From Candidatus Omnitrophota bacterium (GTDB taxonomy: Bacteria > Omnitrophota > Gorgyraeia > Gygaellales > Profunditerraquicolaceae): a stretch of DNA of 64,000 nucleotides. Below are positions 1-64,000 of this stretch, in pieces. The stretch's first letter is position 1. Each line of letters starts with the position of its first letter. The position numbers and the translations under genes were made by a program. The notes under the pieces are model-generated. The model was not told the DNA's origin, searched no databases, and saw only the letters and a program-made list of their open reading frames with translations. The stretch spans positions 4,630 through 68,629 of the forward strand of contig JAQUQW010000004.1 in the NCBI GenBank assembly GCA_028716245.1. Reading direction: 5' to 3'.

Positions 1-496
1 CCTGCGTTACGAATTTTCCTTCTCCGTGGGCAACCGGCAGATAAATTATTTTTCCCAGGCCCTTGGTCCAGACACATCGTCCGGCGGGTTTTAAATATAC
101 CCAACGATCCTCGAACTTTCCGGAATCATTGATAATTAAACTCGTTTCCTGCTTTGATTCTACGCTGGATGGTAATAAGCCGCTCTTAACCAAAATTTGA
201 AAACCGTTACAGATGCCAATAATCAATTTGCCATCATCGATAAATTTACGCAATGAATCGGCTAGTTTAAATCTTAATTCATTGGCAAATATTTTTCCTG
301 AGGCAATATCATCACCGTAGCTAAAGCCTCCGGGCAGAGCCAAAATACGGAAATCATCGAGGGTTCTTACGCCGCGAACCAAACTATTAATATGTAATAA
401 TTCAATCTTTGCTCCGGCGATCTTAAATGCCGCGGCAGTTTCCTGATCACAATTAGTCCCCGCGCTTCTTAAAACACAAACTTTAGGCGTTAGCAT
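1..496 (-). CDS. purQ: Phosphoribosylformylglycinamidine synthase I (PurQ, glutaminase subunit). The N-terminal ~165 aa are in the window and the C-terminus lies beyond position 1. ATG at 496 overlaps the LOG stop by 14 nt.
   Basis: Manual translation of the minus strand from 496 gives MLTPKVCVLRSAGTNCDQETAAAFKIAGAKIEL...LALPGGFSYGDD...GICNGFQIL...LPVAHGEGKF. These are class-I glutamine amidotransferase motifs typical of PurQ. The ORF track lists nothing here because the stop is outside the window. Confidence 0.8.
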   Translation of the reverse strand, partial: MLTPKVCVLRSAGTNCDQETAAAFKIAGAKIELLHINSLVRGVRTLDDFRILALPGGFSYGDDIASGKIFANELRFKLADSLRKFIDDGKLIIGICNGFQILVKSGLLPSSVESKQETSLIINDSGKFEDRWVYLKPAGRCVWTKGLGKIIYLPVAHGEGKFVTQ

Positions 497-1157
497 AGAA
501 TTTCTTGATTGCCGCGGCTACCTCTTGCGGCTTATCGACGATAATAAAGATATTCAGGTCTTCTTTACTGATATTACCGTGTTTATAAACCATGTCTTTT
601 AACCAGTCGATCAATCCTTTCCAATATTCGGAGCCCAGTAAAACAACCGGAAACTTAGAAATCCTTTGGGTCTGGATCAGGTTAATCGCCTCAAAAAATT
701 CATCCAGCGTGCCGTATCCGCCGGGCAAAATCACAAATGCCTTGGCGTATTTGACAAACATTACCTTCCGGATGAAGAAATAACGGAAATCCAGCAAGGT
801 ATCCACGTATTTATTCGGCTTCTGCTCGCAAGGTATATGTATATTTAACCCGATCGATTGGCCGCCGGCTCTTTTGGTTCCCCGGTTGGCTGCTTCCATT
901 AAGCCCGGGCCGCTTCCGGTAATTACCGCGTATCCTGCCTTGGCAATATAATAGGCCGTCTCTTCACCCAGCTTGTAAAATTTAGTATCCGGCTTGCTCC
1001 GCGCTGAACCAAAGATAGAAACTGCTCTTCCGATTTTCGAGAGGACTTCGAAGCCGTCAACAAACTCCGACATAATCCGAAATATCCGCCAGGTATCCTC
1101 CTGCGTAAAATCATCTCTTTCCAATAAACCATTGGGGCAAGCTTTAGCTTTTACCAT
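483..1157 (-). CDS. LOG-family protein (cytokinin riboside 5'-monophosphate phosphoribohydrolase / nucleotide 5'-monophosphate nucleosidase family; TIGR00730-like).
   Basis: 224 aa with the LOG signature PGGYGTLDE, GGGxG-like SGPGLMEA and an Rossmann-like N-terminus. Its 7-nt overlap with the purL stop and 14-nt overlap with the purQ start indicate translational coupling inside the pur operon. Confidence 0.8.
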   Translation of the reverse strand: MVKAKACPNGLLERDDFTQEDTWRIFRIMSEFVDGFEVLSKIGRAVSIFGSARSKPDTKFYKLGEETAYYIAKAGYAVITGSGPGLMEAANRGTKRAGGQSIGLNIHIPCEQKPNKYVDTLLDFRYFFIRKVMFVKYAKAFVILPGGYGTLDEFFEAINLIQTQRISKFPVVLLGSEYWKGLIDWLKDMVYKHGNISKEDLNIFIIVDKPQEVAAAIKKFYANA

Positions 1158-4048
1158 TTTAACGGCTCCTTCCAGGTTTCTTTTAACTTATTAATATCGG
1201 CATCCAGGCAAACTTTTCCGTCTAAACCAAATATTTTAAAATCAGGTCTCTTGGTTAAACACCCTGCCAGGCCAAAAGAAGCGCCTTTTAAAAGTCTTTC
1301 AAATTCTTTTTGGCTGGCCTTCTCCACCTCCACCACAAAACGGGAGTTTGACTCTGAAAAAAGCAGAAAATCATTGCGCTTATCAGGCGACTGATAGGGA
1401 GCCTCTGCCAAAAATATTTCCATGCCTAAGCCGCCGCTAAAAGCAACTTCAGCCAAAGCCACAGCCAAGCCTCCGTCAGAGCAATCGTGCATCGACTTAA
1501 CCAAACCTTTTTCTGTTGCCTTACTCAAGGCGCTAAAAGTTTTCTTTGCATCCTGATGATAAACCTTGGGCACTTGGTTCCCCACTGCCTTGTATAAATC
1601 ATAATAATGCGAGCCGCCTAATTCATCGCGGGTCTTACCCACGACATAAATTAAATTACCGGCTTCTTTGGCATACATCGACACTGCTTTATTCACATCA
1701 TCCATGACGCTGATTGCCGAAATCAGCAGCGTGCCCGGAATCGGCGTAGATTTACCGTGCACGTTGAACTCGTTATAAAAGCTATCCTTTCCCGAAATAA
1801 ACGGCAGGCCATAAGCTTTGGCGGTATGATAACAGCCGTAAGCCGCGCGGACCAAGCCGCCTAAGCGATCCGGCTTATCGGGATTACCCCAGCAAAAATT
1901 ATCCAGAATCGCTACCTCTTTTAATGAACCGCCCACGCTGATAATCTGGCGCAAGGCCTCATCAATACAGGAAGCCGCCATCCAGTAAGGATCGATAAAA
2001 CCAAAACGAAAATTTATGCCGTTAGAAATAATGATCCCTTTATTGGAATCAAATAACGGCTTGGTTACACTGGCATCGCTTGGCCCATCATTTTGAAGTC
2101 CGGCCAAAGGTTTGATAATCGAGCCGCCCTGCACTTCATGATCGTATTGACGCACCACCCATTCTTTAGAGCAAATATCATAATGGGCGAGCAGTTTTAA
2201 TAAATCCACGGTAAAATTTTTCTTTTCAGTAATCTTTGGTTCCCTGTGTTTGCTTTGGATGTAAACTGCTTTCTTAGCAATCTGCGGTATGCCTTCATGT
2301 AAAAAATGCATATCCAAATCGCAAACCAGATTATCCTGATAAAAAAGCTCTAATCTTTTGGTGCCGGTAAACTCTCCGATTACCGCGGCGCGGACATTTT
2401 CATTGGCAAATATACTAATTAACTTTTCGATATTTTTAGGCGGGACTGAAATTACCATTCTTTCCTGCGACTCAGAAATCCAGATCTCCATATAAGAAAG
2501 GCCGGAATATTTTAAAGGGACACGATCCAAATAAACCTTGGCCCCTAACTCCGCCCCCATCTCTCCTACCGCGCTGGACAATCCCCCTGCTCCGCAATCG
2601 GTAACGGCGGTGTATAAATTCTGTTCGCGCGCCTGTAAAATCGTATCCAAAACCTTTTTTTCTTCAATGGGATTGCCAATTTGCACTGCGCCGCTGGAAA
2701 CAGTTTCCGATTCATGGGTCAGCTCACCCGAAGAAAAAGTTGCTCCGTGAATTCCGTCGCGGCCGGTTGCCCCGCCTACCACTACAATTAAATCTCCTTT
2801 ATTTGTTTGCTTGAAAGATTTATCTTTGGGAATAATTCCCACTGTGCCGCAATAGACCAGCGGATTGCCCGCAAAGTGTTCATGGAATAATATCGCGCCA
2901 TTTACCGTGGGAATTCCCATTTTATTTCCATAATCACGCACTCCGCTGACTACCCCCTTCATCACCCGCTTAGGATGCAATGAACCAACCGGAACCTTGT
3001 TAAACGCCAGATCCGGAGGAGCAAAACAAAATATATCGCTGTTTAAAATCGGCTTTGCCCCCAGCCCGGTGCCCATGGAATCACGGATTACTCCGCCGAT
3101 ACCGGTATTTGCCCCGCCAAAAGGCTCTAATGCCGAAGGATGATTGTGTGTTTCCACTTTAAAACAAATATTATTCTCTTTATCGAATTTAATTACTCCG
3201 GAGTTATCTTTAAATACGGAAACGCACCAATCCTTATTTAACTCCTTGGTGGCTTTCATAATTGTCGACTTAAGCAGGTTTTTGATCGCTGTGTTGCCAA
3301 GCGCGGGCGCGGCTTTACTTTCTTTATAAGCAATGTTGCCGCGGAAGGTTTTATGGTAGCAATGCTCAGACCAGGTTTGGGCGATTGTTTCCAATTCGCA
3401 GTCAGTGGGATTACGCTTGATCTTACGGAAATAATCCCGGATCTGGCGCATCTCATTTAAATTTAAAAATAGCTGGCCCTTTTTACTAAGCTCTAAAAGT
3501 TTAGCATCCGTTGCCCCCAACAAATCTACCGTAATCAGATTAAACCGGTAGCCGGGCAGATGTTTGGTGTCCCCTTCAATAAGTCCGGGGCTGATTACAT
3601 GCTGGATAAGTTTGTTATAAAGAAGTTTTTCGGAAATGGTTTTTAGCTGGGAGGAAGAAAGCTTGCCGAAGATGATATATTTTTTCGCGGTCTTTACCGA
3701 TTCAACTGTGGTAATCCCTAAATCCCGGATACCTTTTAAAACTGATGCCTCAACCGGATCCATTACTCCCGGGTTATAGACGACCTCGACAATATGCTGA
3801 TTGGCTTTAAGAGAATTATCTGACTGATCAGATAAGATTTTGTAATCCTGCGCGACTTTATCCGTTAAAAGCTCCTGGCAGATACTTATAATTTGGCCTT
3901 GCGCTAAATTACCTTCTAAAGTATAAGCCTGGATAAACCTCACCTCTTTTACGTCGGCAATCCCCAGGTCAAAAATATCCTTGGCTACAGCCGCCCCGAC
4001 AGCGTCAAAAATACCGGGCTTATCCACTACTTCGATTTTGTACCGCAT
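1151..4048 (-). CDS. purL: Phosphoribosylformylglycinamidine synthase II (small-type PurL) with two tandem N-terminal PurS-like domains (PurS-PurS-PurL fusion), 965 aa.
   Basis: Residues 1-~80 (MRYKIEVVDKPGIFDAVGAAV...VRFIQAYTLEG) and ~85-165 (HIVEVVYNPGVMDPVEASVLKGIRDLGI...KKYIIFGKL) each match the PurS fold pattern V.V..KPGV.DP.G.AV...L..LG...V..VR.GK. The remainder is typical FGAM synthetase II (AIR-synthase-related domains; GGANTGIGGVIRD, paired PurM-like repeats). Confidence 0.9.
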   Translation of the reverse strand: MRYKIEVVDKPGIFDAVGAAVAKDIFDLGIADVKEVRFIQAYTLEGNLAQGQIISICQELLTDKVAQDYKILSDQSDNSLKANQHIVEVVYNPGVMDPVEASVLKGIRDLGITTVESVKTAKKYIIFGKLSSSQLKTISEKLLYNKLIQHVISPGLIEGDTKHLPGYRFNLITVDLLGATDAKLLELSKKGQLFLNLNEMRQIRDYFRKIKRNPTDCELETIAQTWSEHCYHKTFRGNIAYKESKAAPALGNTAIKNLLKSTIMKATKELNKDWCVSVFKDNSGVIKFDKENNICFKVETHNHPSALEPFGGANTGIGGVIRDSMGTGLGAKPILNSDIFCFAPPDLAFNKVPVGSLHPKRVMKGVVSGVRDYGNKMGIPTVNGAILFHEHFAGNPLVYCGTVGIIPKDKSFKQTNKGDLIVVVGGATGRDGIHGATFSSGELTHESETVSSGAVQIGNPIEEKKVLDTILQAREQNLYTAVTDCGAGGLSSAVGEMGAELGAKVYLDRVPLKYSGLSYMEIWISESQERMVISVPPKNIEKLISIFANENVRAAVIGEFTGTKRLELFYQDNLVCDLDMHFLHEGIPQIAKKAVYIQSKHREPKITEKKNFTVDLLKLLAHYDICSKEWVVRQYDHEVQGGSIIKPLAGLQNDGPSDASVTKPLFDSNKGIIISNGINFRFGFIDPYWMAASCIDEALRQIISVGGSLKEVAILDNFCWGNPDKPDRLGGLVRAAYGCYHTAKAYGLPFISGKDSFYNEFNVHGKSTPIPGTLLISAISVMDDVNKAVSMYAKEAGNLIYVVGKTRDELGGSHYYDLYKAVGNQVPKVYHQDAKKTFSALSKATEKGLVKSMHDCSDGGLAVALAEVAFSGGLGMEIFLAEAPYQSPDKRNDFLLFSESNSRFVVEVEKASQKEFERLLKGASFGLAGCLTKRPDFKIFGLDGKVCLDADINKLKETWKEPLKW

Positions 4049-4081
4049 ATTTAACGAGGTTTAAAAAAGGTGAGGGCTAAA

Positions 4082-5374
4082 TTATAATCCGACCTTCACA
4101 AAGATTTTATTAACGTTGCGTAAGTAAAAATCCAAATCGAATAGCTTATCCATTTCTTTGGAACCTAAATATTTGGCGGCTTGCGGTAAAGCTAAAAGGT
4201 TATCCTTAAAATTACCGGAGCCCTTCCAGGTTTGCATGGCTGCCTGCTGCACCAGATCATAGGCCTTGGTTCTTTCTAAGCCTTTATTCATTAAAGCAAT
4301 CAAAACACGCTGTGAAAAAATCAGGCCGCCTGTTTTGGCAAGGTTAGCCAGCATATTATCCGGATAGACCTTCATCCCGGAAACTACTTCCGTAAATTTA
4401 TTCAGCATATAATCCAAGGCTAAAGTGGAATCCGGAAAAATTATCCGCTCAACCGAAGAGTGGCTGATATCGCGTTCATGCCAAAGCGCCACATTTTCTA
4501 ATGCCACCTGGGCATTGGCGCGCAAGAGGCGGGCTAAACCGCAGATACGTTCGCAGATTACCGGATTGCGTTTATGCGGCATAGCGCTGGATCCCTTCTG
4601 CCCTTTGCCAAATGGTTCTTCAACTTCTAAAACTTCGGTCTTCTGCAGGTGCCTGATTTCAGTAGCGAATTTTTCTAATGAGGCGCCGATTACCGCCAGA
4701 GTGGCCATATATTGTGCGTATACATCCCGTTGTATTACCTGTGTGGCAATATTCACCGGCTCAAGGCCAAGTTTCTTACAGACATAAGCTTCAACATAAG
4801 GCTCAATATTGGAATAGGTGCCGACTGCTCCGGATAATTTTCCTAAGCAAGCCCCTTCTTTGGCGGATTTTAACCGGGCTAAATTCCGTCTGCTTTCATC
4901 AAACCAGAGCGCCAGCTTTAAACCAAAGGTTGTCGGCTCAGCATGCACCCCATGCGTGCGGCCGATACAAGCCATATCTTTATAAGTTCTAGCTTTCTTT
5001 GCCAAAACTTTGAGTAATTTTTCTAAATCTTCGATTAATATATCAGAAGCACTTTTTATTTGCACGCCTAGGGTAGTATCCAAGATATCGGAGGAGGTCA
5101 GGCCCATATGCAGGTATTGGGCGTCTTTACCTATATATTGGGCTACATTGGAAACAAACGCCACAACATCATGTTGTGTCTTCTCTTCGATTTTCCGGAT
5201 TTCAGACAGGTTAAATTTGGCTTTTTGTTTGATGCGTTTTACTGCTTGCGGCGGGACGATTTTTTTGGCAGCGTAAGCCTCAAGCGCGAGTATCTCGATG
5301 GCAAGCATAGTCTTAAACTTAAACTCCTCCTGCCAGATACTCTTCATTTTCGCCAGGCTGTAACGCTCAATCAT
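4082..5374 (-). CDS. purB: Adenylosuccinate lyase (PurB). The start is corrected to the internal ATG (MIERYSLAKM...). The ORF-track start at 5464 adds a spurious 30-aa N-extension.
   Basis: Fumarate-lyase family signature GSSAMPHKRNP. The N-terminus MIERYS matches the canonical PurB start. A GGGGG RBS lies 7 nt upstream of the ATG at 5374. Confidence 0.9.
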   Translation of the reverse strand: MIERYSLAKMKSIWQEEFKFKTMLAIEILALEAYAAKKIVPPQAVKRIKQKAKFNLSEIRKIEEKTQHDVVAFVSNVAQYIGKDAQYLHMGLTSSDILDTTLGVQIKSASDILIEDLEKLLKVLAKKARTYKDMACIGRTHGVHAEPTTFGLKLALWFDESRRNLARLKSAKEGACLGKLSGAVGTYSNIEPYVEAYVCKKLGLEPVNIATQVIQRDVYAQYMATLAVIGASLEKFATEIRHLQKTEVLEVEEPFGKGQKGSSAMPHKRNPVICERICGLARLLRANAQVALENVALWHERDISHSSVERIIFPDSTLALDYMLNKFTEVVSGMKVYPDNMLANLAKTGGLIFSQRVLIALMNKGLERTKAYDLVQQAAMQTWKGSGNFKDNLLALPQAAKYLGSKEMDKLFDLDFYLRNVNKIFVKVGL

Positions 5375-5405
5375 CGCGGACCCCCGTTTATTGTTTGAGA
5401 AGGTA

Positions 5406-5434
5406 ATTATAGCAAAATCCCGCCGTTTTAGCAA
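5406..5434 (-). promoter_or_regulatory. Putative sigma70-type promoter for purB (and the downstream purSL-LOG-purQ): TTGCTA -17- TATAAT with a TGn extended -10.
   Basis: Minus-strand sequence ...TTATTTGCTAAAACGGCGGGATTTTGCTATAAT, located ~30 nt upstream of the purB RBS. Confidence 0.4.
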
Positions 5435-5502
5435 ATAAAATAAGCAGCGGGTCCTGCCTGCCAAGCCACCTCGCCGTGCTCACTTGAATATCATATTGTT
5501 TC

Positions 5503-5530
5503 TTGCAATCATCCTATTTTGTTTTATAAT
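5503..5530 (+). promoter_or_regulatory. Putative sigma70 promoter TTGCAA -16- TATAAT for the divergent PpiD-like gene.
   Basis: ttgcaatcatcctattttgttttataat, followed by a GGAGG RBS and the ATG at 5555. Confidence 0.45.
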
Positions 5531-5554
5531 TAATGAATATAACTGGAGGTTAAA

Positions 5555-6676
5555 ATGTTAAAAATTTTACGCAATAAGAAAACCGCGAAAAAAGTCTGGA
5601 TTGGCCTGGCCATAATTATTATCCCTGCCTTTGCGCTTTGGGGATTTGGAGGGGCATTCCGCAGTAAAGAAGAAACTGCCGCTGTCGGAAGGATCTTTGG
5701 CCATAATGTCTCAAATCTTGAGTTTAAAGAATCCCTCTCAGCCGTAAGAACCTCCGCTACTATGCAATTCGGAGACAAACTCCCGGAGATTGAGAAATAC
5801 TTAAACTTACAGGCGCAAGCCTGGCAGAGGTTAATCCTTTTGCATGAAGCAAAAGTACGTAAAATCACCGTAAGCGACAAAGAGGTTATCAGCACAATTC
5901 AAAGCTCCCCTTATTTTCAGGACAAATACGGCTTTAGCAATAAGGTTTATGTTGAAACCTTGCGTTATGTCTTTAGGCTGCAGCCGCGCATCTTTGAGGA
6001 ACAGATGCGCCAGAGTCTAACCCTGGCTAAACTTTACGATCAGGTAACTAAAGATGTAAAATTAAGCGATGAACAGATCCGCCAGAAATACACAGAAGTC
6101 AATCAAGAATTAAACATCCATTATATTGCCAGCTTATTTTCCGACTTTGCCGCAAAAATTAAACCCACTGATAAAGAAATCGCTTCTTTCTTTGACAAAA
6201 ATAAAGCTATGTTTAAAGAACCTCCGGCTAAAGATAAACCGGCGCGGATTCCGGAGTTAGCCGAGATTAAGGACAAAGTTAAAGACGCTTTAATCAAAGA
6301 AGGGGCTAAAAAAACAGCAGAGGATAAAATAAAGGAATGCGCGGAAATTCTAAAAAAGGAGGAATTTATTCAGGCAGCCAAAGCCAGCGGCCTGAAAACC
6401 GGCCAAACCGCCTTCTTCAAATCCAGCGGCCAGATCGAAAACCTGGGAGCTGCGGAAATTTTCTGGAATACCGCCAAAAAGCTAAAAGATAAAGAGCTAA
6501 GCAGTACGCTTTCTAATGAAAAGGGCTATTATATTATCAAGCTGGGTTTGATTAAACCTATCGAAGAAGCTAAATTCGCCAAGGAAAAACAGGAATTTAG
6601 CCAGAAATTAATCTCTGAAAAGAAAAGCGAAGTTTTTGGTAAGTTTACTGAAGAGTTAATTAAAAAGGCGCAATAA
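5555..6676 (+). CDS. Membrane-anchored periplasmic chaperone of the PpiD/SurA-N-terminal-domain family. It lacks the parvulin PPIase domain.
   Basis: N-terminal TM helix (WIGLAIIIIPAFALWGF), then a SurA_N-like region with PpiD-like layout (V.G..I....F, ...SPYFQDKYGFSNKVY...). The 373-aa length, against ~620 aa for PpiD, implies no rotamase domain. Confidence 0.55.
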   Translation: MLKILRNKKTAKKVWIGLAIIIIPAFALWGFGGAFRSKEETAAVGRIFGHNVSNLEFKESLSAVRTSATMQFGDKLPEIEKYLNLQAQAWQRLILLHEAKVRKITVSDKEVISTIQSSPYFQDKYGFSNKVYVETLRYVFRLQPRIFEEQMRQSLTLAKLYDQVTKDVKLSDEQIRQKYTEVNQELNIHYIASLFSDFAAKIKPTDKEIASFFDKNKAMFKEPPAKDKPARIPELAEIKDKVKDALIKEGAKKTAEDKIKECAEILKKEEFIQAAKASGLKTGQTAFFKSSGQIENLGAAEIFWNTAKKLKDKELSSTLSNEKGYYIIKLGLIKPIEEAKFAKEKQEFSQKLISEKKSEVFGKFTEELIKKAQ

Positions 6677-6688
6677 AAGGGGATTATA

Positions 6689-6739
6689 AATACGACCCTG
6701 TTTCCCAGCCAATCGGGAAACAGGGTCGTATTTATTTGG
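6689..6739. terminator. Bidirectional rho-independent terminator between convergent genes: 17-bp perfect stem ATACGACCCTGTTTCCC / GGGAAACAGGGTCGTAT with an 8-nt loop, and T/A runs on both sides.
   Basis: Sequence aaatacgaccctgtttccc-agccaatc-gggaaacagggtcgtatttatttgg, read directly. Confidence 0.7.
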
Positions 6740-6749
6740 CTTTACTTAA

Positions 6750-6932
6750 TTAGCTTACTTTTATTGCGTTAACCGGGCAAGAATCGGCTACTTCCTGTAA
6801 ATTACAGCTTGCGCAAGTTTGCGCCTTAACATGGGCAATCCCGTCACCCTGCACTTCAAAAACATCCGGGCATGACTGCTCGCATAAACCGCATCCTACG
6901 CAAGTAGAAGCATCAACCGTGACCTTTGACAT
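6750..6932 (-). CDS. Small [4Fe-4S]/[3Fe-4S] ferredoxin (60 aa).
   Basis: CVGCGLCEQSCP plus a second CASC...CP motif. This is the single-cluster Desulfovibrio/Pyrococcus-type layout. Confidence 0.8.
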   Translation of the reverse strand: MSKVTVDASTCVGCGLCEQSCPDVFEVQGDGIAHVKAQTCASCNLQEVADSCPVNAIKVS

Positions 6933-6949
6933 ATTCGTTCTCCCTTTTA

Positions 6950-7429
6950 TTATCTTTCCAAAAGATTTTCAAACATCTCTTCGTGCGTTACTTCTTCGCT
7001 CAATATATGGGTAACCAGCTGATAAGTAACATTGTCTTTGCCGAGTGTCTTCTTGGCAATCTTATTATAAACCTCAATTGCCCCTGCCTCTGCCTCAGTT
7101 ACAATCCGGATAATCCGATTAATATCGGCGGTATTCTTCGGAGGCATTAAATAAGGGGAATTGGCCCCTTTTTCTAACTCCATCGGATTGGCTGGAGGAA
7201 CATCGCCAAGCTTGATAATTAAATCCGCCAATTCACCGGCATGCTCCAATTCATCCTTGGCTAATTTCTCTAACATCTCCTGTATATCTTCATAGGCGCG
7301 GCCGGAAACAATCTGGGCCATGTACCAGTAAAGATAAAATGCCAGCCATTCATCGCAATACGCTTTATTTAAATCCTTAACCAGGTCTTTTAAGCTTAAA
7401 TCGACAATTGCCCTTGCTTGTTTTCCCAT
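6950..7429 (-). CDS. Ferritin-like diiron protein (Bfr/Dps/rubrerythrin superfamily, four-helix bundle).
   Basis: Three E..ExxH-type motifs spaced as in ferritin-like proteins (DELEHAGEL, EAEAGAIEVY, EEVTHEEMF). 159 aa. Confidence 0.55.
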   Translation of the reverse strand: MGKQARAIVDLSLKDLVKDLNKAYCDEWLAFYLYWYMAQIVSGRAYEDIQEMLEKLAKDELEHAGELADLIIKLGDVPPANPMELEKGANSPYLMPPKNTADINRIIRIVTEAEAGAIEVYNKIAKKTLGKDNVTYQLVTHILSEEVTHEEMFENLLER

Positions 7430-7444
7430 GCTTGCCCTCCCCTG

Positions 7445-8323
7445 TTAAGCTTCTAGCTTCAAATTGTACTTCTTTATATTATTATCCGCAATCTCCTGGA
7501 TTTTTTTGATCTCTTCAGGATTATTGAGGAGATGTTTAAACCTGCCCTGGGTCTTTAAATATTCTTCAACCGGTTTAGGGCTAATTTGTTTACGGCCGGT
7601 CAATACGCCGTTTTCATATTCGAATAAAGGATAAAGCCCGGTTTCTACCGCTAATTTTGCAACCGGCAGCATCTGATTTGATTCATGCCGCCAACCTAAA
7701 GGGCAAGACGCGTGGATCTGGATATATTTCGGGCCTTTGATCGAAATTGCCTTTTTTACTTTACGCGATAAGTCCTGCGGAAAACCAACCGAAGCCGTGG
7801 CCACATAAGGAATCCCGTGCGCCAGGCAAATCTCAGGCACCGGTTTTTTGGGCCGGATGTTTCCCGAAGACTGCGCGCCCGCCGGGCTAGTCGTAGTGTT
7901 TGTATCAAAAGGAGTAAGCCCGCTTCTTTGCACTCCGGTATTCATGTAGGCTTCGTTATCATAACAGACATACAAAATATCATGGCCGCGTTCAAGCATG
8001 CCGCTTAAGGCCTGCAAGCCAATATCCCCGGTTGAGCCATCACCGCCCTGAGCAATAACATTAGTCGCGTCCTTTTTACCTAAATAGATCAGCGCTGCCT
8101 CAACCCCGGATGCAACCGCCGCGGAATTTTCAAACAAGGAATGGATCCAGGGAACCCCCCAGGCAGTATCCGGGTACTTGGTCGAAAAAACTTCCAGGCA
8201 GCCGGTGTTATTGACGACGATCGTGTTTGCTCCCGCTGCTTCAATAACTAAACGCGCGGCAATCGCCTGTCCGCAGCCGGCGCAAGCAGTATGTCCGGAT
8301 TTAAATAAAGGGCTATTCTCCAT
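7445..8323 (-). CDS. porB: Pyruvate/2-oxoacid:ferredoxin oxidoreductase beta subunit (TPP-binding).
   Basis: GDG-x-N TPP motif context (AQGGDGSTGDIG...NEAYMNTGVQ) and conserved Cys residues. Confidence 0.9.
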   Translation of the reverse strand: MENSPLFKSGHTACAGCGQAIAARLVIEAAGANTIVVNNTGCLEVFSTKYPDTAWGVPWIHSLFENSAAVASGVEAALIYLGKKDATNVIAQGGDGSTGDIGLQALSGMLERGHDILYVCYDNEAYMNTGVQRSGLTPFDTNTTTSPAGAQSSGNIRPKKPVPEICLAHGIPYVATASVGFPQDLSRKVKKAISIKGPKYIQIHASCPLGWRHESNQMLPVAKLAVETGLYPLFEYENGVLTGRKQISPKPVEEYLKTQGRFKHLLNNPEEIKKIQEIADNNIKKYNLKLEA

Positions 8324-9500
8324 ATTCTTCCTTGAGTAACTCTGGTTTTAAGTCGATGAAATCAGAATTAACTTCCTTAACCGTAAGCCTTCTAAATACT
8401 TCATGGATAGATTCCAGGGTTATATCTCTTCCGCCAAGGCCGGCGACAAAACTGCTGACTACTTTGGGACCTTTTTTCTTGCCATAGAAGGCGGCTTTCA
8501 TCTCCACGGCAATCGGCGCATAAGCCCCCAAAGAAACAGCTTTATCTAAAACCGCTACTTTGGGCACATTCTTTAAAGCTTCATAAACCCTGGCGTAAGG
8601 AAAAGGCCGATAGGTTATAATCCGTAAGAGCCCGACTTTTTTGCCTTTTGCGCGCTGTTCATCAACCACTTCTTTGATCGTGCCGCAGACCGAACCCATG
8701 GCCACAATCACTTTTTCAGCGTCTTTGGTCTGATATTCTTCAACCAGTAAATCCTGGTAATCCCTGCCAAAAACAGCATTAAACTCTTTGCTTATTTCGG
8801 ATAAATACCCGACTGATTCTTTCATCGTTTCCTGGATGGCAAAACGCGTCTCCATATAATAATCCGGATCAGCCAAAAGCCCCATAGAAATCGGCTCGGC
8901 CGTGTCTAATTTGTACAAAGGCTTATACGCCGGTAAAAATTTATTTACTTTCTCCTGTTCGGGGATATCCACTGTTTCCATCCCGTGGGTCAGGATAAAA
9001 CCATCCATACAAACCATCACCGGAAGCATTACCCGTTTATCTTCGGCCAAGCGGTAGGCGATCAGGTGGAAATCAACCACCTCCTGATTATCCTCGGCGT
9101 AAATCTGAAACCATCCGGCATCACGCAAAGATATGGAATCCTGCTGGTCGTTCCAAATGTTTATGGGAGCGCTTATGGCGCGATTGGCGCAGGTCATGAC
9201 CACCGGCAGGCGCATTCCGGCAATATTAAAAACCACCTCCTGCATATAGAATAACCCTTGAGAGCTGGTAGCGGTATAAACGCGCACTCCGGTTGCCGAA
9301 CCTCCTAAGACTACAGAAGCTGCGGAATGCTCGCTTTCCACGTTCACAAATTGCGAATTAAGTTCTTTGTTAGCCACCATCTGCGCAAGGTCTTCAACAA
9401 TATGCGTTTGAGGTGTTATTGGATAAGCCGAGATTACACCGGGCGCAGTCGCCTTGATAATTTCCGCTATCGCGTGTGATCCCTCTACAAATTCTTTCAT
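8313..9500 (-). CDS. porA: Pyruvate/2-oxoacid:ferredoxin oxidoreductase alpha subunit.
   Basis: 395 aa. POR alpha domain I/II pattern (GYPITPQT..., TATSSQG). Confidence 0.9.
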   Translation of the reverse strand: MKEFVEGSHAIAEIIKATAPGVISAYPITPQTHIVEDLAQMVANKELNSQFVNVESEHSAASVVLGGSATGVRVYTATSSQGLFYMQEVVFNIAGMRLPVVMTCANRAISAPINIWNDQQDSISLRDAGWFQIYAEDNQEVVDFHLIAYRLAEDKRVMLPVMVCMDGFILTHGMETVDIPEQEKVNKFLPAYKPLYKLDTAEPISMGLLADPDYYMETRFAIQETMKESVGYLSEISKEFNAVFGRDYQDLLVEEYQTKDAEKVIVAMGSVCGTIKEVVDEQRAKGKKVGLLRIITYRPFPYARVYEALKNVPKVAVLDKAVSLGAYAPIAVEMKAAFYGKKKGPKVVSSFVAGLGGRDITLESIHEVFRRLTVKEVNSDFIDLKPELLKEEYGE

Positions 9501-9769
9501 TTGCCCTCTTCTTTTGATTCTTCTGAAACCATCTCAATATCTTTTTTCGGACAGATATCCGCGCATAACCCGCAGCCCTTGCAATAAGTATAATCTACCG
9601 AAAAAGAATTCTTCTCTTTTCCGCGCACGCAACCCTCCGGGCAGATCATTAAACACATCCTGCAGGCAATACAATTCTTATGTAAATAATGCGGCCGCAG
9701 CAAAGTCCTCCAACTGCCGGTCTTGCTGCCTTTACTTTTTGCCGGATTTACGGTTAACGGTCCGAACAT
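9497..9769 (-). CDS. porD: POR delta subunit (2x[4Fe-4S] ferredoxin).
   Basis: CIACRMCLMICP and CKGCGLCADICP motifs. 90 aa. Confidence 0.85.
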   Translation of the reverse strand: MFGPLTVNPAKSKGSKTGSWRTLLRPHYLHKNCIACRMCLMICPEGCVRGKEKNSFSVDYTYCKGCGLCADICPKKDIEMVSEESKEEGK

Positions 9770-9770
9770 T

Positions 9771-10322
9771 TTATCCTTTTAGTTTATTTTTAACAAATTC
9801 AAAACCTTCTTTAACTGCCTGGATATTGCCTTCCTGGGCCTTACCCTTAAAACGATTTTTGACTACCGCGATAAGATTATCTAATTTTAATTCTCCGGTA
9901 GCCGCGGCGAATGCCCCGATTAAAGCGGTATTGCCTAACGGCCGGCCGATGTTTTTTAAAGCAATTTCATTAGCCGGGACTACAAAGACTTTTTGCTTGG
10001 CTTTTAATTTGGGCAGCTCCAGGTCTTCTTTGCCGTTAATAATCGCTACCCCATCATCCTTTAATCCGGAAAAACAGTTATAACCGCGCATAAGGGTCGG
10101 ATCAACGATAATTACGTAGTCAGGCTCATAAATCTGGCTGCGCAGACGCACCGGGTCAGTATCTACGCGCACAAAGGCGTTCATCGGCGCCCCCATCCGG
10201 GCTGCTCCGAAGTTGGGAAAGGCATAAGGGTATTTACCTTCGTTAAAGTAGCTAAACCCTAACAATGCCGCGGTAGTGATTGCGCCCTGGCCGGCGCGGG
10301 CATGGATTCTGATTTCTTTCAT
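9771..10322 (-). CDS. porG: POR gamma subunit.
   Basis: HARAGQGAITTAALLG motif typical of the 2-oxoacid:acceptor oxidoreductase gamma subunit. Gene order gamma-delta-alpha-beta. Confidence 0.85.
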   Translation of the reverse strand: MKEIRIHARAGQGAITTAALLGFSYFNEGKYPYAFPNFGAARMGAPMNAFVRVDTDPVRLRSQIYEPDYVIIVDPTLMRGYNCFSGLKDDGVAIINGKEDLELPKLKAKQKVFVVPANEIALKNIGRPLGNTALIGAFAAATGELKLDNLIAVVKNRFKGKAQEGNIQAVKEGFEFVKNKLKG

Positions 10323-10370
10323 ATTATTCTTTCTTGTGCCACTGTGAAAATCGCCAAAAGCGATTTCTTG

Positions 10371-10398
10371 ATTATATAGCTTATACTGGTTTTGTCAA
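10371..10398 (-). promoter_or_regulatory. Putative sigma70 promoter for porGDAB: TTGACA -16- TATAAT. The 5'UTR then carries a 7-bp hairpin (AAATCGC/GCGATTT).
   Basis: Minus strand TTGACAaaaccagtataagctaTATAATcaagaaatcgcttttggcgattttcac. Confidence 0.45.
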
Positions 10399-10409
10399 AT
10401 AGTTTATTT

Positions 10410-11444
10410 TTAGAAGTTTTTGCGGATAAAAACGCTGGTTTGGCCAAGCAGGCTTAAAATTCCTTCCGCCTTGAGGGGATCTAGGGTGCCTAAACCGCAT
10501 GCCGGGCTGACCATCAGCCTTTCCAGCAGGAGGTTACGGTCAATTCCTTTCTTAACCAGTATATCTAAACCGGATTTTATCTTTTGCGCCAACATCTCCG
10601 GGCCCTGGCTGCTATTATAGCCCTGGGTCGGAATAATCCCCCAGCAGATAATCCCGCCTCTTTTTAAGAAACTGTTGAGATTATCCGCGTAAAGGACAAA
10701 CCTCTCCTGAAATTCAAAAGCGTCAAAATTAATGATGTCGATATTTTCGGTATCCGTAAGCATGGACCAATCGGTATTTCCGCAGCAATGGATGCCGATC
10801 AGGCAACCCTTGGCTTTTAAACTATCCGTAAGCTCTAAAAAAGCATTAATTACATCGCTGCGGTTAACCGGAGTATAGGCAGAACCTACGGCGCTGAGAA
10901 ACGGCTCATCAAAAAACATAATCATTTTCTTGCCGAATTTCTTGAATAAATCCAACTGCCAAAGCGCCTTCATGCTCAAGCCCTTAATCATCGCCTGCAT
11001 CAAGACCGCATCATGTAAAATAGCTTTGCCGCCTAAATCGGTTATTCCGGAACAAAAGGTAAACGGGCCGGTAACCTGGCATTTGATAAATTCAATGCCG
11101 CTTAGGTCTATCTGGCCAAGCCGCTGATAAAATGCGTGCAAACCCCGGGCAAAATCCGGAGTAATCTTAAAATACTCCAGATCCTGGGAGATAATTTTTT
11201 CATAGAATAACTCCAGCTCTTTTTCCCTGTCGTAAGCGGCAAAACTTAAGCCATTGGCGCCCATCTTAAGCCCGGGCAGATTCTGGCTGAATTGCGCGAT
11301 CATCCCCTCGCGCGCCTCGATCTTAGGCAGTTGCGGCCAAAAAGGCGCTGCGGGAAGATAACGTAAAATTAAATCTACCGCTTTTTGCGGATCAAGCAAA
11401 GGAAGGCTGCCGATACCCGTTGCCAGGCCTTTTATCTTAATCAT
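10410..11444 (-). CDS. Zinc-dependent methyltransferase of the MetE C-terminal-domain / URO-D superfamily (truncated 'core-MetE'-like cobalamin-independent methionine synthase family, or MtaA-like).
   Basis: 344 aa. GIHCCGNTDW resembles the H-x-C-G zinc motif. FFDEP resembles the substrate-binding (I/V)(Q)IDEP region of Meth_synt_2-family proteins. There is no N-terminal folate-binding domain. Confidence 0.45.
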   Translation of the reverse strand: MIKIKGLATGIGSLPLLDPQKAVDLILRYLPAAPFWPQLPKIEAREGMIAQFSQNLPGLKMGANGLSFAAYDREKELELFYEKIISQDLEYFKITPDFARGLHAFYQRLGQIDLSGIEFIKCQVTGPFTFCSGITDLGGKAILHDAVLMQAMIKGLSMKALWQLDLFKKFGKKMIMFFDEPFLSAVGSAYTPVNRSDVINAFLELTDSLKAKGCLIGIHCCGNTDWSMLTDTENIDIINFDAFEFQERFVLYADNLNSFLKRGGIICWGIIPTQGYNSSQGPEMLAQKIKSGLDILVKKGIDRNLLLERLMVSPACGLGTLDPLKAEGILSLLGQTSVFIRKNF

Positions 11445-11905
11445 ACCTTTTCCCGCCTTAGCTTGCCTGTAGGATGTATCTGGACGATCTCTTCTACTTT
11501 TATTTTTAAAATTACAAACTGCTCGGAAGCAGCCATTTCATAAGCATTGTGGGCCCGGCCCTTCATAATTCCGTCGATAATCCTGGTCGTGGATAGATCT
11601 ATTTCTTTACGCTCTAAATCAGTGAGCGCTAAATCATACTCCGGCCCGCTATCAATAATCTCCACTTTTCCGTTTATCTGATAACCCATAAGGGTATTAT
11701 TATCGAGAAAAGAAAGCGAAACATGCGGATTGACCTGAAGGTTGCGAAAAGTCTGGCCGATAACATAATCGACCAGATAAATATAGCTGGCATCTACCTT
11801 CAATAAAAATTTAGGTGCCGCATTGGGCCTAGCATCCAAATCACAGGAGGCTGTGCTGATAAATTCCCGGGATTCAATAAGGGCCTTTATGGCTTTACTA
11901 ATCAT
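11441..11905 (-). CDS. Pyridoxamine 5'-phosphate oxidase-like FMN-binding split-barrel protein.
   Basis: 154 aa with general-stress-protein-26 / PNPOx-like pattern (ARPNAAPK...YIYLVD...). It overlaps its neighbours by 4 nt. Confidence 0.55.
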   Translation of the reverse strand: MISKAIKALIESREFISTASCDLDARPNAAPKFLLKVDASYIYLVDYVIGQTFRNLQVNPHVSLSFLDNNTLMGYQINGKVEIIDSGPEYDLALTDLERKEIDLSTTRIIDGIMKGRAHNAYEMAASEQFVILKIKVEEIVQIHPTGKLRREKV

Positions 11906-12291
11906 TTCTTGCCTTTAAATCCTTCCATCACGCTGTCAGCCAGGACATTGGCAAAAGCAGATTTAAAATCATAGACAGCATTAAAGTCATCCGGGGAATC
12001 GCCTTGCGCCTTAGCTAAGAGTTTTTTCTCGATCATACTAAAAACAATATTGCCGAAATCCCGCGTCTCTCTTATTCCCCAATACGTTAAAACACGGCTG
12101 GCCAGGGCCCCGTACTGGTTAATCGCGTAATCCCGCAGGCCAAAAGCAAGTTCGCCCCCGGAAACATGGGTTTTTCTCTTTAGCTTGTTTTGCGTGAAAT
12201 TCAAGCCCTGCAGCACAAACTCATAGGCATCCGGTTTATACCTTTTGTCCTGATTACAGATTTCCTCAACTAAATCGTAAAATTTACCCAT
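11902..12291 (-). CDS. Hypothetical protein, 129 aa.
   Basis: Intact ORF with an ATG start, overlapping its neighbour by 4 nt. I recognise no domain. Confidence 0.3.
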   Translation of the reverse strand: MGKFYDLVEEICNQDKRYKPDAYEFVLQGLNFTQNKLKRKTHVSGGELAFGLRDYAINQYGALASRVLTYWGIRETRDFGNIVFSMIEKKLLAKAQGDSPDDFNAVYDFKSAFANVLADSVMEGFKGKK

Positions 12292-12763
12292 TATTCCCCT
12301 TAAACAATAACTTTTTATAATCCAACGGTAAGGCGTGCTGATCTGAAATTACGCGCCCGGATTTATCCATAAATACATATGTGGGCACCCCAATAACTTT
12401 ATATTTATCCGCGACCAGCCCATCTCTGTCTAAAAGTATTCCGAAAGTAAGCGCATTACTCATAAAAAATCTCTGCACCTTATAATCCGGCTCTCCGATA
12501 TTAACCGCAAAAACAGTTATCCCCTCTTTTTTCATCTGAGGATACATCTGGTTTAAAATCTTGATCTCCTTGCGGCAGTAGGGACACCAGGTAGTCCAGA
12601 AAAATAAGATTGTTGGCTTTCCGTTATAACTGGAAAGATCCACCGCTTTACCGTCTAAATCATTCAAGATAATATCTCCGGCAGAGGCTGTCTTGGAAAA
12701 ACCTAAAACTAAGAGAATTAAAATAACCAACACCAGTATCCTGTTTTTTTTAAGAAATCCCAC
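12284..12763 (-). CDS. tlpA: TlpA/ResA-like thioredoxin-fold thiol-disulfide oxidoreductase with an N-terminal membrane anchor. The start is corrected to the GTG that overlaps the ccdA stop by 1 nt.
   Basis: WCPYC active site (FFWTTWCPYCRKE). A perfect AAGGAGG RBS lies 5 nt before GTG (aaggaggttctaGTGg), and TAG/GTG overlap. The ORF-track start at 12850 would overlap ccdA by 88 nt. Confidence 0.75.
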   Translation of the reverse strand: MGFLKKNRILVLVILILLVLGFSKTASAGDIILNDLDGKAVDLSSYNGKPTILFFWTTWCPYCRKEIKILNQMYPQMKKEGITVFAVNIGEPDYKVQRFFMSNALTFGILLDRDGLVADKYKVIGVPTYVFMDKSGRVISDQHALPLDYKKLLFKGNNG

Positions 12764-13431
12764 TAGAACCTCCTTATCGCCGTAATAATAAAATATACTC
12801 CCGATAAAACAATGACTGAGGCGCAAATTTTCTTGATTGTAATCATCCATTTACCGGGCTTAGGCAATCCGGTAAGGGCGGGCCCGAAAGTGCCGATAAA
12901 AATAAAAACCAAACCCATCCCGTAAGAAAAACAAAACAAGAGGAACGCCGCGTAAAATACGTTTTTGGTCAGCGCTAAATAAGCCAAAATCGAAGCCAAA
13001 ATCGGGGTAAGGCAGGGTGAGATCATTAATCCTGAAACAAGGCCAAATAATAAAGCCGATAGATAGCTGCCTTTCCTGATGGCCGGGAGTTTTAAATGGG
13101 AAATAAAATTAAACTGCAATAAATCAAACATCGAAAGCCCGAAGATAAATATGACCACCCCCGAAATAAGGCTGACTGCGGGGCTGGAGCTAATTTTACC
13201 GAAAATACTGCCGGTTAACACCGCCAGGATCCCCAGAAAGGAATAAGTAATGGCAATGCCGCTAACATAAGAGAAGCTTAAGAAAAACCCCCTGGTCTTT
13301 GAATTTTGCGCGTGACCGACGATGTAGCCGGCGCTAATCGGGATAAGCGGATAGACGCAGGGCGTCAGGCTGGCCAAAAATCCGCCAAAGAAAGCAATGA
13401 AAAAATCAAATGGGCTGCCTAAGAGATGCAT
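12763..13431 (-). CDS. ccdA: Cytochrome c-type biogenesis protein CcdA (DsbD transmembrane-domain family).
   Basis: Six predicted TM helices and conserved Cys in TM1 and TM4 (LTPCVYPLIP...SPCLTP). Confidence 0.8.
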   Translation of the reverse strand: MHLLGSPFDFFIAFFGGFLASLTPCVYPLIPISAGYIVGHAQNSKTRGFFLSFSYVSGIAITYSFLGILAVLTGSIFGKISSSPAVSLISGVVIFIFGLSMFDLLQFNFISHLKLPAIRKGSYLSALLFGLVSGLMISPCLTPILASILAYLALTKNVFYAAFLLFCFSYGMGLVFIFIGTFGPALTGLPKPGKWMITIKKICASVIVLSGVYFIITAIRRF

Positions 13432-13726
13432 CGATCCACCTTAAATATGGCTTATTCCCGGAAATTACCGGAAGGGCGATAATCTCCGGTACTTTATAGC
13501 TGTGCAAGGACTTGACTAATTTGATAATTGAGGGCAATTTTTCTTTCTTGGATTTAATAACCAGCAAGGATTCTTTAACCCGGTCTATTTTAGCTTCCCA
13601 AAAAAACAGAGAATCGACTTTATCGATGATATTAACACAGGCGGCTAACTTTGCCTTAACCAGGCCAGCGGCAATAATTTGGCCTTCCTTTTTATCGGTT
13701 GCGGTAACCAAAATAACGATATACAT
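13406..13726 (-). CDS. cutA: Divalent-cation tolerance protein CutA.
   Basis: 106 aa matching the CutA1 pattern (IVLVTA...EA..IA..L....LAAC.N....S.YRW.G.I.). Confidence 0.75.
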   Translation of the reverse strand: MYIVILVTATDKKEGQIIAAGLVKAKLAACVNIIDKVDSLFFWEAKIDRVKESLLVIKSKKEKLPSIIKLVKSLHSYKVPEIIALPVISGNKPYLRWIDASLRQPI

Positions 13727-13733
13727 TTTTTTA

Positions 13734-13970
13734 TTATACCATATTCTCCTGGACTTTTATAGACCTGATCCTGCCCAGCTGCGCACAAAGGTCAAAAACC
13801 AAAGCCGGGTCTTCGGTAACCATATTCACCTGATAATTACAGCTTTCCTTCTGCTCCAGGGCTTGGCTTACTACCAAATCATTGCCAAACTCCGCCAGCG
13901 AGTTTTTAATAATTTTTGGCGAGCTGTCCTTGGCGTGTAAAATAAACTCTAGCGCGTATTTGGTTATCAT
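13734..13970 (-). CDS. Hypothetical small protein (78 aa).
   Basis: Intact ORF. I cannot assign a family with confidence. Confidence 0.3.
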   Translation of the reverse strand: MITKYALEFILHAKDSSPKIIKNSLAEFGNDLVVSQALEQKESCNYQVNMVTEDPALVFDLCAQLGRIRSIKVQENMV

Positions 13971-14698
13971 TTGAGCATAATTACTGAAATCAAACGTCCG
14001 GCGCTTTTAGCCTCTTTACGAAAAGAAAAATAATTAGCATTATCGGAGAAAGTACAAAGCTTAGGATCAAAAATATTTTTTTCTTGAACTCCGCAGCCGG
14101 TTAACTGCCTCTGGTTGATTAAAACGATATCCATAAAAACCCGGCCGCTTCGCTTGATCAACCCGAAGGGAAAATTACTTTTAAAATCCTTCTCTACTTC
14201 AAAACAGCAGGAACGGATAGACGGGCCAAACCCAACCAGGAGACTTTGCGGCTGGCTGTCAAAGCTTTCCCGCATAACCCGGATGCCTTCGGCGCAGATA
14301 TTCTTTTCGGTGCCGCGCCAACCCGCGTGTAAAATCGCAATCGCCGGACGCTTGGGGTCATAGATAAAAACCGACAGGCAATCCGCGGTTAATATCGCAA
14401 TAGGCAGACCTCTCTTATCGGTAACAAAACCATCCGTATCGGCAAAAGAACTTTCATAATCCAAAGCCCCCCTGCCCTTGTTTTCTTCGGTTACATATTC
14501 AACATTTTTACCGTGCACCTGCTTAGCGCAGATCAAATCACGGTAATTAATACCGATGGCATCAAGAAATTTTATCCGGTTCTCCAAGGATGCGGCGGTA
14601 TCCCCATAGCATAAAGACATATTCCCGTCCTGCCTTCTGCTAAAAGCCGCGGTTACCGAATTTAACCCGAATTTTTGTAATGGGTTATAAGGCTGCAT
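13967..14698 (-). CDS. pgeF: PgeF/YfiH (DUF152) family purine-nucleoside phosphorylase / laccase-domain protein.
   Basis: Conserved H..GWRG (ILHAGWRGT) and ..ADC.. (LTADCLSV) motifs. Confidence 0.8.
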   Translation of the reverse strand: MQPYNPLQKFGLNSVTAAFSRRQDGNMSLCYGDTAASLENRIKFLDAIGINYRDLICAKQVHGKNVEYVTEENKGRGALDYESSFADTDGFVTDKRGLPIAILTADCLSVFIYDPKRPAIAILHAGWRGTEKNICAEGIRVMRESFDSQPQSLLVGFGPSIRSCCFEVEKDFKSNFPFGLIKRSGRVFMDIVLINQRQLTGCGVQEKNIFDPKLCTFSDNANYFSFRKEAKSAGRLISVIMLK

Positions 14699-14909
14699 CG
14701 ATCTCCACCAGTTTATCGCGCGATTTTTTTCCGCTTTTAATCCTGAGTTGATATTTCTTTATTTTAAAATACTCGCTCAGCAAATCTATCAGCTGGCTGT
14801 TAGCCTGGCCATCACAGGCAGGCCTGGTCAGATGGACCTTCAAAACATTGCCTTTTTGTTCAACATGATTGCGGCTGGCCCGGGGGCAAACGCGGATATT
14901 AAAGATCAT
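14685..14909 (-). CDS. DUF167 (YggU) family protein.
   Basis: 74 aa. LKV.LTRP..DGQAN..L...L...F.I.K..L.I.SGK.SR.K.V.I pattern. Confidence 0.6.
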   Translation of the reverse strand: MIFNIRVCPRASRNHVEQKGNVLKVHLTRPACDGQANSQLIDLLSEYFKIKKYQLRIKSGKKSRDKLVEIDAAL

Positions 14910-14922
14910 CGGTTAAATTTGC

Positions 14923-15852
14923 TTAATGCTCTATTTGTTTAGTATCCTGAATATTGGTCAGGCGTTCAGATACCTTTTCCAAGCGCTTCTGCGCGTCGCT
15001 ATACTTGGTATTGGCATTGACCAGATGGCTGCCCAAAGTATTGAAATCTTCTTTGAATTTATCCGTTTCAATCGAAAGGGAAACTAAGCTTTTTAGAATT
15101 AACTTGGCATTCTCTTCAACTTTTAAGCCGCGTAAACCTAAACAGATTACCTGCAGATAGGCGTAAAATGTGTTCGGGGAAACAGGGATGACTTTCTTAG
15201 ACATACTAAAAGAAAATATATCCTCTTTAATGATTACTTCGTAATAAACATTTTCAGCCGGGATATACATTAAGGCAAAATCATAAGTATTTTCATCGGG
15301 CAAAATATATTTTGCCGCGATTTCGTTAATCCGGTTTTTGATGTCCTGGATGAATTTTTTACGGAATGATTCTTTGGCCGGCTCATCGCTAGCCTCGATC
15401 ATCTTCTGGAAATTCTCCAGGCTGAATTTAGCGTCAACCGGGACCAGCCGTTCGCCAAGCCGGATAACCGCATCAACTGTATCGGAATTTTTAAAACGAT
15501 ATTGGGCCTGATAATGCTCTTTAGGTAATACCTGGGAAAGCAAGTTCTCTAATAAAGTTTCTCCCATTGCCCCGCGGAACTTCGGGGCGCGCAGGAGCTC
15601 CTGAAGGCTGGAAATATCACGGCTAATAGCGATAATCTGCTTATTGGTCTCCTCTAATTTTCCCAGCTGCTCTTTTACGTTTCCAAAGGCAGAGGTGGCG
15701 CTGCCTAAATTCTGGCCAATGATCTTATTGGCCTCCTGCAGGGACTGGTTCATCTGATTCAGGCGCTCATTGACCTGGGAGGATATCTTCAGGACTATCC
15801 CGATGACCAAAACACCGATGACCAAAAATAATAAAACCGCAAGCCATTCCAT
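14923..15852 (-). CDS. rmuC: DNA recombination protein RmuC.
   Basis: N-terminal TM helix, a coiled-coil region, then RGAMGETLLENLL and VPVDAKF motifs as in E. coli RmuC. Confidence 0.8.
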   Translation of the reverse strand: MEWLAVLLFLVIGVLVIGIVLKISSQVNERLNQMNQSLQEANKIIGQNLGSATSAFGNVKEQLGKLEETNKQIIAISRDISSLQELLRAPKFRGAMGETLLENLLSQVLPKEHYQAQYRFKNSDTVDAVIRLGERLVPVDAKFSLENFQKMIEASDEPAKESFRKKFIQDIKNRINEIAAKYILPDENTYDFALMYIPAENVYYEVIIKEDIFSFSMSKKVIPVSPNTFYAYLQVICLGLRGLKVEENAKLILKSLVSLSIETDKFKEDFNTLGSHLVNANTKYSDAQKRLEKVSERLTNIQDTKQIEH

Positions 15853-15884
15853 AATTTATTAGTATAGCACCAGAAATATTATTC

Positions 15885-16604
15885 TTAAAGCAAATACTCC
15901 GGCCTTATCCTCTTGATACTTCTAAAAATATTAGTCTTGATATCCGGGCAATCCTTTTTCAACTCCTTGATCATTTCGGTAATCTTGGTGCGTTTGGAGG
16001 TAATCGAATTCGGGCAAGTACATTTATGATGCGGGAACTCCAACTCTTTGGCCGACTTTACGATTAAGTCCTCATCCACATAAGCCAGCGGACGGATAAT
16101 GGTTATTGCCCCCTTAAAAAGCACCTGCTTGGGGTTCATTGACGAGATCTCGCCGTTAAAAAACATATTCATCAGGGTAGTTTCAATAATATCATCCTTA
16201 TGATGGCCCAAAGCCAGCTTGGTGCAGGCAAAACGTTTGGTCACCTCAAAAAGCGCTTTGCGCCGGTTCCAGGAACACCAGAAACAAGAAATATCCTTAC
16301 GGCTCTTGCCCTTTAATATATCTATTTTCTCGATATGATACTCTACCCCGATCTTCTTAAAATATTCGCCGAGGATTTTCGGATGATGGCAGGGATACCC
16401 CATATCCACGTGAACCGCTAAGAGTTCATATTTAACCGGCACGAATTTCTGCCTGTCCTTTAGAAATTTAAGCAGGGTCAGGCTATCCTTGCCGCCGGAG
16501 ACAGCCACCGCTATTTTATCGCCGGCAGTAATCATCGCATAATCCATGATCGCCTTGCCCATACTCTTAGAAATATAATATTTGGCGCCTTGCAATGTTC
16601 CCAT
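15885..16604 (-). CDS. ttcA: tRNA 2-thiocytidine(32) synthetase TtcA-like PP-loop ATPase.
   Basis: SGGKDS PP-loop and the Cys clusters CFWCSW and CTCPNS. Confidence 0.8.
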   Translation of the reverse strand: MGTLQGAKYYISKSMGKAIMDYAMITAGDKIAVAVSGGKDSLTLLKFLKDRQKFVPVKYELLAVHVDMGYPCHHPKILGEYFKKIGVEYHIEKIDILKGKSRKDISCFWCSWNRRKALFEVTKRFACTKLALGHHKDDIIETTLMNMFFNGEISSMNPKQVLFKGAITIIRPLAYVDEDLIVKSAKELEFPHHKCTCPNSITSKRTKITEMIKELKKDCPDIKTNIFRSIKRIRPEYLL

Positions 16605-16610
16605 ATATTT

Positions 16611-18416
16611 TTAGATTCTTCCGGAATCAGCAACCATCTTATGGATTTGCTGATTTAAAGGATGGCGGAGTAATTCCTCGAGGCTAAGCGGAAGCCTAAG
16701 CGACCAGTTCATTGGGCTGATCGTCCCCGGGACATTTATCCGGTACGCATAGGGATCGCCTTTAAAAATACCGGCTAAACTCAAATAATCGACTATTGAA
16801 TTAATGCAAAATATTGCCTGGGAGCTTAAAATAAACTGGATTACCTTGACTAATAATTCTTCACTGGCAGCTTCGGCCATTGCGCCGGGGCAGCCCAGAA
16901 TCTTCCAAAGTTTCTCTTTTTCTCTATAAGTATTTTCGTAAAGATCGATAAAATCACCTACCCCATCCCTATGCTTACCCAGTTCCCAAAGCAGCTTATC
17001 TACGGTATCGATCTCTTTTCTCCAGCGCAGGCGCCCATGCATTGAAAGGCCCGGATCAAAAAGTTTTAAACTGACTTTGGCAAAATCAATTTTCCGGTCA
17101 TTGCACTTACGCCTAAACAAAGCTTCATCTACCGTACCTGCCTCATACTGCCACCAGGCCTTCCAGTTAGTCGTATCATGCGTAGAAAGCATGCTTACGG
17201 ATAGCTGGCGGTACTCCTGCGGCAGGAGAAAATCATGCCGTTTATGCCAATCCTTGACCCAACGCTGGACATCATTTCCGGGTATTCCAAATTCCAGCAA
17301 CGTATCCGTGCAACATTTAGGGATCACCCCTAAGTCTTCGGCGCAAAGCAGCATTTTTGTGTCTTGCACCAGAACGCTTAATATTTTTTGCCCATGCTGG
17401 CACCAAAGGCCCTCATCAAGAGGATCAAACTTTCCGTTTAGCCCGTGGTTTTCTTCCGGCTCATTATAAGGAATACTCCAGATACGGAAAAGCCCGACGA
17501 CATGGTCAATGCGCAGGATATTATAGAACTCTTGGGCGTATTTTAATTTTTCTTTGATATAACGGTAATCGTCTTTAGAGATATTTTCCCAATTATAAAT
17601 AGGCATCCCCCAGCGCTGCCCCTTGGCACAGTACATATCCGGCGGAGCTCCGGCGGCAAAATCAAGCTTGAAAAATTGCGGGTGGCTCCAGACATCGGCG
17701 CTGTCCCGGGAAACCAAAACCGGCAGGTCGCCTTTTATAAGAATATTATTTTTGGCGGCATATTCAGCTGCCTGCTTAAATTGTTTAAAAAGTACCCACT
17801 GCAGCCACATTTGAAAAGTCACCTCTTCGATGTTCTCCTGCTGGAAATCCTGTAATGCCTGCCGGAAGCGCTGCTTAAATCTTTCTCCCCATTCATACCA
17901 GGGCTTGCCCTGATGATGGTCTTTGAGCACTTTAAAAAGCGCAAAATCCATCAACCAATAAAAATTTTTGCGCTGGAATTCTTCAAAATCAAACGCCTGG
18001 CTTAAATCCTCTGCCAAATAGATATCCCAGAGCAGCCGCAACTTTTCTTCTTTTACCGTGTAATCAACCTGATCGGGGATGCCGGAAACCGGAGTAAATT
18101 TTTTATCTTTTAATTGGCCAAAACCTTTTAGGGAAATATAGGCGGGTTCCAGCGCGAAAGAACTTAAAGCATCATAAGGACAAAACACCGAACCGACTTC
18201 GTTCATCGGCAGCAGCTGGAGAATTGAGTTAGAGGTTAACTTTGCCCAATCGATAATCAGCTTTAAATCATCCAGATCCCCGATGCCAAAACTATCCTTT
18301 GAATACAGGCTAAATAACGGGATTAAAACTCCAGCGCGCTTTTTAAAACCGGCATTTTTCCAATTATCTTTGGATATGCTTTTGGAAAGGAAATCTTGAA
18401 GGTTTAATTCAGGCAT
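16611..18416 (-). CDS. malQ: 4-alpha-glucanotransferase (amylomaltase, GH77).
   Basis: 601 aa. GH77 catalytic region (RIDHVVGLFRIW, CAEDLGVIP, MLSTHDT). Confidence 0.85.
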   Translation of the reverse strand: MPELNLQDFLSKSISKDNWKNAGFKKRAGVLIPLFSLYSKDSFGIGDLDDLKLIIDWAKLTSNSILQLLPMNEVGSVFCPYDALSSFALEPAYISLKGFGQLKDKKFTPVSGIPDQVDYTVKEEKLRLLWDIYLAEDLSQAFDFEEFQRKNFYWLMDFALFKVLKDHHQGKPWYEWGERFKQRFRQALQDFQQENIEEVTFQMWLQWVLFKQFKQAAEYAAKNNILIKGDLPVLVSRDSADVWSHPQFFKLDFAAGAPPDMYCAKGQRWGMPIYNWENISKDDYRYIKEKLKYAQEFYNILRIDHVVGLFRIWSIPYNEPEENHGLNGKFDPLDEGLWCQHGQKILSVLVQDTKMLLCAEDLGVIPKCCTDTLLEFGIPGNDVQRWVKDWHKRHDFLLPQEYRQLSVSMLSTHDTTNWKAWWQYEAGTVDEALFRRKCNDRKIDFAKVSLKLFDPGLSMHGRLRWRKEIDTVDKLLWELGKHRDGVGDFIDLYENTYREKEKLWKILGCPGAMAEAASEELLVKVIQFILSSQAIFCINSIVDYLSLAGIFKGDPYAYRINVPGTISPMNWSLRLPLSLEELLRHPLNQQIHKMVADSGRI

Positions 18417-18424
18417 AGCTTAAA

Positions 18425-19237
18425 TTATCTTAAGGGCAGGATTAACTGAATTATCCTGTGTCCCCAAAATAAAGACAACAAAGCCGCTGTCGAAAGAAAC
18501 GGGCCGTATGGTATAGTGTGGTCTTTTTTGGTAACCAGGGTTACGATACCAAAAACTATTCCTAAAAACGGGGCCAGGAAAAATGTAAGTAAAGCCATTT
18601 TCCAGCCCATAAACGCGCCGATCATCGCCAAGAGTTTTACATCCCCGCCGCCCATCGATTCGGTTTCTCCGCTGATTGCCGGGCGCTTCAGCAGCTTAAA
18701 ATAAACCAGGTCAAAAATAGCGCCGGTCAAATAGATGATCCCGCCGCCGATGATAATACCCAATAAAGACCGCAGCATAGGAATAAAAGAAAATTTGAGC
18801 GGGCCGAAGGTAAAACCGGTTATGGAAACCATAATAAAACCGATAATCATGCCCCCTACCGATACTTCATCGGGAATAATCCGGTGGGGAATGTCCACGA
18901 AAGTGGCGATAATTAAACCCCAGAGCATAACCATAAACAAAAAGAAATTATAACTTAAGCCAAAATGATTAAACAGCGCTACCATCAAAAAAGCGGTTAA
19001 CAGTTCAACCAAAGGATAACGCCAGGAGATCTTCTCTTTACAAAAACGGCACCTTCCCCCAAGCAGTATGAAACTTACCAGAGGAATATTATCATAACCG
19101 GGTATCCTCTTGCGGCATTTCGGGCAATGCGAACGCGGCCAGACCACGGATTCGCTTTTAGGCATACGATGGATGCAAACGTTTAAAAAACTTCCGACAA
19201 TAGAACCAAAAATAAAAACAATTATTTTGGCAATCAT
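18425..19237 (-). CDS. pilD: Type IV prepilin peptidase (A24 family, with the N-terminal zinc-binding CxxC...CxxC domain).
   Basis: CPKCRKRI...CRFCKEKI followed by polytopic TM helices with conserved Asp residues. Confidence 0.85.
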   Translation of the reverse strand: MIAKIIVFIFGSIVGSFLNVCIHRMPKSESVVWPRSHCPKCRKRIPGYDNIPLVSFILLGGRCRFCKEKISWRYPLVELLTAFLMVALFNHFGLSYNFFLFMVMLWGLIIATFVDIPHRIIPDEVSVGGMIIGFIMVSITGFTFGPLKFSFIPMLRSLLGIIIGGGIIYLTGAIFDLVYFKLLKRPAISGETESMGGGDVKLLAMIGAFMGWKMALLTFFLAPFLGIVFGIVTLVTKKDHTIPYGPFLSTAALLSLFWGHRIIQLILPLR

Positions 19238-20085
19238 GATTTCTTTACTCCTTTCAAAAGCGCCTCTTGCATCGTCTTAATCGGGGCTTTTCTACCGCTG
19301 AAATGCTCGAAAGCAAAAACCCCCTGGTATAAAAGCATGCCTAAGCCATTAGAAAAATTTAAATTGCGCTCTTTAGCCAAAGAAATGAGCTTAGTTTCGG
19401 GGGGATTATAGATAAGATCATAGACAAATAAACCTTTATGCAAATCTTGAGGATCAACCAGGCAGGGATCCGCCGGGCGCATCCCCACCGGAGAAGCATT
19501 AATTAACAGATCCTTATCCGCTATTTCCAAGTCTTCGATGCGCATGGCAACGTTGAATTTAGTTTTAGGAAAAACGGAGTTTAATTTTTTAAAAAGGCTC
19601 AAGCTCTTAAACTTGTCAATATCATAAATACAAAGTTCCTTGATTTTCATCTTGGCTAAGGCAAAACAAACCGCTTTAGAGGCTCCGCCTGCGCCGATTA
19701 TCGCAACCTTGCCGGACCTAACCTTCAATTCCTTAAGATGCGCGCTGAATCCCAGGTAATCCGTGTTAAAGCCTTTTAATTTAGCGCCCCTATCCACCAC
19801 CACGGTATTAGCCGCGCCAATCTCCTTTACAGCCAAAGACCGGCTGTTTAAAAAATCGAGGATGTCTTCTTTATAGGGATAAGTAACATTAAAACCCCGG
19901 ATATTATTTTTCTTTAAATTGCTTAAGAAATTTCCTAATTCTTCGGGCTTTAACTCAAATAACTTATATTTGGCATTTATTTTCAATTTAGAAAACGCGG
20001 CATTGTGCATACAAGGAGAGAGGCTGTGTTTGACGGGAAAACCTACTAAACCGTAAAGTCTCGGTTTTAAGGGTTTTAAGGTCAT
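19234..20085 (-). CDS. aroE: Shikimate dehydrogenase.
   Basis: YGLVGFPVKHSLSP N-terminal motif, GAGGASKAV Rossmann motif, and NAT.VG. Confidence 0.85.
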   Translation of the reverse strand: MTLKPLKPRLYGLVGFPVKHSLSPCMHNAAFSKLKINAKYKLFELKPEELGNFLSNLKKNNIRGFNVTYPYKEDILDFLNSRSLAVKEIGAANTVVVDRGAKLKGFNTDYLGFSAHLKELKVRSGKVAIIGAGGASKAVCFALAKMKIKELCIYDIDKFKSLSLFKKLNSVFPKTKFNVAMRIEDLEIADKDLLINASPVGMRPADPCLVDPQDLHKGLFVYDLIYNPPETKLISLAKERNLNFSNGLGMLLYQGVFAFEHFSGRKAPIKTMQEALLKGVKKS

Positions 20086-21590
20086 TTATTTTCGAGTTTG
20101 TTTGCGGCATCAATGTACGCCTTGACCGCCGCTTCGATAATATCCGTGCTTGAGCCGCGTCCGCTGACAATAGAATCTTTTACCTTTAGCCTGAGGCTAA
20201 CCTGGCCCAAAGCATCCTTTCCGGAGGTAACCGCCTCCAGGCGAAAATCTTCCAGTTTTGCTTTATAACCGGTGATCTTATCGATGGCTTTAAAACAGGC
20301 ATCCACCGGGCCGTCACCGGAAGAAACTCCGGATATATCTTTACCGCCTTTAATCAATATAACCTGGGCCCGAGGCTTAATCTTGGTGCCGGAATTAATT
20401 TCAAAACTATCCAGCTTCCAGACAGGCTTGGCAACGCGGATTTCATCCTCGACAATCGCCCTGAGATCTTCATCAAAAATATCTTTTTTCTTATCGGATA
20501 AATCTTTAAAGCGGACAAAAGCTTTATCCACCTGGTCCTTGTTTAAATGAAAACCTAATTTTATCAATCTTTCATTAAAAGCGTGCCGGCCGGAATGCTT
20601 GCCCAAAACCATCCCCTCGACGACAAAGCCCACGTCTTCACCGCGGATAATTTCATAAGTAGAACGCTCCTTAAGCACGCCATCCTGATGGATGCCGGAC
20701 TCATGCCTGAAGGCATTGCCTCCGACAATAGCTTTATTCGGAGCGACCGCAAAACCGGTAAGCTTGCTTACCAGGCGGCTGGCCTTATAAATATTCTTTT
20801 TATTTATACCGGTTTTTAAACCGCAATATACGTCTTTGCGCGTATCAATGCTCATCACGATTTCTTCAAGAGAAGCGTTCCCGGCGCGTTCTCCGATGCC
20901 GTTAATCGTGCATTCCACCTGCCGGGCGCCGTTTTTGACCGCCGACAAAGAATTAGCAACTGCTAAACCTAAATCATTGTGGCAATGCACGGAGATAACC
21001 GCCTTATCGATATTAGGGACATTGTTCTTGATTGCCTGGATCAGCCTGCCGCATTCTTCAGGCTCGCTGTAACCTACCGTATCCGGGATATTCACGGTAG
21101 TTGCCCCGGCTTTGATTACCGCTTCCACCACCTGAAAAAGAAAATCTTTTTCCGTGCGCGAGGCATCCTCCGGAGAAAATTCGATATCCGGACAAAATTT
21201 TTTGGCATAGCTTACCGACTCCACAGCCAGGCGGATAATTTCATCTTCGGCTTTTTTTAGCTTATATTGCATATGGATTTTCGATGTCGCCAAAAACACG
21301 TGGATCCGCGGCCTGCGGGCAGGTTTAGTTGCTTCTACCGCCGCATCGATATCTTTTTTGATTGCCCGGGCCAGGCCACAGATAATCGGAAGCTTAATGC
21401 TTTTGGCTACCGCCTCTACCGCGGCAAAATCACCCTTGGAAGAAATGGGAAATCCCGCCTCAATAACATCGACTCCCAGATTTTCCAGAGCCCAGGCCAC
21501 CTCCAGCTTTTCTTTATGATTCAAAGAAGCCCCCGGCGCCTGCTCCCCGTCCCTTAAAGTTGTATCGAATATAATTATTTCCTCTGACAT
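20082..21590 (-). CDS. leuA: 2-Isopropylmalate synthase / (R)-citramalate synthase family (LeuA short form with C-terminal LeuA-dimer regulatory domain).
   Basis: [28 protein letters not shown], and the C-terminal regulatory domain. 502 aa. Confidence 0.8.
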
Positions 21591-21593
21591 AAC

Positions 21594-22178
21594 CTATTTT
21601 AGCACAAGTGAACTAACTGTTGCCTGGAACTCCTTTAAATTATCATCGAAATTGGCTGTTGTGCCGCTGCAATAAAGAAAATATGCGGTATTATTCTTTA
21701 TAAAAATATAAACTGAGTTCTTCAAATTACTTTCAAGGCGGCCTTTATAATCTCCCACGCTTATATCTTTACCGCCTTCGAATATAAAATTTACCCCCTC
21801 TTGGCCATCGTGTGTAAATATCGCTGGCTCTTTTATGATTTTCAAATCTTTAAAAATTGTTTTTAAGCTTAAAACTTGAGCGTTTGCGACTTCCAGCGGT
21901 GTTTTAAATTTTGTAAGTGCCAACGGCCCGGCCACCAGAGAAATAAAACATTCATTTGGCGAGTTAAGCGGGTTTGGGCTAAATACCACCAAAGGCCCGG
22001 ATCGATTGGTTTCTTTAGACGTAGCAAACCAGCCTTGCGGACCGGTTATCCTTATTCCCAATTCTTTATTTTCGTAAGTAAACGGCCTTTTAGACTGATC
22101 TTGGGCTATTGCCGAAGACAAGAAAAGTAAAAAGAAAAAACCGCTTATTATAAAAATCTTTTTTTTCTTGTTGAACAT
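21594..22178 (-). CDS. Secreted hypothetical protein (signal peptide plus a ~170-aa domain of unknown function).
   Basis: N-terminal KKKK-hydrophobic-AIAQ signal peptide. I recognise no domain. It sits 3 nt after leuA and 28 nt before ilvC. Confidence 0.4.
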   Translation of the reverse strand: MFNKKKKIFIISGFFFLLFLSSAIAQDQSKRPFTYENKELGIRITGPQGWFATSKETNRSGPLVVFSPNPLNSPNECFISLVAGPLALTKFKTPLEVANAQVLSLKTIFKDLKIIKEPAIFTHDGQEGVNFIFEGGKDISVGDYKGRLESNLKNSVYIFIKNNTAYFLYCSGTTANFDDNLKEFQATVSSLVLK

Positions 22179-22206
22179 ATTTATTATATATCATTAGGCT
22201 TATAAA

Positions 22207-23199
22207 CTACTTCTTCATCCAGGGCATCATTTCCCTTAATTGCTTCCCGACTTTTTCAATGAGATGGTCATCGCCGGCTTTGATTAAGCTGTCAAAACTC
22301 TTGCGGCCGGTTTCATTTTCCTTAATCCATTCTCTGGCGAATTTTCCGGATTTAATTTCCTTAAGAATTTTTTGCATTTCCTTGCGCGTTTTTTGCGTGA
22401 TGATCCTGGGCCCGCGGGTTAAATCACCGTAACAGGCGGTATTGGAAACTCCCCGGCGCATCCCGGAAATACCGCGTTCCTGGATAAGGTCGGTGATCAA
22501 CTTTAACTCGTGTAAAACCTCAAAATAAGCAATCTCCGGCTGATAGCCGGCGTCAATTAAAGTATCAAAACCGGCTTTAATCAGTTCACTGACTCCGCCG
22601 CAGAGCACTGCCTGCTCACCAAAAAGATCAGTCTCGGTCTCCTCATCAAAAGTCGTTTCAATTACGCCTGCGGTTGTGGCCTTAAGTGCTTTGGCGTAAG
22701 CCAACGCTAAATTTTTTGCCTGGCCGCTGGCATCCTGATAAATCGCGATTAATGAAGGCACGCCTTTGCCCTCTTCATACATTTTCCTCACTAAAGCCCC
22801 GGGGCCTTTGGGCGCCACCATAAATACGTCGACATTCTTCGGAGGCTTAATTTGCTTAAAACGGATATTAAAACCGTGAGAAAAACAAAGCGCCTTGCTT
22901 TTTTTTAAATTCGGCTTGATTGATTCCTGATAAACTTTGGCCTGCACATGGTCCTGGGTAAGGATCTGGATGATGTCGGCAGCTTTTGCCGCTTCGGCGG
23001 CGCTAACCGGAGTAAATCCATCTTTCTTTGCCTGTTCAAAATTAGGAGTGCCTTGCATTTCAGAAACTACCACCCTGACCCCTGAATCGCGTAAACATAA
23101 GGATTGGCCGCGGCCCTGTATGCCATAACCGATAATGGCGACGGTTTTATCCTTTAGTAAATTTAAATCCGCGTCTTTGTCATAATAAATCTTAGCCAT
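22207..23199 (-). CDS. ilvC: Ketol-acid reductoisomerase.
   Basis: 330 aa class I KARI (GYGIQGRGQ..., Mg-binding D/E cluster). Confidence 0.95.
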
Positions 23200-23217
23200 T
23201 GCTAAACCTCCCTTTTA

Positions 23218-23261
23218 TTAGGGACAGCGACCATTTTTACAAAAATGGTCGCTGTCCCTAA
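23218..23261. repeat. Perfect 21-bp inverted repeat (hairpin) in the ilvN-ilvC spacer: TTAGGGACAGCGACCATTTTT-ac-AAAAATGGTCGCTGTCCCTAA.
   Basis: Read directly. There is no downstream U-run on the coding (minus) strand, and the ilvC RBS (GGGAGG) follows. Confidence 0.6.
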
Positions 23262-23265
23262 TTAA

Positions 23266-23736
23266 TTACTCGATTGCCAATTTTCCTGTCCTGACTAACT
23301 CCTTGATCCCGAATTTATTCAACTCTTCCAAAAGCGCTTTTATCTGATGCTCATCCCCCACCGCCTCGACAATGGCGGTATCGGCTTTATGCTGAATGAT
23401 CTTGCCCACGAACTTATCAAAGATCGCCTCAAGTTTAGGTTTATCCTTTGGCGCGTAATTTATCTTTGCCAAAACCAGTTCGCGGTCGATATGTTCCTTC
23501 TTGGTAAAATCCGTAACCGTAATCACGTCGATTAATTTATTCAACTGTTTATTGATTTGCTCTAAAACTTTCTCATCGCGAGCCTCAACTACAATAGTCA
23601 TATAGGATATGGAAGGATCTAAAGTTTCACTAACCGCTAAAGACGCGATATTATAGCCTCGGGCGCTAAAAAGCCCGGCCACCCGCGCTAATACGCCGAA
23701 TTTATTCTCAACTAATACTGATATGGTATGGCGCAT
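23266..23736 (-). CDS. ilvN: Acetolactate synthase small (regulatory, ACT) subunit.
   Basis: ISVLVENKFGVLARVAGLFSARGYNI ACT-domain signature. 156 aa. Confidence 0.9.
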   Translation of the reverse strand: MRHTISVLVENKFGVLARVAGLFSARGYNIASLAVSETLDPSISYMTIVVEARDEKVLEQINKQLNKLIDVITVTDFTKKEHIDRELVLAKINYAPKDKPKLEAIFDKFVGKIIQHKADTAIVEAVGDEHQIKALLEELNKFGIKELVRTGKLAIE

Positions 23737-25403
23737 TATGCTAATCCTTCAATCATTTCGTTTATCGCTTTTCCCGCCGGGACCATCGGATAAACATTCT
23801 CTTGCGGCTCGATACGGAAATCGATAAACACGGTATTATCCGTCTCTATTGCTTTCTGTAATGCCGCGCGGACTTCGGTTTTTTTGGTTACCCGGATCCC
23901 TACCGCTCCATAACTCTGCGCCAGCATTACATAATCCGGGCTGGAAATCGGGGTGAAAGAATAACGTTTCTTGTAAAATAATTCCTGCCATTGCCTGACC
24001 ATGCCCAGAAACCCGTTATTAAATATTAATACTTTCACATTTATTTTGTTAGCCACGCAAGTACCCAGCTCCTGGATATTCATCTGAATCGAACCGTCTC
24101 CGGCAATATTAAAAACTTCTTTTTCCGGGCAGCCTAATTTCGCGCCCATTGCCGCGGGAAATCCAAACCCCATTGTCCCCAATCCGCCGCTTGAAATAAA
24201 TGTACGGGGAGTTAGGTATTTATACCATTGGCATGCCCACATCTGGCTCTGGCCTACTTCGGTGCAAATTACCGCCTCCCCTTTAGTTAAATCCCAAAGC
24301 TGCTCAAGGATATACTGCGGCTTAATCATCGCGCTATCATCTTTATAAGTCAATGGGTGCTTCTTTTTCCAGGCTCCCACCGTTTTAAACCATTCCGCGG
24401 TATCCGGAAGCTTCTTAATTTCAGTAATGAGCTGCTTAAGAATATTCTTGGCGTCTCCGACGATCGGCACATCTACCCGGATATTTTTACTAATCGATGA
24501 AGGATCAATATCAATATGGATAATTTTTGCCCCGGGAGCAAACGCGTCTAACCTGCCGGTTACCCGGTCATCAAAACGCGCTCCTATGGCAATGATTAAA
24601 TCCGATTCCATGACCGCGTGGTTAGCGTAGGCAGTGCCATGCATACCCAGCATGCCTAAGAATAATTTATGCGTTCCGCAGAAACCGCCTAATCCCATAA
24701 AAGTAGTGGTTACCGGTGCCTGGATTTTCTCCGCCAGTTTTTTTAATTCCAGGTCCGCTCCGGAAGTAATTATCCCGCCGCCGGCGTAAATAATCGGTTT
24801 CTTGCTGTCCGAAATTAATTTTGCCGCTTTCTTAATCTGTCCCGGATGGCCGAAATAAGTCGGCTGGTAACTGCGTATATTTATTTTTTCCGGCCAAATA
24901 AATTCCGTCTCCGCCCTCTGAATATCCACGGGAATATCAATAAGCACCGGGCCCGGCCGTCCGCTTGAGGCAATATAAAACGCCTCAGCGATGATCCGCG
25001 CTAAATCCCTAACATCTTTAACTAGAAAATTATGTTTGGTTATGGGACGGGTAATTCCGGTTACATCTGCTTCCTGAAAAGCGTCATTGCCGATTAAATG
25101 CGTGCCAACCTGGCCGGTTATGGCGACCATCGGAATTGAATCCATATAAGCAGTAGCAATTCCTGTGACAAGGTTCGTCGCGCCCGGGCCGCTGGTAGCC
25201 AGGCAAACTCCCACTTTACCGGTTGAGCGGGCATAGCCATCCGCGGCGTGCGCGGCTCCCTGTTCGTGCCGGGTTAAAATAAATTTAATATCGAAATCAT
25301 AAAGCTGGTCAAATATAGGTAAAACCTGGCCCCCGGGATAACCAAAGATTACCTCAGCCCCCGCCCGCTTTAAAGATTCTAATAATATCCTTGCGCCAAC
25401 CAT
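23736..25403 (-). CDS. ilvB: Acetolactate synthase large subunit (TPP/FAD).
   Basis: 555 aa. GDG...NN TPP motif (IAGDGSIQMNIQEL...NNGFLGMVRQWQ). Confidence 0.9.
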   Translation of the reverse strand: MVGARILLESLKRAGAEVIFGYPGGQVLPIFDQLYDFDIKFILTRHEQGAAHAADGYARSTGKVGVCLATSGPGATNLVTGIATAYMDSIPMVAITGQVGTHLIGNDAFQEADVTGITRPITKHNFLVKDVRDLARIIAEAFYIASSGRPGPVLIDIPVDIQRAETEFIWPEKINIRSYQPTYFGHPGQIKKAAKLISDSKKPIIYAGGGIITSGADLELKKLAEKIQAPVTTTFMGLGGFCGTHKLFLGMLGMHGTAYANHAVMESDLIIAIGARFDDRVTGRLDAFAPGAKIIHIDIDPSSISKNIRVDVPIVGDAKNILKQLITEIKKLPDTAEWFKTVGAWKKKHPLTYKDDSAMIKPQYILEQLWDLTKGEAVICTEVGQSQMWACQWYKYLTPRTFISSGGLGTMGFGFPAAMGAKLGCPEKEVFNIAGDGSIQMNIQELGTCVANKINVKVLIFNNGFLGMVRQWQELFYKKRYSFTPISSPDYVMLAQSYGAVGIRVTKKTEVRAALQKAIETDNTVFIDFRIEPQENVYPMVPAGKAINEMIEGLA

Positions 25404-25404
25404 C

Positions 25405-27057
25405 TTACTTTAATATCGCTCCTTTATCCGCTGAAGTCACTAACCTGGAATAACGGGACAAATATCCAGTCTTAATTTTTGGCTCAACCGGTTTCCAGCC
25501 CTTAAATCTTTTGCCTATCTCACCCTTACTTAATTTGACTTCAAGTTTGCGATTTGGAATATCAATGTTTAACATATCACCGTCTTTAATAATCGCAATC
25601 GGCCCGCCTGCCGAAGCCTCCGGCGAGATATGGCCAATACAGGGGCCTTTGGTCCCGCCTGAAAAACGGCCATCGGTAATTAAGGCCACCGAATCGCTCA
25701 AACCCAATCCTACAATCGCCGCCGTAGGAGCCAGCATCTCCCGCATTCCCGGGCCGCCGGCAGGCCCTTCATAACGGATAACAATGCAATCGCCTTTTTT
25801 GATTTTATTATTCATGATCGCCCGCATTGCTTCTTCTTCACGGTTAAATACGCGGGCCCGGCCGCTAAACTTCATCATCTTCGCACTCACCCCGGACTGC
25901 TTGACCACCGCGCCGTTTGGCGCGATATTACCGTATAGAACTGCAATGCCGCCTTGTTTATGATAGGCGCCGGAGAAAGGACGAATTACCTCCTCATCAA
26001 AAATAGTCGCGCTAGCGGCGATCGCAAATGTTTTCTGGCCGTTTACATTTAAAGTATTATTCAATTTGGATTTTAATCTTTTTAATACCGCCGGAATCCC
26101 GCCGGCATATTCCAGATCCTCCATAAAATGCTCGCCTGCCGGTTCAATGTTAGTGATATGCGGCACACTCTTGCTGATTTTATCAAATGTCTTTAAATCC
26201 AAATCAATACCGGCTTCATGGGCAATGCTCATTAAATGCAGGACAGTATTACTTGAACCGCCTAAGGCCATATCCACCACAATAGCATTTTCTAAAGATT
26301 CCCTGGTAATGATATCGCTTGGCTTAATATTTTTCTTCACCAACTCCACAATCCGCTCACCGCTGGCCTGGGCAATCCTACGTTTCTTGGCCGAGCCTGC
26401 CAAAGCTGTGCCACAACCGGGAATAGACATACCCATAGTCTCAGTTAAACAGGCCATAGTATTGGCAGTATATAGCCCCTGACATGAACCCTGGCCCGGG
26501 CAAGCTTCCATCTCTAAACATGAAAGTTCCGCCCCAGAGATATCGCCTTTCTTTGCCCTGGCCATTCCTTCAAAGGTATCGTGCACAAAAGCTAATTTTC
26601 TTTTATTGAACCTGCCGGAGAGCATCGGGCCGGCAGTAACGATAATTGCCGGAATATTCAGGCGCCTGGCCCCCATGAGCATACCCGGAGTAATTTTATC
26701 GCAGTTAGTCAAACAAATAATTCCGTCTAATTGGTGGGCGTTACAAACTGTTTCAATAGTATCGGCGACAATCTCGCGTAAAGCCAAAGGATAACACATA
26801 CCCAAATGCCCCATCGCGATCCCATCGCAGATACCCGGCACCCCGAATAAAAACGGCACGCCTCCGCCATAACAGACCCCGCGCTCAATAAATCTTTCCA
26901 AATCGCGCATCCCGACATGGCCGGGGATAAGATCAGTAAATGATGAGGCTACGCCGATAAACGGACGGCCTAAATCTTTTCTAGACAGGCCGGTAGCGTG
27001 CAAAAGCGCCCGATGCGGCACTCTATCTAAACCTTTTTTAATCTGGTCTGAACGCAT
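25405..27057 (-). CDS. ilvD: Dihydroxy-acid dehydratase.
   Basis: ILVD/EDD family motifs ([18 protein letters not shown]). Confidence 0.95.
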
Positions 27058-27071
27058 AAGTTCTCTCCCTA

Positions 27072-28397
27072 TTAGTCAGCACCTTCTCCGTCATGAACTA
27101 CTCCGGGGGCATCCTTTCGTTTACGCGTAATTACCCGCTTTAAGGTAATATATTTATCTACAAGCGCGCGGTTGTTTACCGCGCCAAGCTGCTTAAAAAG
27201 AAAATCAAACTTGGCTTCGATCTCCGCGGCGATTTTATCACGTAAATCCTGCGCTAAAGACATGATCTCTTTCTTAAACGGCCCTAACGCCTTTTTACGG
27301 GCTTTATAAAAAAATTGTTCTTCGGTTTCTCCTTCTTTTCGCTCATTGGCAGCATTAACCTTTAACCACTCATAAATCTTATTCTTTAAATCCGCGGGAA
27401 AGTATTTGCTGTCAAACATCATATTCTGGAATCCGGTTGCCAAATGCACTTCCAAGGTGTTGTTCTCCGGGAATTTATGGAACATTTCTTCCGGTAAAGT
27501 AGAAGCGCCGTGCTGCACTGCTCCGCCGATGCCGAATTCTTTTTGGGCAATACCGGAAAGAGTATTTAAGGTACCGAAATCAAGTTTGACCTCGGCGATC
27601 GAGCCATCGGCCTTAACTACTCCGCCGTGGCTGGTCCCGGTCTGAACCGAGATCTTGCTTATACCGACTAAGCCTTTGCGTAACCTTTCTTTATAGCCTT
27701 CCATAAAGGCGCGCAGGTCTTCGGCGGTTGAATTCTGATGCCCTACCTCGCCAATCTCCCCGCCCACCGAAACCGTTATGCCTTTAGGTTGGATGCGGCG
27801 GATAAACTGGGTTAATTTCGCGCAGGACTCATAATTATCCTTCTGCTGTTTCTTAATATCCTTTTTAGATAAATCCACCAGCGTCGAGGAATCGATATCG
27901 ATGTTGTAGAAACCACCGTCAATGCTGTCGGCGATCATACTTTGCAGCGCCTCCAGCTCTTTATCCGGATTCTCCTGGAATTTCTTGGCATTAACCTGGC
28001 AATGATCAGCCTGGATAAATACCGGCCCGCTATAATTCTCCTTTATTGCCGCAGCCAGAACAACCGAAGTGTATTCAACCGGCGCTTGGGCCGTATAACC
28101 CATTTCAGATTTGGCAATCTCAAAAATAAATGCCCCGGAGTTATTCTTCTTGGCTGTTCTGAATATCGCCCGGGCTAAATCATAGGTCATACTGCGCAGG
28201 TTCATCGCCGGCACGGTAAAGGCGCTAAATTCACCCCTGCCGCGGGCGATATAAAGCTCATGAATACTGGAAGGATAAATTCCTTTTTTATAGGCGATAC
28301 CTAGGATCTTCTCGGCTAATTTCTTTTTTAGGATTACATCGTCGGTCAAGATTAAATCCATTACAACCTTATCAATTTCAAGCGGCTTTCTTCCCAT
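27072..28397 (-). CDS. Class II fructose/ketose-bisphosphate aldolase family protein (long 441-aa variant).
   Basis: Colinear with E. coli FbaA landmarks: PAMN, QADHCQ (cf. HTDHC), [10 protein letters not shown] (cf. NVHGVY) and [11 protein letters not shown] (cf. VFHGGSGS). Confidence 0.65.
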
Positions 28398-28410
28398 TTT
28401 GATTCATCTC

Positions 28411-28496
28411 CTTGCCCACAAGGGCACACCCGCATTATAATCCGCCACGAGGCGGATACTGGCGCAATTCAATTAAGCGCCAGGTAGCGCGGGGCG
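28411..28496. repeat. REP-like GC-rich palindromic element, long variant: CTTGCCCACAAGGGCACACCCGC ... GCGCGGGGCG, with internal hairpins CCGCC-acga-GGCGG and CTGGCGC-aattcaattaa-GCGCCAG.
   Basis: It shares its flanks with the copies at 30729 and 36724. It lies in the aldolase-pfkA spacer. Confidence 0.5.
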
Positions 28497-28499
28497 CTA

Positions 28500-29459
28500 T
28501 CAAGTGAGCGCTTTAATTAAATTGTAAAAATTATTCACCTTTAATTCTTTTTTTCTTATGGCAATCTCAAAATTAACTTCGGTGATTTTTCCGCCGGTTA
28601 GCCCTAAAGCAATATCGGTTTTACCCGCAAGCAGACAATCAACCGCCGCCTTACCAAGACTTAAAGCCATATCCCGGCTAAAAGCCGTCGGACGGCCGCC
28701 TCTTTGCACATGGCCTAAAACTACTGTGCGGGTTTCTAATCCGGTCATATCGGTAATTTGTCTGGCAAGGTCATCGGCCTTACCCGCTCCTTCAGCCAGC
28801 ACGATAATCCAGCTCATTTTTCCGATCAGATTACCATGCACGATATCATGGCAAATCATGTTAAGATCTAATTCCTTCTCCGGAATGATTACATCCTCGC
28901 ATCCTCCGGCAAGGGCAACGGTCAAAGCAATAAAACCTGATTCCCTGCCCATTACCTCAACCACAAAGATCCGCTCCATACTGGTTGCGGTATCGCGAAT
29001 CTTATCAATAGCATCCAGGGCGGTATTGATTGCCGTATCCGTGCCGATAGTATAGTCTATACCATTGACATCATTATCAATAGAAGCCGCTATTCCAATA
29101 CAAGGAATATTGTATTTCTTATAAAACTCATGGGCAGCGGCAAAAGAACCATTGCCGCCGATAACAACCAAGCCATCAATATTATTTTTCTTAATTGTTG
29201 CATATGCCCGCTTCTGCCCCTCTTCAGTCCGAAACTCCGAACAGCGGGCAGTTTTTAAAACCGTCCCGCCCTGGCCGATAATGCCGGAGACAGAACGCTG
29301 ATTTAAAATTTTTAACTCCTCGTTAATTAACCCCCACCATCCGCGAAAAACACCCATTACTTCCAGTTTTTGATTAATTCCATAACGGACCACGGAACGG
29401 ATTGCCGGATTCATCCCCGGGGCATCGCCGCCGGTAGTCAAAACCGCGATTTTTTTCAT
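28500..29459 (-). CDS. pfkA: ATP-dependent 6-phosphofructokinase. The start is corrected to the ATG one codon downstream of the ORF-track TTG.
   Basis: GGDAPGMN, GGNGS, MGR motifs. 319 aa. It overlaps ahcY by 1 nt. Confidence 0.9.
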   Translation of the reverse strand: MKKIAVLTTGGDAPGMNPAIRSVVRYGINQKLEVMGVFRGWWGLINEELKILNQRSVSGIIGQGGTVLKTARCSEFRTEEGQKRAYATIKKNNIDGLVVIGGNGSFAAAHEFYKKYNIPCIGIAASIDNDVNGIDYTIGTDTAINTALDAIDKIRDTATSMERIFVVEVMGRESGFIALTVALAGGCEDVIIPEKELDLNMICHDIVHGNLIGKMSWIIVLAEGAGKADDLARQITDMTGLETRTVVLGHVQRGGRPTAFSRDMALSLGKAAVDCLLAGKTDIALGLTGGKITEVNFEIAIRKKELKVNNFYNLIKALT

Positions 29460-30715
29460 CAAGTACCCATCTCCCAGCTGGCTAGATATTTTCTCTGCTC
29501 CGCGGTCAAGGTATCAATCGCAATCCCCATCGACTGAAGTTTGAGCTTGGCGATATTTTTATCGATATCTTCCGGAACAGTATAAACCTGTTTTTTTAAT
29601 TTGCGGTAATTTTTAGCCATATATTCGGCAGAAAGAGCCTGGTTGGCAAAAGACATATCCATAACGCTGGCCGGATGGCCTTCGGCTGCGGCTAAATTAA
29701 TCAAACGGCCTTCCCCTAAAACATAAATTTTGCGATTATTTTTTAAGGTATATTCGTCAACAAAATCCCGGGTTGCCCGCTTGGATTTGGAGATGCTGGC
29801 TAAACCCGGAATATCGATCTCAACATTAAAATGGCCGGAGTTAGCGACAATTGCCCCGTCCTTCATTAGGCCAAAGTGCTCTTTACGGATAACATTGATA
29901 TCACCGGTGACCGTAATAAAAATATCCCCTATTTTGGCGGCTTTTTTAATCGGCATAACTTCAAAGCCGTCCATCGTGGCCTCCAGAGCCCGCAGAGGAT
30001 CAACTTCAATAACAATTACTTTGGCTCCCATTCCTTTTGCGCGCATCGCCGTGCCTTTACCGCACCAACCGTAACCGCAGACTACAAAATTAGACCCGGC
30101 AATTAATTTATTGGTTGAACGGATGACCCCGTCAAGCGTAGACTGTCCTGTGCCGTAACGGTTATCAAAAAGATGTTTGGTTTGCGCGTCATTAACCGCA
30201 ATTATCGGATAGCGTAACTTTCCTTCCTGCGCCAAAGCGCGCAGGCGGATGACTCCGGTAGTTGTCTCTTCGGTTCCTCCGATAATATTAGCATGCATCC
30301 CGGATGGACGCTGATGAATGGTACTCACCAGGTCGGCGCCGTCATCCATAGTAATATCCGGCTTTACCGCGAGGGCGGATTTCAAATGCAGGTAATAAGT
30401 TTTGGTATCTTCGCCCTTAATGGCGAAAACAGCCACCTTTAAATCTTTTACTAAAGAAGCAGCTACATCATCCTGGGTCGAAAGAGGATTGGATGCGCAA
30501 AGATACGCCTCTGCCCCGCCTGATTTTAAGACATCCGCCAATACCGCGGTCTCAGTGGTAACATGCAGGCAACAGGCAACCTTTAGCCCCTTTAAAGGCT
30601 TCTCTTTTAAAAACTTTTGTTTGATTAAACCAAGCACAGGCATATTTTTAGAGGCCCACTCAATCCTTAGAGCGCCTTTCTTAGCTAACTTTATATCTTT
30701 AATATCGTATTTCAT
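29459..30715 (-). CDS. ahcY: Adenosylhomocysteinase.
   Basis: 418 aa with the NAD-binding GYGWCGKG-type motif and the SAHH N-domain. Confidence 0.95.
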
Positions 30716-30728
30716 TACTTATCCTCTC

Positions 30729-30775
30729 TTGCCCGCACGGGCACACCCGCGCAATTCCTTATAAGCGCGGGGTGT
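30729..30775. repeat. REP-like palindromic element CTTGCCCGCACGGGCACACCCGCGCAATTCCTTATAAGCGCGGGGTG in the metK-ahcY spacer.
   Basis: 10-bp stem ACACCCGCGC/GCGCGGGGTG with a 13-nt loop. It is nearly identical to 36724-36755. Confidence 0.5.
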
Positions 30776-30777
30776 CA

Positions 30778-31947
30778 TTATAAACAACTGGCTTGCTTTT
30801 TCAAAATTTGCACCTTGTCCGCCTTCTCCCACAGAAATTCCGGCTCCGGCCTGCCAAAATGCCCGTAGCTGGCGGTCTTCCTATATATGGGGCGGCGTAA
30901 CCTCAATGAATCAATAATTCCTTTAGGCCTAAGCTGGAAATTCTGCCTAACCAGCTTAACCAAAGCCTCCTCCGGAACAACCGATGTCCCTTCGGTCTTG
31001 ACCATAACCGACAAAGGATCCGCGTGGCCGATCACATAAGCAAGCTGAATAAGGCATTTATCCGCCAGACCGGCTGCCACGATATTTTTAGCGATATAAC
31101 GGCACATATACGCTGCGGATCGGTCAACTTTAGTCGGATCCTTGCCGGAAAATGCCCCGCCGCCATGCGCAACTGCTCCGCCATAAGTATCCACAATTAT
31201 TTTTCTTCCGGTCATACCCGTATCGGATTGCGGCCCGCCGACTACAAATTTACCCGTCTGATTAACATAATATTTGGTACCTTTATCCACCCAGCCGCGA
31301 AGTACGGGTCCGGCAACCTGGCGGATAATCTCCTGGCGCGCTTTTTCAGTAATACGTTTGCCGCTTCGATCCAAGATATCCTCGGTATGCTGTGAAGCTA
31401 AAACTACCGAATCAACCCGCACGGGTTTACCACAATCATACTCAACAGTAACCTGGGTTTTGCCGTCCGGGCCAAGATATTTTAAAATATTATTTTTACG
31501 GACCTCGGTCAAGCGCATCGCCAGCTTCTGCGCTAACATCAAAGCCAGCGGCATTAATTCCTCGGTCTCATTACAAGCATAACCAAACATTATCCCCTGG
31601 TCTCCGGCTCCGCCGACATCAACCCCTTGCGATATATCCGGTGACTGGGAATGGATGGCATTAAGAATAGCGCAGGTATGAAAATCAAACCCGTATTTAG
31701 GATGATTATAACCTATTTCTTCAATTATCTTCCTGCCTATATCATGCACATGTATAAAACCGCGCGTGGTAATTTCACCCCCCACGATCAAAAGCCCCAT
31801 GGTTACGTAAGTTTCGCAGGCTACGCGCGAATAAGGATCACTTTTTAAACAGGCATCCAGGACCCCATCTGAGATCTGATCACATAACTTATCCGGATGG
31901 CCTTCGGTTACTGACTCTGAAGTAAAATAAAACTTCGACGCCGACAT
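30778..31947 (-). CDS. metK: S-adenosylmethionine synthetase. The start is corrected to ATG ([20 protein letters not shown]) with an AGGAGGA RBS. The ORF-track TTG start at 31971 is spurious.
   Basis: [24 protein letters not shown] signatures. Confidence 0.95.
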
Positions 31948-31960
31948 TTCTCCTCCTAAA

Positions 31961-32704
31961 TTATTGGGCAAAAATTTTTTTTGCCGCGTTTAAATACTTG
32001 TAATCACCGATATCAAACCAGGAACCGCCAAATACATACCCATAAACATCTACCTTATCTTTAAGCCAGGCGATATAGCTACCGGTGGCATCAACCCTAT
32101 TGGCTTTTTTATTTTGGATATACTGCCTAACCAGGCTTAAATGATCTTTAGGTATATAATACAGGCACATGGCTACCAGGGAACTCTGCGGTTTTCTGGG
32201 TTTTTCTTCAAAACTAATTACTCTCTTGCGGTTATCCAGTTTAACTACCCCATAACGGCTGGCATCCTTCTTCTGCCCTAGCGCATATAAACCCAGGCTT
32301 ACAGCCGGCCTTCTTTTTACGGAAGAACCCAGGAACCCCTTCAAAGAACCACTGAATAAATTATCACCGCCGATTACCAGAAGATCTTCCCGGACCTTCT
32401 GCCTTTTAACCACAAAATTTATATCTCCGATAGCTCCCAGCCTATCCCGGTTATTTTTAGTCAGGTCATCGATCAGCGTAATTTTCTTGGACGATTTAAC
32501 TGATTTTACCCACTGACGAAAGTTAAGAATAAATTTCCTGTTGGTTACGATATAAATTTCATCAACACCGGAAATCGCGTTTAATTTGTCAACGATATAA
32601 TTTATAATCGGCCTGCCTTTTACCTCTAAAAGCGGCTTAGGGTACTTTTTGGTTAAAGGGTAGAGCCGGGTTGCGTATCCGGCAGCTAAAATCAACGCCT
32701 TCAC
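31961..32704 (-). CDS. Sugar-phosphate nucleotidyltransferase (NTP-transferase family). GTG start with a GGGGG RBS.
   Basis: [18 protein letters not shown]...PKPLL N-terminal nucleotide-binding motif. 247 aa. Confidence 0.65.
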
Positions 32705-32759
32705 TTATCCCCCTCTACAAAGCTTCGGGGGATTTCGCCAGACAGAAACTTTAAGGTAC

Positions 32760-34490
32760 TCATTTTAAAATCTCCGCCAGTTTATTTTGAGCAAACTCCT
32801 CTACCTGGGTGCCGGTTAAAAGCTTCATCGCCTCATTGGCAAATCCCTGCGCGCCTTTAAATCCAACAGCGCGGATTATATATTTTAGCTCCGGGATAAT
32901 CTGCGGCGGCATACTAAACTCATCAAGCCCCAGGCCCAAGAGAATGAGCGCCAAGGACGGATCCCCGGCCATCTCTCCGCACATCGCTACTTTAATTTTA
33001 GCATTATGGGCGGCATCAATAATGTTCTTGACTAACCTTAAGATTGCCGGATGCGCCGGCTCATAAAGATAGGCGACTTTTTCATTGGCCCGATCAACTG
33101 CCAAAGAGTACTGAATTAGGTCATTAGTGCCAATACTGAAGAAATCCGCCTCCTTAGCTAAAATATCGGCGGTCATTGCCGCCGAAGGGACTTCAATCAT
33201 TACCCCCACCCGGATTTGGTCGTTAAAAGCCAAACCATTCTTCCTTAGCTCCTCTTTGGCTTCATCAAGCAGGAGATTGGCTTGGCGCAACTCATCTATC
33301 CCGGAAATCATAGGATACATTAGTTTAAGATTACCGTGCACTGAAGCCCTAAGAATTGCCCGTAACTGCAGTTTAAATATATCCGGCCGCGCCAGGCAAA
33401 ATCTAATCGCCCTCCAGCCTAAAAATGGCTGCATCTCATACGGAATTTTAAACTGGGATAGAAATTTATCTCCTCCGATATCCAGGGTACGAATCACTAC
33501 CGAATGCGGATTCATCGCTTGGGCAACATATTTATAAGCCTGATAATGCTCTTCTTCAGTGGGTGAATCCTTGCGATTCATGTAAAAAAACTCTGTGCGA
33601 TAAAGCCCAATACCTTCGCTGCCATGCAGTTTAACTGAAGACACCTCATCGGGAAATTCAATATTGGCGCTTACCATAACCACCCTGCCATCAGTGGTAA
33701 TTGCCGGCAGGTCTTTAACCGACAGGAATCTTTCCGCGATACCTTTTAATTTCTCAAGTTTCTGGCGATAACTCCTAAGCGTTTCCTCATCCGGATCAAT
33801 AATCACTATGCCCATACTGCCATCGACAATAAGGATGTCTCCCGGATTAACCTTGGCGGTAATTGTTTCCAAACCCACTACCGCCGGTATTTCAAGGGAT
33901 TTGGCCATAATGGCGGTATGCGAAGTTTTTCCTCCGATATCGGTAACAAAAGCAGCGACATTCTTAGTATGCATTGCCGCGGTATCCGAAGGAGAAAGGT
34001 CATGGGCGACAATGATCGCTTTTTCTTTAATATCTTCCAAAACCTTCTTCTCTTTACCTAAAAGGTTCCTTAATATCCTCCTGCCGACATCATTAATATC
34101 GGCAATGCGCTCCTTAAGGTATTCATCCTCGATTTTCAAGAAGACACCGATATATTTTTTCAAAACTTCCGAGAAAACATAGGCAACATTAAGCTGCTCC
34201 TTCTTCAGGCGGGAGATAACCTCTTCAATGAGCATCCGATCTTCCAAAACCAGAAGGTGCGCATCAAAGATCTGAGCTTCCTCCTGGCCCATATCCGAGC
34301 TGATCCTCTTTTGCAGTTCGATAATTTCGCGGCGGGTCTTAATCAGCGCTTCTTCGAAAAGCTGGATCTGCGCGGGGATATCTTCCCACTTGATTGCTTC
34401 CCGCAGGACAATAAACTCCTCGCTTCCGATTTTATAAACCGGCCCGATACTTATGCCGCTGGCAGCCGCTATTCCCTTTAGTTGAATCAT
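32760..34490 (-). CDS. ptsI: Phosphoenolpyruvate-protein phosphotransferase (PTS Enzyme I).
   Basis: GGKTSHTAIMAKSLEIPAVVG active-site His region and the PEP-utilising C-terminal domain. Confidence 0.95.
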   Translation of the reverse strand: MIQLKGIAAASGISIGPVYKIGSEEFIVLREAIKWEDIPAQIQLFEEALIKTRREIIELQKRISSDMGQEEAQIFDAHLLVLEDRMLIEEVISRLKKEQLNVAYVFSEVLKKYIGVFLKIEDEYLKERIADINDVGRRILRNLLGKEKKVLEDIKEKAIIVAHDLSPSDTAAMHTKNVAAFVTDIGGKTSHTAIMAKSLEIPAVVGLETITAKVNPGDILIVDGSMGIVIIDPDEETLRSYRQKLEKLKGIAERFLSVKDLPAITTDGRVVMVSANIEFPDEVSSVKLHGSEGIGLYRTEFFYMNRKDSPTEEEHYQAYKYVAQAMNPHSVVIRTLDIGGDKFLSQFKIPYEMQPFLGWRAIRFCLARPDIFKLQLRAILRASVHGNLKLMYPMISGIDELRQANLLLDEAKEELRKNGLAFNDQIRVGVMIEVPSAAMTADILAKEADFFSIGTNDLIQYSLAVDRANEKVAYLYEPAHPAILRLVKNIIDAAHNAKIKVAMCGEMAGDPSLALILLGLGLDEFSMPPQIIPELKYIIRAVGFKGAQGFANEAMKLLTGTQVEEFAQNKLAEILK

Positions 34491-34756
34491 AATTCTTCCT
34501 CGCTGCTAATTATCTTCTCTAATTCTTCCAATGCTTTCTCCGCATCAGCCCCGTCTGCTTCAATAATGATCAAACTGCCCTTTTCCGCTCCAAGCATAAG
34601 AATACCCATTATGGATTTACCGTTGACCTCTTCAGCATCACGGCGCACGGTAATCCGCGCGTCAAATTTATTGGCTACCTGCACGAATATGGCGGCCGGC
34701 CGGGCATGCAACCCTTGTTTATTCTTTACGACTAGTTCTTTTTTAATTAAACCCAT
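34487..34756 (-). CDS. ptsH: Phosphocarrier protein HPr.
   Basis: GLHARPA (His15) and the regulatory Ser region GKSIMG. 89 aa. Confidence 0.9.
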   Translation of the reverse strand: MGLIKKELVVKNKQGLHARPAAIFVQVANKFDARITVRRDAEEVNGKSIMGILMLGAEKGSLIIIEADGADAEKALEELEKIISSEEEL

Positions 34757-34758
34757 GC

Positions 34759-36000
34759 TTAGATCTCTTCAATAAAACTTAAAATAATTTTTGCTAACTT
34801 TTCCGGGTCATGCCGGATTACCCCGTCTACAATCATGCCGAAATCTTCCTCGACCACCCGGTAACCAACTCCCTCTACCTTCTTACGGTCGTTAGTTACA
34901 ATGACCGATTTATCTTTGGAATAGCGCCCCAGGATTTCCTGCGGCACCTCTCCATTATTCACCAGGCAATAATCCAGGATGCGGACGTGGCTATGTTTTA
35001 CCAAAGCCTTAATATGATCGGAAACGCTGTAGCCATCGGTCTCGCCAGACTGAGTCATCATATTACAAACATAAACCTTTAATGCCTCAGACTCGGCAAT
35101 TTCCTTGGTTATCTCCTTAATTAAGAGATTGGGAATTATGCTCGTATATAAAGAACCCGGCCCTAGAATAATAATCTGCGCTTCCCTGATTGCCTTTAAG
35201 GCATCTTGGGTGGCCGGCGGCTGTTCGGGAGTAAGGTTGACCCGGTTAATCGCCTTCCTGGCCCTGGGAATCTGGTCTTCTCCGATCACTGTTGAACCAT
35301 CATTAAAATGGGCCACCAGCGTGACATCCTCAAGCGTAGAAGGAATAACCTGCCCCCGTAAAGCCAAAACCTTACTGGTTTCCTTAATCGCCTTTTCAAA
35401 ATCACCGGTCAAGCGGGTCATCACCGTCAGGAAGAGATTGCCGAAGGAATGCCCGGAAAATTCCGAATTCCCATCAAAACGGAACTGAAAAAGATCCCGC
35501 ATCAACGCCGGGGCATCAGCCAGGGCAACCAGGCAGTTACGAATATCCCCGGGAGGCAAAACATCAAACTGCTGCCGCAAGCGTCCGCTTGAACCTCCAT
35601 TATCCGCTACTGTAACTACAGCGGAGATATTCGATGAATAGTTTTTTAACCCGCTTAAAAGAACCGATAACCCTGTACCGCCGCCTACGGCAACGATACG
35701 CGGGCCGCGGCTTAATTGTTTTTTCTGATACAAAATATCGATTAACTCTGTACCCCTGGAAGATGGGGCAAATACCGCGATAAAAGAACGCATCATCCTC
35801 TTGATGCCCAGGATTAAAATTATAATTCCCGAAATTACGATCAAAGCATCCAGGAATTGAATCAGCCAGAACTCTTCGCTGCGCAGATTAGCGGTTCCTA
35901 AAATCAAAAGCGCTACTCCAAAAGCGCTTAAACCGATCCAGCGCTTGATCCCTATGCCCGGATAAAACCATTTTAAGATGCCGGTTACGATAGATTTCAT
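34759..36000 (-). CDS. yvcK: YvcK/UPF0052 (CofD-like) gluconeogenesis-factor family protein with an extra N-terminal two-helix membrane anchor.
   Basis: IVAVGGGTGLS...ADNGGSSGRLR core. The first ~80 aa contain two hydrophobic helices. Confidence 0.8.
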   Translation of the reverse strand: MKSIVTGILKWFYPGIGIKRWIGLSAFGVALLILGTANLRSEEFWLIQFLDALIVISGIIILILGIKRMMRSFIAVFAPSSRGTELIDILYQKKQLSRGPRIVAVGGGTGLSVLLSGLKNYSSNISAVVTVADNGGSSGRLRQQFDVLPPGDIRNCLVALADAPALMRDLFQFRFDGNSEFSGHSFGNLFLTVMTRLTGDFEKAIKETSKVLALRGQVIPSTLEDVTLVAHFNDGSTVIGEDQIPRARKAINRVNLTPEQPPATQDALKAIREAQIIILGPGSLYTSIIPNLLIKEITKEIAESEALKVYVCNMMTQSGETDGYSVSDHIKALVKHSHVRILDYCLVNNGEVPQEILGRYSKDKSVIVTNDRKKVEGVGYRVVEEDFGMIVDGVIRHDPEKLAKIILSFIEEI

Positions 36001-36009
36001 TTTTGTGGG

Positions 36010-36480
36010 CTAAATCTTTTTTTCGTCTTCCTGCGTGATAATCTTGATTACGGATTTATCATCCATGCAGGTACGCAGGGTATCACGAAAATATTTATCC
36101 TTTAACAGGCGTGATATCCTGGCTAAAGCCTTAAGATGCGGGCCGGCGGAATCCTGCGGGGCGACCAGTAAAAAGAAAATATACGCTAATTCCCCGTCTA
36201 GAGAATCAAAATCCACGCCTTTCTTGGAAAGCCCGAAAGCCGCCACTAACTTATCTACACAGTCACATTTTGCGTGCGGTATGGCTATGCCTTGGCCGAT
36301 GGCAGTAGAGCCCAGGGCCTCCCTGGACATAAGGGAATCAATGAGCTTGCCGCGGTTGCGTTTCTCGACATCGCCGGATTCGATCAGAAGATCGACCATC
36401 TCATTAATCACATCTTCTTTTCGGGTAGATTTTATATCGGTGAGAATTGCCTTTTTGGAAAGAAAATCCATTATCTGCAT
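36010..36480 (-). CDS. ptsN: PTS EIIA-Ntr (PtsN-type, fructose-family IIA regulatory protein).
   Basis: GIAIPHAK active-site His motif. 156 aa. Confidence 0.8.
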   Translation of the reverse strand: MQIMDFLSKKAILTDIKSTRKEDVINEMVDLLIESGDVEKRNRGKLIDSLMSREALGSTAIGQGIAIPHAKCDCVDKLVAAFGLSKKGVDFDSLDGELAYIFFLLVAPQDSAGPHLKALARISRLLKDKYFRDTLRTCMDDKSVIKIITQEDEKKI

Positions 36481-36613
36481 TTGTTTCTCCTTTAAATGAG
36501 CGCTTAACTTACGAATGCAACGTGCGAGTAAGTTAATGCGCGAATTTATCCCGCCGAATAATTTGAGACGGGATCTAAATTACCTATCCTACTACCTTAG
36601 AACTAAAGAACTA

Positions 36614-36687
<74 letters not shown>

Positions 36688-36723
36688 GATACCTATCGCG
36701 CACCGACGTCCTCTACCAAGAGG

Positions 36724-36755
36724 ACACCCGCGCAATACCTTATAAGCGCGGGGTG
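36724..36755. repeat. REP-like palindrome ACACCCGCGCAATACCTTATAAGCGCGGGGTG between tRNA-Leu and tRNA-Gly (followed by CTTTTTG on the plus strand).
   Basis: It matches the 30743-30775 copy with two loop substitutions. Confidence 0.45.
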
Positions 36756-36785
36756 CTTTTTGCTACTCGGGTGCTGCAAGTTTCT

Positions 36786-36867
36786 TGGGCGGAAGAGGAC
36801 TTGAACCTCCAAGGGTTGCCCCAATAGCTCCTAAGGCTATCGCGTCTGCCAATTTCGCCATCCGCCC
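36786..36867 (-). tRNA. tRNA-Leu (anticodon TAG), 82 nt with a long variable arm.
   Basis: Manual fold: GGGCGGA acceptor stem, anticodon stem-loop ATAGC-CTTAGGA-GCTAT, 13-nt variable arm, T-arm GGAGGTTCAAGTCCTCT. Confidence 0.85.
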
Positions 36868-36907
36868 TAGAACGGGCACTACCTGCATCCTCTCCTGCTG
36901 AATTTAT

Positions 36908-36980
36908 TGAGCCTCCCGCGACTCGAACGCGGCACAACCACATTAAAAGTGTGGTGCTCTACCGGATGAGCTAGAGGCCC
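36908..36980 (-). tRNA. tRNA-Lys (anticodon TTT), 73 nt.
   Basis: Manual fold: GGGCCTC acceptor stem, D-arm GCTCATCCGGTAGAGC, anticodon stem-loop CCACA-CTTTTAA-TGTGG, T-arm CCGCGTTCGAGTCGCGG. Confidence 0.85.
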
Positions 36981-36985
36981 AAAAT

Positions 36986-37546
36986 CTAAAATTCCAAAAT
37001 TTCTTTTTCTTTAACCTTTAAAATTTCGTCGATCTTAGCGATATATTTATCAACAATTTTCTGTAATTCGTCAACTCCGCGGAATTTCTCGTCTTCGGAG
37101 ACAATTTTGTCCTTCTCCATTTTCTCCACGGCTTCTTTGGCGTCCCTTCTGATAGTACGCAGGGATACCCGGCCGTCTTCGGCCATTTTATGGGCCAACT
37201 TGGCCATCTCCTGGCGCCTCTCTTTGGATAACTGGGGGACAGCGATCCGGATTATCTTTCCGTCATTGGAAGGGCTGACTCCCAGGTTGGATTTTAGAAT
37301 CGCCTTCTCAATCTCAACAATCGCGGAAACATCCCAAGGCTGAATAACAATCAAATGCGCGTCCGGGGCCGATATGGCTGCCAGCTGTTTTAACATGGTC
37401 GGCGTCCCATAATAATCAATATGCAGGCCTTCGACCAAACTCGGAGAAGCCCTGCCGGTCCTGACTTCATGGAATTGGCGGTTCATCGAATCAAAAGCCT
37501 TCTTCATCTTCTCTTCAGTATTAAATAATATTTCTTTAATAGACAT
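36986..37546 (-). CDS. frr: Ribosome recycling factor.
   Basis: 186 aa, RRF family pattern. Confidence 0.95.
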   Translation of the reverse strand: MSIKEILFNTEEKMKKAFDSMNRQFHEVRTGRASPSLVEGLHIDYYGTPTMLKQLAAISAPDAHLIVIQPWDVSAIVEIEKAILKSNLGVSPSNDGKIIRIAVPQLSKERRQEMAKLAHKMAEDGRVSLRTIRRDAKEAVEKMEKDKIVSEDEKFRGVDELQKIVDKYIAKIDEILKVKEKEILEF

Positions 37547-37562
37547 ACCCGCTTACCTCCGA

Positions 37563-38285
37563 TTATCTTACGACGGTACCAATATTCTCACCCAAAATTA
37601 CGCGCCGGATATTACCTAAGCGATTAAGGTTAAAAACCACGATGGGTAATTTATTATCCATGCACAAGCTGACTGCCGTGGCGTCCATCACCTTTAATCC
37701 CTTTTTAAGCACATCGATATATTTTAACCGGCTGAATTTTTTGGCGTCCTTTACTTTCAGCGGATCGGCGGAATAAACCCCATCGACCTTGGTGGCTTTT
37801 AAAATCGCGCCGGCGTTAATCTCCATGGCCCGCAGGGCGGCGGCCGTATCAGTAGTAAAATAAGGATTGCCGGTGCCGGCAACAAAAATTACTACCCGGC
37901 CCTTTTCTAAATGCCGGATCGCCCTTCTTCTAATGTAAGGTTCGGCTATCTTTTGCATCTCAATTGCCGTCATCACCCTGGTCGGCACGCCTGTTTTCTC
38001 CAGCGCGTCCTGCAGCGAAAGCCCGTTGATTACCGTGGCCAGCATCCCCATATAATCCGCGACGGAGCGGTCCATATCCAGGCCGCGGCAAGCAGTATTC
38101 TCCTGGCCGCGCAGGATATTGCCCGCGCCTAAAACAACAGCGACATCTACCGCTAAATCCCGGATTTCTTTAATCTGACGCGAGATAGAAATAAGCACTT
38201 GCGGGTCAATGCCATGCGTATTTTTTCCAGCCAGGGCCTCGCCGCTTATTTTAAGGACGATTCTTTTGTAAACCGGTTTGACCAT
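37563..38285 (-). CDS. pyrH: UMP kinase.
   Basis: KISGEAL..., [10 protein letters not shown] motifs. Confidence 0.95.
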
Positions 38286-38810
38286 TTATTCGCCAATCTT
38301 GTAGCGGATGAACCTGCGGATAACGATATTTTCGCCGATTTTTGCCACGATGTTACCCAGGTAATCTTTAATCGTTAAACCCGGATCTTTCACAAAAACC
38401 TGCTCTAATAAACAATTATTTTTATAGTAATCTTCTTTGTTTTTTTCATGCTTGAGAATTTCCTCCGGCACATCTTCTTTCTTGATATACTCCGGGCTGG
38501 TAGCGGCAACCTGCATCGCCAGGTCCTTGGTGAATTTAATGAACTCATCGTTGCGGGCGGCAAAATCCGATTCACAGTTAACCTCCAACAAGACTCCGAT
38601 TTTATTGCCATGATGGATATAGCAATCAATCCTGCCTTCTTTGGCGACCCGGCCCTGTTTCTTGGCCGCAACCTCTAAGCCCTGCTTACGTAATAGTATG
38701 ATTGCCTGCTTGATATCGCCTTTGGCCTCCTCTAACGCTTTTTTGCAATGCGCAACACTTGAGCAGGTCAGGCCCCTTAATTCTTTAATCGCGTTAACTG
38801 AACTTTTCAT
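38286..38810 (-). CDS. tsf: Elongation factor Ts (short form).
   Basis: N-terminal UBA-like LR..TG......K.AL motif. 174 aa. Confidence 0.85.
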   Translation of the reverse strand: MKSSVNAIKELRGLTCSSVAHCKKALEEAKGDIKQAIILLRKQGLEVAAKKQGRVAKEGRIDCYIHHGNKIGVLLEVNCESDFAARNDEFIKFTKDLAMQVAATSPEYIKKEDVPEEILKHEKNKEDYYKNNCLLEQVFVKDPGLTIKDYLGNIVAKIGENIVIRRFIRYKIGE

Positions 38811-38817
38811 TTTAAAA

Positions 38818-39711
38818 TTACCCCTTTTTTCTTAGTTTCGGTTTTATTTCTGCTGCCGGTTTCAGGTGGGCCTTTTTTGCCGCCGTAGAATCATCAGTAA
38901 GCGGCTGGCTCTCCTCGACAATCTCTTCGATTTCCTTAATCTTAAGCTCTTCTTCCGGAAGTACCTCCGGAGAAATATCCTGTTTGACGTCTTCTACCTT
39001 AACCCCTTCCTGAGTAAGGTAAGACAAAAACTTTTTTCTTCCTTCGATAATCGTATCCGCGATAATCGAGGTTACCGTGCGGATGGATTTGGTGGCATCA
39101 TCATTACCGGGGATAGGATAATCGACCAGGGCGGGATTGGAATTAGTATCGATTAATCCGATTACCGGGATTCCCAATCTGCGCGCCTCAAGCACCGCGG
39201 TTTCCTCTTTTTTGGTGTCTACGACAAAAACTGCCTTGGGCATCCGCTCCATGAGGACAATCCCGGAGAAATTCTTATTAAGCTTGGCCAGCTCTTTTTC
39301 CAGGAGCGCCACCTCCTTTTTAGTCAGCTTCTCAAATGTCCCGTCCAGGCGCATCTTTTCGATGTCTTTTAAGCGGTTGATGCTCTTTTTAATGGTGGCA
39401 AAATTAGTGAGCATCCCCCCCGGCCAGCGGTCAGTAACGTAATACATCCCGCTGCGGATAGCCTCCTGCTTAATTACATCCTGGGCTTGTTTTTTAGTAC
39501 CCACAAAAAGCACGAATTCACCCTTAGAGGCTATCTCCATTAAAAAATCCCGGGCAGCGTTAATACACTCCTCGGTCTTTTCTAAATCGATAATGTAAAT
39601 ACCGCTTCTTGAACCAAAAATGAACTTCTTCATTTTGGGATTCCAGCGTTTAGTCTGGTGGCCAAAATGCACGCCTGCTTCTAATAGCTGCTTGATCAAT
39701 TCTGATGGCAC
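38818..39711 (-). CDS. rpsB: 30S ribosomal protein S2 with a K/E-rich C-terminal extension. GTG start.
   Basis: [15 protein letters not shown]...RWNPKM signature. Confidence 0.95.
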
Positions 39712-39839
39712 TTTTCTTTTCCCCCTTCTTCGTATTTCTTTATTATTGGTTAATATTCTTTCCTTTTTCGTTATAAAAAATAACGTGCCTAAATCACTTA
39801 AAATTTCCCCAGATATTAGGCTAGGAAGTTAATCGGGTA

Positions 39840-39867
39840 ATTATAGCAAAATTTTGTTTATTTGCAA
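39840..39867 (-). promoter_or_regulatory. Putative sigma70 promoter TTGCAA -16- TATAAT (TGn extended -10) for rpsB-tsf-pyrH-frr, leaving a ~125-nt leader.
   Basis: Minus strand TTGCAAataaacaaaattttgcTATAATtacc. Confidence 0.45.
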
Positions 39868-41661
39868 CTATTTTTGCAGCTCTTGAGCCGTATACAACCG
39901 CTTGTACAAACCGTTCTTTTCCAGGAGCTGGCTATGGGTGCCCTGTTCAACGATCATTCCTTTATCTAAAACCACAATCCTGTCTGCGTTTCTTACCGTA
40001 GAAAGCCGATGCGCGATCATAAATACCGTCCTGCCGCTAACCAGCCGGTCCAAAGCCTCCTGAACAATGCGCTCAGAGGCGGAATCCAGCTGCGAAGTAG
40101 CCTCATCCAAGATTAATATCGGGGCATCCTTCAAAAGGGCGCGGGCTATGGCAATCCGCTGGCGCTCTCCTCCTGAAATTTTTACTCCCCTGTCCCCGAT
40201 AATTGTTTCATACCCTTGCGCGCAATTAAGTATAAAATCGTGGGCGTGGGCCTTTTTAGCCGCCTCCTCAATTTCTTGCAAAGAAGCATCCTGCCGGCCA
40301 TAGGCAATATTCGAACGGATCGTATCATTAAAAAGCATGGTCTCCTGATTAACGATGCCAATCTGTGCGCGTAATGATTTTAAACCGAACTCCCGCACAT
40401 CCATTCCGTCAATCAATACGGCCCCTTTTTGAGGATCATAAAAGCGCGGGATTAAATCCACCAAGGTGCTTTTTCCTGAACCGCTGGGCCCGACAATCGC
40501 CAACATTTGGCCGTATTGTACCTCTAAGTTAACTCCTTTTAAAATTTGCGTATCGGCGTAACTAAACCAGGCATCATTAAACCTGATGTTTTTCTTAAAA
40601 TCCGGCAAAACCTTTGGCTCGGCGGCCTCTTTTACGCTTGCTTGCGTCTCTAAAACCTCATGGATCCGTTCACTAGCGGCCAAACCTTGCTGATTCAGAG
40701 CATTAACTTGACTCAATTTTTTAAATGGACTGAACAAAGAAAAAAACGAACCGATAAAAAGCCCAAAGACTCCAAAGGATATCCTCCCGGTAATAACCTC
40801 ATGCCCACCCCAGAAAACAACAAAAGCGCCAGCCACGGCGATTAAAAGCTCCATCGAGGAATTAAGTAAAAGCGAGCGCTTAATTGTCCTCATGCAAATT
40901 TTAAAATAATCCGCATTTACCCGGTTAAACTTATTTACCTCATACTCCTCCATATTAAAAGCCTTAACAATCCTGGCGCCCATAATCGTCTCATAGAGCA
41001 GAGAATTAGTATCGGCAATCTTTTCCTGGGAACGCTTGGAAAGTTTTCTCAAGGCCTTACCGACTTTGATAATCGGAAAACTGATTAAAGGCAAGAACAC
41101 CAATGAAATCAAAGCCATCTTAAAATAGATAAAGAAAATAAACGTGGCAAAAATAACTACCTGCAGGCTCTGATAAATCAAATCCGTTGAGCCGTAGGAT
41201 ACGGCATTCTCCACGATTTTAGCGTCGTTAGTAATCCGCGACATCAATTCACCGCCGCGCTTGTGCGTAAAATAATTAAGCGATAATGACTGGATCTTGG
41301 CGTAAAGCTGGCTCTTGATATCCCGGATCACCCGCTGGCCGATATCCGACATAAAATAACTTTGAAAAAAACCAAAGACCCCCTTTAAGAAAAGAAGCAG
41401 CAGGAAGCTAATCACCATATAGTTAAGCATAATCTCCGGAGGAATATTGTTTATTTTATCCACGAAACCCGCCAGGAAATCCGGTAATTTGGTAGGGACA
41501 ATGATCTTTTTATGCGTCAAAACTATATCGACCAAAGGCAGCATCATCGTATAAGTTACCCCGTTAAACACCGCGGAGAACAGCATGCAAACGGTAGCCG
41601 CCAGAAAAAGCCCTTTATAAGGCCTAACGAATCTGAGCAATTTCAGGTAATCTTTCATCAT
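39868..41661 (-). CDS. msbA: ABC transporter, fused permease/ATPase of the MsbA/lipid-A-exporter type. The start is corrected to ATGATG (MMKDYLKLLRFVRPYKG). The ORF-track TTG start at 41712 is spurious.
   Basis: Six-TM ABC exporter domain, then Walker A GPSGSGKST, signature LSGGERQR and Walker B ILILDEATS. Confidence 0.8.
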   Translation of the reverse strand: MMKDYLKLLRFVRPYKGLFLAATVCMLFSAVFNGVTYTMMLPLVDIVLTHKKIIVPTKLPDFLAGFVDKINNIPPEIMLNYMVISFLLLLFLKGVFGFFQSYFMSDIGQRVIRDIKSQLYAKIQSLSLNYFTHKRGGELMSRITNDAKIVENAVSYGSTDLIYQSLQVVIFATFIFFIYFKMALISLVFLPLISFPIIKVGKALRKLSKRSQEKIADTNSLLYETIMGARIVKAFNMEEYEVNKFNRVNADYFKICMRTIKRSLLLNSSMELLIAVAGAFVVFWGGHEVITGRISFGVFGLFIGSFFSLFSPFKKLSQVNALNQQGLAASERIHEVLETQASVKEAAEPKVLPDFKKNIRFNDAWFSYADTQILKGVNLEVQYGQMLAIVGPSGSGKSTLVDLIPRFYDPQKGAVLIDGMDVREFGLKSLRAQIGIVNQETMLFNDTIRSNIAYGRQDASLQEIEEAAKKAHAHDFILNCAQGYETIIGDRGVKISGGERQRIAIARALLKDAPILILDEATSQLDSASERIVQEALDRLVSGRTVFMIAHRLSTVRNADRIVVLDKGMIVEQGTHSQLLEKNGLYKRLYTAQELQK

Positions 41662-41756
41662 TTCCTTTCCTTTAAGAAGAATTATTTTAACATATCCGCT
41701 TAGCCATGGCAAACCTTTTTATTGTTTAAATTAACAAAGACCGCTAAAAAAATCAG

Positions 41757-42710
41757 TTGCATGCGAGCCTTGGCTCTGCTATGATTTTAAACATGAGTAA
41801 ACTAAGGGTGGCGGTAATCGGAGTAGGGCATTTAGGCAGTATCCACGCCAAAATATATAAGGAAAGCCCTAATTGCCAGTTAGTGGGGGTCTGCGACACC
41901 AATCCGGAATCTTTAAACCGAACCTGCGCTAATTTAGAAGTAGCAGGATATAGCGACTATAAAAAGCTTTTTGGCAAGGTGGACGCGGTCAGCGTTGCCG
42001 TCCCCACTTTCTTGCATCATAACATTACAACCGAGTTCCTTAAAGCCGGGATTCATACCCTGGTGGAAAAGCCTTTTACTCTAACCCTCAAAGATGCTAA
42101 TGACCTGATTAAGATCGCCGATAGGAATAAGCTGATTCTCCAGGTCGGCCACGTGGAAAGGTTTAACTCTGCCTTCGCCGCTACCCTTAAAATAATTAAC
42201 CTGCCAAAATTTATCGAATGCCACCGCCTTTCCAGCTTTCCTAACCGTTCACTCGACGTAGGCGCTGTGCTGGACATTATGATCCACGATATTGATATTG
42301 TCCTGGGGCTGGTAAGTTCTCCACTAAAGAAAATTGATTCCGTAGGGATAAACGTCCTGACCAAATTTGAAGATATTGCCAATGCCCGCCTGACTTTTAA
42401 AAATGGCTGCGTTGCCAACCTTACCGCGTCCCGGGTATCCGATGACTCCATGCGTAAAATACGTATTTTTCAGGAAGATACTTATATTTCCCTTGATTAT
42501 AAAAACGCCCAAGCCTCGGTTTACCGGAAAATCGGTTTACAGATAACCAAAGAAAACCTGCCCATCGAAAAAGAGCAGCCTCTGCAAAAAGAATTGGAAT
42601 CCTTTATTACCTGCGTTACCAATAAAACTACTCCCCTGGTTTCGGGCCCAATCGCCCGGCAAGCCTTGGCCGTTGCGCTAAAAATCCAAAAACAAATATG
42701 GCACAAATAA
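41757..42710 (+). CDS. Gfo/Idh/MocA-family NAD(P)-dependent oxidoreductase. The true start is possibly the internal MSKLRVAVIGVG at 41793.
   Basis: N-terminal Rossmann motif VAVIGVGHLGSIHAK and the EKP motif (VEKPFTL). Confidence 0.8.
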   Translation: MHASLGSAMILNMSKLRVAVIGVGHLGSIHAKIYKESPNCQLVGVCDTNPESLNRTCANLEVAGYSDYKKLFGKVDAVSVAVPTFLHHNITTEFLKAGIHTLVEKPFTLTLKDANDLIKIADRNKLILQVGHVERFNSAFAATLKIINLPKFIECHRLSSFPNRSLDVGAVLDIMIHDIDIVLGLVSSPLKKIDSVGINVLTKFEDIANARLTFKNGCVANLTASRVSDDSMRKIRIFQEDTYISLDYKNAQASVYRKIGLQITKENLPIEKEQPLQKELESFITCVTNKTTPLVSGPIARQALAVALKIQKQIWHK

Positions 42711-43840
42711 AAAAAATCTTTATTGTTTGCGGTGAACCTTCCGGTGACCTTTTGGCCGCAAACTTGGTTAGCGCAATTAAGAATCTTGACCCGAACATAA
42801 AGATATCCGGGACCGCAGGAACACATTTATCCAAAGCCGGATGCGAAATTTTCTACGATATCCAAGAGCTTGCGGTCATGGGATTCTTCGATGTTTTAAA
42901 GAAACTGCCGAAATTCTTTAAGTTAAAAAAAACAACCTTAAAAAAAATTGATGCCGATAAACCGGACGCCGTAATCCTGGTTGATTTTTCCGGTTTTAAC
43001 CTGCGCCTGGCCAAGGCGATCAATAAACGCCTACCGGTTATTTATTATGTCAGCCCGCAGGTTTGGGCCTCAAGGGAAGGCCGGATAAATTGCATAAAAA
43101 AATTTATCTCGCTGATGATTGTGCTTTTTAAATTCGAAGAAGAGTTTTACCAACAGCGGGGAATTCAAACCTCCTGCGTTGGCCATCCATTGATAGATCT
43201 GGTAAAACCTATTCTAGAAAAACAGGAATTTGTAAATAATTTCCGGATTGATCAATCCAAAAAAATCATTGCCCTGCTCCCCGGCTCACGCAAACAGGAA
43301 ATAAAAATAATCCTGCCTTTGATGCTTAAGACAGCAGTCCTGATTAATAAAGCAATCCCGCAAACGCAGTTTATTATCGCTAAAGCCCCGAATTTAGATC
43401 AACAGCTATATTGGGATGAATGTAAAAAATTCAATTTGGACTTCAAAATTATCGACGGCTTAACTTACGATTGCCTGAATATCGCCCAAGCAAGCATAGT
43501 CTGCTCCGGGACCGCCACCTTGGAAGCGGCAATTATGCAGAAACCTTTTGTCATTGTCTATAAAACCAACATGCTTAACTACCTGCTTTACCGGCCGCAA
43601 ATAAAAATCCCCTATATCGGCATGGTCAATATCGTGGCGGGAAGAAAAATTGTCCCGGAGTTTATCCAGTTCGCTGCCCGGCCTAAAATGATTGCCAAAG
43701 CAATTATCGGACTTTTGCAAAATCTTCCTTCTGCCAACCGCATGAGTCAAGATCTAAAAGCGGTAAAAGAATCTCTGGGCGAGCCTGGGGCGGCAGGACG
43801 CGCGGCCAAACTAATTCTTGAATTCCTGCAGAAAAACTAG
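42698..43840 (+). CDS. lpxB: Lipid-A-disaccharide synthase.
   Basis: IFIVCGEPSGDLLAANL N-terminal motif typical of LpxB (GT19). 380 aa. Confidence 0.9.
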   Translation: MAQIKKIFIVCGEPSGDLLAANLVSAIKNLDPNIKISGTAGTHLSKAGCEIFYDIQELAVMGFFDVLKKLPKFFKLKKTTLKKIDADKPDAVILVDFSGFNLRLAKAINKRLPVIYYVSPQVWASREGRINCIKKFISLMIVLFKFEEEFYQQRGIQTSCVGHPLIDLVKPILEKQEFVNNFRIDQSKKIIALLPGSRKQEIKIILPLMLKTAVLINKAIPQTQFIIAKAPNLDQQLYWDECKKFNLDFKIIDGLTYDCLNIAQASIVCSGTATLEAAIMQKPFVIVYKTNMLNYLLYRPQIKIPYIGMVNIVAGRKIVPEFIQFAARPKMIAKAIIGLLQNLPSANRMSQDLKAVKESLGEPGAAGRAAKLILEFLQKN

Positions 43841-43919
43841 GGACCGTTTCTATTTTTCTCGGGTCTATGCTAGAAAAATAGAAACGGTCCCTTTTATTCC
43901 CTTTTATTCCCTTTTATTC
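43840..43919. terminator. Bidirectional terminator: 18-bp stem GGGACCGTTTCTATTTTT / AAAAATAGAAACGGTCCC with a 16-nt loop, followed by a 3x tandem CCTTTTATT repeat.
   Basis: Read directly. It lies between the convergent lpxB and M48 peptidase genes. Confidence 0.7.
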
Positions 43920-45005
43920 TTTATCACTGGCGAATTTTATCCGTTCGTCAATCGGCGGGTGGGTAAAAAAGAAGAACTTAATCAGCGGATGCGGGTTCCT
44001 ATCGGCAAGATTTTGGTTAGCCAGCTTCTCCATCAGCGAAATAAATGCCTCTTTTGCGCCGGTTACTTTGAGCGCTAAATTATCGGCTTCTTTTTCAAAT
44101 CGCCGGCTGACCAAGGCTTCCAAGGGGGCCATGATGATCCCAAATAATATAAAATAAAGAAAAACCAGCGGCAAGCCGGCTAATTGCGCAAGGGAATTTA
44201 ATTTAAATACCGCTAAAGTATACGCGCTGGTCTTAAAAATCAGATAAAATAATCCTAAGGTTAGCAGTGAATTTACAATGATCAACTTGATAATATGCCC
44301 GAGCCGGTAATGGGCAAACTCATGCGCCAAAATTACTTCAATCTCATCATGGCTATACTTATCCTTTAAGGTATCCGCTAAAAGCACGCGTCTGGTTTTA
44401 CCCATCCCGGTAAATGCCGCGTTGGCCTTGAGCGTTTTTTTACTAAAATCGATTTCAAAGACATCCAATAACTTAATCCGCATTTTCGCGGCTAGATTAA
44501 AAATTTTTTGGCGCAGGAGTTCATCCTCGAGTTTCTTATATTTAAAAAATAACGGAATAATTAAAATCGGGGTTAACTTGGCTAAAACCACGCTAAAAAA
44601 TATCCAAAAAATGGAGATTACCAGCCACCATTGGTTGAATTTCCCTAAAACCCAATAAAAAGACAGCACCAGTATCAAGGAAATTAGGTACCCCAATACT
44701 GCGGATTTCAATTGATCCATCCACCAGGCTGCGGCCTTTTGTTTAGTCAGGTTGAATTTATGCTCCAGGGTAAAACCAGCATAAAAATTAAGCGGCAGAT
44801 TCAATGCGTAATATAATATCAAGCTGATTAAAAGGAATGCCGCTGGCAGCAGGTAGTTGGGCAGGTTGATACTTTTAAGGAATGCCTCAAGAGATAAAGA
44901 AAACCCTGATCCTAAGAAAATCAGGAGCAGGGTTATGCTATAAACTGTATCAATGATACTTAAAGCATACTTACGATGAGAATAACTTTTGGCTAAGTCA
45001 GCCAT
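43914..45005 (-). CDS. M48-family zinc metallopeptidase (Ste24/HtpX-like) with an N-terminal polytopic membrane domain.
   Basis: HEFAH (HExxH) motif plus a downstream E in EKEADNLA. Multiple TM helices precede the catalytic domain. Confidence 0.75.
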   Translation of the reverse strand: MADLAKSYSHRKYALSIIDTVYSITLLLIFLGSGFSLSLEAFLKSINLPNYLLPAAFLLISLILYYALNLPLNFYAGFTLEHKFNLTKQKAAAWWMDQLKSAVLGYLISLILVLSFYWVLGKFNQWWLVISIFWIFFSVVLAKLTPILIIPLFFKYKKLEDELLRQKIFNLAAKMRIKLLDVFEIDFSKKTLKANAAFTGMGKTRRVLLADTLKDKYSHDEIEVILAHEFAHYRLGHIIKLIIVNSLLTLGLFYLIFKTSAYTLAVFKLNSLAQLAGLPLVFLYFILFGIIMAPLEALVSRRFEKEADNLALKVTGAKEAFISLMEKLANQNLADRNPHPLIKFFFFTHPPIDERIKFASDKE

Positions 45006-45007
45006 TC

Positions 45008-45256
45008 TTATTTCTTGGCTGTTTTTGCCAGCGGGGCAACATTGACAAATGTGCGCAGCTGGCCATGGCTGGTCTTCTTGCGGGTAAAATAAACCTTACC
45101 CGGGCAAAGGGCAAACAAAGTGCCCGGGCCGCGGACATTCACGCCGGCTTTATAGGTATCCACACCGCGGACCAGGATCTCTCCGGTCTTCACCAGCTTT
45201 CCGCCGCTGGATTTAAGCGCTTTATCTTTTTTGGGAGTAGAAAAACCACCGATCAT
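45008..45256 (-). CDS. rpmA: Ribosomal protein L27 family protein with a divergent N-terminus.
   Basis: The central region aligns with L27 (E. coli ...[40 protein letters not shown]...; here ...TGEILVRGVDTYKAGVNVRGPGTLFALCPGKVYFTRKK...). The N-terminus is MIGGFSTPKKDK instead of the conserved AHKKGGGS. It is not next to rplU. Confidence 0.55.
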   Translation of the reverse strand: MIGGFSTPKKDKALKSSGGKLVKTGEILVRGVDTYKAGVNVRGPGTLFALCPGKVYFTRKKTSHGQLRTFVNVAPLAKTAKK

Positions 45257-45364
45257 TTTATAACCCTCCTTAATAAATATTTAGAGAAATTGAGCACCTT
45301 ATGTTCCTGTATAGCGAAATCCCTTGCGAACAAAGTGAGCAAGGGAAATATTACCACAAAAATA

Positions 45365-46759
45365 TTAATTAAGCAATACTTCTTCGTCCTTATCCGGAAT
45401 ATGCACATCCAACCCTTTTTGGATCAATATATCGGCAAGGGCCTGGGATTGTTCAACTTCTCCATGCACCAGAAAAATACGTTTAAGCGGCAAGCACCCG
45501 GAAACAAAATCCAAGAGTTCGGTCTGGTCGGCATGGCCGGAAAAAGCATTGATTACGACAACCTCCGCGTTAAGTTCATATTCTACGCCGAATATTTTCA
45601 CAAAAGGATTTTTCTCAACTATCCTTCTGCCTAAAGTATCGGCCGCCATGTATCCGACAATCAAAATCATATTCCGCGTATCCTCAATATTATTTTGCAA
45701 GTGATGCAGGATTCTTCCAGATTCACACATGCCGCTTCCGGCAATAATAATCATCGGCCGCTTATCGAAATTTAGGGCCTTGGATTCTTTTTGCTCGCGG
45801 ATAAAACGCAGGTTTAATAATTCAAACGGGTTATCCCCCTTATCAAATGCCCGTTTGGTCTTGTCATTTAAAAAATCGATGTGGTACTCAAAAAGATCGG
45901 TAATACTGGTAGCCAGCGGGCTATCCACATAAATAGGCACCGAAGGGATGAGTTTGTCTTTAAGTAATTCATTCAGGAAATAAATTACCTCCTGCGTGCG
46001 TTCCAAGGTAAAAGAAGGAATGAGTACTTTCCCCCCGCGCCTTACCGCACGCGAGATCGCCTCTCTTAATTTTGACTGCGCCTCTTCAATTGGCCGATGC
46101 AGGCGGCCGCCATAAGTAGACTCCATGATTAAATAATCAAGCCCTTTGGGGATTACCGGATCCCCCAGAAGAGGAAGATTTTTTCTTCCCAAATCCACCG
46201 CGTAACCCAGGCGCAAAGAACCCTGCGCGTCTTTAATATCCAGGACAACGGTTCCCGAACCTAAAATATGCCCGGCATCCAAAATAGTGGCGCAAACATC
46301 CTTGGCAATACAAAACTTTTGATTATAAGCAATGGGCCGGAAAATTTTAGTGGCCCGGGCCGCCTCTTTTGCCGTATACAACGGTTTACGTAAAGGCATA
46401 TTTATACGCCGGTTAATTTTATTCACGTAGCGCACATCTTCTTCCTGGATCTTTCCGGAATCAATCAGCATAAGGTTGGCTAAATCTTTGGTCGCCGAAG
46501 TAGTATAAATCTTACAACGCAGCCCCTGCTTAATCAAATTGGGGATATTACCGCAATGATCAATATGGGCGTGCGATAAAACCATGGCCTTGATCGTGCG
46601 CGGATTATAATGAAAAGTCGTATTAATTTCATAGAAGGCATCGCGATGGCCCTGAAAAAGGCCGGCGTCAAGGAGGATTTCGCCTTTACCGGCCGTAATC
46701 AGATGGCTGGATCCGGTAACAGTCTTTGCGCCTCCCAGAAATTTTACTTGAACTGACAT
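45365..46759 (-). CDS. MBL-fold beta-CASP ribonuclease (RNase J / CPSF-like, with RNA-specificity domain).
   Basis: HAHIDHCG metallo-beta-lactamase motif, then beta-CASP and C-terminal RMMBL-like regions. 464 aa. Confidence 0.75.
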   Translation of the reverse strand: MSVQVKFLGGAKTVTGSSHLITAGKGEILLDAGLFQGHRDAFYEINTTFHYNPRTIKAMVLSHAHIDHCGNIPNLIKQGLRCKIYTTSATKDLANLMLIDSGKIQEEDVRYVNKINRRINMPLRKPLYTAKEAARATKIFRPIAYNQKFCIAKDVCATILDAGHILGSGTVVLDIKDAQGSLRLGYAVDLGRKNLPLLGDPVIPKGLDYLIMESTYGGRLHRPIEEAQSKLREAISRAVRRGGKVLIPSFTLERTQEVIYFLNELLKDKLIPSVPIYVDSPLATSITDLFEYHIDFLNDKTKRAFDKGDNPFELLNLRFIREQKESKALNFDKRPMIIIAGSGMCESGRILHHLQNNIEDTRNMILIVGYMAADTLGRRIVEKNPFVKIFGVEYELNAEVVVINAFSGHADQTELLDFVSGCLPLKRIFLVHGEVEQSQALADILIQKGLDVHIPDKDEEVLLN

Positions 46760-46767
46760 GATTATCT

Positions 46768-48429
46768 TTACCTGTCGTAGGTGGAATAAAAATACGGAGT
46801 GTGCGCCATAAATTCCGCGGCGCAGGTATCAACCAGCTTAAAATCCACGGTTATATCCATGGATTTTCTTAACTTATAAACTTCAGCTTCCTCCAGGGAT
46901 AAAAGTTTAGCCAGCTGCCTATCGCTAAAACCATACTCCTTGGCGCGCTTCAGTAATTCATGGGTTATATTATTTTTATTCTCAATCAACTCTCTCTCGC
47001 AATCGATAATCTCTTTAATATTATGCAAAAACCAGCGGTCAATCTTAGTTAAATCATGGATTACCTCAATATCTAATTTAGCGCGAAAGGCATCGCCGAT
47101 ATAAAAAATCCTTTCCGCGTTCGGCTGCTTTAACTTCTGGCGGATCTTATCTAAGACCGAATTATCCAGCTGAATATCGGCCGGGTTATTAAAAACAATA
47201 CTCTCTAAACCAAACTTCTTGATCTCCAAAGAACGTAAACCCTTCTGCAGGGCCTCTTTAAATGTACGGCCGATGGACATCGCCTCGCCTACTGATTTCA
47301 TCGATATTCCCAGCGTATTATCCGCCAAAGCGAATTTTTCAAAAGTAAAACGCGGGACCTTGACCACGCAATAATCAATCGCCGGCTCAAAACAGGCGGG
47401 TGTTGACTTAGTAATATCATTCGGGATTTCATCAAGGGTATAGCCCACGGCAAGCTTAGCGGCAATTTTGGCAATCGGGAAACCCGTGGCCTTTGAAGAT
47501 AACGCGGAACTGCGCGAAACCCGCGGGTTCATTTCAATAACCACCATCCTGCCGGTCTTGGGATGCACAGCAAACTGGATATTGGAACCGCCGGTTTCTA
47601 CCCCGATCTCGCGAATACAGGCAAGAGCGGCGTCGCGCATCTTTTGATACTCCCTATCCGTTAATGTCTGAATAGGGGCAACCGTAATGCTGTCCCCGGT
47701 ATGCACGCCCATGGGATCAAAATTTTCAATAGTGCAGATAACCACGACATTATCTTTTAAGTCACGCATAACCTCCAACTCAAATTCCTTCCAGCCAATC
47801 ACGGATTCCTCAACCAGGATCTCACTAATCATACTGGATTCCAGGCCGCGCTTGGCCAGGACCTTAAATTCTTCCAGATTATAAGCAATCGATCCCCCCG
47901 CTCCTCCCATCGTAAAACTGGGCCGGATAATTAAAGGAAAACCGATTTTCTCCGATACCGCGATTGCCTGCTCCAAATTATAAGCCTGATCGCTTTTAGG
48001 TAGATCTAATCCGATCTTTTCCATTGCCGCTTTAAATAATTTACGGTCCTCGCCCTTTTTAATTGATTTTATATTTGCCCCGATAGTTTCCACCTTATAT
48101 TTCTTGAGCACTCCTTTTTTTTCCAATTCCACAGTCGTATTCAAAGCAGTCTGGCCGCCAAGCGTAGGCAAGAGGGCATCCGGCCTTTCCTTGGCAATAA
48201 TATCTTCCACGATCTCGGCGGTAATCGGCTCAAGATAGGTTCTATCGGCAACCTCCGGGTCAGTCATAATTGTCGCCGGATTGGAATTCACCAGGATTAT
48301 CTTATACCCCTCCTGCTTTAAGACCTTGCAAGCCTGGGTCCCGGAATAATCAAATTCACAAGCCTGGCCGATAACAATCGGGCCGCTTCCGATGATAAGG
48401 ATCTTTTTTAGATCAGTTCTTTTGGGCAT
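46768..48429 (-). CDS. carB: Carbamoyl-phosphate synthase large subunit, N-terminal half only (carboxyphosphate synthetase plus oligomerisation domains). It ends at ...[10 protein letters not shown].
   Basis: 553 aa, colinear with CarB residues 1-~550 (ATP-grasp 1, then the oligomerisation domain). A clean stop is followed 8 nt later by the next gene. No second ATP-grasp or MGS-like domain occurs in the window. Confidence 0.9.
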
Positions 48430-49528
48430 ATTTTTTTGGTTTCTTTGTTGCCTGCATTAATTTTACAAACTCAGCGAATAAATACCCTGCATCATGCGGG
48501 CCGGGGGATGCCTCAGGATGAAACTGCACGGAAAATAAAGGCAGCTTTTTATGGCGTAAACCCTCTGAGGTGCCGTCATTTAAATTCACATGAGTCAACT
48601 CAATATCTTTTTTATTTAAAGAGTTGATATCCACGCAAAACCCGTGATTCTGACTGGTTATCGAAACTTTACCCGTCCTTAAATCTTTTACCGGATGGTT
48701 TGCCCCGTGATGGCCAAATTTAAGTTTATAAGTTTTACCGCCTAAAGCCAGCCCGAGCATCTGGTGCCCCAGGCAGATCCCAAAAATCGGAACTCGGCCG
48801 ATGAGATTGGCCACTGTTTCAATCACATAACCCACGGCAGCCGGGTCTCCGGGGCCGTTAGAAAGCAAAACTCCGTCGGGATTTTCCTCAAGGATCTCTT
48901 GATAAGTTGCCTGCGCGGGCACGACCGTAACATTGCATTTATGGCGGCTTAATTCCCTCAAGGTATTGAACTTTACCCCGCAGTCTAAAACAACTACTTT
49001 ATAGCGGTTGTCTTTGGATTGCGCATACACATATTTCTGGGCAATGGCCACGTCTTTAACCAAGTCCAGGCCCACTAGCCCCCGGCTTTGCTTTGCCTTA
49101 TTCACCAGGCTCCGCGCATCAGAATCCTGCGTAGACAAAACCGCTTTCATCGCGCCTTTTTCTCTTATATACAAAGTCAACGCGCGCGTATCAATTCCTT
49201 CAATTGCCAAAATATTATTTTCTTTTAAATACTCTCCCAGTTCCTGGTTACTTCTCCAATTACTGGCAATCTTACTATACTCTTTAACTACAAAACCTTC
49301 TAAAAAAGGCCGGCGGCTCTCCGCGTCCTCCTTATTGATTCCATAATTACCGATCAAAGGATAAGTCATGGCCACGATCTGACCCTTATAGGAGGGATCG
49401 GTAATGATCTCCTGATATCCGGCCATACTGGTATTAAAAACAACTTCCCCCGTAATCTGGCCGCTGGCGCCAAAAGAGAGGCCCTCAAACACTGTGCCGT
49501 CTTCTAAAGCAAGAAATGCCTGCATCAT
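48413..49528 (-). CDS. carA: Carbamoyl-phosphate synthase small (glutaminase) subunit.
   Basis: GICLGHQ catalytic Cys motif and the CPSase_sm N-domain. 371 aa. Confidence 0.95.
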
Positions 49529-51129
49529 TATTTTTTTTCTGCGGCGGCGCGGATAAACTCCCTAAACAAAGGATGCGCCGCATCGGGTTTGGATTTAAAT
49601 TCGGGGTGAAATTGCACGGCAATAAAATATGGATGATTTTTCAATTCCACAATCTCAACCAAATTCTTCTTCTGGTAAATCCCGGAAAAAACTACTCCTT
49701 TACATTCTAATCTTTTACGGAATTTGTTATTAAACTCATACCGGTGGCGGTGGCGCTCAAAAATAAGGCTTTTCTTATAAATCCTGGCAGCTAAAGTATT
49801 CTTTTTTATTTTACAGGGATAGGCGCCCAGGCGCATTGTCCCTCCCATATCCTTAATATTTTTCTGTTCAACTAAAAGGCTGATTACGGGGTTCTTGGCT
49901 TTGGGTTTAAATTCAGTGGAATTGGCATCCGCTAAACCGCAGATAGCGCGCGCAAAATCCATCACCGCGCACTGCATCCCCAAACAAATCCCTAAGAAAG
50001 GAATTTTATTTTTTCGCGCAAAGCCAACCGCCTTAATCTTGCCTTCGATCCCCCTGCACCCAAAACCTCCGGGCACTAAAATTGCATCTATTCCGGCCAA
50101 CAGCTTCTCCGCGCCATGCTTTTCAATATCTTCAGAGTCAATCTTTTTAACCTCTACTTTTACCTGATTGCTGATGCCTCCGTGGGTAATTGCTTCGTAA
50201 ATGGATTTATAAGCATCCTGCAGGCCGATATATTTACCCACCACCGCCACCTGGACTGTTTTTCGCGGAGATAACAGGCGTTCGACCACATTCTTCTCCC
50301 AATCCTTTAAATCGGATGGCTTGGAAATTAAACCAAAGTGGCTTAAGATTATTTCATCGAGGATCTGGCCCTTAAAAACCAACGGCACCTGATAAATCGA
50401 TTCCACATCGCGGGACTCAATAACCGCTTCCTTCCTCACATTGCAAAATAAAGATATTTTTTCCTTAACCTCATCGGAAAGAGTTTTTTCAGTGCGGCAG
50501 ATCAATATATCCGGCTGGATACCGATCTGGCGTAACGTTTGCACGCTGTGCTGCGTGGGCTTGGTTTTTATCTCATCGGCAACCTTAATGTAAGGAACCA
50601 GGGTAAGATGGATATAGAGGACATTTTTTTCTCCGGCATCCACCTCAAACTGCCGGGCCGCCTCCAGGAAAGGAAGGCTTTCGATATCACCAACCGTGCC
50701 GCCTATCTCAATCAATATAATATCCGCCCGGCTGACTTCCGCAACCTTCTTGATCCTATTTTTTATTTCACCGGTAATATGCGGGATAACCTGGATAGTT
50801 TTCCCTAAATAATCCCCTCTGCGCTCACGCGAAATTACCGCGTTGTAAACCTGGCCGGTAGTGGCATTATTAAACTTGGTCATCGCCGCTTTGGTAAATC
50901 TTTCGTAATGGCCTAAGTCCAGGTCGGTTTCCGCCCCGTCATCGGTAACATAGACCTCCCCGTGCTGATAAGGGTTCATTGTCCCCGGATCAACATTAAT
51001 ATAAGGATCCAGTTTCATTAAGGTGACTTTGAGGCCGCGGGATTCCAGGATTTTAGCGATCGAGGCGGAAGCGATTCCCTTGCCTAAGCTCGAGATAACG
51101 CCGCCGGTGATAAAGATATATTTACTCAT
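49528..51129 (-). CDS. pyrG: CTP synthase.
   Basis: N-terminal [11 protein letters not shown] and the C-terminal GATase GICLGMQ. Confidence 0.95.
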
Positions 51130-51191
51130 ATTTTACGTGAAGAAGGCGTTTGGTGCCGGCAATCCGGCTCCTAAACGCCTTTGTTTTATTA

Positions 51192-51220
51192 ACTATAACA
51201 AAAGCGTTTAAGAATGTCAA
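51192..51220 (-). promoter_or_regulatory. Putative sigma70 promoter TTGACA -17- TATAGT for pyrG-carA-carB'.
   Basis: Minus strand TTGACAttcttaaacgcttttgtTATAGTtaat, ~60 nt upstream of the pyrG ATG. Confidence 0.45.
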
Positions 51221-51284
51221 ACTATTTTTAAAACCTAATACTGCGCGGGTCCTGCCTTTAGCGTCTGTCTTGTCTTGTTTCCTC

Positions 51285-51400
51285 GCGCACCGCTTGCCCC
51301 GCCCCGGCGAGGCGGGGCTGCGCTCGGCCAGAATTTTGCGCTCTGCCAAGCTTCGTAGATAGCCGGGCATCCGTGCCCGCGCAAAATTCTCACGTGCGCT
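51285..51400. repeat. GC-rich block of nested REP-like palindromes.
   Basis: CCCGCC-ccggcga-GGCGGG; 12-bp arms AGAATTTTGCGC ... GCGCAAAATTCT enclosing GGGCA-tccg-TGCCC; GCGCAC ... GTGCGC. It shares the CCGCGCAA(A)TTC motif with the REP-like copies at 28424, 30743 and 36724. No plausible ORF. Confidence 0.4.
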
Positions 51401-51441
51401 CGGAACCAAGCCAAGCCATCCGCTAATACTATATACATAAA

Positions 51442-51655
51442 TGACACTGACAAGTTTCGCAGCGAGTGTCGATTTTAGCCAATGGAGCTTGAGCGAGGAT
51501 ACCCCAAGGCCAACCTTTAGGTTGGCAATCTTGGGATGGCGATGCTGTTTGAGTGGTTTTTGCTAGAGCAAAAACCACGAGTTCAGCAGCCACCGAAATG
51601 CGAAAGACCATTGGCGTTAAGAAATCGACCTCGAGCGAGAAACTTGTCGGGGTCA
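51442..51655. repeat. 214-nt imperfect palindrome (candidate MITE/ERIC-like element or long-hairpin sRNA).
   Basis: ~35-nt arms TGACACTGACAAGTTTCGCAGCGAGTGTCGATTTT(AGCCAATGG) / (CCATTGGCG...)GAAATCGACCTCGAGCGAGAAACTTGTCGGGGTCA. Internal hairpins CCCAAGG[CCAACC-ttta-GGTTGG]caatCTTGGG (51503-51535) and perfect GTGGTTTTTGC-taga-GCAAAAACCAC (51553-51578). Confidence 0.5.
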
Positions 51656-51707
51656 CCTGTAACAGCGCAGGGCGAAAAATTTCAGCGACGGAAGCAAAAG
51701 ATGGAAA

Positions 51708-53039
51708 TCAAACTAAACGCAAATACTCCTTGCCTTCCTTCCAGGGATTGAGGTAACGCTCAATACTCAGACTGTTATCCTGGACCAGATCAACTACGCG
51801 TTTTTTATCTAGGGGTGAGATAATCTCGACTTTTGGCCGCCGGATGTCGGATTCATTTTCATCTTTAACTAATGCAATACTCCCATCATTTAACGCCACG
51901 ATCGAACCAACCGGCCAGAGGCCCATAAATCGAAAAAATTTATCCAGTAACTCCTGATCAAAAGAAGCGCCTCCCTCTTTATTCATTATATTATAGACCA
52001 CGTCAGGAGAATAATCCTGTTTATAGCCCCTTCTTTGGGAAAGGGCATCATAGACATCGCAGATAGAAACAATCCGGGAAGCAATATGCTGCTTTCTTAA
52101 TAAGGGCATCCGGGGGTAACCGGAGGAATCATATTTTAAATGGTGCTCAAAGCTGACGACCACAGGCAAGAGGCCCAAAGTATCTACATATTTAAGCATT
52201 ATCTCCGCCCCCATAATCGTGTGGCTGCGAATACGCCCAAACTCCTGGTCCGTAAGCTTATCGGGTTTATGCAGTATTTTACGCGAAATGAATAGCTTGC
52301 CGATATCATGGAACATGGCGGCAACGCCGATATTTAAAACATCGCTCTTGTCAAAACCCAGGCGCGAAGAAAAATACATGGAAAGAATAGAAACATTGAG
52401 CATATGGATATAGGTCTCCATATCGTATCTTTTTACCGTAGCCAGCTTAAGCAGCTCCTGGCGCTGCGTGCTTAAATTTTCCATAATATTACCCATGGAA
52501 AGTTTAAGCGCAAGATGGTCGATCTTTTCAAAATTAAGCACTCCGCTTAAAGCCTGATTAATCTTATCCGCGGAAGAATCATAAAGACTGCGTTGAGCCG
52601 GGCCAACATCAGCCTTATCTTTTTCGGACCCAACCTTAAGCTTGCCTATATTAATATGCTGGATACCGGCAAGGTTAAGCATCTCCTGAAGATCCCCTTT
52701 AAAATCTTCTTTGGGCCGGGCGATAAATTCGATGAATATGCCCAGCTCATCTTTACTTAACCCGCGCAAAAAAGCAAGCCTTTCGATATTTCTTTCTTTT
52801 AAATATAAGATCGCCGGGCGCAGAAATTTACTCAGATCAAAAAAGATCTCCTTTTCAAAAGCCAGGTCCTCTCCGACAATTCCAATGATCATCTCCTGGC
52901 GCTCTGCCAGGACATCCTCAAAAGACGCATAGGCGCTATCCAAAGACCTGGTAAACATAGGATGCTTCAGGCCGTACATCTTATAAGCCTGAAGACAGGT
53001 AAGTAAACTTTTAAAAGCCGCCTCAATATTAGAAAACAT
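51708..53039 (-). CDS. HD-GYP domain protein (predicted c-di-GMP phosphodiesterase) with a ~190-aa N-terminal domain of unknown function.
   Basis: HD motif (AAMFHDIGK), HHLKYDSSGYP (HD-GYP signature), SICDVYDAL. Confidence 0.8.
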   Translation of the reverse strand: MFSNIEAAFKSLLTCLQAYKMYGLKHPMFTRSLDSAYASFEDVLAERQEMIIGIVGEDLAFEKEIFFDLSKFLRPAILYLKERNIERLAFLRGLSKDELGIFIEFIARPKEDFKGDLQEMLNLAGIQHINIGKLKVGSEKDKADVGPAQRSLYDSSADKINQALSGVLNFEKIDHLALKLSMGNIMENLSTQRQELLKLATVKRYDMETYIHMLNVSILSMYFSSRLGFDKSDVLNIGVAAMFHDIGKLFISRKILHKPDKLTDQEFGRIRSHTIMGAEIMLKYVDTLGLLPVVVSFEHHLKYDSSGYPRMPLLRKQHIASRIVSICDVYDALSQRRGYKQDYSPDVVYNIMNKEGGASFDQELLDKFFRFMGLWPVGSIVALNDGSIALVKDENESDIRRPKVEIISPLDKKRVVDLVQDNSLSIERYLNPWKEGKEYLRLV

Positions 53040-54972
53040 CCCACTCCTTTAAAATCTGTTTGGCCTTATTCCGCATTTTTTTATTCCAAAAAAATCTCAG
53101 GCGAGCCAAATCGCGGATTCGGCCGGCTGCCTCAACGAATCTCAAATCAAAAACAAGCTGCATGTTTTCCATAAGCAAGTCGTTCTTTTTTCCAAAAAAG
53201 TTAGGAATATTAAACAGCACATCCAACCCCTTCTCTCTTGCCTGCGCATCCAATATCAAAACAGAAAACAAGTTCTTTCTAAGCAGGAAGGAATCCGCAC
53301 TTAACTGGCGCATCAAAAAATCAACATCGACTTTTTTAAATTTAGCCATGGCCGTAAGCACCTCGATCTTAATCAATTCATTAGCTGAAGAATAAATATA
53401 TTCTAAAGCCTCCAGGGCTCTAGGGTCGGCAAGCCGGCCTAAAGCATCGATTAAGCCGGCAAGAAACTCCATATCCTGGAGTTTCTGCCCCAGGCGCTGG
53501 TAAAAAGCATCCATTTGCTGCGCAAACAACCTGAAAAATAAACTCACCACCTGATTACCGGGTTTTAGAGAAGCGAATATTTTATCCAAGTAATAACCAA
53601 CATCCTGGCTGGGCGAAGAAACCATATCCAGGAGAAATTCCTGCTGCGGCAAGAGGGATTGGTTTAACGCAATATTTTCGATAAATGCGGAAAGTTTTTT
53701 TTCAAGATTAGCGCATACGCCGATACCCTGTTTTTTTCTTTCCATCAACAGGCTAAAAATACTCTTTAAAAAATCCAGGTCATTATCTTCAAGTATACCG
53801 GCAAACTCTTTCTCTAAAATTTCCCCTGCTAATTCTAGGTTATCCTCATCCCCGGCGGTTGAAAGCATATTTAAAATTATATAATGGTAATTTCCACGAA
53901 GCCTCCGCTGGTCAAAAAATAATCCTCCGGAAGGAGCAATCCCCTTAATTAAAGATTCCAGTGTGTTACGGTATACGGCGGATACCCGGTCATCATGTCC
54001 TGCGGTTAATAAATTCTGGATTCTCTTTAGCGCGTTGGGATTATCTTTTAAATACTGGGATTGCTTTACCCTGGCTAGGAACCCTTCGGCAATCTTCGGA
54101 GGATTTTTCTGCTCGGCGATTTTGGAAAAAAGCTGCAAACTTAAATCATCGAAATTATCCTCCTGGGAAATACCCTCCCAGAGAAGGGCGCTAAAATCCT
54201 CCGCGCTTAAACTATCAAAGACAGGCACCAGCTTTGCCAGTTTTTCTTCATTAAGGGATTTTTTATTGCGTAAGAGCCATAAAAAAAGATCCTTTGAGCA
54301 TTTATCGAACTTTTCCTTATTCTTTCCCCTTAGACAAACCAGGAACTCATGGATATCTGAAGGGACTTCTTCGGTTTCAAGAATATCTTTTTCGCTGCTG
54401 CGTTTGATCAGCGGGCCGAAATCATCGGCCAGTACCTCTAATTTGGCCGGGTCATTACTGTGGGTAGCCTCCTTAAGTATATATCCCCAAATGTCGGCGC
54501 ATTCCTGCCCCTGCTCCTGCAAAAAGGCAGAGTAGTCCAGCTCCCCTATTGTAAAATGAGCAAGCTGTTTATCCTTAAGAATGGCATTAATTCCGCCGCC
54601 TTTAAAAATATCTTTTTGTGACAGGGAGATTACCGAGAGAAACTGGACCAGTTCCTGAAGGCTCACACCGTTTCTAATTTCGAAGCTTTTGATTTTACGC
54701 TGATGCAACAGGCGGGCTAATTCGTCATAGAAACCGCTTTTAGCCAAATTTTTGCCGTCAACCAGGATACCGGTGCTGGTTACCCCGATTCTAAGCGGGT
54801 TTAAAACAGCCAGGGCATCTTCAAGCTTAACCTTAAAGTTTTCAACGGATTTAATAAAATAAGGGTGGTCTTTGGAATAAGAGAAAGCGTTGGTAAGGGC
54901 GACTTTGAGGCTGCGAAAAAAATCTTCTAGTATTTTTTCATTTTCCACAAGTGTTATTCTACAACCAAACAA
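53029..54972 (-). CDS. Hypothetical 647-aa protein. Its N-terminal ~130 aa are paralogous to the N-domain of the adjacent HD-GYP protein. Its C-terminal region is helical-repeat (HEAT/PBS-lyase-like). The start is uncertain (TTG at 54972 or GTG at 54948).
   Basis: Alignment by eye: ILEDFFRSLKVALTNAFSYSKDHPYF...LEDALAVL...IGV against IEAAFKSLLTCLQAYKMYGLKHPMF...FEDVLAER...IGI. There is an 11-nt overlap with the HD-GYP gene. ALGRLADPRALEALEYIY is a HEAT-like repeat. Confidence 0.4.
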   Translation of the reverse strand: MFGCRITLVENEKILEDFFRSLKVALTNAFSYSKDHPYFIKSVENFKVKLEDALAVLNPLRIGVTSTGILVDGKNLAKSGFYDELARLLHQRKIKSFEIRNGVSLQELVQFLSVISLSQKDIFKGGGINAILKDKQLAHFTIGELDYSAFLQEQGQECADIWGYILKEATHSNDPAKLEVLADDFGPLIKRSSEKDILETEEVPSDIHEFLVCLRGKNKEKFDKCSKDLFLWLLRNKKSLNEEKLAKLVPVFDSLSAEDFSALLWEGISQEDNFDDLSLQLFSKIAEQKNPPKIAEGFLARVKQSQYLKDNPNALKRIQNLLTAGHDDRVSAVYRNTLESLIKGIAPSGGLFFDQRRLRGNYHYIILNMLSTAGDEDNLELAGEILEKEFAGILEDNDLDFLKSIFSLLMERKKQGIGVCANLEKKLSAFIENIALNQSLLPQQEFLLDMVSSPSQDVGYYLDKIFASLKPGNQVVSLFFRLFAQQMDAFYQRLGQKLQDMEFLAGLIDALGRLADPRALEALEYIYSSANELIKIEVLTAMAKFKKVDVDFLMRQLSADSFLLRKNLFSVLILDAQAREKGLDVLFNIPNFFGKKNDLLMENMQLVFDLRFVEAAGRIRDLARLRFFWNKKMRNKAKQILKEWDVF

Positions 54973-56613
54973 CTACTCCTGCAACATTTTCTTAGCCTTA
55001 TCGTCTGCTGCATCGGTAATGAAAGATATACCTGTTTCTTTTTCTGTTTGGCGGTTTGCCGAGAAAATATCGCTACGCGTAATTGACTTAAGCGTGAATC
55101 TCCTGGCACCGGCCATTAACTGCTGCAGGCCAGCCGCTAATTTATCGGCCAGCGTCCAGAAGGCAACTGCGCCTAGAGGCACATTTTTCATCTCATTTTT
55201 GCCGACCTTTTTCTGAAGGTCATAATAACCGGCAAAAAGCTCTTCGGCGCTTGTTCCAAGTTCAGCTACTGATGCCGGAAGCTTATCCCAGCTTCCGCTT
55301 ACCCTGGCTTTGGCTGATGGATTCAACACGCCTTCGATATTAGATCCCAGATATGCGGGAATCATTAACGCCCGGCCCATACATACTAATTTGGTATAAG
55401 GAGCTCCTAATGCCAAAGCTTTGAATATATGATCTTCGCGGGCAAGGCCGCCGGCAAAAGCCATAGCCACCACCTTTTTGCCTTTTTTACGTAAAATTTC
55501 CGCGTATTCATAAGCTTTGGAATGCAGCAATATGGAAGGAACGCCCCAGGTTTCCATCATATTCCAAGGGCTCATCCCGGTACCGCCGCCGGAGCCATCA
55601 ATTGTCAGCAGATCAAGCTTGGCATCGGAAGCGTACTTAATCGACATCGCTAAAGCTTCCATCCCGTAAGAACCAGTCTTCAGCGATATTCTCTTATAAC
55701 CGATCTTCCGCAGGTATTTAACTGCTTCCATAAAACTCTCTTCTACCTGCTTCTCCGAAGAAAGGCTGGTATAGCCTAAACGGCTGTGGCGGGCGATAGA
55801 TTTAATCGCTCCCGCTTTAAAAGCATCCTGTACTTCAGGCACGGTAGGATCAGGATCAACAACATATCCCCGTTTTTTAAGAAACTGCGCGTATTCAAGG
55901 CTGGTAACCTGGATCTCTCCGCCGATACATTTGGCGCCCTGGCCCCACTTTAATTCAATAACCACTTTGTCGCCGTATTTACCAATTACGTATTCGGCAA
56001 CCCCGTTACGGGTATCCTCAACATTCATCTGCACGATAATGGCGCCATAGCCGTCGTAATAACGCAGGAACGTCTCGATCCTTCTGTCCAATTCAGGAGC
56101 CTTGAGGATCCTTCCATTTTTAATTTCGGCCTGTTTATCAATACCGACTACATTCTCCCCAACAACGATCGGCACGCCTACCAGGGCCGCGCCGCAAGCA
56201 AAAGACTCCCAGTATTTGGCGGCGACGAAAGTTGAGCCCAGCGCCCCGGTCATTATCGGAACTCTAAATTTGGTTTTAACTGCCTGCCCGAATTCTCCCT
56301 CAATATTCACATTAGGAAAAATACAATCATCTTCGGAATTCGTCAGCCCCTTAGGAAGGCCGTATGCCCCATAATTATAACCGTTAATCCGCAAAGAATT
56401 ATAAGCGACTCCCAAATGAGTTGTGTTTGCGCTTCCGGCGGTAGTAAAACTATAATCCCTTGGATACAGAAGCTTTCTTCCTTTTAAACTGGAAAGCCAG
56501 GTCTCGCATTTACCCATACAGTCTACGCGGCAAAGGGTGCATAACCCGCTCTCACAAGGATTTCCCCGGTTTACCGTACCTAAAGCATCGTTTGTTTTCG
56601 GCCATTGAATCAT
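54973..56613 (-). CDS. FMN-binding glutamate-synthase-family protein (GltB central-domain-like, archaeal-type) with an N-terminal Cys cluster.
   Basis: PCESGLCTLCRVDCMGKCE N-terminal Fe-S motif. LTIDGSGGGTGMSP and FAGGLAREDHIFKALALGA match the GltS FMN-domain signatures. Confidence 0.7.
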   Translation of the reverse strand: MIQWPKTNDALGTVNRGNPCESGLCTLCRVDCMGKCETWLSSLKGRKLLYPRDYSFTTAGSANTTHLGVAYNSLRINGYNYGAYGLPKGLTNSEDDCIFPNVNIEGEFGQAVKTKFRVPIMTGALGSTFVAAKYWESFACGAALVGVPIVVGENVVGIDKQAEIKNGRILKAPELDRRIETFLRYYDGYGAIIVQMNVEDTRNGVAEYVIGKYGDKVVIELKWGQGAKCIGGEIQVTSLEYAQFLKKRGYVVDPDPTVPEVQDAFKAGAIKSIARHSRLGYTSLSSEKQVEESFMEAVKYLRKIGYKRISLKTGSYGMEALAMSIKYASDAKLDLLTIDGSGGGTGMSPWNMMETWGVPSILLHSKAYEYAEILRKKGKKVVAMAFAGGLAREDHIFKALALGAPYTKLVCMGRALMIPAYLGSNIEGVLNPSAKARVSGSWDKLPASVAELGTSAEELFAGYYDLQKKVGKNEMKNVPLGAVAFWTLADKLAAGLQQLMAGARRFTLKSITRSDIFSANRQTEKETGISFITDAADDKAKKMLQE

Positions 56614-56681
56614 GAAGACTCCCCTTTCCTTAATCTCAAATCTTAATCAGATTTTGCCTAAAAATCAGGCAGTTGGGTTTT

Positions 56682-56720
56682 AAAAAAGACGCCTTTGCTA
56701 CTCTGCAAAATCAAGGCGTA
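56682..56720 (-). terminator. Rho-independent terminator downstream of nfnB: ACGCCTT-gattttgcagagtagca-AAGGCGT followed by CTTTTTT.
   Basis: Read directly on the minus strand. Confidence 0.65.
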
Positions 56721-56729
56721 ATATTTAAA

Positions 56730-56761
56730 CTATATAATAATACAGGGAATTTCTTTGTCAA
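56730..56761 (-). promoter_or_regulatory. Putative promoter TTGACA -14/17- TATTATATA for the gltB-like / 647-aa / HD-GYP operon.
   Basis: Minus strand TTGACAaagaaattccctgtattattatatag. Confidence 0.35.
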
Positions 56762-58170
56762 GAATTTTGCAGGATACTTATTGCGGCCTTCTTGGCCATA
56801 CCCATGGCCTCAATAACCGTCCCCTCTCCCCCGACAATATCTCCGCCGGCAAAAACATGCTTAATCGAGGTCTCCATGGTCGCAGGATTAATCACAATAT
56901 CTTTGTATTTATCGGTTTTTAATTCAGGGGTGGCGCTGGTTAAAACCTGGTTTGCCTCTAAACCGATAGCAATAATCGTCAGGTCGCAGGGAATACTAAA
57001 ATCACTGCCTTCTAAAGCAACGGGCTTTCTCCTTCCGGAAGCATCCGCTTCTTTAAGTTCACAATTGAGGCAATTTAATTGCCGCACAAAGCCTTTATCA
57101 TCAGCCTGAAACTCTTTGGGCTGAACCAGGAATTTAAATTTAATCCCTTCTTCTTCGGCGTGTTTAATCTCAAGCCTGCGCGCCGGCATCTCGGTTACCG
57201 TGCGCCGGTAAATAATCTTTACGTCCGGTTTTATGCCGTTTATCTTTTGCAGGCGCAGAGCGCAGCGCGCCGCGTCCATGGCGGTATTGCCCCCTCCGAC
57301 AACCAGGGCATGCCGGCCGATATTTACCGGAGTGTGGTATTCGGGGAATTTGTAGGCGGACATCAGGTTTATCCGGGTCAAAAACTCATTAGCCGAATAA
57401 ACATTGCAAAGGTTCTCTCCCTTTATACCCAAAAATAACGGCACTCCGGCGCCTAGCCCCAAGAAAATCCGGCTAAACCCCTGCTGAAATAATTCATCCA
57501 AAGAGACGGTCTTACCCACCAGAACATTGGTTTTAAATTCTACCCCTAACTTAGCTAAATAATTAATCTCATAATCAAGGATTTCCCGCGGCAGACGGAA
57601 GTTCGGAATGCCATACCTTAAAACTCCGCCGCAACTCTGCAGGCCTTCAAAAACAACTACCGCCGCCCCTTTTCTGGCTAATTCACCGGCGCAGCATAAC
57701 CCTGCCGGGCCGCTGCCAACCACGGCTACTTTGGCCTCCGATGATTGGGCATCTTTTTCTACCGGTGCCTGCAAGTTATTGCGCATTCCATAATCGCCGA
57801 CAAACCTCTCCAAAAAATGGATATTGATTGCCTCGGAGCTGCAATACGCTAATTTGCTTTTATTCAACACGCAGGCTTTGCGGCATTGGTATTCCGCCGG
57901 GCAAACCCGGCCGCAAATCGAAGGAAAATTATTCGTTTTGCGGATAGTAAAATAAGCTCCGGCATAATCTTTTTTAGCAACCTGGAAGATAAACTCTTTG
58001 ATATTGATATTTACCGGGCAGCCCGAAATGCAGGTAGGATTTTTACATTGGAGACAACGCAGGCTCTCAGCTAAAGCCTCCTTTTCTGAATATCCTAATA
58101 CTACTTCATCGAATCCGCTTATCCTTTTATCGGCAGATAACTCTTTTGCTTTAATGGGTTCTTTAGTCAT
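56758..58170 (-). CDS. nfnB: NfnB/SudA/GltD-like NAD(P)H oxidoreductase subunit (2x[4Fe-4S] plus FAD/NAD(P) pyridine-nucleotide-disulfide fold). The start is probably the ATG at 58170 (MTKEPIKAKEL); the ORF-track TTG at 58188 is less likely.
   Basis: Cys clusters CLQCKNPTCISGCP / CGRVCPAEYQCRKAC, then VAVVGSGPAGLCCAGELA and a second GGGNTAMD dinucleotide motif. Confidence 0.75.
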   Translation of the reverse strand: MTKEPIKAKELSADKRISGFDEVVLGYSEKEALAESLRCLQCKNPTCISGCPVNINIKEFIFQVAKKDYAGAYFTIRKTNNFPSICGRVCPAEYQCRKACVLNKSKLAYCSSEAINIHFLERFVGDYGMRNNLQAPVEKDAQSSEAKVAVVGSGPAGLCCAGELARKGAAVVVFEGLQSCGGVLRYGIPNFRLPREILDYEINYLAKLGVEFKTNVLVGKTVSLDELFQQGFSRIFLGLGAGVPLFLGIKGENLCNVYSANEFLTRINLMSAYKFPEYHTPVNIGRHALVVGGGNTAMDAARCALRLQKINGIKPDVKIIYRRTVTEMPARRLEIKHAEEEGIKFKFLVQPKEFQADDKGFVRQLNCLNCELKEADASGRRKPVALEGSDFSIPCDLTIIAIGLEANQVLTSATPELKTDKYKDIVINPATMETSIKHVFAGGDIVGGEGTVIEAMGMAKKAAISILQNS

Positions 58171-58207
58171 ATTGGAAACAGTTTCCAACTCAATCGGGAA
58201 ACAGGGC

Positions 58208-59059
58208 CTAAAATTTTAATTTACAGATATGCTTCTCTTTCTCCAGATATATGGAGTTCCTTTTTTCCAGCTCCTCCCAATCAACTTGGCCAGCTTCAAA
58301 CTCCGGGCCGTCTACGCAGCTGAATTTAACTTTTCCGGCAACGGTTACCCTGCAGCAACCGCACATCCCGGTAGCATCAACCATCAGCGCGTTTAATGAA
58401 ACAATTGTTTTAATATTGAAAGACTGGCTAATCTGCGAAACTTTCTTCATCATCGGGATTGGCCCTACCGCGTAAACTAAATCATATTTATCTTTTTTAA
58501 GCAGGTCCTCTAAAACATCAGTGGTAAAACCTTTTTGGCCAAGCGAGCCATCATCAGTCATCAGATAAATTTTATCCGCCGTATCCCTAAGTTCTTTTTC
58601 CAATATTAATAATTCTTTAGTCTTGGCCCCGATGACCGCCGTAATATTGTTTCCTGCCTGCTTTAGGCTTGTTGCCACAGGATAAATTTCGGCAATCCCT
58701 ACTCCACCGCCGACTAAAATAACTTTGCCATAATTTTTTATCTTGGTAGCATGGCCCAGAGGGCCAACCAACGCGTATAGAGTATCGCCTGCATTAAGGG
58801 CACCTAAAGTTTTAGTCGTCAGTCCCACTTCCTGGAAAATAAGGATTATGGTTTGGGCGAAACTATCTGCCTTAACAATAGTCAGCGGTATCCGCTCTCC
58901 TTTTTCGCTGGGCATAACTACGACGAATTGCCCGGCGCCGGCTTTGCGGCTAATCTCCGGGGCGCTTATCGTCAGCTTGACAACCCTTACTCCGGCATGA
59001 TCGACGATAAGTTCTTTAGCGATTATTTTACCGGCTTTGCTCAAATCAGACATATTCAT
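58208..59059 (-). CDS. nfnA: NfnA/SudB/PyrK-like subunit (FAD/NAD(P)-binding ferredoxin-reductase fold with a C-terminal [2Fe-2S]).
   Basis: 283 aa. The C-terminal Cys cluster GMCGCCRV...C matches the PyrK-type 2Fe-2S site. Confidence 0.7.
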   Translation of the reverse strand: MNMSDLSKAGKIIAKELIVDHAGVRVVKLTISAPEISRKAGAGQFVVVMPSEKGERIPLTIVKADSFAQTIILIFQEVGLTTKTLGALNAGDTLYALVGPLGHATKIKNYGKVILVGGGVGIAEIYPVATSLKQAGNNITAVIGAKTKELLILEKELRDTADKIYLMTDDGSLGQKGFTTDVLEDLLKKDKYDLVYAVGPIPMMKKVSQISQSFNIKTIVSLNALMVDATGMCGCCRVTVAGKVKFSCVDGPEFEAGQVDWEELEKRNSIYLEKEKHICKLKF

Positions 59060-60434
59060 CCCTTAGCCCTTTTTCGACGCGGCTAAAAAATTCTTTCAGT
59101 TTAACTTGTTCAGACGCAGCCAGTTCTTTAGAATGCCGCGCGATCATTTTATAGCCGGTATCCCTGACTGCCACGGAAGCAAAATCATCCAGATATTCTT
59201 TCAACGTAATCAAAGCGTTCATCTTGCATTTACCCTTAATCGTTCCGGGCTTAGCCAACTGCATAAAACTTTCACCGGTCCGGTTCATCCGGTAACAAGC
59301 GGCGCAAAAACTGGGAATATAATCATGGGCAATTAAAGTCCCCACTATTTCATCCAAACTGCGATGGTCGCCAAGAGAAAATTGGCCGCCTGCCTGTTCT
59401 TCGGCGCTAGTGGAATAACCTCCGGGTGAGGTAGATGATTCAGCGCTAATCTGAGAAACACCCAGGCTTAGAAGCGTATCGCGCAGCAGCGGGTCTTCAC
59501 GCGTCGACATGATTATCCCGGTATACGGCACAGAAAGCCTTAAAACCGCGACTACTTTCTTAAACTCATCATCAGAAATTTTGCAGGGAGGATTAAAAGA
59601 CAATTGCGCGCCTTCTGCCGGCTCAATGCGCGGCACAGAAATAGTATGCGGCCCGACCTTAAATTTCTCTTCCATGTGTTCAATATGGGAAAGCAGGCCT
59701 AAAGTTTCAAAGCGGTAATCATATAGACCGTAAAGAACCCCAATCCCTATGTCATCTATTCCCGCGGTAAATGCGCGGTCAACCGCATCAATCCGGTTAT
59801 CCGGATCGCTTTTTGGCCCTTTAGGATGCATCCGGCGGTACGTTTCTTCATGGTATGTTTCCTGAAAAACCTGATAAGTTCCAATACCGCTCTCCTTAAG
59901 CCGCTTAAATTCGCTAGTGCCAAGCGGCGCGCAATTAACATTAACTCTTTTTATTTTATGCTTGCCCACCCCTGCCGCATAAATAGCCTTAACTGCCTGG
60001 ACATAATAATCTATATTGGATTTATCTTCCGGGGCAGCCTCCCCGCAAACCATCAGTATTCTCTTGTGGCCGCGCCCCAGGAGCCACTCTACCTGATGTT
60101 TAATTTCAGGCACAGTTAGGGCCTTACGCTTAATCAACGGGTTATCCGCTTTGAATGCGCAATATAAACAATTATTAGCGCAAAGATTGCTGATATAAAG
60201 TGGCGCAAAGAGCACTACCCTTTTCCCATAAATCTCTTCCTTAACTGAATTAGCCGCGCTGAATATCTTCTGAATATATCCGGGATCATCCACCGCAAGC
60301 AAAGCCGCTGACTCAGCCATTGTAAGCCGCTTAAGCGCACGGCTTTTATTCAGAATTGCATCAAGCGCGCGCTGATCAGTGTTTACCGCCTCAATTAATA
60401 AATTATTTATTTTTTCTGCGTTAATATATTTCAT
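59046..60434 (-). CDS. hydG: [FeFe]-hydrogenase-type radical-SAM maturase HydG (tyrosine lyase producing CO/CN).
   Basis: Radical-SAM CANNCLYC (CxxxCxxC) near residue 85. ThiH/HydG-like core. A C-terminal CAACx22C (CX2CX22C) auxiliary-cluster motif distinguishes HydG from ThiH. 462 aa. Confidence 0.8.
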   Translation of the reverse strand: MKYINAEKINNLLIEAVNTDQRALDAILNKSRALKRLTMAESAALLAVDDPGYIQKIFSAANSVKEEIYGKRVVLFAPLYISNLCANNCLYCAFKADNPLIKRKALTVPEIKHQVEWLLGRGHKRILMVCGEAAPEDKSNIDYYVQAVKAIYAAGVGKHKIKRVNVNCAPLGTSEFKRLKESGIGTYQVFQETYHEETYRRMHPKGPKSDPDNRIDAVDRAFTAGIDDIGIGVLYGLYDYRFETLGLLSHIEHMEEKFKVGPHTISVPRIEPAEGAQLSFNPPCKISDDEFKKVVAVLRLSVPYTGIIMSTREDPLLRDTLLSLGVSQISAESSTSPGGYSTSAEEQAGGQFSLGDHRSLDEIVGTLIAHDYIPSFCAACYRMNRTGESFMQLAKPGTIKGKCKMNALITLKEYLDDFASVAVRDTGYKMIARHSKELAASEQVKLKEFFSRVEKGLRDEYV

Positions 60435-60438
60435 AAAA

Positions 60439-61740
60439 TTAAAGCGCCTCCAGATCGGTTGGGGCGCGGCCTAAAGAACGCAAGAGAGAAACCGTGGATT
60501 CAATCTGGGCGGAAATATCCTCGGATTGATGCGCTCTGTCCGGATAAATAGAGTAAAATGGCCGATAGGATAACGGGGTAACATTAAGCATCAGCGAATT
60601 TGCTCCCGCAAGCAGGCTGCTTTTTGCCGCGTCCTTGCTTAAAGTTTCCAGAGCGGTAGTTACCAGAATCTTGGCATTGTTGTCGCCTACAATTCTGGCC
60701 AGGGCCAAGACCTTAATCACTTCTTCTACCGGCACGGACTTGTGATTTGAGAAAGGCGTAGCCGGATGCGGGATAAAAGGGCCGAAACTATACATCTCCG
60801 CGCGCAGCTCTTTAGCCAGAAATAAATCATTTAAAATATCTTCATTGCTCTGCCCGGGTAAGCCGATTAAGCTTCCGGTAAGGATTAAGTAACCCAGAGC
60901 ATAGGCCTTGCGTAAATGCAGCAGCCGGTTCTCTAAGCTCATCCCGGGATGCACCTTCTGATAAAGCTTAAGGTTGGAAGTTTCAAAACGCATCAGCAGG
61001 CCGCGGGCTCCGGCCTGATAAAGTTTTTCTAAACCCTCTACTCCGATCTCGCCAAAACTTATAAAAATCAGCGCGGGAAATTTTTCCTTGATCTGTTTAA
61101 CGATATCCGCTAATTCATCAATGGTGTATCCGGGATCCTCTCCGCTTTGCAAAACTAAAGATTTAAATCCATAAACTTCAACCGCCTCTTTAGCCGCCTG
61201 TAAAATTTCATCCTTACTCATGCGATAGCGCTTCAGTTCCTTATTATGATAAGATATCCCGCAATACTGGCAACCCTGGCAACAGTAATTGGATATCTCA
61301 ATTATCCCATGGACGCAGCAGGAATTTTTATGGTATTTCTGGCGCAGGAAATTTGCTGTTTTAAAAAATAACTCTATCTTGTGCTTGTCTTTTGACCCCA
61401 ATAGGTACAACAGCTCCCGGCGGCTGAGCTCTCTTGACTGGCTGGCCTTATCCAATATTGCAAATAGTTTCTTATCCGTATGCGTACCGTTAAACTGCAG
61501 GCGGGAAAGCTTTAAATCCACCTCCTGCAATTGGAAAAACGTTTCTTTCCATACCGCAAGAATACTTTGGGCCTCAGAGGGAGAAATCTTGCTGACCACA
61601 AATCCTCCCTGCGCGTAGATATAATCGCCGATATCGATTTTGGACAGTTCGTTATGGGCTTTCCTTTTCTCGCCAAAATAATCCACGGTGACCGTGTTAT
61701 TCTCTATTTTTTCAACTTTCCCCGGTATGGCATAACACAT
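60439..61740 (-). CDS. hydE: Fusion protein: N-terminal HypC/HupF-like domain (aa 1-~75, starts MCYAIP) fused to the radical-SAM maturase HydE (aa ~90-433).
   Basis: MCYAIPGKVEKIENNTVTVDYFGEKRKAHNELSKIDIGDYIYAQGGFVV follows the HypC consensus MC[LI]AIP...VDFGG......GDY.LVH.GFA. Downstream, SNYCCQGCQYC (CxxxCxxC) and LKRYRMSKDEILQAAKEAVEVYGFKSLVLQSGEDPGY align closely with Thermotoga HydE (LKRYRMTPEEIVERARLAV..GAKTIVLQSGEDPY). Confidence 0.8.
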   Translation of the reverse strand: MCYAIPGKVEKIENNTVTVDYFGEKRKAHNELSKIDIGDYIYAQGGFVVSKISPSEAQSILAVWKETFFQLQEVDLKLSRLQFNGTHTDKKLFAILDKASQSRELSRRELLYLLGSKDKHKIELFFKTANFLRQKYHKNSCCVHGIIEISNYCCQGCQYCGISYHNKELKRYRMSKDEILQAAKEAVEVYGFKSLVLQSGEDPGYTIDELADIVKQIKEKFPALIFISFGEIGVEGLEKLYQAGARGLLMRFETSNLKLYQKVHPGMSLENRLLHLRKAYALGYLILTGSLIGLPGQSNEDILNDLFLAKELRAEMYSFGPFIPHPATPFSNHKSVPVEEVIKVLALARIVGDNNAKILVTTALETLSKDAAKSSLLAGANSLMLNVTPLSYRPFYSIYPDRAHQSEDISAQIESTVSLLRSLGRAPTDLEAL

Positions 61741-61746
61741 CTTAAA

Positions 61747-62211
61747 CTAAAGCAGCCTTTCTTGGATAAATTTATCAACTTGTTCGGTCAACTCTTGCAG
61801 CTTTTCTTGCAATGTACCGCTTAAAGATTCGCCAAAACCTACATCAGCCACCTGGATGCCGGCAACATAAATTTTGGTTGTAATCTCCAAATCGGAGGTT
61901 AACCTGAAAATATCCTTAAGATTTAGTTCATGGGATGAGAGCGCACTGTCTTTATTTGTAAAAGAGGCTTGCTCTAAACCAAATATCTTTAACTCCCCTA
62001 TCGGCAATTTTGCGTTGATACCGTCGATAAGTAAAACCGTATCATAGTCCTGCAGGCGATGGATTAAATCAAAACTGGCAATGCCAAAATCAAGATAGTC
62101 GATACCCGGGCGCGGATAATGATTAAGGAGGGACCCCAGAATAATTACCCCTATTCCGTCATCTCTCCTTAAACTGTTGCCTAAACCGATTACCGCGATT
62201 TTTTTAGACAA
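61747..62211 (-). CDS. [NiFe] hydrogenase maturation endopeptidase (HycI/HybD family). TTG start.
   Basis: IAVIGLGNSLRRDDGIGV..., D..DTVLLIDGI, and FTNK...SSHELNL (cf. HybD FTNK.SPHQLGL). Confidence 0.75.
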   Translation of the reverse strand: MSKKIAVIGLGNSLRRDDGIGVIILGSLLNHYPRPGIDYLDFGIASFDLIHRLQDYDTVLLIDGINAKLPIGELKIFGLEQASFTNKDSALSSHELNLKDIFRLTSDLEITTKIYVAGIQVADVGFGESLSGTLQEKLQELTEQVDKFIQERLL

Positions 62212-63574
62212 AGCTTACGTCCAGCAAATGCGTGGCGCAGGATATGCAGGGGTCATAGGAACGGGCCAACATCTCAAGATCAAGGGTAATCTCTTCTTGA
62301 GTTTTCTTACCCAACAACTCCGGGACAAGTTTGCGCATATCATCCTCTAAATTACCTATATTCTGATTGGTAGGAATCACGCAGTTGGCAGCCGTAATAT
62401 GCGCGGAATCATCAATTGTATATTCATGGAATAAAGAACCCCGGGGTACTTCAACGCATCCTGTGCCGGTATTGGGTTTATATTTGATCTTGCCAACTTC
62501 ACTTCTCTTTGGCCAGGAGGCAACCACCACCCCCTCCTCCTTTAATCCGTCTTTTAAAATCTTCTCCAGTATAGTAATCGATTCTTCCAGGCAGTGCACC
62601 CATTCCACAAGCTGAGCGGCAGTATTAAGGTAAGGGTTATAGCAGGGAGCCTTTAGCCCTAATTCGGCGGCTACTGCCTTGGCTTTTTTGTGCAGCTTAT
62701 TGAAATTATTGTTAAAACGCGACAGGGATCCCACGGCATAAGACTTGCCGTTGATCTTGGAAATTTTAGCCTTGGAATAATCGACCACGGATTCCATAAA
62801 AAGTTTACGGTAATCCCGCACTTTGCTCTTTTCCCCGTTGACCATTAAATCTCCGTCATACATCGCGTATTCATCATCAGAGGTCAGGGACATATATTGA
62901 GTCGGCCTCTGGAATTGCGGAAATTTAAGCGTCTTAATGATCTTTACCGTCGCTTCGCCGTCTTTGCGCGATTCTAACATCAGGGTATGCAATTTTTCCA
63001 GTCCTTCCCTTGACGGAAGCTGGGTAAGCCCGCCGATAACATAACTTATCGGATGGATATGCCTGCCGGCAAGCACCTCTGCGCCATAATCACTCATCCG
63101 CTTCATCCGTAAAGCCATCTCAATTACCGGCCGGTGCGTTTTGATCAAAGGAACAATACTTTTTACCCCTAATAAATCCGGGGCAACCAGAATATAGATG
63201 TGCAAAATATGGCTGTCCAGCATCTCGGTGTATAGCAGCAGCTTCCTGAGCATCACTACTTCAGCTGATGGTTTTACGCCCAAGGCATCCTCTGCCGCCT
63301 TAATGCTGGCCAGGGTATGCCCGCAAGCGCAAATGCCGCAGATACGGCTGGTCAGATGCTGGGCTTCCCAGATCGACCTGCCGACAAGCATCGACTCAAA
63401 AAAACGCGGAGATTCAATTACCTGAAACTCGCATTTAGCCAGCTTGCCTTCTTTTACGTCCACAACAATATTACCATGGCCCTCTACCCTGGTCAGATAA
63501 TGCACATCAACATTCAGGTTTTGCGAATCTATCTTATTTGAACTCTTGGTCATATTTCTCCCCCATAGAATCAT
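62204..63574 (-). CDS. [NiFe] hydrogenase large subunit (group-3-type signatures).
   Basis: L1 motif RICGICACGH with upstream RVEGHG. C-terminal L2 motif DPCISCATH followed by a 7-aa tail (LLDVSFV) as the potential protease-cleaved extension. The alternative ATG start at 63553 would reduce the overlap with the small subunit. Confidence 0.9.
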   Translation of the reverse strand: MILWGRNMTKSSNKIDSQNLNVDVHYLTRVEGHGNIVVDVKEGKLAKCEFQVIESPRFFESMLVGRSIWEAQHLTSRICGICACGHTLASIKAAEDALGVKPSAEVVMLRKLLLYTEMLDSHILHIYILVAPDLLGVKSIVPLIKTHRPVIEMALRMKRMSDYGAEVLAGRHIHPISYVIGGLTQLPSREGLEKLHTLMLESRKDGEATVKIIKTLKFPQFQRPTQYMSLTSDDEYAMYDGDLMVNGEKSKVRDYRKLFMESVVDYSKAKISKINGKSYAVGSLSRFNNNFNKLHKKAKAVAAELGLKAPCYNPYLNTAAQLVEWVHCLEESITILEKILKDGLKEEGVVVASWPKRSEVGKIKYKPNTGTGCVEVPRGSLFHEYTIDDSAHITAANCVIPTNQNIGNLEDDMRKLVPELLGKKTQEEITLDLEMLARSYDPCISCATHLLDVSFV

Positions 63575-64000
63575 TATATAAAGTAAAACTATTCAGGATA
63601 TCCTCTACCTTTAACCCGTATTTTTGCAAGATATCTTTTGCCGCGTCACTTGCCGGTTTCTCAACCAACCCTCGGCAGCCATAGCAGCGGTTTCCGTTAT
63701 TAATGCACCAGGAGTTGCATCCGGCGCGGGTAACCGGGCCCATACACTCCTGATCCTTTTCATAACGACAGACATTTTCATTCATCTTGCATTCCACGCA
63801 AACAGCGTAATTGGGCAAAGGATAAGGCTTACCCAAAAGGATTGCTTTGAGGACCGCAATAATCTCGGGAATATAAGGCGGGCAGTTAAGGATATAATAA
63901 TCCACTTTCACTACCGCGTCCAGCGGCATGGCCTTAATGGTGTTGATCAACCCGGCCTTGTCCCCGTAAACTCTTTGTTTGGCCAACTCTAGGGGCGAGC
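63534..64000 (-). CDS. [NiFe] hydrogenase small subunit, C-terminal part (the N-terminus lies beyond the window end). The ORF-track start at 63986 is an internal TTG, and the frame stays open to position 64000.
   Basis: YYILNCPPYIPE (cf. GCPP proximal-cluster motif) and the C-terminal Cys array CVEC...C...C...CNSWC...CYGC for the medial/distal Fe-S clusters. Confidence 0.75.
   Translation of the reverse strand, partial: SPLELAKQRVYGDKAGLINTIKAMPLDAVVKVDYYILNCPPYIPEIIAVLKAILLGKPYPLPNYAVCVECKMNENVCRYEKDQECMGPVTRAGCNSWCINNGNRCYGCRGLVEKPASDAAKDILQKYGLKVEDILNSFTLYNDSMGEKYDQEFK

Follow-up and report, generated by a model that had tools for sequence, protein, structure and literature searches.

Many intergenic repeats lie at the 3' ends of genes, are co-transcribed with them and affect mRNA stability (PMC3184786). 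Among these, bcr1 of the Bacillus cereus group (about 155 bp) is dispersed, intergenic and not conserved in its distribution between related strains; it has 5-bp direct repeats and shows compensatory changes (PMC3184786). The MITE-class elements ERIC and Correia are imperfect palindromes with terminal inverted repeats, vary in presence between relatives, lie at gene 3' ends and are co-transcribed, with effects on mRNA stability and processing (PMC3184786). They are single hairpins of 104-157 bp with TA target duplications and occur in tens to hundreds of copies. The BOX elements of Streptococcus pneumoniae (boxA-boxB(n)-boxC) are modular, variable in module content and extensively structured; they are transcribed together with their neighbours, restricted to a clade, slow in turnover and give rise to spurious ORFs (PMC3049150). 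Their modules measure 45-59 nt and are present in more than 100 copies per genome. The large RNAs of Rfam (OLE, GOLLD, ROOL, HEARO/omega RNA, raiA, 6S) belong to a 200-450 nt class with many covariation-supported helices and conserved nucleotides in junctions and loops. REP elements are short GC-rich palindromes of about 35 nt; their copies number in the hundreds, and they are associated with a RAYT transposase. The Omnitrophota, a group of ultra-small bacteria, are uncultivated; their genomes are compact, and very few non-coding elements have been described in them.

The locus studied here lies in a 64-kb stretch of Candidatus Omnitrophota DNA, referred to as the window. Between the stop codon of an HD-domain gene (51708) and the pyrG promoter about 470 nt are present without coding signal. 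This island, at about 51235-51707, is one copy, arranged S-A-B, of a modular element (S, A, B and an alternative module C). It is an intact copy of an uncatalogued family of modular structured elements, and our best reading, at about even odds, is that of a low-copy, dispersed structured repeat that would be co-transcribed as 3'-UTR or intercistronic RNA. It has in common with bcr1 its dispersed, intergenic and non-conserved distribution, but is three times larger, multi-modular (S, A, B or C) and apparently low-copy, with a strongly conserved central core, no clear direct-repeat flanks and no sequence similarity to bcr1. With BOX it shares the modular build with variable module content, the extensive structure, the clade restriction and the spurious ORFs, and slow turnover and co-transcription with neighbours would be further likenesses; its modules, however, measure 45-225 nt and occur in few copies, and to our knowledge covariation of comparable depth has not been reported for BOX. 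The palindromic nature, variable presence and 3'-end location of ERIC and Correia are likewise found here, in a forked rod with a second rod instead of a single hairpin and without demonstrable TA duplication. The resemblance to the large Rfam RNAs is in size, covariation and conserved loops, whereas a promoter of its own is lacking and both locus and module content vary; the IscB/TnpB-like neighbour gene expected for HEARO/omega RNAs is absent beside the Omnitrophota copies. The features of the locus are the following.

49528-51129, minus strand: pyrG (Pfam, PF06418/PF00117)
51145-51179, minus strand: conserved pyrG leader hairpin, 16 pairs, outside the element
51192-51220, minus strand: pyrG promoter TTGACA-17-TATAGT, 11/12 matches, outside the element and marking its downstream boundary
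51235-51255, minus strand: linker from module B to the A/T-rich stretch 5' of the pyrG promoter, containing CCCGCGCAGTA
51256-51425, minus strand: module B, second rod, 170 nt
51434-51658, minus strand: module A, forked rod of 225 nt with 9 helices and 73 pairs, the conserved core of the family
51502-51535, minus strand: hairpin of helices 8 and 9 in module A, CCCAAGATTGCCAACC-TAAA-GGTTGGCCTTGGGG
51553-51578, minus strand: helix 7 hairpin of module A, GTGGTTTTTGC-TCTA-GCAAAAACCAC, an inverted repeat
51663-51707, minus strand: module S, 45 nt, directly 3' of the stop codon of the HD-domain gene
51708-53039, minus strand: gene for an HD_5/HD protein (Pfam)

The gap between pyrG and the HD-domain gene measures 578 nt; the window has 17 gaps that reach 60 nt or more, of which this one is the largest and one of the most structured. 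A first-pass annotation of the sequence had described an ORF-free island at 51221-51707, with GC above the flanks and nested inverted repeats. The gap is indeed gene-free over this extent, but the island itself starts only at about 51235. Its composition was described correctly in coordinates and content: the GC fraction is 0.51-0.57 (window 0.45), with 0.565 at 51200-51499 against 0.448 for the window, the arms of a 214-nt palindrome were found at 51442-51458 and 51639-51655 (17 nt, 88% complementary), and an inverted-repeat search confirmed the GC-rich hairpins. Folding of the minus strand gave -249.4 kcal/mol (z -10.4) and of the plus strand -235.5 kcal/mol (z -8.1); on either strand 0 of 100 shuffles did as well. 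The promoter that the annotation had placed upstream of pyrG was recovered with 11 of 12 matches and is kept in the relatives L081-L089. Its statement that the island is not the pyrG leader also agrees with the relatives, in which only promoter and leader (51130-51220) align. The linker is not kept in other copies of the element; its CCCGCGCAGTA resembles half of a CCCGCGC...GCGCGGG hairpin motif found elsewhere in the window. A canonical terminator at the end of the HD-gene operon was not found in the window, and an exact look-up of the HD-domain protein returned no database entry.

Module A corresponds to the 214-nt palindrome. It was scored by a covariance model (R1) with 233 bits (E 1.5e-64) and has the ends AATGNNNCTGNC...GNCAGNNNCATT. 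Helix 1 comprises 16 pairs and has TG...CA ends in all 11 copies, and the tip of the rod forks into two hairpins. The helix 7 stem is swapped wholesale between copies; its flanking loops GAACTC and TCARACA are invariant. In module B an outer stem with mismatches every 5 nt (GCGGATGGCTTGGCTTGG / CAAGACAAGACAGACGC) encloses two hairpins, one of them GC-rich (GCCCCGCC...GGCGGGGC). The module B termini are TAGCGGATGG...CCATCCGCTA, and in the copies L099 and L091 the ends read TAGCGGATGG...CCATCCG(C)TA. The counterpart of module S in other copies is the homologous 5' arm of their S...S' rod (module C). Module S also resembles the complement of the module B 3' arm; it is 86.7% identical, in inverted orientation, to positions 583-627 of L091. 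It likewise lies 5' of A in L093 and is truncated in L097, and the S/S' inverted pair is formed in L091 and L096. Module C is an alternative module that occurs only in other copies and not in the window. The make-up varies by copy, with A alone (L104), A plus B, or A plus C. The most conserved 22-mer of the family is CAAGCTSCWTTKGCTAAAATCG.

In the alignment of module A 95.9% of the cells were paired and 29 of the 73 pairs showed compensatory double changes, a number reached by 0 of 500 shuffles. The covariation score was 0.316, compared with about 0.07 for slid controls. Double changes affected 6 of the 9 pairs of helix 7 and 7 of the 14 pairs of helix 8/9 (e.g. CCCAAG/CTTGGG versus CCCGAG/CTCGGG), and in module B 21 of 49 pairs had compensatory changes among 5 copies. 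The assignment to a family and the selection on its structure can be regarded as firm. Watson-Crick cells made up 734 of 783 in module A, and wobble tolerance was nearly symmetric (17 G-U versus 12 A-C cells), whereas the pyrG leader hairpin, used as a control from the same genomes, had common G-U variants and nearly no A-C (about 13 versus 1). Selection on a single RNA strand would explain the symmetry in A less well than selection acting on DNA or on both strands. The complement of module A folded better by 1.5-18 kcal/mol in 11 of 11 copies; module B in the window folded better on the minus strand. Conservation of module A was highest at the centre (internal loops and junction) and not at the termini. 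In this respect it looks more like a functional RNA or protein-binding core than like a passive stabiliser or a transposon end. A composite of 470 nt with about 120 base pairs held by compensatory evolution and without a match in Rfam is a rare candidate.

None of the catalogued RNAs accounted for the island. A scan of 50900-52000 on two strands with Rfam 15 and permissive filters, covering among others 6S, RNase P, tmRNA, SRP, group II intron, HEARO, OLE, ROOL and GOLLD, gave no match at E <=1, and at the gathering score the whole window yielded 3 tRNA matches only. The reclassification as a known RNA that the annotation had tied to such a scan did not come about, and its failure to recognize RNase P RNA, tmRNA or SRP RNA was borne out, also by ARAGORN, which gave no tmRNA. 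The 6S-like long hairpin that it had offered as a candidate was abandoned in view of the forked tip, the lack of a central bubble and the absence of an Rfam match. Other identities were rejected as well. A GGGCA-CGGA-TGCCC stretch in B resembles a CsrA site, as in a CsrA sponge, but its GGA is GGT in L093, L094, L097 and L098. B also has an AGC...bulge hairpin reminiscent of group II intron domain V, with a lower helix of only 3 bp and no Rfam match. A kink-turn in the TCGCT/TCGCT loop would be in the wrong register. The literature on Omnitrophota RNA motifs contained nothing relevant that we found.

At the orthologous site of the closest relatives available the element was absent. In relatives with a CTP synthase 89-93% identical the gap from the HD-domain gene to pyrG measured 136, 151, 216 or 265 nt, and homology in the spacer was limited to the pyrG promoter and leader. 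The covariance model did not match L081-L089, and no island homologue was present in 80 pyrG loci of genome representatives. Elsewhere, a metagenome pattern scan with 23 bases from the two arms matched 8 stretches, and the element was found in at least 10 other gene contexts on Omnitrophota metagenome contigs with 74-92% identity. The copies are flanked by folD/MTHFR (L098), purD/Band_7 (L099), ORF6N/PEGA, the 3' end of a GGDEF gene, leuS/response regulator, rpsI/asd, and the 3' ends of purM and of an amidohydrolase gene. Within the 64 kb of the window no second copy was detected, and in 495 kb (the window and about 430 kb of other loci) the covariance model retrieved no diverged copies beyond those already ascertained. 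The family looks dispersed at low copy in one Candidatus Omnitrophota clade; it appears to be new but to belong to a general kind that is known. For mapping it and for inspecting metatranscriptomes, the covariance model and the 22-mer given above can serve as handles.

Four distinct mosaic copies were present at 11-13x coverage in one sample, which suggests several copies per genome. The copies from one Hainich groundwater sample illustrate the mosaicism: for L090 and L097 the identity is 98% over A and 91% over B, for L097 and L093 it is 76% over A and 92% over B. The rpsI locus is occupied in both L094 and L096, whose host DNA is 78% identical, but one copy has module B and the other has module C. 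Modules have probably been exchanged between copies by recombination. The copy in L099 adjoins pur genes syntenic with positions 89-5374 of the window; between window and L099 module A is 76-81% and the shared pur genes are 69-72% identical.

Because copies were found elsewhere, the first-pass suggestion of a repeat or MITE-like insertion pointed in the right direction. Terminal inverted repeats are present, as are dispersed contexts with presence or absence at an orthologous site. The copies are, however, not the many identical ones that had been envisaged, so that a simple MITE is an incomplete description. Neither a transposase nor a recombinase or reverse transcriptase was encoded next to about 12 copies, and pattern scans, which were non-exhaustive, for an autonomous IS with matching ends gave only non-autonomous copies. 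Phage and plasmid collections (blastn) and viral contigs (scanned with the most conserved 22-mer) gave no match. The flanks of the element are A/T-rich (TTTA/TTAA-like) and also extend the stem (AATG...CATT); a clear target-site duplication or an empty-site pair was not seen.

With respect to transcription, the element usually starts close behind a stop codon, at a distance of 0-45 nt in the window and in L093, L098, L100, L104 and L105. Its orientation is that of the upstream gene in about 8 of 11 copies, and 3-4 are oriented against neighbouring genes (L099, L094/L096, L097). A scan with the sigma-70 consensus, which weak or alternative promoters would escape, found no promoter of at least 9/12 upstream of A in 11 copies. 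A candidate at the A/B junction (TTGTCA-16-TAGTAT in the window, ATGACA-17-TATAGT in L098) is at most putative, being out of register in other copies. Terminators follow in only some copies, and in the window there is none. In L100 module A lies between a stop codon (6008) and an intrinsic terminator (6297-6312), after which an 11/12 promoter of the next gene follows. The L098 copy separates the cistrons of folD and MTHFR and has no terminator. In L094 and L096 the element and rpsI are convergent, and a terminator with a T-run lies behind the element on the strand of the latter. The siting after stop codons, like the covariation, the S/A/B/C modules and the absence in the closest relatives, was not visible to the first-pass annotation.

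These positions are compatible with a co-transcribed repeat. The element would have been inserted into the spacer between the HD-domain gene and pyrG, or have come there from another copy by recombination. It would be transcribed as a long 3'-UTR when the HD-gene operon is read through, both transcription and strand being predictions. The folded RNA may act in cis on this transcript: it might form a barrier at the 3' end, be a site of processing, or insulate the pyrG promoter or terminate transcription ahead of it. The transcribed intergenic repeats bcr1, ERIC, BOX and Correia behave in this manner. The cis-acting role is a weaker step than the family assignment and the structure.

Two readings of the island are improbable. 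A cluster of REP elements of the classical BIME type, which the annotation had considered, is very unlikely. GC-rich hairpins are present, a separate small REP-like hairpin motif occurs at three other intergenic sites of the window and in L001, and pieces resembling its half-sites lie inside the island. The units of the island, however, are 170-225 nt long and not about 35 nt, none of its parts has a second occurrence in the 64 kb, an nhmmer search with the small motif gave no match to it, and its homologues elsewhere are full-length modules. Even less probable is a decayed pseudogene, or a gene that encodes a small protein, for instance a type I toxin. The description as ORF-free needs qualifying, as mechanical ORFs of 41-95 aa overlap the island; it stands in so far as no coding signal, Pfam match or periodicity was found. 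A spurious ORF of 75 aa across module A retrieved 25 clusters of 'hypothetical protein' homologues, and relatives have extra genes 5' of pyrG (an FAD oxidoreductase in L001, a methyltransferase in L081). Against this, six island ORFs had no Pfam match, variable columns were spread over the codon positions without third-position excess (38/75, 38/74, 43/74), and covariation rewrites the reading frame through helix 7. The internal ATG in helix 4 is not conserved, being replaced together with its pairing partner in L090, L096 and L097, and the ORFs of module B (9-23 aa) are not conserved between copies. An Ldr/Ibs-like type I toxin was rejected for the lack of a conserved small ORF and of codon periodicity. 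The remnant of a decayed gene, which the annotation had named for the case of a unique and untranscribed island, was rejected: tblastn of the relatives' pyrG-upstream genes against the island gave noise (E 0.1 or worse). At least 25 'hypothetical protein' clusters in the databases (e.g. MDD5465710.1) probably translate the non-coding element.

Two further readings concern the molecule on which selection acts. It is possible, if not the likelier case, that the copies are a gene family for a trans-acting structured RNA, with A as core, B and C as accessory parts and one to few paralogues per genome. The loops and junctions TCGCT (both strands of one loop), GAACTC, TCARACA and GCTCAAGCT are invariant while adjacent helices are rewritten in a compensatory way, and nucleotide conservation exceeds that of neighbouring protein genes. 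Both of the genomes mentioned have kept the element at the rpsI locus, where it has its own-strand terminator, and its copy number is low: 25 ORF clusters compare with about 22 CTP synthase clusters (at least 84% identity), roughly one to few copies per genome. This reading has to contend with the lack of a detectable promoter in 11 copies of a clade that has near-consensus sigma-70 promoters, the absence from the orthologous spacer of the closest relatives, the symmetry of G-U and A-C, the variable module composition and the absence of a matching Rfam family. About as probable is that A, with B or C as accessory, might be a new large RNA class specific to the Omnitrophota clade. Its invariant loops would then be the binding site of a dedicated protein, or a core with catalytic or regulatory function. 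If true, such a class would consist of few paralogues per genome that move or recombine between loci.

It is rather unlikely that the selected structure is that of DNA, with single-stranded hairpins or cruciforms that serve mobilisation by a trans-acting transposase or recombinase, or some other transaction on DNA. In that case we would be dealing with a mobile element that is non-autonomous and has its folds as recognition sites. The nearly pure Watson-Crick pairing, the similar numbers of G-U and A-C and the nearly equal folding of the two strands point in this direction, as do the TG...CA termini inside terminal inverted repeats, the A/T-rich flanks, the presence/absence polymorphism and the contig breaks in the element. 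On the other hand, neither an adjacent mobility gene nor a clear target-site duplication accompanies the copies, the centre is better conserved than the ends, and a multi-helix structure of 225 nt with a conserved three-way tip is much larger than known DNA recognition hairpins. The symmetric wobble could arise too if copies are transcribed either way and exchange sequence. In other lineages this spacer contains long palindromes of a different sequence (one of 113 nt in L086, others in L082), a point that also speaks for the DNA reading. Contigs break within module B, and the coincidence of contig breaks with the element and with the unrelated palindromes of the sister lineages marks the region just upstream of the pyrG promoter as a hotspot of plasticity.

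Between pyrG and the gene for an HD_5/HD-domain protein (called HD-GYP in the first-pass annotation) lies a gap of 578 nt, the longest of the 17 window gaps of at least 60 nt and, per nucleotide, among the most structured of them. The locus is arranged as follows.

49528-51129, minus strand: pyrG
51130-51220, minus strand: pyrG promoter and 5' leader, with a hairpin at 51145-51179
51256-51425, minus strand: module B, a second rod of ~170 nt around two hairpins
51434-51658, minus strand: module A, a rod of ~225 nt with a forked tip
51663-51707, minus strand: module S, 45 nt, immediately after the stop codon
51708-53039, minus strand: gene for the HD_5/HD-domain protein

The description of the spacer as a gene-free, GC-rich and folded island was borne out. 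GC content reaches 0.565 in the gap against 0.448 window-wide, the minus strand folds at -249.4 kcal/mol (z -10.4) and the plus strand at -235.5 kcal/mol (z -8.1), each with 0/100 shuffles as good, and the mechanical ORFs of 41-95 aa within the gap had no Pfam match. The inverted repeats reported there were found as well, as was the pyrG promoter TTGACA-17-TATAGT, at 51220-51192 on the minus strand. The proposed Rfam check revealed no match of the island to any Rfam 15 family at E <=1 on either strand. Known RNA families are effectively excluded; known RNAs in the whole window amount to three tRNAs.

All best CTP synthase matches were Omnitrophota MAGs (up to 80% identity in species representatives and up to 95% in metagenomes), and the locus was compared on the contigs encoding the closest of these enzymes. 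The gap from the HD gene to pyrG measures 265 nt in P0002/L082 (CTP synthase 93% identical), 136 nt in P0004 (91%), 151 nt in L083 (89%) and 216 nt in L086 and L087 (90%). The closest relative, L081 (95%), has wholly different genes upstream of pyrG. The pyrG promoter and leader hairpin were kept in every relative aligned; upstream of the -35 box the alignment showed no relation to the window, and the genes found at the corresponding place in relatives have left no trace in the island. In sister lineages this spacer contains other long palindromes, unrelated to those of the window (L082 1056-1215; L086 3787-3899, the latter 113 nt, near-perfect, with 27-bp arms). Several relatives' contigs end within it, those of L084, L085, L088 and L089 starting 145-197 nt upstream of pyrG. 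From the unrelated sequences, the sister palindromes and the contig ends it follows that the spacer is a hotspot of plasticity, where different hairpin elements have been inserted and assemblies are broken, and that the island is specific to the window's lineage.

The pyrG leader hairpin (GGCGTTTAGGAGCCGG...CCGGCACCAAACGCC, then TTCTTCA) is conserved, together with the promoter, in relatives whose CTP synthase is as little as 80% identical. It shows many G-U variants with A-C nearly absent, and contains AGGAG ~40 nt upstream of the ATG; no obvious ribosome-binding site lies beside the pyrG start codon. In L001, a further pyrG locus, a T-run follows the hairpin. This hairpin has no Rfam match; it may serve pyrG as an attenuator or in the control of translation.

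No second copy of any part of the island was present in the window, in 80 pyrG loci or in the phage and plasmid collections. A pattern of 23 bases, taken from positions common to both arms of the 214-nt palindrome in module A, matched eight metagenome stretches, which align to window 51707-51261 with 78-91% identity. None of the eight carries the HD gene or pyrG, or has any other sequence in common with the window. A 75-aa ORF spanning the palindrome led to 25 clusters of tiny 'hypothetical proteins', and their contigs yielded additional copies. Ordinary housekeeping genes flank the element, different ones for each copy: folD and MTHFR, purD and Band_7, ORF6N and PEGA, the 3' end of a GGDEF gene, leuS with a response regulator, rpsI and asd, the 3' end of purM, and the 3' end of an amidohydrolase gene. 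The island is a dispersed element. The covariance model R1, built on module A, scored 233 bits for the window copy; in the 495 kb scanned, window and close relatives included, it detected no other copy, which indicates that the copy number is low. In one groundwater sample four distinct copies (coverage 11-13x) are mutual mosaics and three contigs stop at the same point within B, which suggests several recombining copies per genome. Contig L099 is syntenic at 14222-19703 with window 89-5374 (pur genes, 69-72% nucleotide identity); its copy lies at 9931-10400, between purD and the Band_7 gene, and the counterpart of this site in the window's genome would fall a few kb past the window's left end.

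Modules were defined by aligning the copies. A fourth one, C, is an alternative S...S' rod absent from the window. The order S-A-B is found in the window and L093 (and in L097 with a truncated S), A-B in L090, L098 and L099, and A-C in L091, L096 and L105. L104 has A alone, and in L100 no B homologue aligns downstream of A. These combinations, with an A-B spacer varying from 8 to ~70 nt, point to A as the core of the element. The outer stem of B (51262-51291/51391-51420) has arms with 5-nt periodic repeats, GGCTT x3 against AAGAC x3, from which every fifth position is a purine-purine mismatch; the mismatch positions are retained with other bases in L094 and L098, and the L099 stem is fully Watson-Crick. 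At the A/B junction promoter-like hexamers occur in the window (51426-51453, minus strand, TTGTCA-16-TAGTAT) and in L098 (10205-10233, ATGACA-17-TATAGT), both with the -35 within the 3' arm of A. They could be a separate driver of B; their register is lost in the remaining copies.

For module A, RNAalifold on 11 copies gave 73 pairs in 9 helices, with standard pairs in 95.9% of cells and 29 of the 73 pairs changed on both sides (85 cells). None of 500 shuffles attained any of five measures. When the 3' partners were slid by 1-3 columns, pairing fell to 35-47%, and the covariation score, 0.316 in register, dropped to ~0.07. Helix 7 is wholly rewritten between copies (GTGGTTTTTGC, GTCCTATTTGC, GCCCTTTTTGT, CACTTCGGGC) and the loops flanking it are invariant. 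Module B showed compensatory changes in 21/49 pairs (five copies). The structure of the element is thus under selection. Variable columns are spread evenly over the codon positions (38/75, 38/74 and 43/74), and three copies have lost an internal ATG in helix 4 of A jointly with the bases it pairs with; a coding function is excluded. Readings as a pseudogene or small protein, with neither codon periodicity nor a Pfam match, are effectively excluded. The ~25 clusters in public databases (P0121-P0145, 59-121 aa, e.g. MDD5465710.1 at L098 10001-10225) correspond to module A translated, and are most likely gene-calling artefacts in view of the covariation and the absent codon periodicity.

In the window and in L093, L098, L100, L104 and L105 a gene in the same orientation has its stop codon 0-45 nt before the start of the element, and ~8/11 copies run in the same direction as the gene upstream. 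On this positional evidence the transcribed strand is more likely the minus strand of the window. In L100 the stop codon is followed by A, an intrinsic terminator and an 11/12 promoter of the next gene, an order that would place A within a 3'-UTR. In L098 the element is intercistronic and without terminator; the HD-gene operon of the window has no canonical terminator.

The favoured reading, about an even call, is that of a dispersed, structured repeat of low copy number, transcribed together with the operon upstream of it. The operon transcript would read through it; in cis, the folded element would be a barrier at the 3' end, a site of processing or an insulator, and recombination would shuffle module content among the copies. 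A doubtful alternative is a family of trans-acting RNAs in which A would be the functional core. The centre of A is conserved, and retention at the rpsI locus is long: L094 and L096 have the element there in host DNA 78% identical, one with B and the other with C. However, no sigma-70-like promoter was found upstream of A in any of the 11 copies, and the locus is variable. Module A is 76-81% identical between the window and L099, against 69-72% (nucleotide) for the shared syntenic pur genes.

A DNA-level structure serving mobilisation is improbable, since it comes without any partner gene and its size is well above that of known recognition hairpins, although the strand symmetry speaks for it. 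Module A has 17 G-U against 12 A-C cells, compared with ~13 against 1 for the pyrG leader hairpin in the same genomes, and its complement is 1.5-18 kcal/mol more stable in 11/11 copies; B of the window folds better on the minus strand. The wobble symmetry is compatible with a DNA-level constraint, with two-way transcription plus exchange between copies, or with very strict Watson-Crick pairing.

In behaviour, transcribed intergenic repeats are the nearest known systems. Compensatory changes and a non-conserved distribution are described for bcr1 (PMC3184786, PMC3049150), BOX is modular, transcribed and limited to a clade (PMC3049150), and ERIC and Correia elements occur at 3' ends and influence mRNA stability (PMC3184786). 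The Omnitrophota element differs from these four in the size of its modules (170-225 nt), the forked-rod architecture, how deep the covariation runs, conservation that is central and not terminal, and a low copy number; it lies outside every named family. The interpretation in the first-pass annotation is supported in part: copies elsewhere were found, and the REP/BIME reading is effectively excluded. The element is a real candidate for a structured element family absent from Rfam 15, worth mapping in Omnitrophota genomes and checking in metatranscriptomes.

One small GC-rich motif, a hairpin of the form CACCCCGCGC-TTATAAGGWATT-GCGCGGGTG with another, variable hairpin behind it, is repeated in intergenic spacers, one of them between tRNA genes.

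30728-30778, minus strand: motif
36708-36759, minus strand: motif
28398-28499, minus strand: variant, its loop holding two additional nested hairpins
L001 3562-3611: motif

It is nearly identical in L001 despite a CTP synthase only 80% identical, and at this locus related hairpins also form a 300-nt array ahead of the pyrG promoter. The motif is REP-type in behaviour and separate from the island family. Within the 273-nt 'gap' 6677-6949 lies an ORF of 60 aa (6750-6932, minus strand) with two CxxCxxCxxxCP-like motifs, MSKVTVDASTCVGCGLCEQSCP...CASCNLQEVADSCP, probably a small ferredoxin; the very stable hairpin after it is probably a terminator common to the convergent gene 5555-6676. The short spacers 23200-23265 and 43841-43913, the latter between convergent genes, each form a nearly perfect hairpin of 19-21 bp (z -13 and -7); these are probably terminators or more small palindromic elements.

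Follow-up and report, generated by a model that had tools for sequence, protein, structure and literature searches.

A palindrome between an HD-domain gene and pyrG in Omnitrophota as a likely member of a new ERIC/BOX-like family of structured intergenic repeats

Results

The palindrome and its locus

In the window (the whole 64-kb stretch of Omnitrophota DNA analyzed here), a 214-nt imperfect palindrome at 51442–51655 sits between two minus-strand genes, an HD_5/HD-domain gene (51708–53039) and pyrG (49528–51129), and the gene positions confirm its placement 3' of the HD gene in the preliminary description. By convention, we call the minus strand sense, as it is co-directional with the flanking genes in the window. 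The arms, TGACACTGACAAGTTTC (51442–51458) and GAAACTTGTCGGGGTCA (51639–51655), are 17 nt long and 88% complementary (inverted repeat I2). They are followed by an 8/9-nt bubble (GCAGCGAG / CTCGAGCGA) and a second paired segment (TGTCGATTTT / GAAATCGAC), and the pairing continues inward with CCAATGG (51479–51485) against CCATTGG (51608–51614). Two hairpins lie inside, a nested one at 51503–51536 and a perfect one, GTGGTTTTTGC-TAGA-GCAAAAACCAC, at 51553–51578. The paired arms, bubble and two hairpins are present in the sequence just as first described, and they fold beyond chance (z about −10). The MFE is −103.7 kcal/mol for the plus strand, compared to −59.4 ± 4.6 for shuffles (z −9.7), and −99.6 kcal/mol for the minus strand (z −10.8), with 0/200 shuffles folding as well as the palindrome for either strand. 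We refer to the palindrome as module A.

Homologs and database searches

Module A is spanned by a 75-codon ORF (51429–51656, minus strand), which we used as bait to fetch homologs from protein databases. This search gave 25 and then at least 89 clusters, with all four of the named ones (4/4) from Candidatus Omnitrophica/Omnitrophota, and more than 20 homologs were recovered from metagenomes and MAGs. Named relatives of PyrG were also from Omnitrophica/Omnitrophota, except for one labeled Candidatus Margulisiibacteriota. As the ORF coincides with the element and at least 89 database “proteins” align to it, we considered whether it encodes a small protein, and we rejected this reading as next to impossible. 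Radical swaps in the protein alignment (A3; VVFALAKTT / ALRALALSA / SRPALAGRL) mirror hairpin covariation, the copies differ by frame-shifting indels of 1, 14–30 and other non-triplet lengths, many of the matches begin at an internal ATG that belongs to stem P3, and none of the matches has a recorded Pfam domain. We conclude that the ORF is not a gene.

Nucleotide-level searches identified no known family. Rfam 15 gave no match at gathering thresholds or at E ≤ 1, and only chance-level matches at E ≤ 10 (mir-548, CRISPR-DR29 and Bacilli-1; E 1.8–4.8). ARAGORN found no tmRNA, and the element had no match in viral contigs, phages or plasmids. E. coli genomes carry ERIC, and 5,426 complete ones gave no blastn match to the element (E ≤ 0.01). 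Contigs were also scanned with an arm pattern of 15 specified bases (TGACNCNGACAAGTTTC), which proved too short to be selective; among the at least 120 matches listed, about 119 were due to chance, and re-screening by blastn retained only L073 among the matches listed. SRP RNA and RNase P RNA were considered and set aside, as were retron msr/msd (RT gene not nearby), IscB/TnpB omega RNAs (nuclease gene not nearby) and, as their core motifs are absent, hammerhead-type ribozymes. Literature searches returned nothing on Omnitrophota/Omnitrophica ncRNAs, nor on Omnitrophica for repeat terms. The module A family is previously undescribed.

Consensus structure of module A

Across an alignment of 20 copies of module A (A5), 73 pairs were 93.4% paired and 30 of these carried compensatory changes on both sides. 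This covariation was matched by 0/500 shuffles, and slid controls were only 34–43% paired. The shared fold is Y-shaped, with a long closing stem, a conserved bubble, further stem segments, a three-way junction and two hairpins, and its length across the family is 215–245 nt. The covariance model of module A (R1) matched the window at 51439–51659 on the minus strand (212.9 bits, E 2e-51).

The closing stem, P1, corresponds to inverted repeat I2, with its 5' strand (UGACCCCGACAAGUUUC) at 51639–51655 and its 3' strand (GAAACUUGUCAGUGUCA) at 51442–51458 on the minus strand. It was found in 20/20 full copies and covaries, with seven pairs of helix 1 changed on both sides. The 5' strand of the bubble (UCGCUCGAG; 51630–51638, minus strand) contains one unpaired GCUC within a segment that is near-invariant in A5 (CTCGCTC-AG), and the 3' strand (CUCGCUGC; 51459–51466, minus strand) has the family consensus UUCGCUCGAAA (A5 columns 241–252). 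In the consensus, the bubble is about 9/14 nt and carries the same conserved motif on both strands, with GCTC at A5 column 25 in 16/20 copies and at column 244 in most copies. Overall, five unpaired GCUC sites recur across the copies of module A. Stem P2 (helix 2; 92.8% paired) is formed by GUCGAUUUC (51621–51629) and AAAAUCGACA (51467–51476), both on the minus strand, and shows a compensatory swap from GUC/GAC to CAC/GUG in L135b, L134 and L141. Variable hairpins enter the structure at a single fixed point between P2 and P3. The perfect 11-bp hairpin, P5b (GCUCUAGC; 51553–51578, minus strand; inverted repeat I4), keeps its UCUA loop while 9/11 of its pairs covary in distant copies. The nested hairpin, P6 (helices 9–10; 51503–51536, minus strand), forms the second arm of the Y, and it has a conserved base (UCCC/GGGA) and a variable distal part that is replaced in other copies. 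We rank this predicted fold among the better supported of the consensus structures that sequence data by themselves can yield.

Wobble pairs did not point to one strand (41 G-U versus 30 A-C in module A; alifold −115 for sense versus −124 for antisense), which fits a family that has to fold in either orientation. Two polymorphic sites in A5 favor the sense strand (U-G/C-G 10:10 and A-U/G-U 10:10).

The preliminary description had also noted a resemblance to 6S RNA. If module A were the 6S RNA (ssrS) of this organism, it would bind RNA polymerase by mimicking an open promoter, and its size (about 200 nt), its ends pairing in a long stem and its internal bubble flanked by helices would all be accounted for. 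However, no Rfam 6S model matched even at E ≤ 10, the fold is not an unbranched rod but branches once, into two apical hairpins, and the bubble is not large and carries the same motif on both strands. Considering also the number and distribution of copies described below, we regard this identity as effectively refuted.

Modules B and C

The length of 214 nt originally given for the element holds for the palindrome itself, but the conserved inserted block is larger (about 480 nt, 51225–51700, minus strand) and adds two further modules, in the order C-A-B. Module B (51225–51424, minus strand), identified by nhmmer matches, is likewise structured and is closed by a stem of its own. It usually comes after module A, and at 13 loci it does so with the orientation of module A. 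Its alignment (A6) contains 47 pairs that are 89% paired, 23 of them with compensatory changes (0/500 shuffles), its fold has a z of −4.3, and its wobble pairs, 17 G-U versus 15 A-C, do not point to one strand either. Module C (51656–51700, minus strand) is a short conserved segment (…GCUUCCGUCGCUGAAAUUUUUCGCCCUGCGCUG…) upstream of module A that was found by eye in flank listings. In L140, L125 and L132 a related segment, also found by eye, precedes module A, and in L141 and L145 one follows it.

Module B was examined as an inverted, diverged copy of module A and this was rejected, as local alignment of the two consensus sequences was no better than for shuffles (z 0.8). An outer inverted repeat around the A-B composite was seen in L123 only (25 nt, 76%) and was absent elsewhere among the loci scanned, while L129 and L144 have a partial inverted copy of the 3' end of module B upstream of module A. 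Short motifs of the CGCUC/GAGCG type are common to modules A and B.

Copies, orientation and presence/absence

There is one copy of module A in the window, and the copy number looks low. One contig, L135, contains two copies (605–835 and 10055–10266) that are 9.4 kb apart and 73% identical, and each of them is closer to copies in other genomes than to its partner on the contig. At the other extreme, the copies in L123 and L132, which are from the same sample (coverage 12 and 11), are 99% identical with different flanks, and those in L124 and L127 are 97% identical at different loci. Degenerate copies were found as well, one of them rearranged (L125, 717–985) and one truncated (L140, 7319–7392).

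At about 14 loci, the copy is co-directional with its neighbors and module A begins about 0–50 nt past the upstream stop codon. At three independent loci it is antisense to both neighbors (folD-metF in L127, band7-purD in L124/L130/L134, and L125), and the folD-metF site contains an antisense copy in L127 and a sense copy in L133. Some copies come within about 14 nt of the start codon of a neighbor that is divergent or antisense to them.

Comparison with a close relative indicated that the block is not fixed at the locus. L148 has the gene order GltS-like, 639 aa, HD, pyrG, carA, carB, and its PyrG is 89% identical to that of the window. In this syntenic region, the HD-pyrG spacer is 151 nt and lacks modules A, B and C, compared to 578 nt with the C-A-B block in the window; in alignment A7, only the pyrG promoter and leader are shared. 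The covariance model found no copy in L147 or L148. As the corresponding spacer of a close relative lacks the block, it was gained or lost here and is not an ancestral regulatory region. Some copies, by contrast, are retained at orthologous sites, where module A is 69–84% identical and the flanking proteins are only 66–90% identical. This distribution also bears on 6S RNA, as at least two copies occur in one genome, some copies are degenerate, others are antisense within operons, and the syntenic relative has none.

Flanking sequences from about 20 copies, examined by eye for TA, TTAA or any other k-mer, showed no consistent target-site duplication; the recurrent flank UAAUG…CAUU(A/U) prolongs stem P1 and is not a duplication. 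The 5' flank showed no conserved target sequence beyond A/T richness. No transposase or RAYT gene was found near any copy (about 10 kb per locus), nor was a parent IS found. The original comparison to ERIC/MITE-like elements is thus supported as a description of behavior (a multi-copy interspersed family with long stem-loops, both orientations and presence/absence differences) and not of membership, given that target-site duplication and similarity to E. coli sequences were not found and that the interior is a covarying branched structure instead of a neutral spacer.

These observations raise the possibility that selection acts at the DNA level, with module A being mobile but non-autonomous. 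A transposase or recombinase encoded in trans would then act on its Y-shaped hairpin of single-stranded DNA, or on a cruciform. This can be likened to REPIN/RAYT and to IS200/IS605 “peel-and-paste” elements and, topologically, to the T-shaped parvovirus ITR. Presence/absence between close relatives, near-identical copies at different loci and the occurrence of both orientations, including at one shared intergenic site (L133 versus L127), would follow, as would the lack of a target-site duplication, which is expected for Y1-transposase elements. Similarly, G-U and A-C pairs are tolerated symmetrically, both strands fold equally, and proteins could recognize the conserved unpaired motifs. However, the flanks examined contain neither a transposase or RAYT gene nor an evident conserved 5' target beyond A/T richness, and the 73% identity of copies on one contig, together with the long persistence of orthologous copies, argues against recent bursts. 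The element is also far bigger and more branched than known REP, REPIN and IS200-end hairpins. We consider the DNA-level reading rather improbable.

Transcription signals around the element

The pyrG gene has its own sigma70-type promoter (51192–51220, minus strand; TTGACA-17-TATAGT, TG-extended), which is downstream of the C-A-B block, outside the repeat, and is kept in L147 and L148. Neither a good promoter match nor a terminator-like site was found directly upstream of module A. Its P1 3' strand carries a −35-like TTGTCA as part of a weak sigma70-like match (51453..51426, 9/12) facing module B. Across copies, we found no conserved promoter upstream and no terminator downstream. The 3' flank of module A is UUUAUGUAU in the window and has 3–5 U in other copies. 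Many copies are then followed by CAUUU(U/A)U, with a strong promoter next in L144, L135b and L146. In L145, a canonical terminator is located about 20 nt upstream of module A, so this copy would not be reached by read-through.

The preliminary description had proposed a transcript-stabilizing terminator. That the element is an intrinsic terminator or 3' stabilizer of the HD-gene operon would agree with its position just past the 3' end of the HD gene and ahead of the pyrG promoter, with the many copies 0–50 nt past a stop codon and followed by CAUUU(U/A)U, and with the strong promoters that come next in three loci. Yet a terminator scan of 51100–51800 returned 0 sites, the U run is only 3–5 nt, and a branched architecture of 215–245 nt goes far beyond what termination needs. 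In addition, antisense copies in L127 and L124 separate co-transcribed genes and leave no space for a promoter; terminating transcription there would shut off the gene that follows. The relative L148 does without the element. We rejected this explanation as very unlikely. In a broader sense, module A may still act in cis on its transcript.

Discussion

A family of structured intergenic repeats

The palindrome belongs to a multi-copy family with a covarying structure, whose copies occur in both orientations, are present or absent between relatives and are retained at orthologous sites. On balance, we favor the interpretation that it is module A of a new, Omnitrophota-specific family of interspersed, structured intergenic repeats that resemble ERIC and BOX. 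At the locus studied here, the C-A-B block, which occupies the interval from the HD stop codon to the pyrG promoter, was gained or lost. The element would be transcribed by read-through from the HD operon, and the transcript is predicted to fold as a Y-shaped RNA with a closing stem of about 17 bp, the bubble, two more stem segments and the three-way junction, displaying up to five unpaired GCUC motifs. By analogy to ERIC, BOX and Correia elements, the fold may mark the 3' end or a junction of a transcription unit in cis, and it may be a processing site, stability element or insulator for a putative sequence-specific partner. The family could persist through copies that are now and then duplicated or recombined into new intergenic sites, with selection maintaining the fold.

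The conserved loops, bubble and junction, along with retention at orthologous sites, exceed what is expected for a selfish or structural spacer, and they fit a dedicated functional RNA. Module A could instead be a family of genes that encode a structured ncRNA acting in trans, an RNP scaffold or protein sponge that presents GCUC motifs much as CsrB/RsmZ present GGA motifs, made as a discrete RNA either by processing of read-through transcripts or from its own promoter, with several paralogs per genome. Covariation is deep while loops, bubble and junction are invariant, unpaired GCUC recurs at five sites, copies are retained over flanks of 66–90% amino acid identity, and old paralogous subfamilies occur together on one contig. 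All of this is in line with such a gene family, as are the orientation bias toward the direction of the neighbors (about 14:3) and the two sites that alternate Watson–Crick with G-U pairs on the sense strand only. Several features are difficult to reconcile with it: a conserved promoter upstream and terminator downstream were not found, some copies abut a divergent or antisense start codon within about 14 nt, and G-U pairs overall are about as frequent as A-C pairs, unlike in typical RNA genes. The element is also absent in a close syntenic relative, exists in truncated and rearranged copies, and is associated in a mosaic manner with other repeat modules. It is conceivable, though we give it a minor share of the probability, that module A, possibly with module B, is a new multicopy class of structured RNA restricted to Omnitrophota that acts in trans, with its GCUC motifs, as a scaffold or sponge for a sequence-specific RNA-binding protein, in which case its repeat-like behavior would be gene-family turnover and not selfish mobility.

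Omnitrophota is an abundant, uncultured and poorly known phylum, and Rfam has no matching family. The at least 89 clusters in public databases are instances of the element mis-annotated by gene callers as “hypothetical protein”; as this has happened repeatedly, a covariance model would remove false genes, and R1 can annotate the element across the phylum. The family also poses a puzzle, as features that suggest mobility (an empty site, both orientations, homogenized copies) coexist with signs of long-term structural selection. ERIC and REPIN show the same tension, so the repeats of Omnitrophota offer an independent system in which to ask if such elements are parasites, domesticated cis-elements or RNA genes.

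Comparison with known systems

Among known systems, 6S RNA is similar in length, paired termini and internal loop, and module A fails every testable defining feature of it. REPIN/RAYT systems are closer in their population behavior, being long-lived, vertically inherited hairpin repeats without target-site duplication and in both orientations. REPINs are doublets of REPs of about 25 nt, 70–110 nt in total, that form a simple hairpin, whereas module A is a branched structure of 215–245 nt with no RAYT gene in the flanks examined.

With MITEs (Correia/CREE, RUP, Nezha, Chunjie), module A shares terminal inverted repeats, the lack of a transposase gene, a long stem-loop and insertion polymorphism between relatives. 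Correia elements are reported to have an outward-facing promoter-like sequence in the arm, and the arm of module A may contain one as well. It differs in that no parent IS was found, the interior is structurally constrained, and identity between copies in one genome can be as low as 73%, with compensatory changes. Neither was there a flanking target-site duplication, which is part of the definition of a MITE (direct repeats; TA for the ERIC type) (PMC3184786).

ERIC/IRU (about 127 bp) forms a long RNA stem-loop with a reported effect on mRNA stability (PMC3184786 and references therein). Like ERIC, module A is an imperfect palindrome in intergenic, co-transcribed regions, in either orientation and at low to moderate copy number, and its sequence is unusually conserved across its clade, with insertions at fixed internal sites in some copies. 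In contrast to ERIC, with which it has no sequence similarity (5,426 E. coli genomes), it is in another phylum, is about twice as long, has a branched three-way-junction apex with covarying hairpins, lacks detected TA flanks or target duplication, and is linked to the structured module B.

The BOX elements of Streptococcus pneumoniae (boxA-boxB(n)-boxC) are transcribed with their neighbors and are MITE-like without the classical features (PMC3184786). The C-A-B block resembles them as a modular mosaic, with C, A and B in varying combinations, and BOX likewise forms a stable structure, in its case by pairing of the terminal modules. The modules themselves are unrelated in sequence and, whereas the ends of BOX pair with each other, each module here closes on itself with no pairing between A and C. 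The copy number is apparently lower than that of BOX, and the conservation is phylum-wide and not confined to one species group.

Structure of the element and its homologues

The 214-nt imperfect palindrome at 51442-51655 (module A) lies in a 578-nt spacer flanked by two minus-strand genes, an HD_5/HD-domain gene upstream (51708-53039) and pyrG downstream (49528-51129). Its sequence matches the preliminary description exactly, with the arms, the bubble and both hairpins all present. The outer arms are 17 nt each and 88% complementary, and they are followed inward by an 8/9-nt bubble, a second paired segment and CCAATGG/CCATTGG; the interior holds two hairpins, one nested (51503-51536) and one of 11 perfect base pairs (51553-51578). 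Folded as RNA, the plus strand reached -103.7 kcal/mol, compared to -59.4 +/- 4.6 for shuffles (z -9.7), and the minus strand reached -99.6 kcal/mol (z -10.8), with 0/200 shuffles equalling the element on either strand. Using blastn and a covariance model, we found one copy within the 64-kb window. The window also encodes, at 5555-6631, a homologue (39% identity) of a 478-aa protein that adjoins a copy of A in another locus (L129); as the covariance model found no second A anywhere in the window, there is none beside this gene.

A genome scan with the arm pattern left, among the matches listed, one true homologue after re-screening (L073, in a MAG labelled Planctomycetales), and conservation in this comparison reaches ~200 nt past the palindrome. 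A hairpin-pattern scan of metagenomes returned 12 loci, of which 12/12 were true homologues. For protein databases, a 75-codon ORF that spans the element and is repeatedly called by gene callers was used as bait, yielding 25 and then 89 clusters; the named clusters (4/4) are all Candidatus Omnitrophica/Omnitrophota. This ORF was rejected as a gene because its copies differ by frame-shifting indels and because the swaps in the "protein" alignment (VVFALAKTT / ALRALALSA / SRPALAGRL), which are senseless for a protein, reflect hairpin covariation. Named relatives of PyrG place the window in Omnitrophota, except for one match labelled Candidatus Margulisiibacteriota. Literature searches found no papers on Omnitrophota/Omnitrophica ncRNA and, with broader repeat terms, no paper mentioning Omnitrophica.

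Covariation and strand

The consensus of module A was drawn from 20 full copies and is read on the window's minus strand. It opens with a closing stem (P1), which extends to UAAUG…CAUUA in many copies. The conserved bubble after P1 carries a same-sense motif on both strands (CUCGCUCAG facing UUCGCUCGAAA), so the two strands are unable to pair. P2 (GUCGAUUUU/AAAAUCGAC) leads to a fixed point, where some copies bear one or two extra hairpins, and then to P3 and P4, beyond which a three-way junction bears P5 and P6. In P5, an outer helix leads through an internal loop, itself conserved, to the 11-bp hairpin (P5b), whose UCUA loop is likewise conserved; P6 is conserved at its base and variable at its tip. 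As many as five fixed positions hold an unpaired GCUC: one on each strand of the bubble, one in the P5b loop and two in the junction. Standard pairs fill 93.4% of the 1,438 pair cells in these copies and 30/73 pairs show changes on both sides, values reached by 0/500 shuffles; if the partners are slid by 1-3 columns, pairing falls to 34-43%.

The two strands of A score alike in RNAalifold (-115 sense vs -124 antisense), and wobble-type cells are almost symmetric (41 G-U vs 30 A-C). At two sites, Watson-Crick pairs alternate with G-U on the sense strand only (10:10 each). A one-strand RNA gene fits this symmetry less well than a family that has to fold whichever way round it lies, or one that folds as DNA. 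The symmetry also supports one of the two main rival explanations, in which the element is a DNA-level hairpin substrate of a putative transposase.

Companion modules

In 13 loci, A is followed in the same orientation by module B (~170-200 nt; ~51225-51424, minus strand, in the window), which has its own closing stem; B is almost always found in this position relative to A. Its covariation is as convincing as that of A (47 pairs, 89% paired, 23 compensatory, 0/500 shuffles), and its wobble-type cells are distributed like A's (17 G-U vs 15 A-C). The motif GAGCG, complementary to CGCUC in A, occurs several times in B; B was rejected as a candidate homologue of A's reverse complement, with no detectable homology. 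A short segment beside A, …GCUUUCCGGCUUUUGCU…GAAGAUUUUCGCCGUGUGCU…, was recognised by eye (candidate module C). It lies upstream of A in the window (51656-51700) and some other loci and downstream in others (L141 and L145), with further segments at L140 7340-7400 and L125 ~860-940. The arrangement of the three modules is a mosaic.

Repeat-like behaviour and retention

Copies of A neighbour ordinary housekeeping genes, which mostly differ between loci. On one contig (L135/L136), two copies (605-835 and 10055-10266) are separated by 9.4 kb and flank an rRNA operon (3330-9202) on the same strand. They are 73% identical with compensatory differences, and each is closer to copies from other genomes. 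The operon between them is a complete 16S-tRNA-tRNA-23S-5S unit, all on one strand, and module B accompanies the first copy only. Two loci from one sample (L123 and L132, coverage 12 and 11) have 99% identical copies and differing flanks, and two other copies (L124 vs L127) are 97% identical at different loci. The extra sequence examined suggests further copies at roughly one per 100-200 kb. A truncated fragment occurs at L140 7319-7392, and a rearranged copy at L125 717-985 adjoins a likely tRNA gene (~990-1060; by eye). In the wider L125 composite (545-985), the 5' arm is of the A type, the interior is unrelated, the 3' arm of A is inverted, and B is present in a second copy; the arms may act as recombination points. 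In two loci (L135 9538-10008 and L146 5299-5802), a gene encoding an ORF6N (KilA-N-like DNA-binding) domain is adjacent or close to a copy of A. The additional presence of CopG-antitoxin and SIR2 genes in L146 points to a variable region there.

In ~14 loci, A is co-directional with its neighbours and begins 0-50 nt past the upstream stop codon; it is antisense to both neighbours in three independent loci. Three arrangements are retained: band7-A-purD (L124, L130, L134), Amidohydro_2-A-PNP (L141, L142) and folD-A-metF (L133, L127), with flanking proteins 66-90% identical and A 69-84% identical. The other main rival, a trans-acting multicopy ncRNA, draws on this retention at orthologous sites, on the orientation bias and on the invariant loops. 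The folD-metF spacer holds A in the sense direction in L133 and antisense in L127, and this inversion supports the rival reading as a DNA-level hairpin substrate.

A related locus lacking the element

L148 shares the window's gene order (Glu_synthase-domain gene, ~640-aa gene, HD gene, pyrG, carA, half-size carB), and its PyrG is 89% identical to the window's. Its HD-pyrG spacer is 151 nt and aligns with the window over the pyrG promoter and leader only. By the covariance model of A, neither L148 nor L147 (PyrG 95% identical) contains a copy. Hence either the window gained the ~480-nt block (51225-51700) or L148 lost it.

pyrG has its own strong promoter, a TG-extended sigma70 match (TTGACA-17-TATAGT, 51220-51192, minus strand). 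This promoter and a leader with a hairpin (AAGGCGUUUAGG…CCAAACGCCUU), which together span 51131-51220 (minus strand), are almost invariant among the window, L147 and L148. The leader can pair alternatively with a promoter-proximal segment (inverted repeat 51169-51188 / 51194-51213); the region has no Rfam match and resembles a conserved leader or attenuator of pyrG. The carB homologue (window 46768-48429; L147 12830-14491; L148 12710-14371) encodes 553 aa with CPSase_L D1-D3 domains, half a normal large subunit, and in this lineage the gene seems to be either split or of half size. Elsewhere in the window, a three-tRNA cluster (Gly-GCC, Leu-TAG, Lys-TTT) lies at 36614-36981 (minus strand).

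Transcription signals

Immediately upstream of A in the window, no terminator and no good promoter was found, and we infer from this that transcripts of the HD operon run through into A. A weak sigma70-like match (TTGTCA-16-TAGTAT, 9/12; 51453..51426, minus strand) has its -35 within the P1 3' arm and faces B, and L133 has a better promoter-like sequence in the same place (ATGACA-17-TATAGT). Judged by sequence, both are candidate outward promoters of the kind that Correia elements carry. Copies without B have a strong promoter (TTGACA-17-TAGAAT/TATAAT) ~20-50 nt past A's 3' end, after CAUUUUU (L144 ~1395-1440; L135 ~10285-10330; L146 ~3570-3610). In L145, a canonical intrinsic terminator (CCCGCUCUCGAGGCGGG + UUUUUGUUUUU; ~375-405) precedes A by ~20 nt, and given its position read-through transcription should not reach that copy.

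Identity and proposed role

The preliminary description had offered a terminator, 6S RNA and an ERIC/MITE-like element as readings. A plain terminator was rejected: A has no terminator signature, antisense copies lie inside operons, and one relative manages without the element. The resemblance to 6S RNA did not hold either, failing on every testable point. No Rfam 15 family matched at gathering thresholds, E<=1 or E<=10; the sole matches at E>1 (mir-548, a CRISPR repeat and Bacilli-1) are at chance level, and ARAGORN found no tmRNA.

The element is best interpreted as one of a new family of structured repeats that are interspersed in intergenic DNA and restricted to one phylum. Its most likely role is in cis, as an element for processing, stability or insulation: at the window locus, the read-through transcript would fold into a Y-shaped RNA at the operon's 3' boundary, ahead of the pyrG promoter, and could be recognised via the conserved GCUC-bearing loops. 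MITEs are marked by terminal inverted repeats and target duplications (PMC3184786). A classical MITE was rejected, as the flanks of ~20 copies contain no target-site duplication and no parent IS was found; the missing duplication also supports the rival DNA-level hairpin substrate. The element has no match in phage, plasmid or E. coli collections, the last of which led us to reject an ERIC homologue. What stands of the ERIC/MITE-like reading is the repeat behaviour: like ERIC and BOX, the family is intergenic, lies within likely transcription units in either orientation, is modular and unusually conserved, and has both filled and empty sites.

Follow-up and report, generated by a model that had tools for sequence, protein, structure and literature searches.

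A 64,000-nt stretch of the genome of an uncultured Candidatus Omnitrophota bacterium (GCA_028716245.1, contig JAQUQW010000004.1, positions 4,630–68,629 of the forward strand; the whole stretch is referred to as the window) carries two adjacent genes on the minus strand, designated here as B and A, which form a self-contained two-gene operon with an identical layout in at least two bacterial phyla. Gene A (51,708–53,039) encodes a 443-aa protein that is, judging from its motifs, an HD-GYP phosphodiesterase (MDD5477906.1, named "HD domain-containing protein" by NCBI). Gene B (53,029–54,948), delimited by homologue alignment and exact look-up, encodes a 639-aa protein (MDD5477907.1, "HEAT repeat domain-containing protein"). 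We give an even chance to the proposal that B and A make up an autonomous bicistronic operon for two subunits of one signalling enzyme, which is suggested because the two proteins share an N-terminal domain and the operon is conserved across phyla.

Of the c-di-GMP phosphodiesterase classes, the HD-GYP enzymes are the less well understood. According to a 2021 census, the N-terminal regions of most of them contain no recognised domain (Galperin & Chou, bioRxiv 10.1101/2021.11.05.467447). One such domain is defined by the locus described here; its fold is predicted confidently, and it has neither a Pfam model nor a relative of solved structure. Its duplication onto a strictly co-inherited HEAT-repeat protein leads to the hypothesis that cyclic-dinucleotide hydrolysis is regulated or targeted heteromerically. 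The pair is found in Omnitrophota and Aminicenantes, both large lineages without cultured members in which signalling has hardly been explored.

Conservation, overlap and promoter of the B–A operon

Of 65 related loci in Omnitrophota and Aminicenantes, 64 have a full-length A after B, with identities of 28–83% for B and 43–92% for A; the co-occurrence that the first-pass annotation had proposed to look for in other genomes thus extends over two phyla. In the window, the genes overlap by 11 nt, as had been noted before (53,029–53,039, minus strand), the TAA of B lying at 53,031–53,029 and the ATG of A at 53,039–53,037. Across the 65 loci, 39 have an 11-nt overlap, 16 one of 17 nt and 6 one of 8 nt; with each of these three lengths, which account for 61 loci, the reading frame of A has the same offset from that of B. 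Overlaps of 4, 10 and 13 nt occur in one locus apiece, and only one locus has a gap between the genes. A Shine-Dalgarno sequence for A, AAGGAG (53,044–53,049, minus strand), is located within the 3' end of B; the arrangement AAGGAG-TGGA-ATG is present in most loci, and the Shine-Dalgarno sequence of A sits inside B in the compared loci. The conserved overlap and Shine-Dalgarno sequence fit the earlier suggestion of translational coupling, and we infer that translation of A is coupled to that of B, which would yield matched amounts of the two proteins.

HMM scans of 1.7 Mb of locus DNA detected only two additional pairs and one more A orthologue. One of these pairs (B'–A' in locus L046) is far more divergent and retains the same layout, and its B' matches HEAT_2 significantly, at 58.7 bits; the other lies in locus L061. 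An apparent fusion of the two genes in locus L025 was rejected, as it is an artefact produced by an assembly run of 100 N.

The first-pass annotation had described B as a 647-aa ORF starting at TTG 54,972. The ORF is real but over-extended: the start is GTG 54,948, which is conserved, annotated by NCBI and gives 639 residues in most homologues. The peptide FGCRITLV, which a TTG start would add, was rejected as coding sequence, as this pseudo-peptide corresponds to a promoter that elsewhere falls in other frames and contains stop codons. The promoter consists of a -35-like hexamer, TTGCAG (54,979–54,984, minus strand), overlapping the final codons of the upstream GltB-like gene, and a -10 hexamer, TAGAAT (54,956–54,961, minus strand), 7 nt before the GTG of B. 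All 41 Omnitrophota loci of the close clade contain the motif TTGCnn-17 nt-TA(A/G)AAT; its -10 hexamer lies 7 nt from the start in 36 of them, 6 nt in 4 and 8 nt in the remaining one. The motif is considered non-coding because its frame differs among loci and stops interrupt it. A simple promoter scanner missed this promoter, which matches 8 of 12 consensus positions. We predict that the operon is transcribed from this sigma-70-type promoter of its own. Given the distance of 7 nt between the -10 hexamer and the GTG, an mRNA with no leader or a 1-nt leader is expected, and the B–A mRNA is probably leaderless. The constant promoter-start geometry makes the operon a clear-cut candidate case of leaderless expression in Omnitrophota. 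On the other side of the operon, the downstream pyrG has a strong promoter of its own. An RNA of about 200 nt with strong covariation and no Rfam match lies just downstream of A.

The corrected start leaves a 24-nt spacer between the GltB-like gene and B, and the absence of a spacer noted earlier was an artefact of extending the ORF into the conserved promoter. The accompanying idea, that the GltB-like Fe-S/FMN protein is encoded in the same operon and feeds a redox signal to the B–A pair, draws on gene adjacency, which the window shares with about 17 related loci, all of them Omnitrophota. However, most Omnitrophota loci have a glutamate dehydrogenase gene or nothing in that position, the GltB-like gene is missing beside all Aminicenantes pairs, and the promoter of B is conserved with or without it. 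With such patchy presence, and with B having its own promoter, we rejected an operon link; a redox feed is already contradicted by the comparative data and is very improbable.

HD-GYP protein A and solenoid protein B

The HD-GYP domain of A (51,930–52,487, minus strand; residues ~185–370) aligns with residues 166–353 of PmGH, a GAF-HD-GYP protein from Persephonella marina (PDB 4MCW), the closest relative of the catalytic domain among solved structures (E = 3.6e-25). Each of the eight ligands of the PmGH trinuclear site aligns with a residue of the window's A. Of the seven core metal ligands in the HD superfamily pattern (H...HD...H...HH...D), H212, H244-D245, H273 and H299-H300 occur in every one of the 57 A orthologues and D328 in 56. 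R337 and K340 of the substrate-binding RxxK motif and the post-HD lysine K248 are likewise retained in all 57, as is Y308 in the GYP region, while P309 is found in 56. The HHExh(D/N)GxGYP signature of A is EHHLKYDSSGYP, with HH, D304 and G-Y-P all conserved. Where the canonical motif reads HHE, this family has HHL: its members throughout carry Leu or Met in place of the Glu that follows HH, and an invariant Glu precedes HH. We take this to be a variant form of the motif rather than its loss. The third-metal ligand E208, equivalent to E185 of PmGH, is present in the window's A and in 35 of the 57 orthologues and is replaced by T, I or G in the others; this trait is clade-specific. When interpreted following Galperin & Chou (bioRxiv 10.1101/2021.11.05.467447), A looks like an active, catalytically competent HD-GYP phosphodiesterase, the substrate of which would be c-di-GMP or, alternatively, cGAMP. 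The putative trinuclear site of the window's A is predicted to support hydrolysis of c-di-GMP via pGpG to GMP. The domain is followed by a C-terminal extension (51,711–51,929, minus strand; residues 371–443) that begins GLWPVGSIVALNDGS and contains the invariant residues G373, W375 and P376; some HD-GYP proteins from cultured bacteria can be aligned with this extension as well (plasmid tblastn, to query residue 428).

B was modelled by AF2 with a pLDDT of 86. Residues 153–636 (53,041–54,492, minus strand) form an all-alpha solenoid of irregular HEAT/ARM-like repeats in the model; the fold is of the alpha-alpha solenoid type and resembles classical scaffolding HEAT proteins. A weak HEAT_2/NblB-like stretch was located by sequence match at 53,290–53,469 (minus strand; begins ALGRLADPRALEALEYIY). 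The match of the window's B to Pfam HEAT_2 (E = 4e-4) scores 21 bits, below the cut-off of 27.7, and that to the NblB equivalog of NCBIfam (NF045915) reaches 18 bits where the cut-off is 300. The first-pass annotation had the helical repeats of B end in this HEAT-like stretch; the stretch exists, but about 85 residues come after it. Residues 136–154 of B (EELDYS..GEGEE..DIW) are highly conserved, have low pLDDT and find no counterpart in A, and B therefore has functions that a two-subunit model leaves unaccounted for. PilZ, MshEN, an I-site and degenerate GGDEF, EAL or HD-GYP motifs were not detectable in B, and a GGDEF/EAL/PilZ motif scan across the window was uninformative. PADLOC models matched neither A nor B, and a role in anti-phage defence was rejected on that basis.

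The shared N-terminal domain

Residues 1–140 of A (52,620–53,039, minus strand) and residues 1–144 of B (54,517–54,948, minus strand) constitute the shared domain, which in B comprises an alpha-hairpin followed by a mixed alpha/beta unit. The two copies are 29% identical over 140 aa (BLASTP, E = 1e-7), and comparison of 21-sequence family alignments by hhalign gave a probability of 97.7% (E = 1.9e-12, 135 columns). At the sequence level, this similarity is far above chance and means homology. The first-pass annotation, which had claimed a homologous domain in both proteins and called for an HMM-HMM comparison, is borne out by these values, and the motifs it listed (F.SL, HP.F, ED.L, IG and G.S..EL..F) are all visible in the BLASTP alignment. 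It was also right that the domain is not assignable: neither Pfam nor NCBIfam holds a model for these ~140 residues, and no solved structure has a matching fold. The isolated domain of B was predicted by AF2 with a pLDDT of 91.2 and a pTM of 0.85. We regard it as a previously undescribed domain family of about 140 residues, the fold of which is predicted confidently.

Y22, H26, E98 and F102 are invariant across the A and B families, and R83 is nearly so. The motifs H82-x-RK-x-K and E136-LDYS are invariant specifically in B, of which the N-domain is the best-conserved region. A profile of the domain matched 5,796 protein clusters, the best 150 of these 5,796 being all of the A or B type, and a search for homologous proteins with the A-family profile yielded 32 fragments, which were used as profile rows. 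The domain may occur in other architectures, which would change the picture presented here. In a tblastn search of A against 72,556 plasmids, none of the 602 HD-GYP matches covered residues 1–84, and the presence of the N-domain in cultured bacteria was rejected for these matches.

A two-subunit model, its alternatives and related systems

In the model that we favour, subunit A would be a competent phosphodiesterase taking c-di-GMP via pGpG to GMP, and subunit B, having no catalytic domain, would contribute an N-domain paralogous to that of A and a HEAT-like solenoid of ~490 residues. N-terminal domains promote homodimers in other HD-GYP enzymes. The N-domains of A and B may pair to give a pseudo-symmetric heterodimer instead of an HD-GYP homodimer; heterodimerisation of A and B via the shared domain is plausible and is the reading that we favour. 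The solenoid would provide the enzyme with a large protein-binding surface and could gate, localise or target the hydrolysis of the cyclic dinucleotide. A bolder version, in which the N-domain is a new and widespread pairing module and the phosphodiesterase an obligate heterodimer whose activity or address is set by solenoid partners, is put forward tentatively. To our knowledge, an enzyme with an inert HEAT-paralogue subunit is an architecture undescribed for c-di-GMP-metabolising enzymes.

The same domain could instead sense a small molecule or a metal in each of the two proteins in parallel, without contact between A and B: through co-expression, one input would be joined to cyclic-dinucleotide hydrolysis by A and to altered solenoid binding by B. 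This is possible, if doubtful. A sensor function is the general assumption for the N-terminal domains of HD-GYP enzymes (Galperin & Chou); both families conserve Y-x3-H, E98 and F102, and the additional invariant residues H28, H82, D138 and Y139 of B could bind a ligand. However, the His of Y-x3-H is Asn in the divergent L046 pair, and no pocket or ligand was identified. GAF and Cache-type sensor domains are over-represented in a list of non-significant Foldseek matches, but with TM-scores of at most 0.33 the matches are not meaningful. Moreover, tight translational coupling over a large evolutionary distance is more typical of the subunits of a complex than of parallel outputs.

The conserved basic patch H-x-RK-x-K, together with the great diversity of c-di-GMP receptors, many of which are still emerging (e.g., ComFB), would be compatible with B being a cyclic-dinucleotide receptor or effector, or a handler of pGpG, downstream of A rather than a regulator of it. 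We consider this unlikely, given that none of the receptor or degenerate catalytic motifs sought was detectable in B and that such a role leaves the A-type N-domain on B unexplained. Slightly less likely still is a role of B in assembling or stabilising A, such as loading its metal centre, comparable to that of some HEAT-repeat proteins that act as lyases or chaperones. HD-GYP activity requires an Fe(II)/Mn(II) centre and B weakly resembles HEAT repeats of the PBS-lyase/NblB type, but the NblB score is far from its cut-off, other HD-GYP enzymes are not known to need such a factor, and for a catalytic chaperone, 1:1 coupling together with a shared domain would be unusual.

Several known systems can be compared with the two-subunit enzyme proposed here. 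The members of the Bd1817 family (DUF3391-HD-GYP; Bdellovibrio Bd1817, PDB 3TM8; P. aeruginosa PA4108; V. cholerae VC2497) are soluble, similar in size to A and, like A, composed of a ~120–140-aa N-terminal domain to which no function is assigned, then a helical linker and HD-GYP. However, DUF3391 has four strands and then two long helices, whereas the N-domain described here is predicted to have two long helices and then a mixed alpha/beta unit. On account of this reversed topology and the absence of a match to PF11871 (DUF3391) at E ≤ 1 in six family members, identity with DUF3391 was rejected; in the literature searched on the Bd1817 family, no HEAT-repeat partner sharing its N-terminal domain was found. 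The N-terminal domain of PmGH is a GAF domain, unlike that of A, which has no Pfam match to GAF and compares with GAF structures in Foldseek at E ≥ 0.46 and TM ≤ 0.2; furthermore, PmGH is a homodimer with no known dedicated partner. RpfG with its GGDEF/PilZ partners and the PdeR-DgcM-MlrA trigger module of E. coli likewise channel the output of a c-di-GMP phosphodiesterase through protein-protein contacts, but their partners are unrelated in sequence to the sensor domain of the enzyme, are not translationally coupled paralogues and contain no HEAT solenoid. B matches the HEAT_2/PBS-lyase-type proteins CpcE/F and NblB far under the family cut-offs and differs from them in its 144-aa non-HEAT N-domain, its irregular ~490-residue solenoid and its cyclic-dinucleotide rather than phycobilisome context. 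The B–A pair is a variation on a known theme, a sensor or partner domain combined with HD-GYP, and not a new type of system.

Arrangement and promoter of the gene pair

The HD-GYP protein (designated as A; 443 aa, ATG start) is encoded on the minus strand at 51708-53039, directly downstream of a HEAT-like solenoid protein (B), which was first called as a 647-aa ORF with a TTG start (53029-54972, minus strand). The stop codon TAA of B (53031-53029) and the ATG of A (53039-53037), both read from the sequence of the minus strand, give an overlap of 11 nt, in agreement with the first-pass annotation, and a Shine-Dalgarno sequence for A, AAGGAG (53049-53044, minus strand), lies within B. By exact look-up in NCBI, A is MDD5477906.1 ('HD domain-containing protein') and B is MDD5477907.1 ('HEAT repeat domain-containing protein'), the latter with 639 aa. 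The length of 647 aa had to be revised: most B homologues have 639 aa, their first codon is the counterpart of GTG 54948, and the TTG at 54972 falls inside the spacer of a promoter.

This promoter consists of a -35 element TTGCAG (54984-54979), 17 nt and a -10 element TAGAAT (54961-54956), followed by AACACTT and the GTG, all on the minus strand. TTGCnn-17 nt-TA[A/G]AAT is present 5' of the B start at 41/41 loci of the close Omnitrophota clade, and the -10 hexamer is separated from the GTG/ATG start by 7 nt at 36 loci, 6 nt at four and 8 nt at one. Its reading frame differs between loci, and in many genomes it contains stop codons, so that it is not coding. It was missed by a simple promoter scan because it matches the consensus at 8/12 positions. 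The B-A operon is predicted to have its own promoter, whose geometry suggests that the transcript would be leaderless, with its 5' end on the start codon or 1 nt ahead of it. A second case of this geometry (TTGCAT-17-TATGAT, 7 nt, ATG; ~41760-41795, plus strand) precedes a 305-aa ORF starting at 41793, a hint that this genome could have leaderless starts at more than one gene.

The first-pass annotation had placed the upstream GltB-like gene (54973-56613; MDD5477908.1, 'glutamate synthase-related protein' by exact look-up) next to B without a spacer and proposed that it feeds a redox signal to the pair. Neither point is supported: B starts at GTG 54948 with the conserved promoter 5' of it, and a GltB-like gene directly precedes B at only ~17 loci, with a glutamate dehydrogenase gene at many others and nothing at locus L022. 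Beside the Aminicenantes pairs, no HydG, NfnAB-like or GltB-like genes were found. Since the GltB-like gene is variable in Omnitrophota and absent beside the Aminicenantes pairs, the redox link lacks comparative support. In Omnitrophota, the position flanked by the NfnB/GltA-like gene and B (window 54973-56613; loci L005, L013, L036 and L022) is taken in different genomes by a GltB-like Fe-S/FMN gene, a glutamate dehydrogenase gene or nothing; it appears to be a variable slot for glutamate metabolism that has no relation to the B-A pair.

Co-occurrence of the pair in other genomes, a check proposed in the first-pass annotation, was examined by scanning GTDB species representatives with a pattern for B homologues, which gave 71 loci, mostly from Omnitrophota and about a dozen from Aminicenantes. 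Among the 65 loci having DNA downstream of B, 64 carry a full-length A, including its N-terminal domain, directly after B, so that the two genes form a conserved unit. They overlap by 11 nt at 39 loci, by 17 nt at 16, by 8 nt at six, and by 4, 10 and 13 nt at one each; at L045, B and A are separated by a 122-nt gap. With the 8-, 11- and 17-nt overlaps (61/65 loci), A always lies in one same frame relative to B.

Two Aminicenantes genomes have an extra, divergent copy of the whole pair adjoining the main one. That of L046 (B', 12143-14095; A', 13953-15566) is far more divergent, its N-terminal domains being matched with E ~ 1e-13 each in a local search; this copy has Asn in place of the conserved His of Y-x3-H, and its HEAT repeats are of canonical form. 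The other is at 12896-16272 of L061. An apparent B-A fusion in L025 (7962-10688, 909-aa ORF) was rejected as an assembly gap of 100 N with the frame kept by chance; this pseudo-fusion in a public MAG could be taken for a Rosetta-stone fusion.

Domains of the two proteins

A and B share an N-terminal domain of ~140 residues (N-domain), the homology of which was already claimed in the first-pass annotation and is borne out here. BLASTP aligned A 5-134 with B 15-145 (29% identity, E = 1e-7), and an HMM-HMM comparison, run with hhalign on one alignment per family (21 sequences each, first 150 residues, genomes from two phyla), gave a probability of 97.7% and E = 1.9e-12 over 135 columns. Y22, H26, E98 and F102 (A numbering) are invariant in both families, and R83 is almost so. 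The N-domain, which the annotation could not assign, does not belong to any described family: no member tested had a Pfam or NCBIfam match to it, and sequence-profile searches of the PDB gave none. The predicted model of the N-domain alone (pLDDT 91.2, pTM 0.85) comprises, in this order, two long helices, two strands, a helix, a strand, three short helices and a last strand, and a Foldseek search with it against all PDB chains yielded nothing at E ≤ 0.001 (top TM-score 0.33). When a balanced A+B profile was run against 1.84 billion representative proteins, the number of clusters matched was 5,796 with a threshold of E ≤ 1e-3, falling to 1,663 with E ≤ 1e-10 and to 149 with E ≤ 1e-30. The superfamily is large, its architectures being known from the best 150 of the 5,796 clusters, which consist entirely of A-type proteins (~440-455 aa), B-type proteins (~640 aa) and fragments.

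In Pfam, A matches only HD_5/HD (residues 209-364), and among solved structures it is best matched by PmGH, an HD-GYP enzyme (4MCW; E = 3.6e-25, A residues 185-370). H212, H244-D245, K248, H273, H299-H300, Y308, R337 and K340 (RxxK) are invariant in 57 A orthologues, D328 and P309 are each present in 56, and the Gly of GYP, G307, in 54. E208, the Glu of the optional third-metal site, is present in the window protein and in 35/57 orthologues, and all family members have HHL or HHM in place of the canonical HHE. Judged by its sequence, A is predicted to be an active HD-GYP enzyme.

An AF2 model of B from a 65-sequence alignment (pLDDT 86) has an alpha/beta N-domain (residues 1-143), a short, low-confidence linker (146-149) and an all-alpha C-terminal region (153-636). 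The earlier description of B as an N-domain followed by helical repeats is supported as to the all-alpha region. By sequence alone, the HEAT assignment falls short of the threshold, as HEAT_2 scores below its cut-off in this protein (21 vs 27.7 bits). NblB scores 18 bits against a cut-off of 300, and the divergent paralogue B' reaches 58.7 bits with HEAT_2. The N-domain is the best-conserved stretch of B, and H82-x-RK-x-K and E136-LDYS...W154 are invariant motifs specific to B. Residues 136-154 (nt ~54487-54543; EELDYS..L..GEGEE..DIW) are among its best-conserved segments, have no counterpart in A and may be an interaction motif; model confidence is lowest at residues 141-150 (block mean pLDDT 51).

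A structured RNA candidate and the pyrG leader

The 578-nt spacer between A and pyrG contains a structured RNA candidate of ~200 nt (51435-51656, minus strand), with a folding energy of -120.2 kcal/mol vs -82.2 ± 4.2 for shuffled sequences (z = -9.0). For 40 diverse copies, RNAalifold predicted 35 pairs, 17 with compensatory changes; the paired fraction of cells was 95.5%, as against 82.6% after shuffling and 33-46% for slid controls, and double-change cells numbered 189, as against 64 after shuffling. Invariant G-U pairs indicate that the minus strand is the transcribed one. The isolated region had no match in Rfam 15 even at E ≤ 10, and ARAGORN found nothing. The 27-nt core of the element was found as a single copy in L041 and in each of at least 120 metagenome contigs, between which the gene neighbours differ. 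These features suggest that the element is an undescribed ncRNA of this lineage, structured and present in a single copy; it may be a new ncRNA of the housekeeping type, and could have a 6S-like role.

In L001 (11280-11725), the closest relative, the ~430-nt segment with the RNA (window 51225-51690) lies at the corresponding site in the opposite orientation (82% identity to the reverse complement). The sequences on either side of it, among them the pyrG promoter and leader, are collinear, which points to inversion or independent insertion. The pyrG promoter (TTGACA-17-TATAGT with a TG extension; 51220-51192, minus strand) matches the consensus at 11/12 positions and was called strong by the simple promoter scan. 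The leader that follows it (promoter and leader together, window 51130-51225, minus strand) is nearly identical in L001, contains a hairpin, AAAGGCGTTT...AAACGCCTT, and may be a pyrG attenuator.

Proposed relationship of A and B

Considering the paralogy of the N-domains, the strict co-inheritance, the coupling geometry and the background that N-terminal regions of HD-GYP proteins tend to serve in dimerisation or regulation (Galperin & Chou, bioRxiv 10.1101/2021.11.05.467447), we give an even chance to a two-subunit enzyme, in which an active HD-GYP subunit A and a non-catalytic HEAT-solenoid subunit B would be produced in matched amounts and joined via their N-domains, and the solenoid of B would supply regulation or targeting. 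The main rival, that the N-domain is a sensor domain common to A and B, which would act without contact, we regard as rather improbable; B as a receptor or as a maturation factor is less likely.

In full-text literature searches, no publication came up on an HD-GYP enzyme that has a HEAT partner, and for HD-GYP proteins in Omnitrophota or Aminicenantes nothing beyond census mentions was found; in the HD-GYP census, many N-terminal regions are expressly left without a definition (bioRxiv 10.1101/2021.11.05.467447). In DUF3391, the N-terminal domain of unknown function that is common in HD-GYP proteins, four strands precede two long helices (bioRxiv 10.1101/2021.11.05.467447), whereas the N-domain of A and B is predicted to begin with two long helices; on this difference in topology and the lack of a match to the DUF3391 HMM, an identity of the two was rejected. 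HD-GYP phosphodiesterases are already known in kind, and what is new here is an N-terminal domain family of such an enzyme together with a dedicated paralogous partner.
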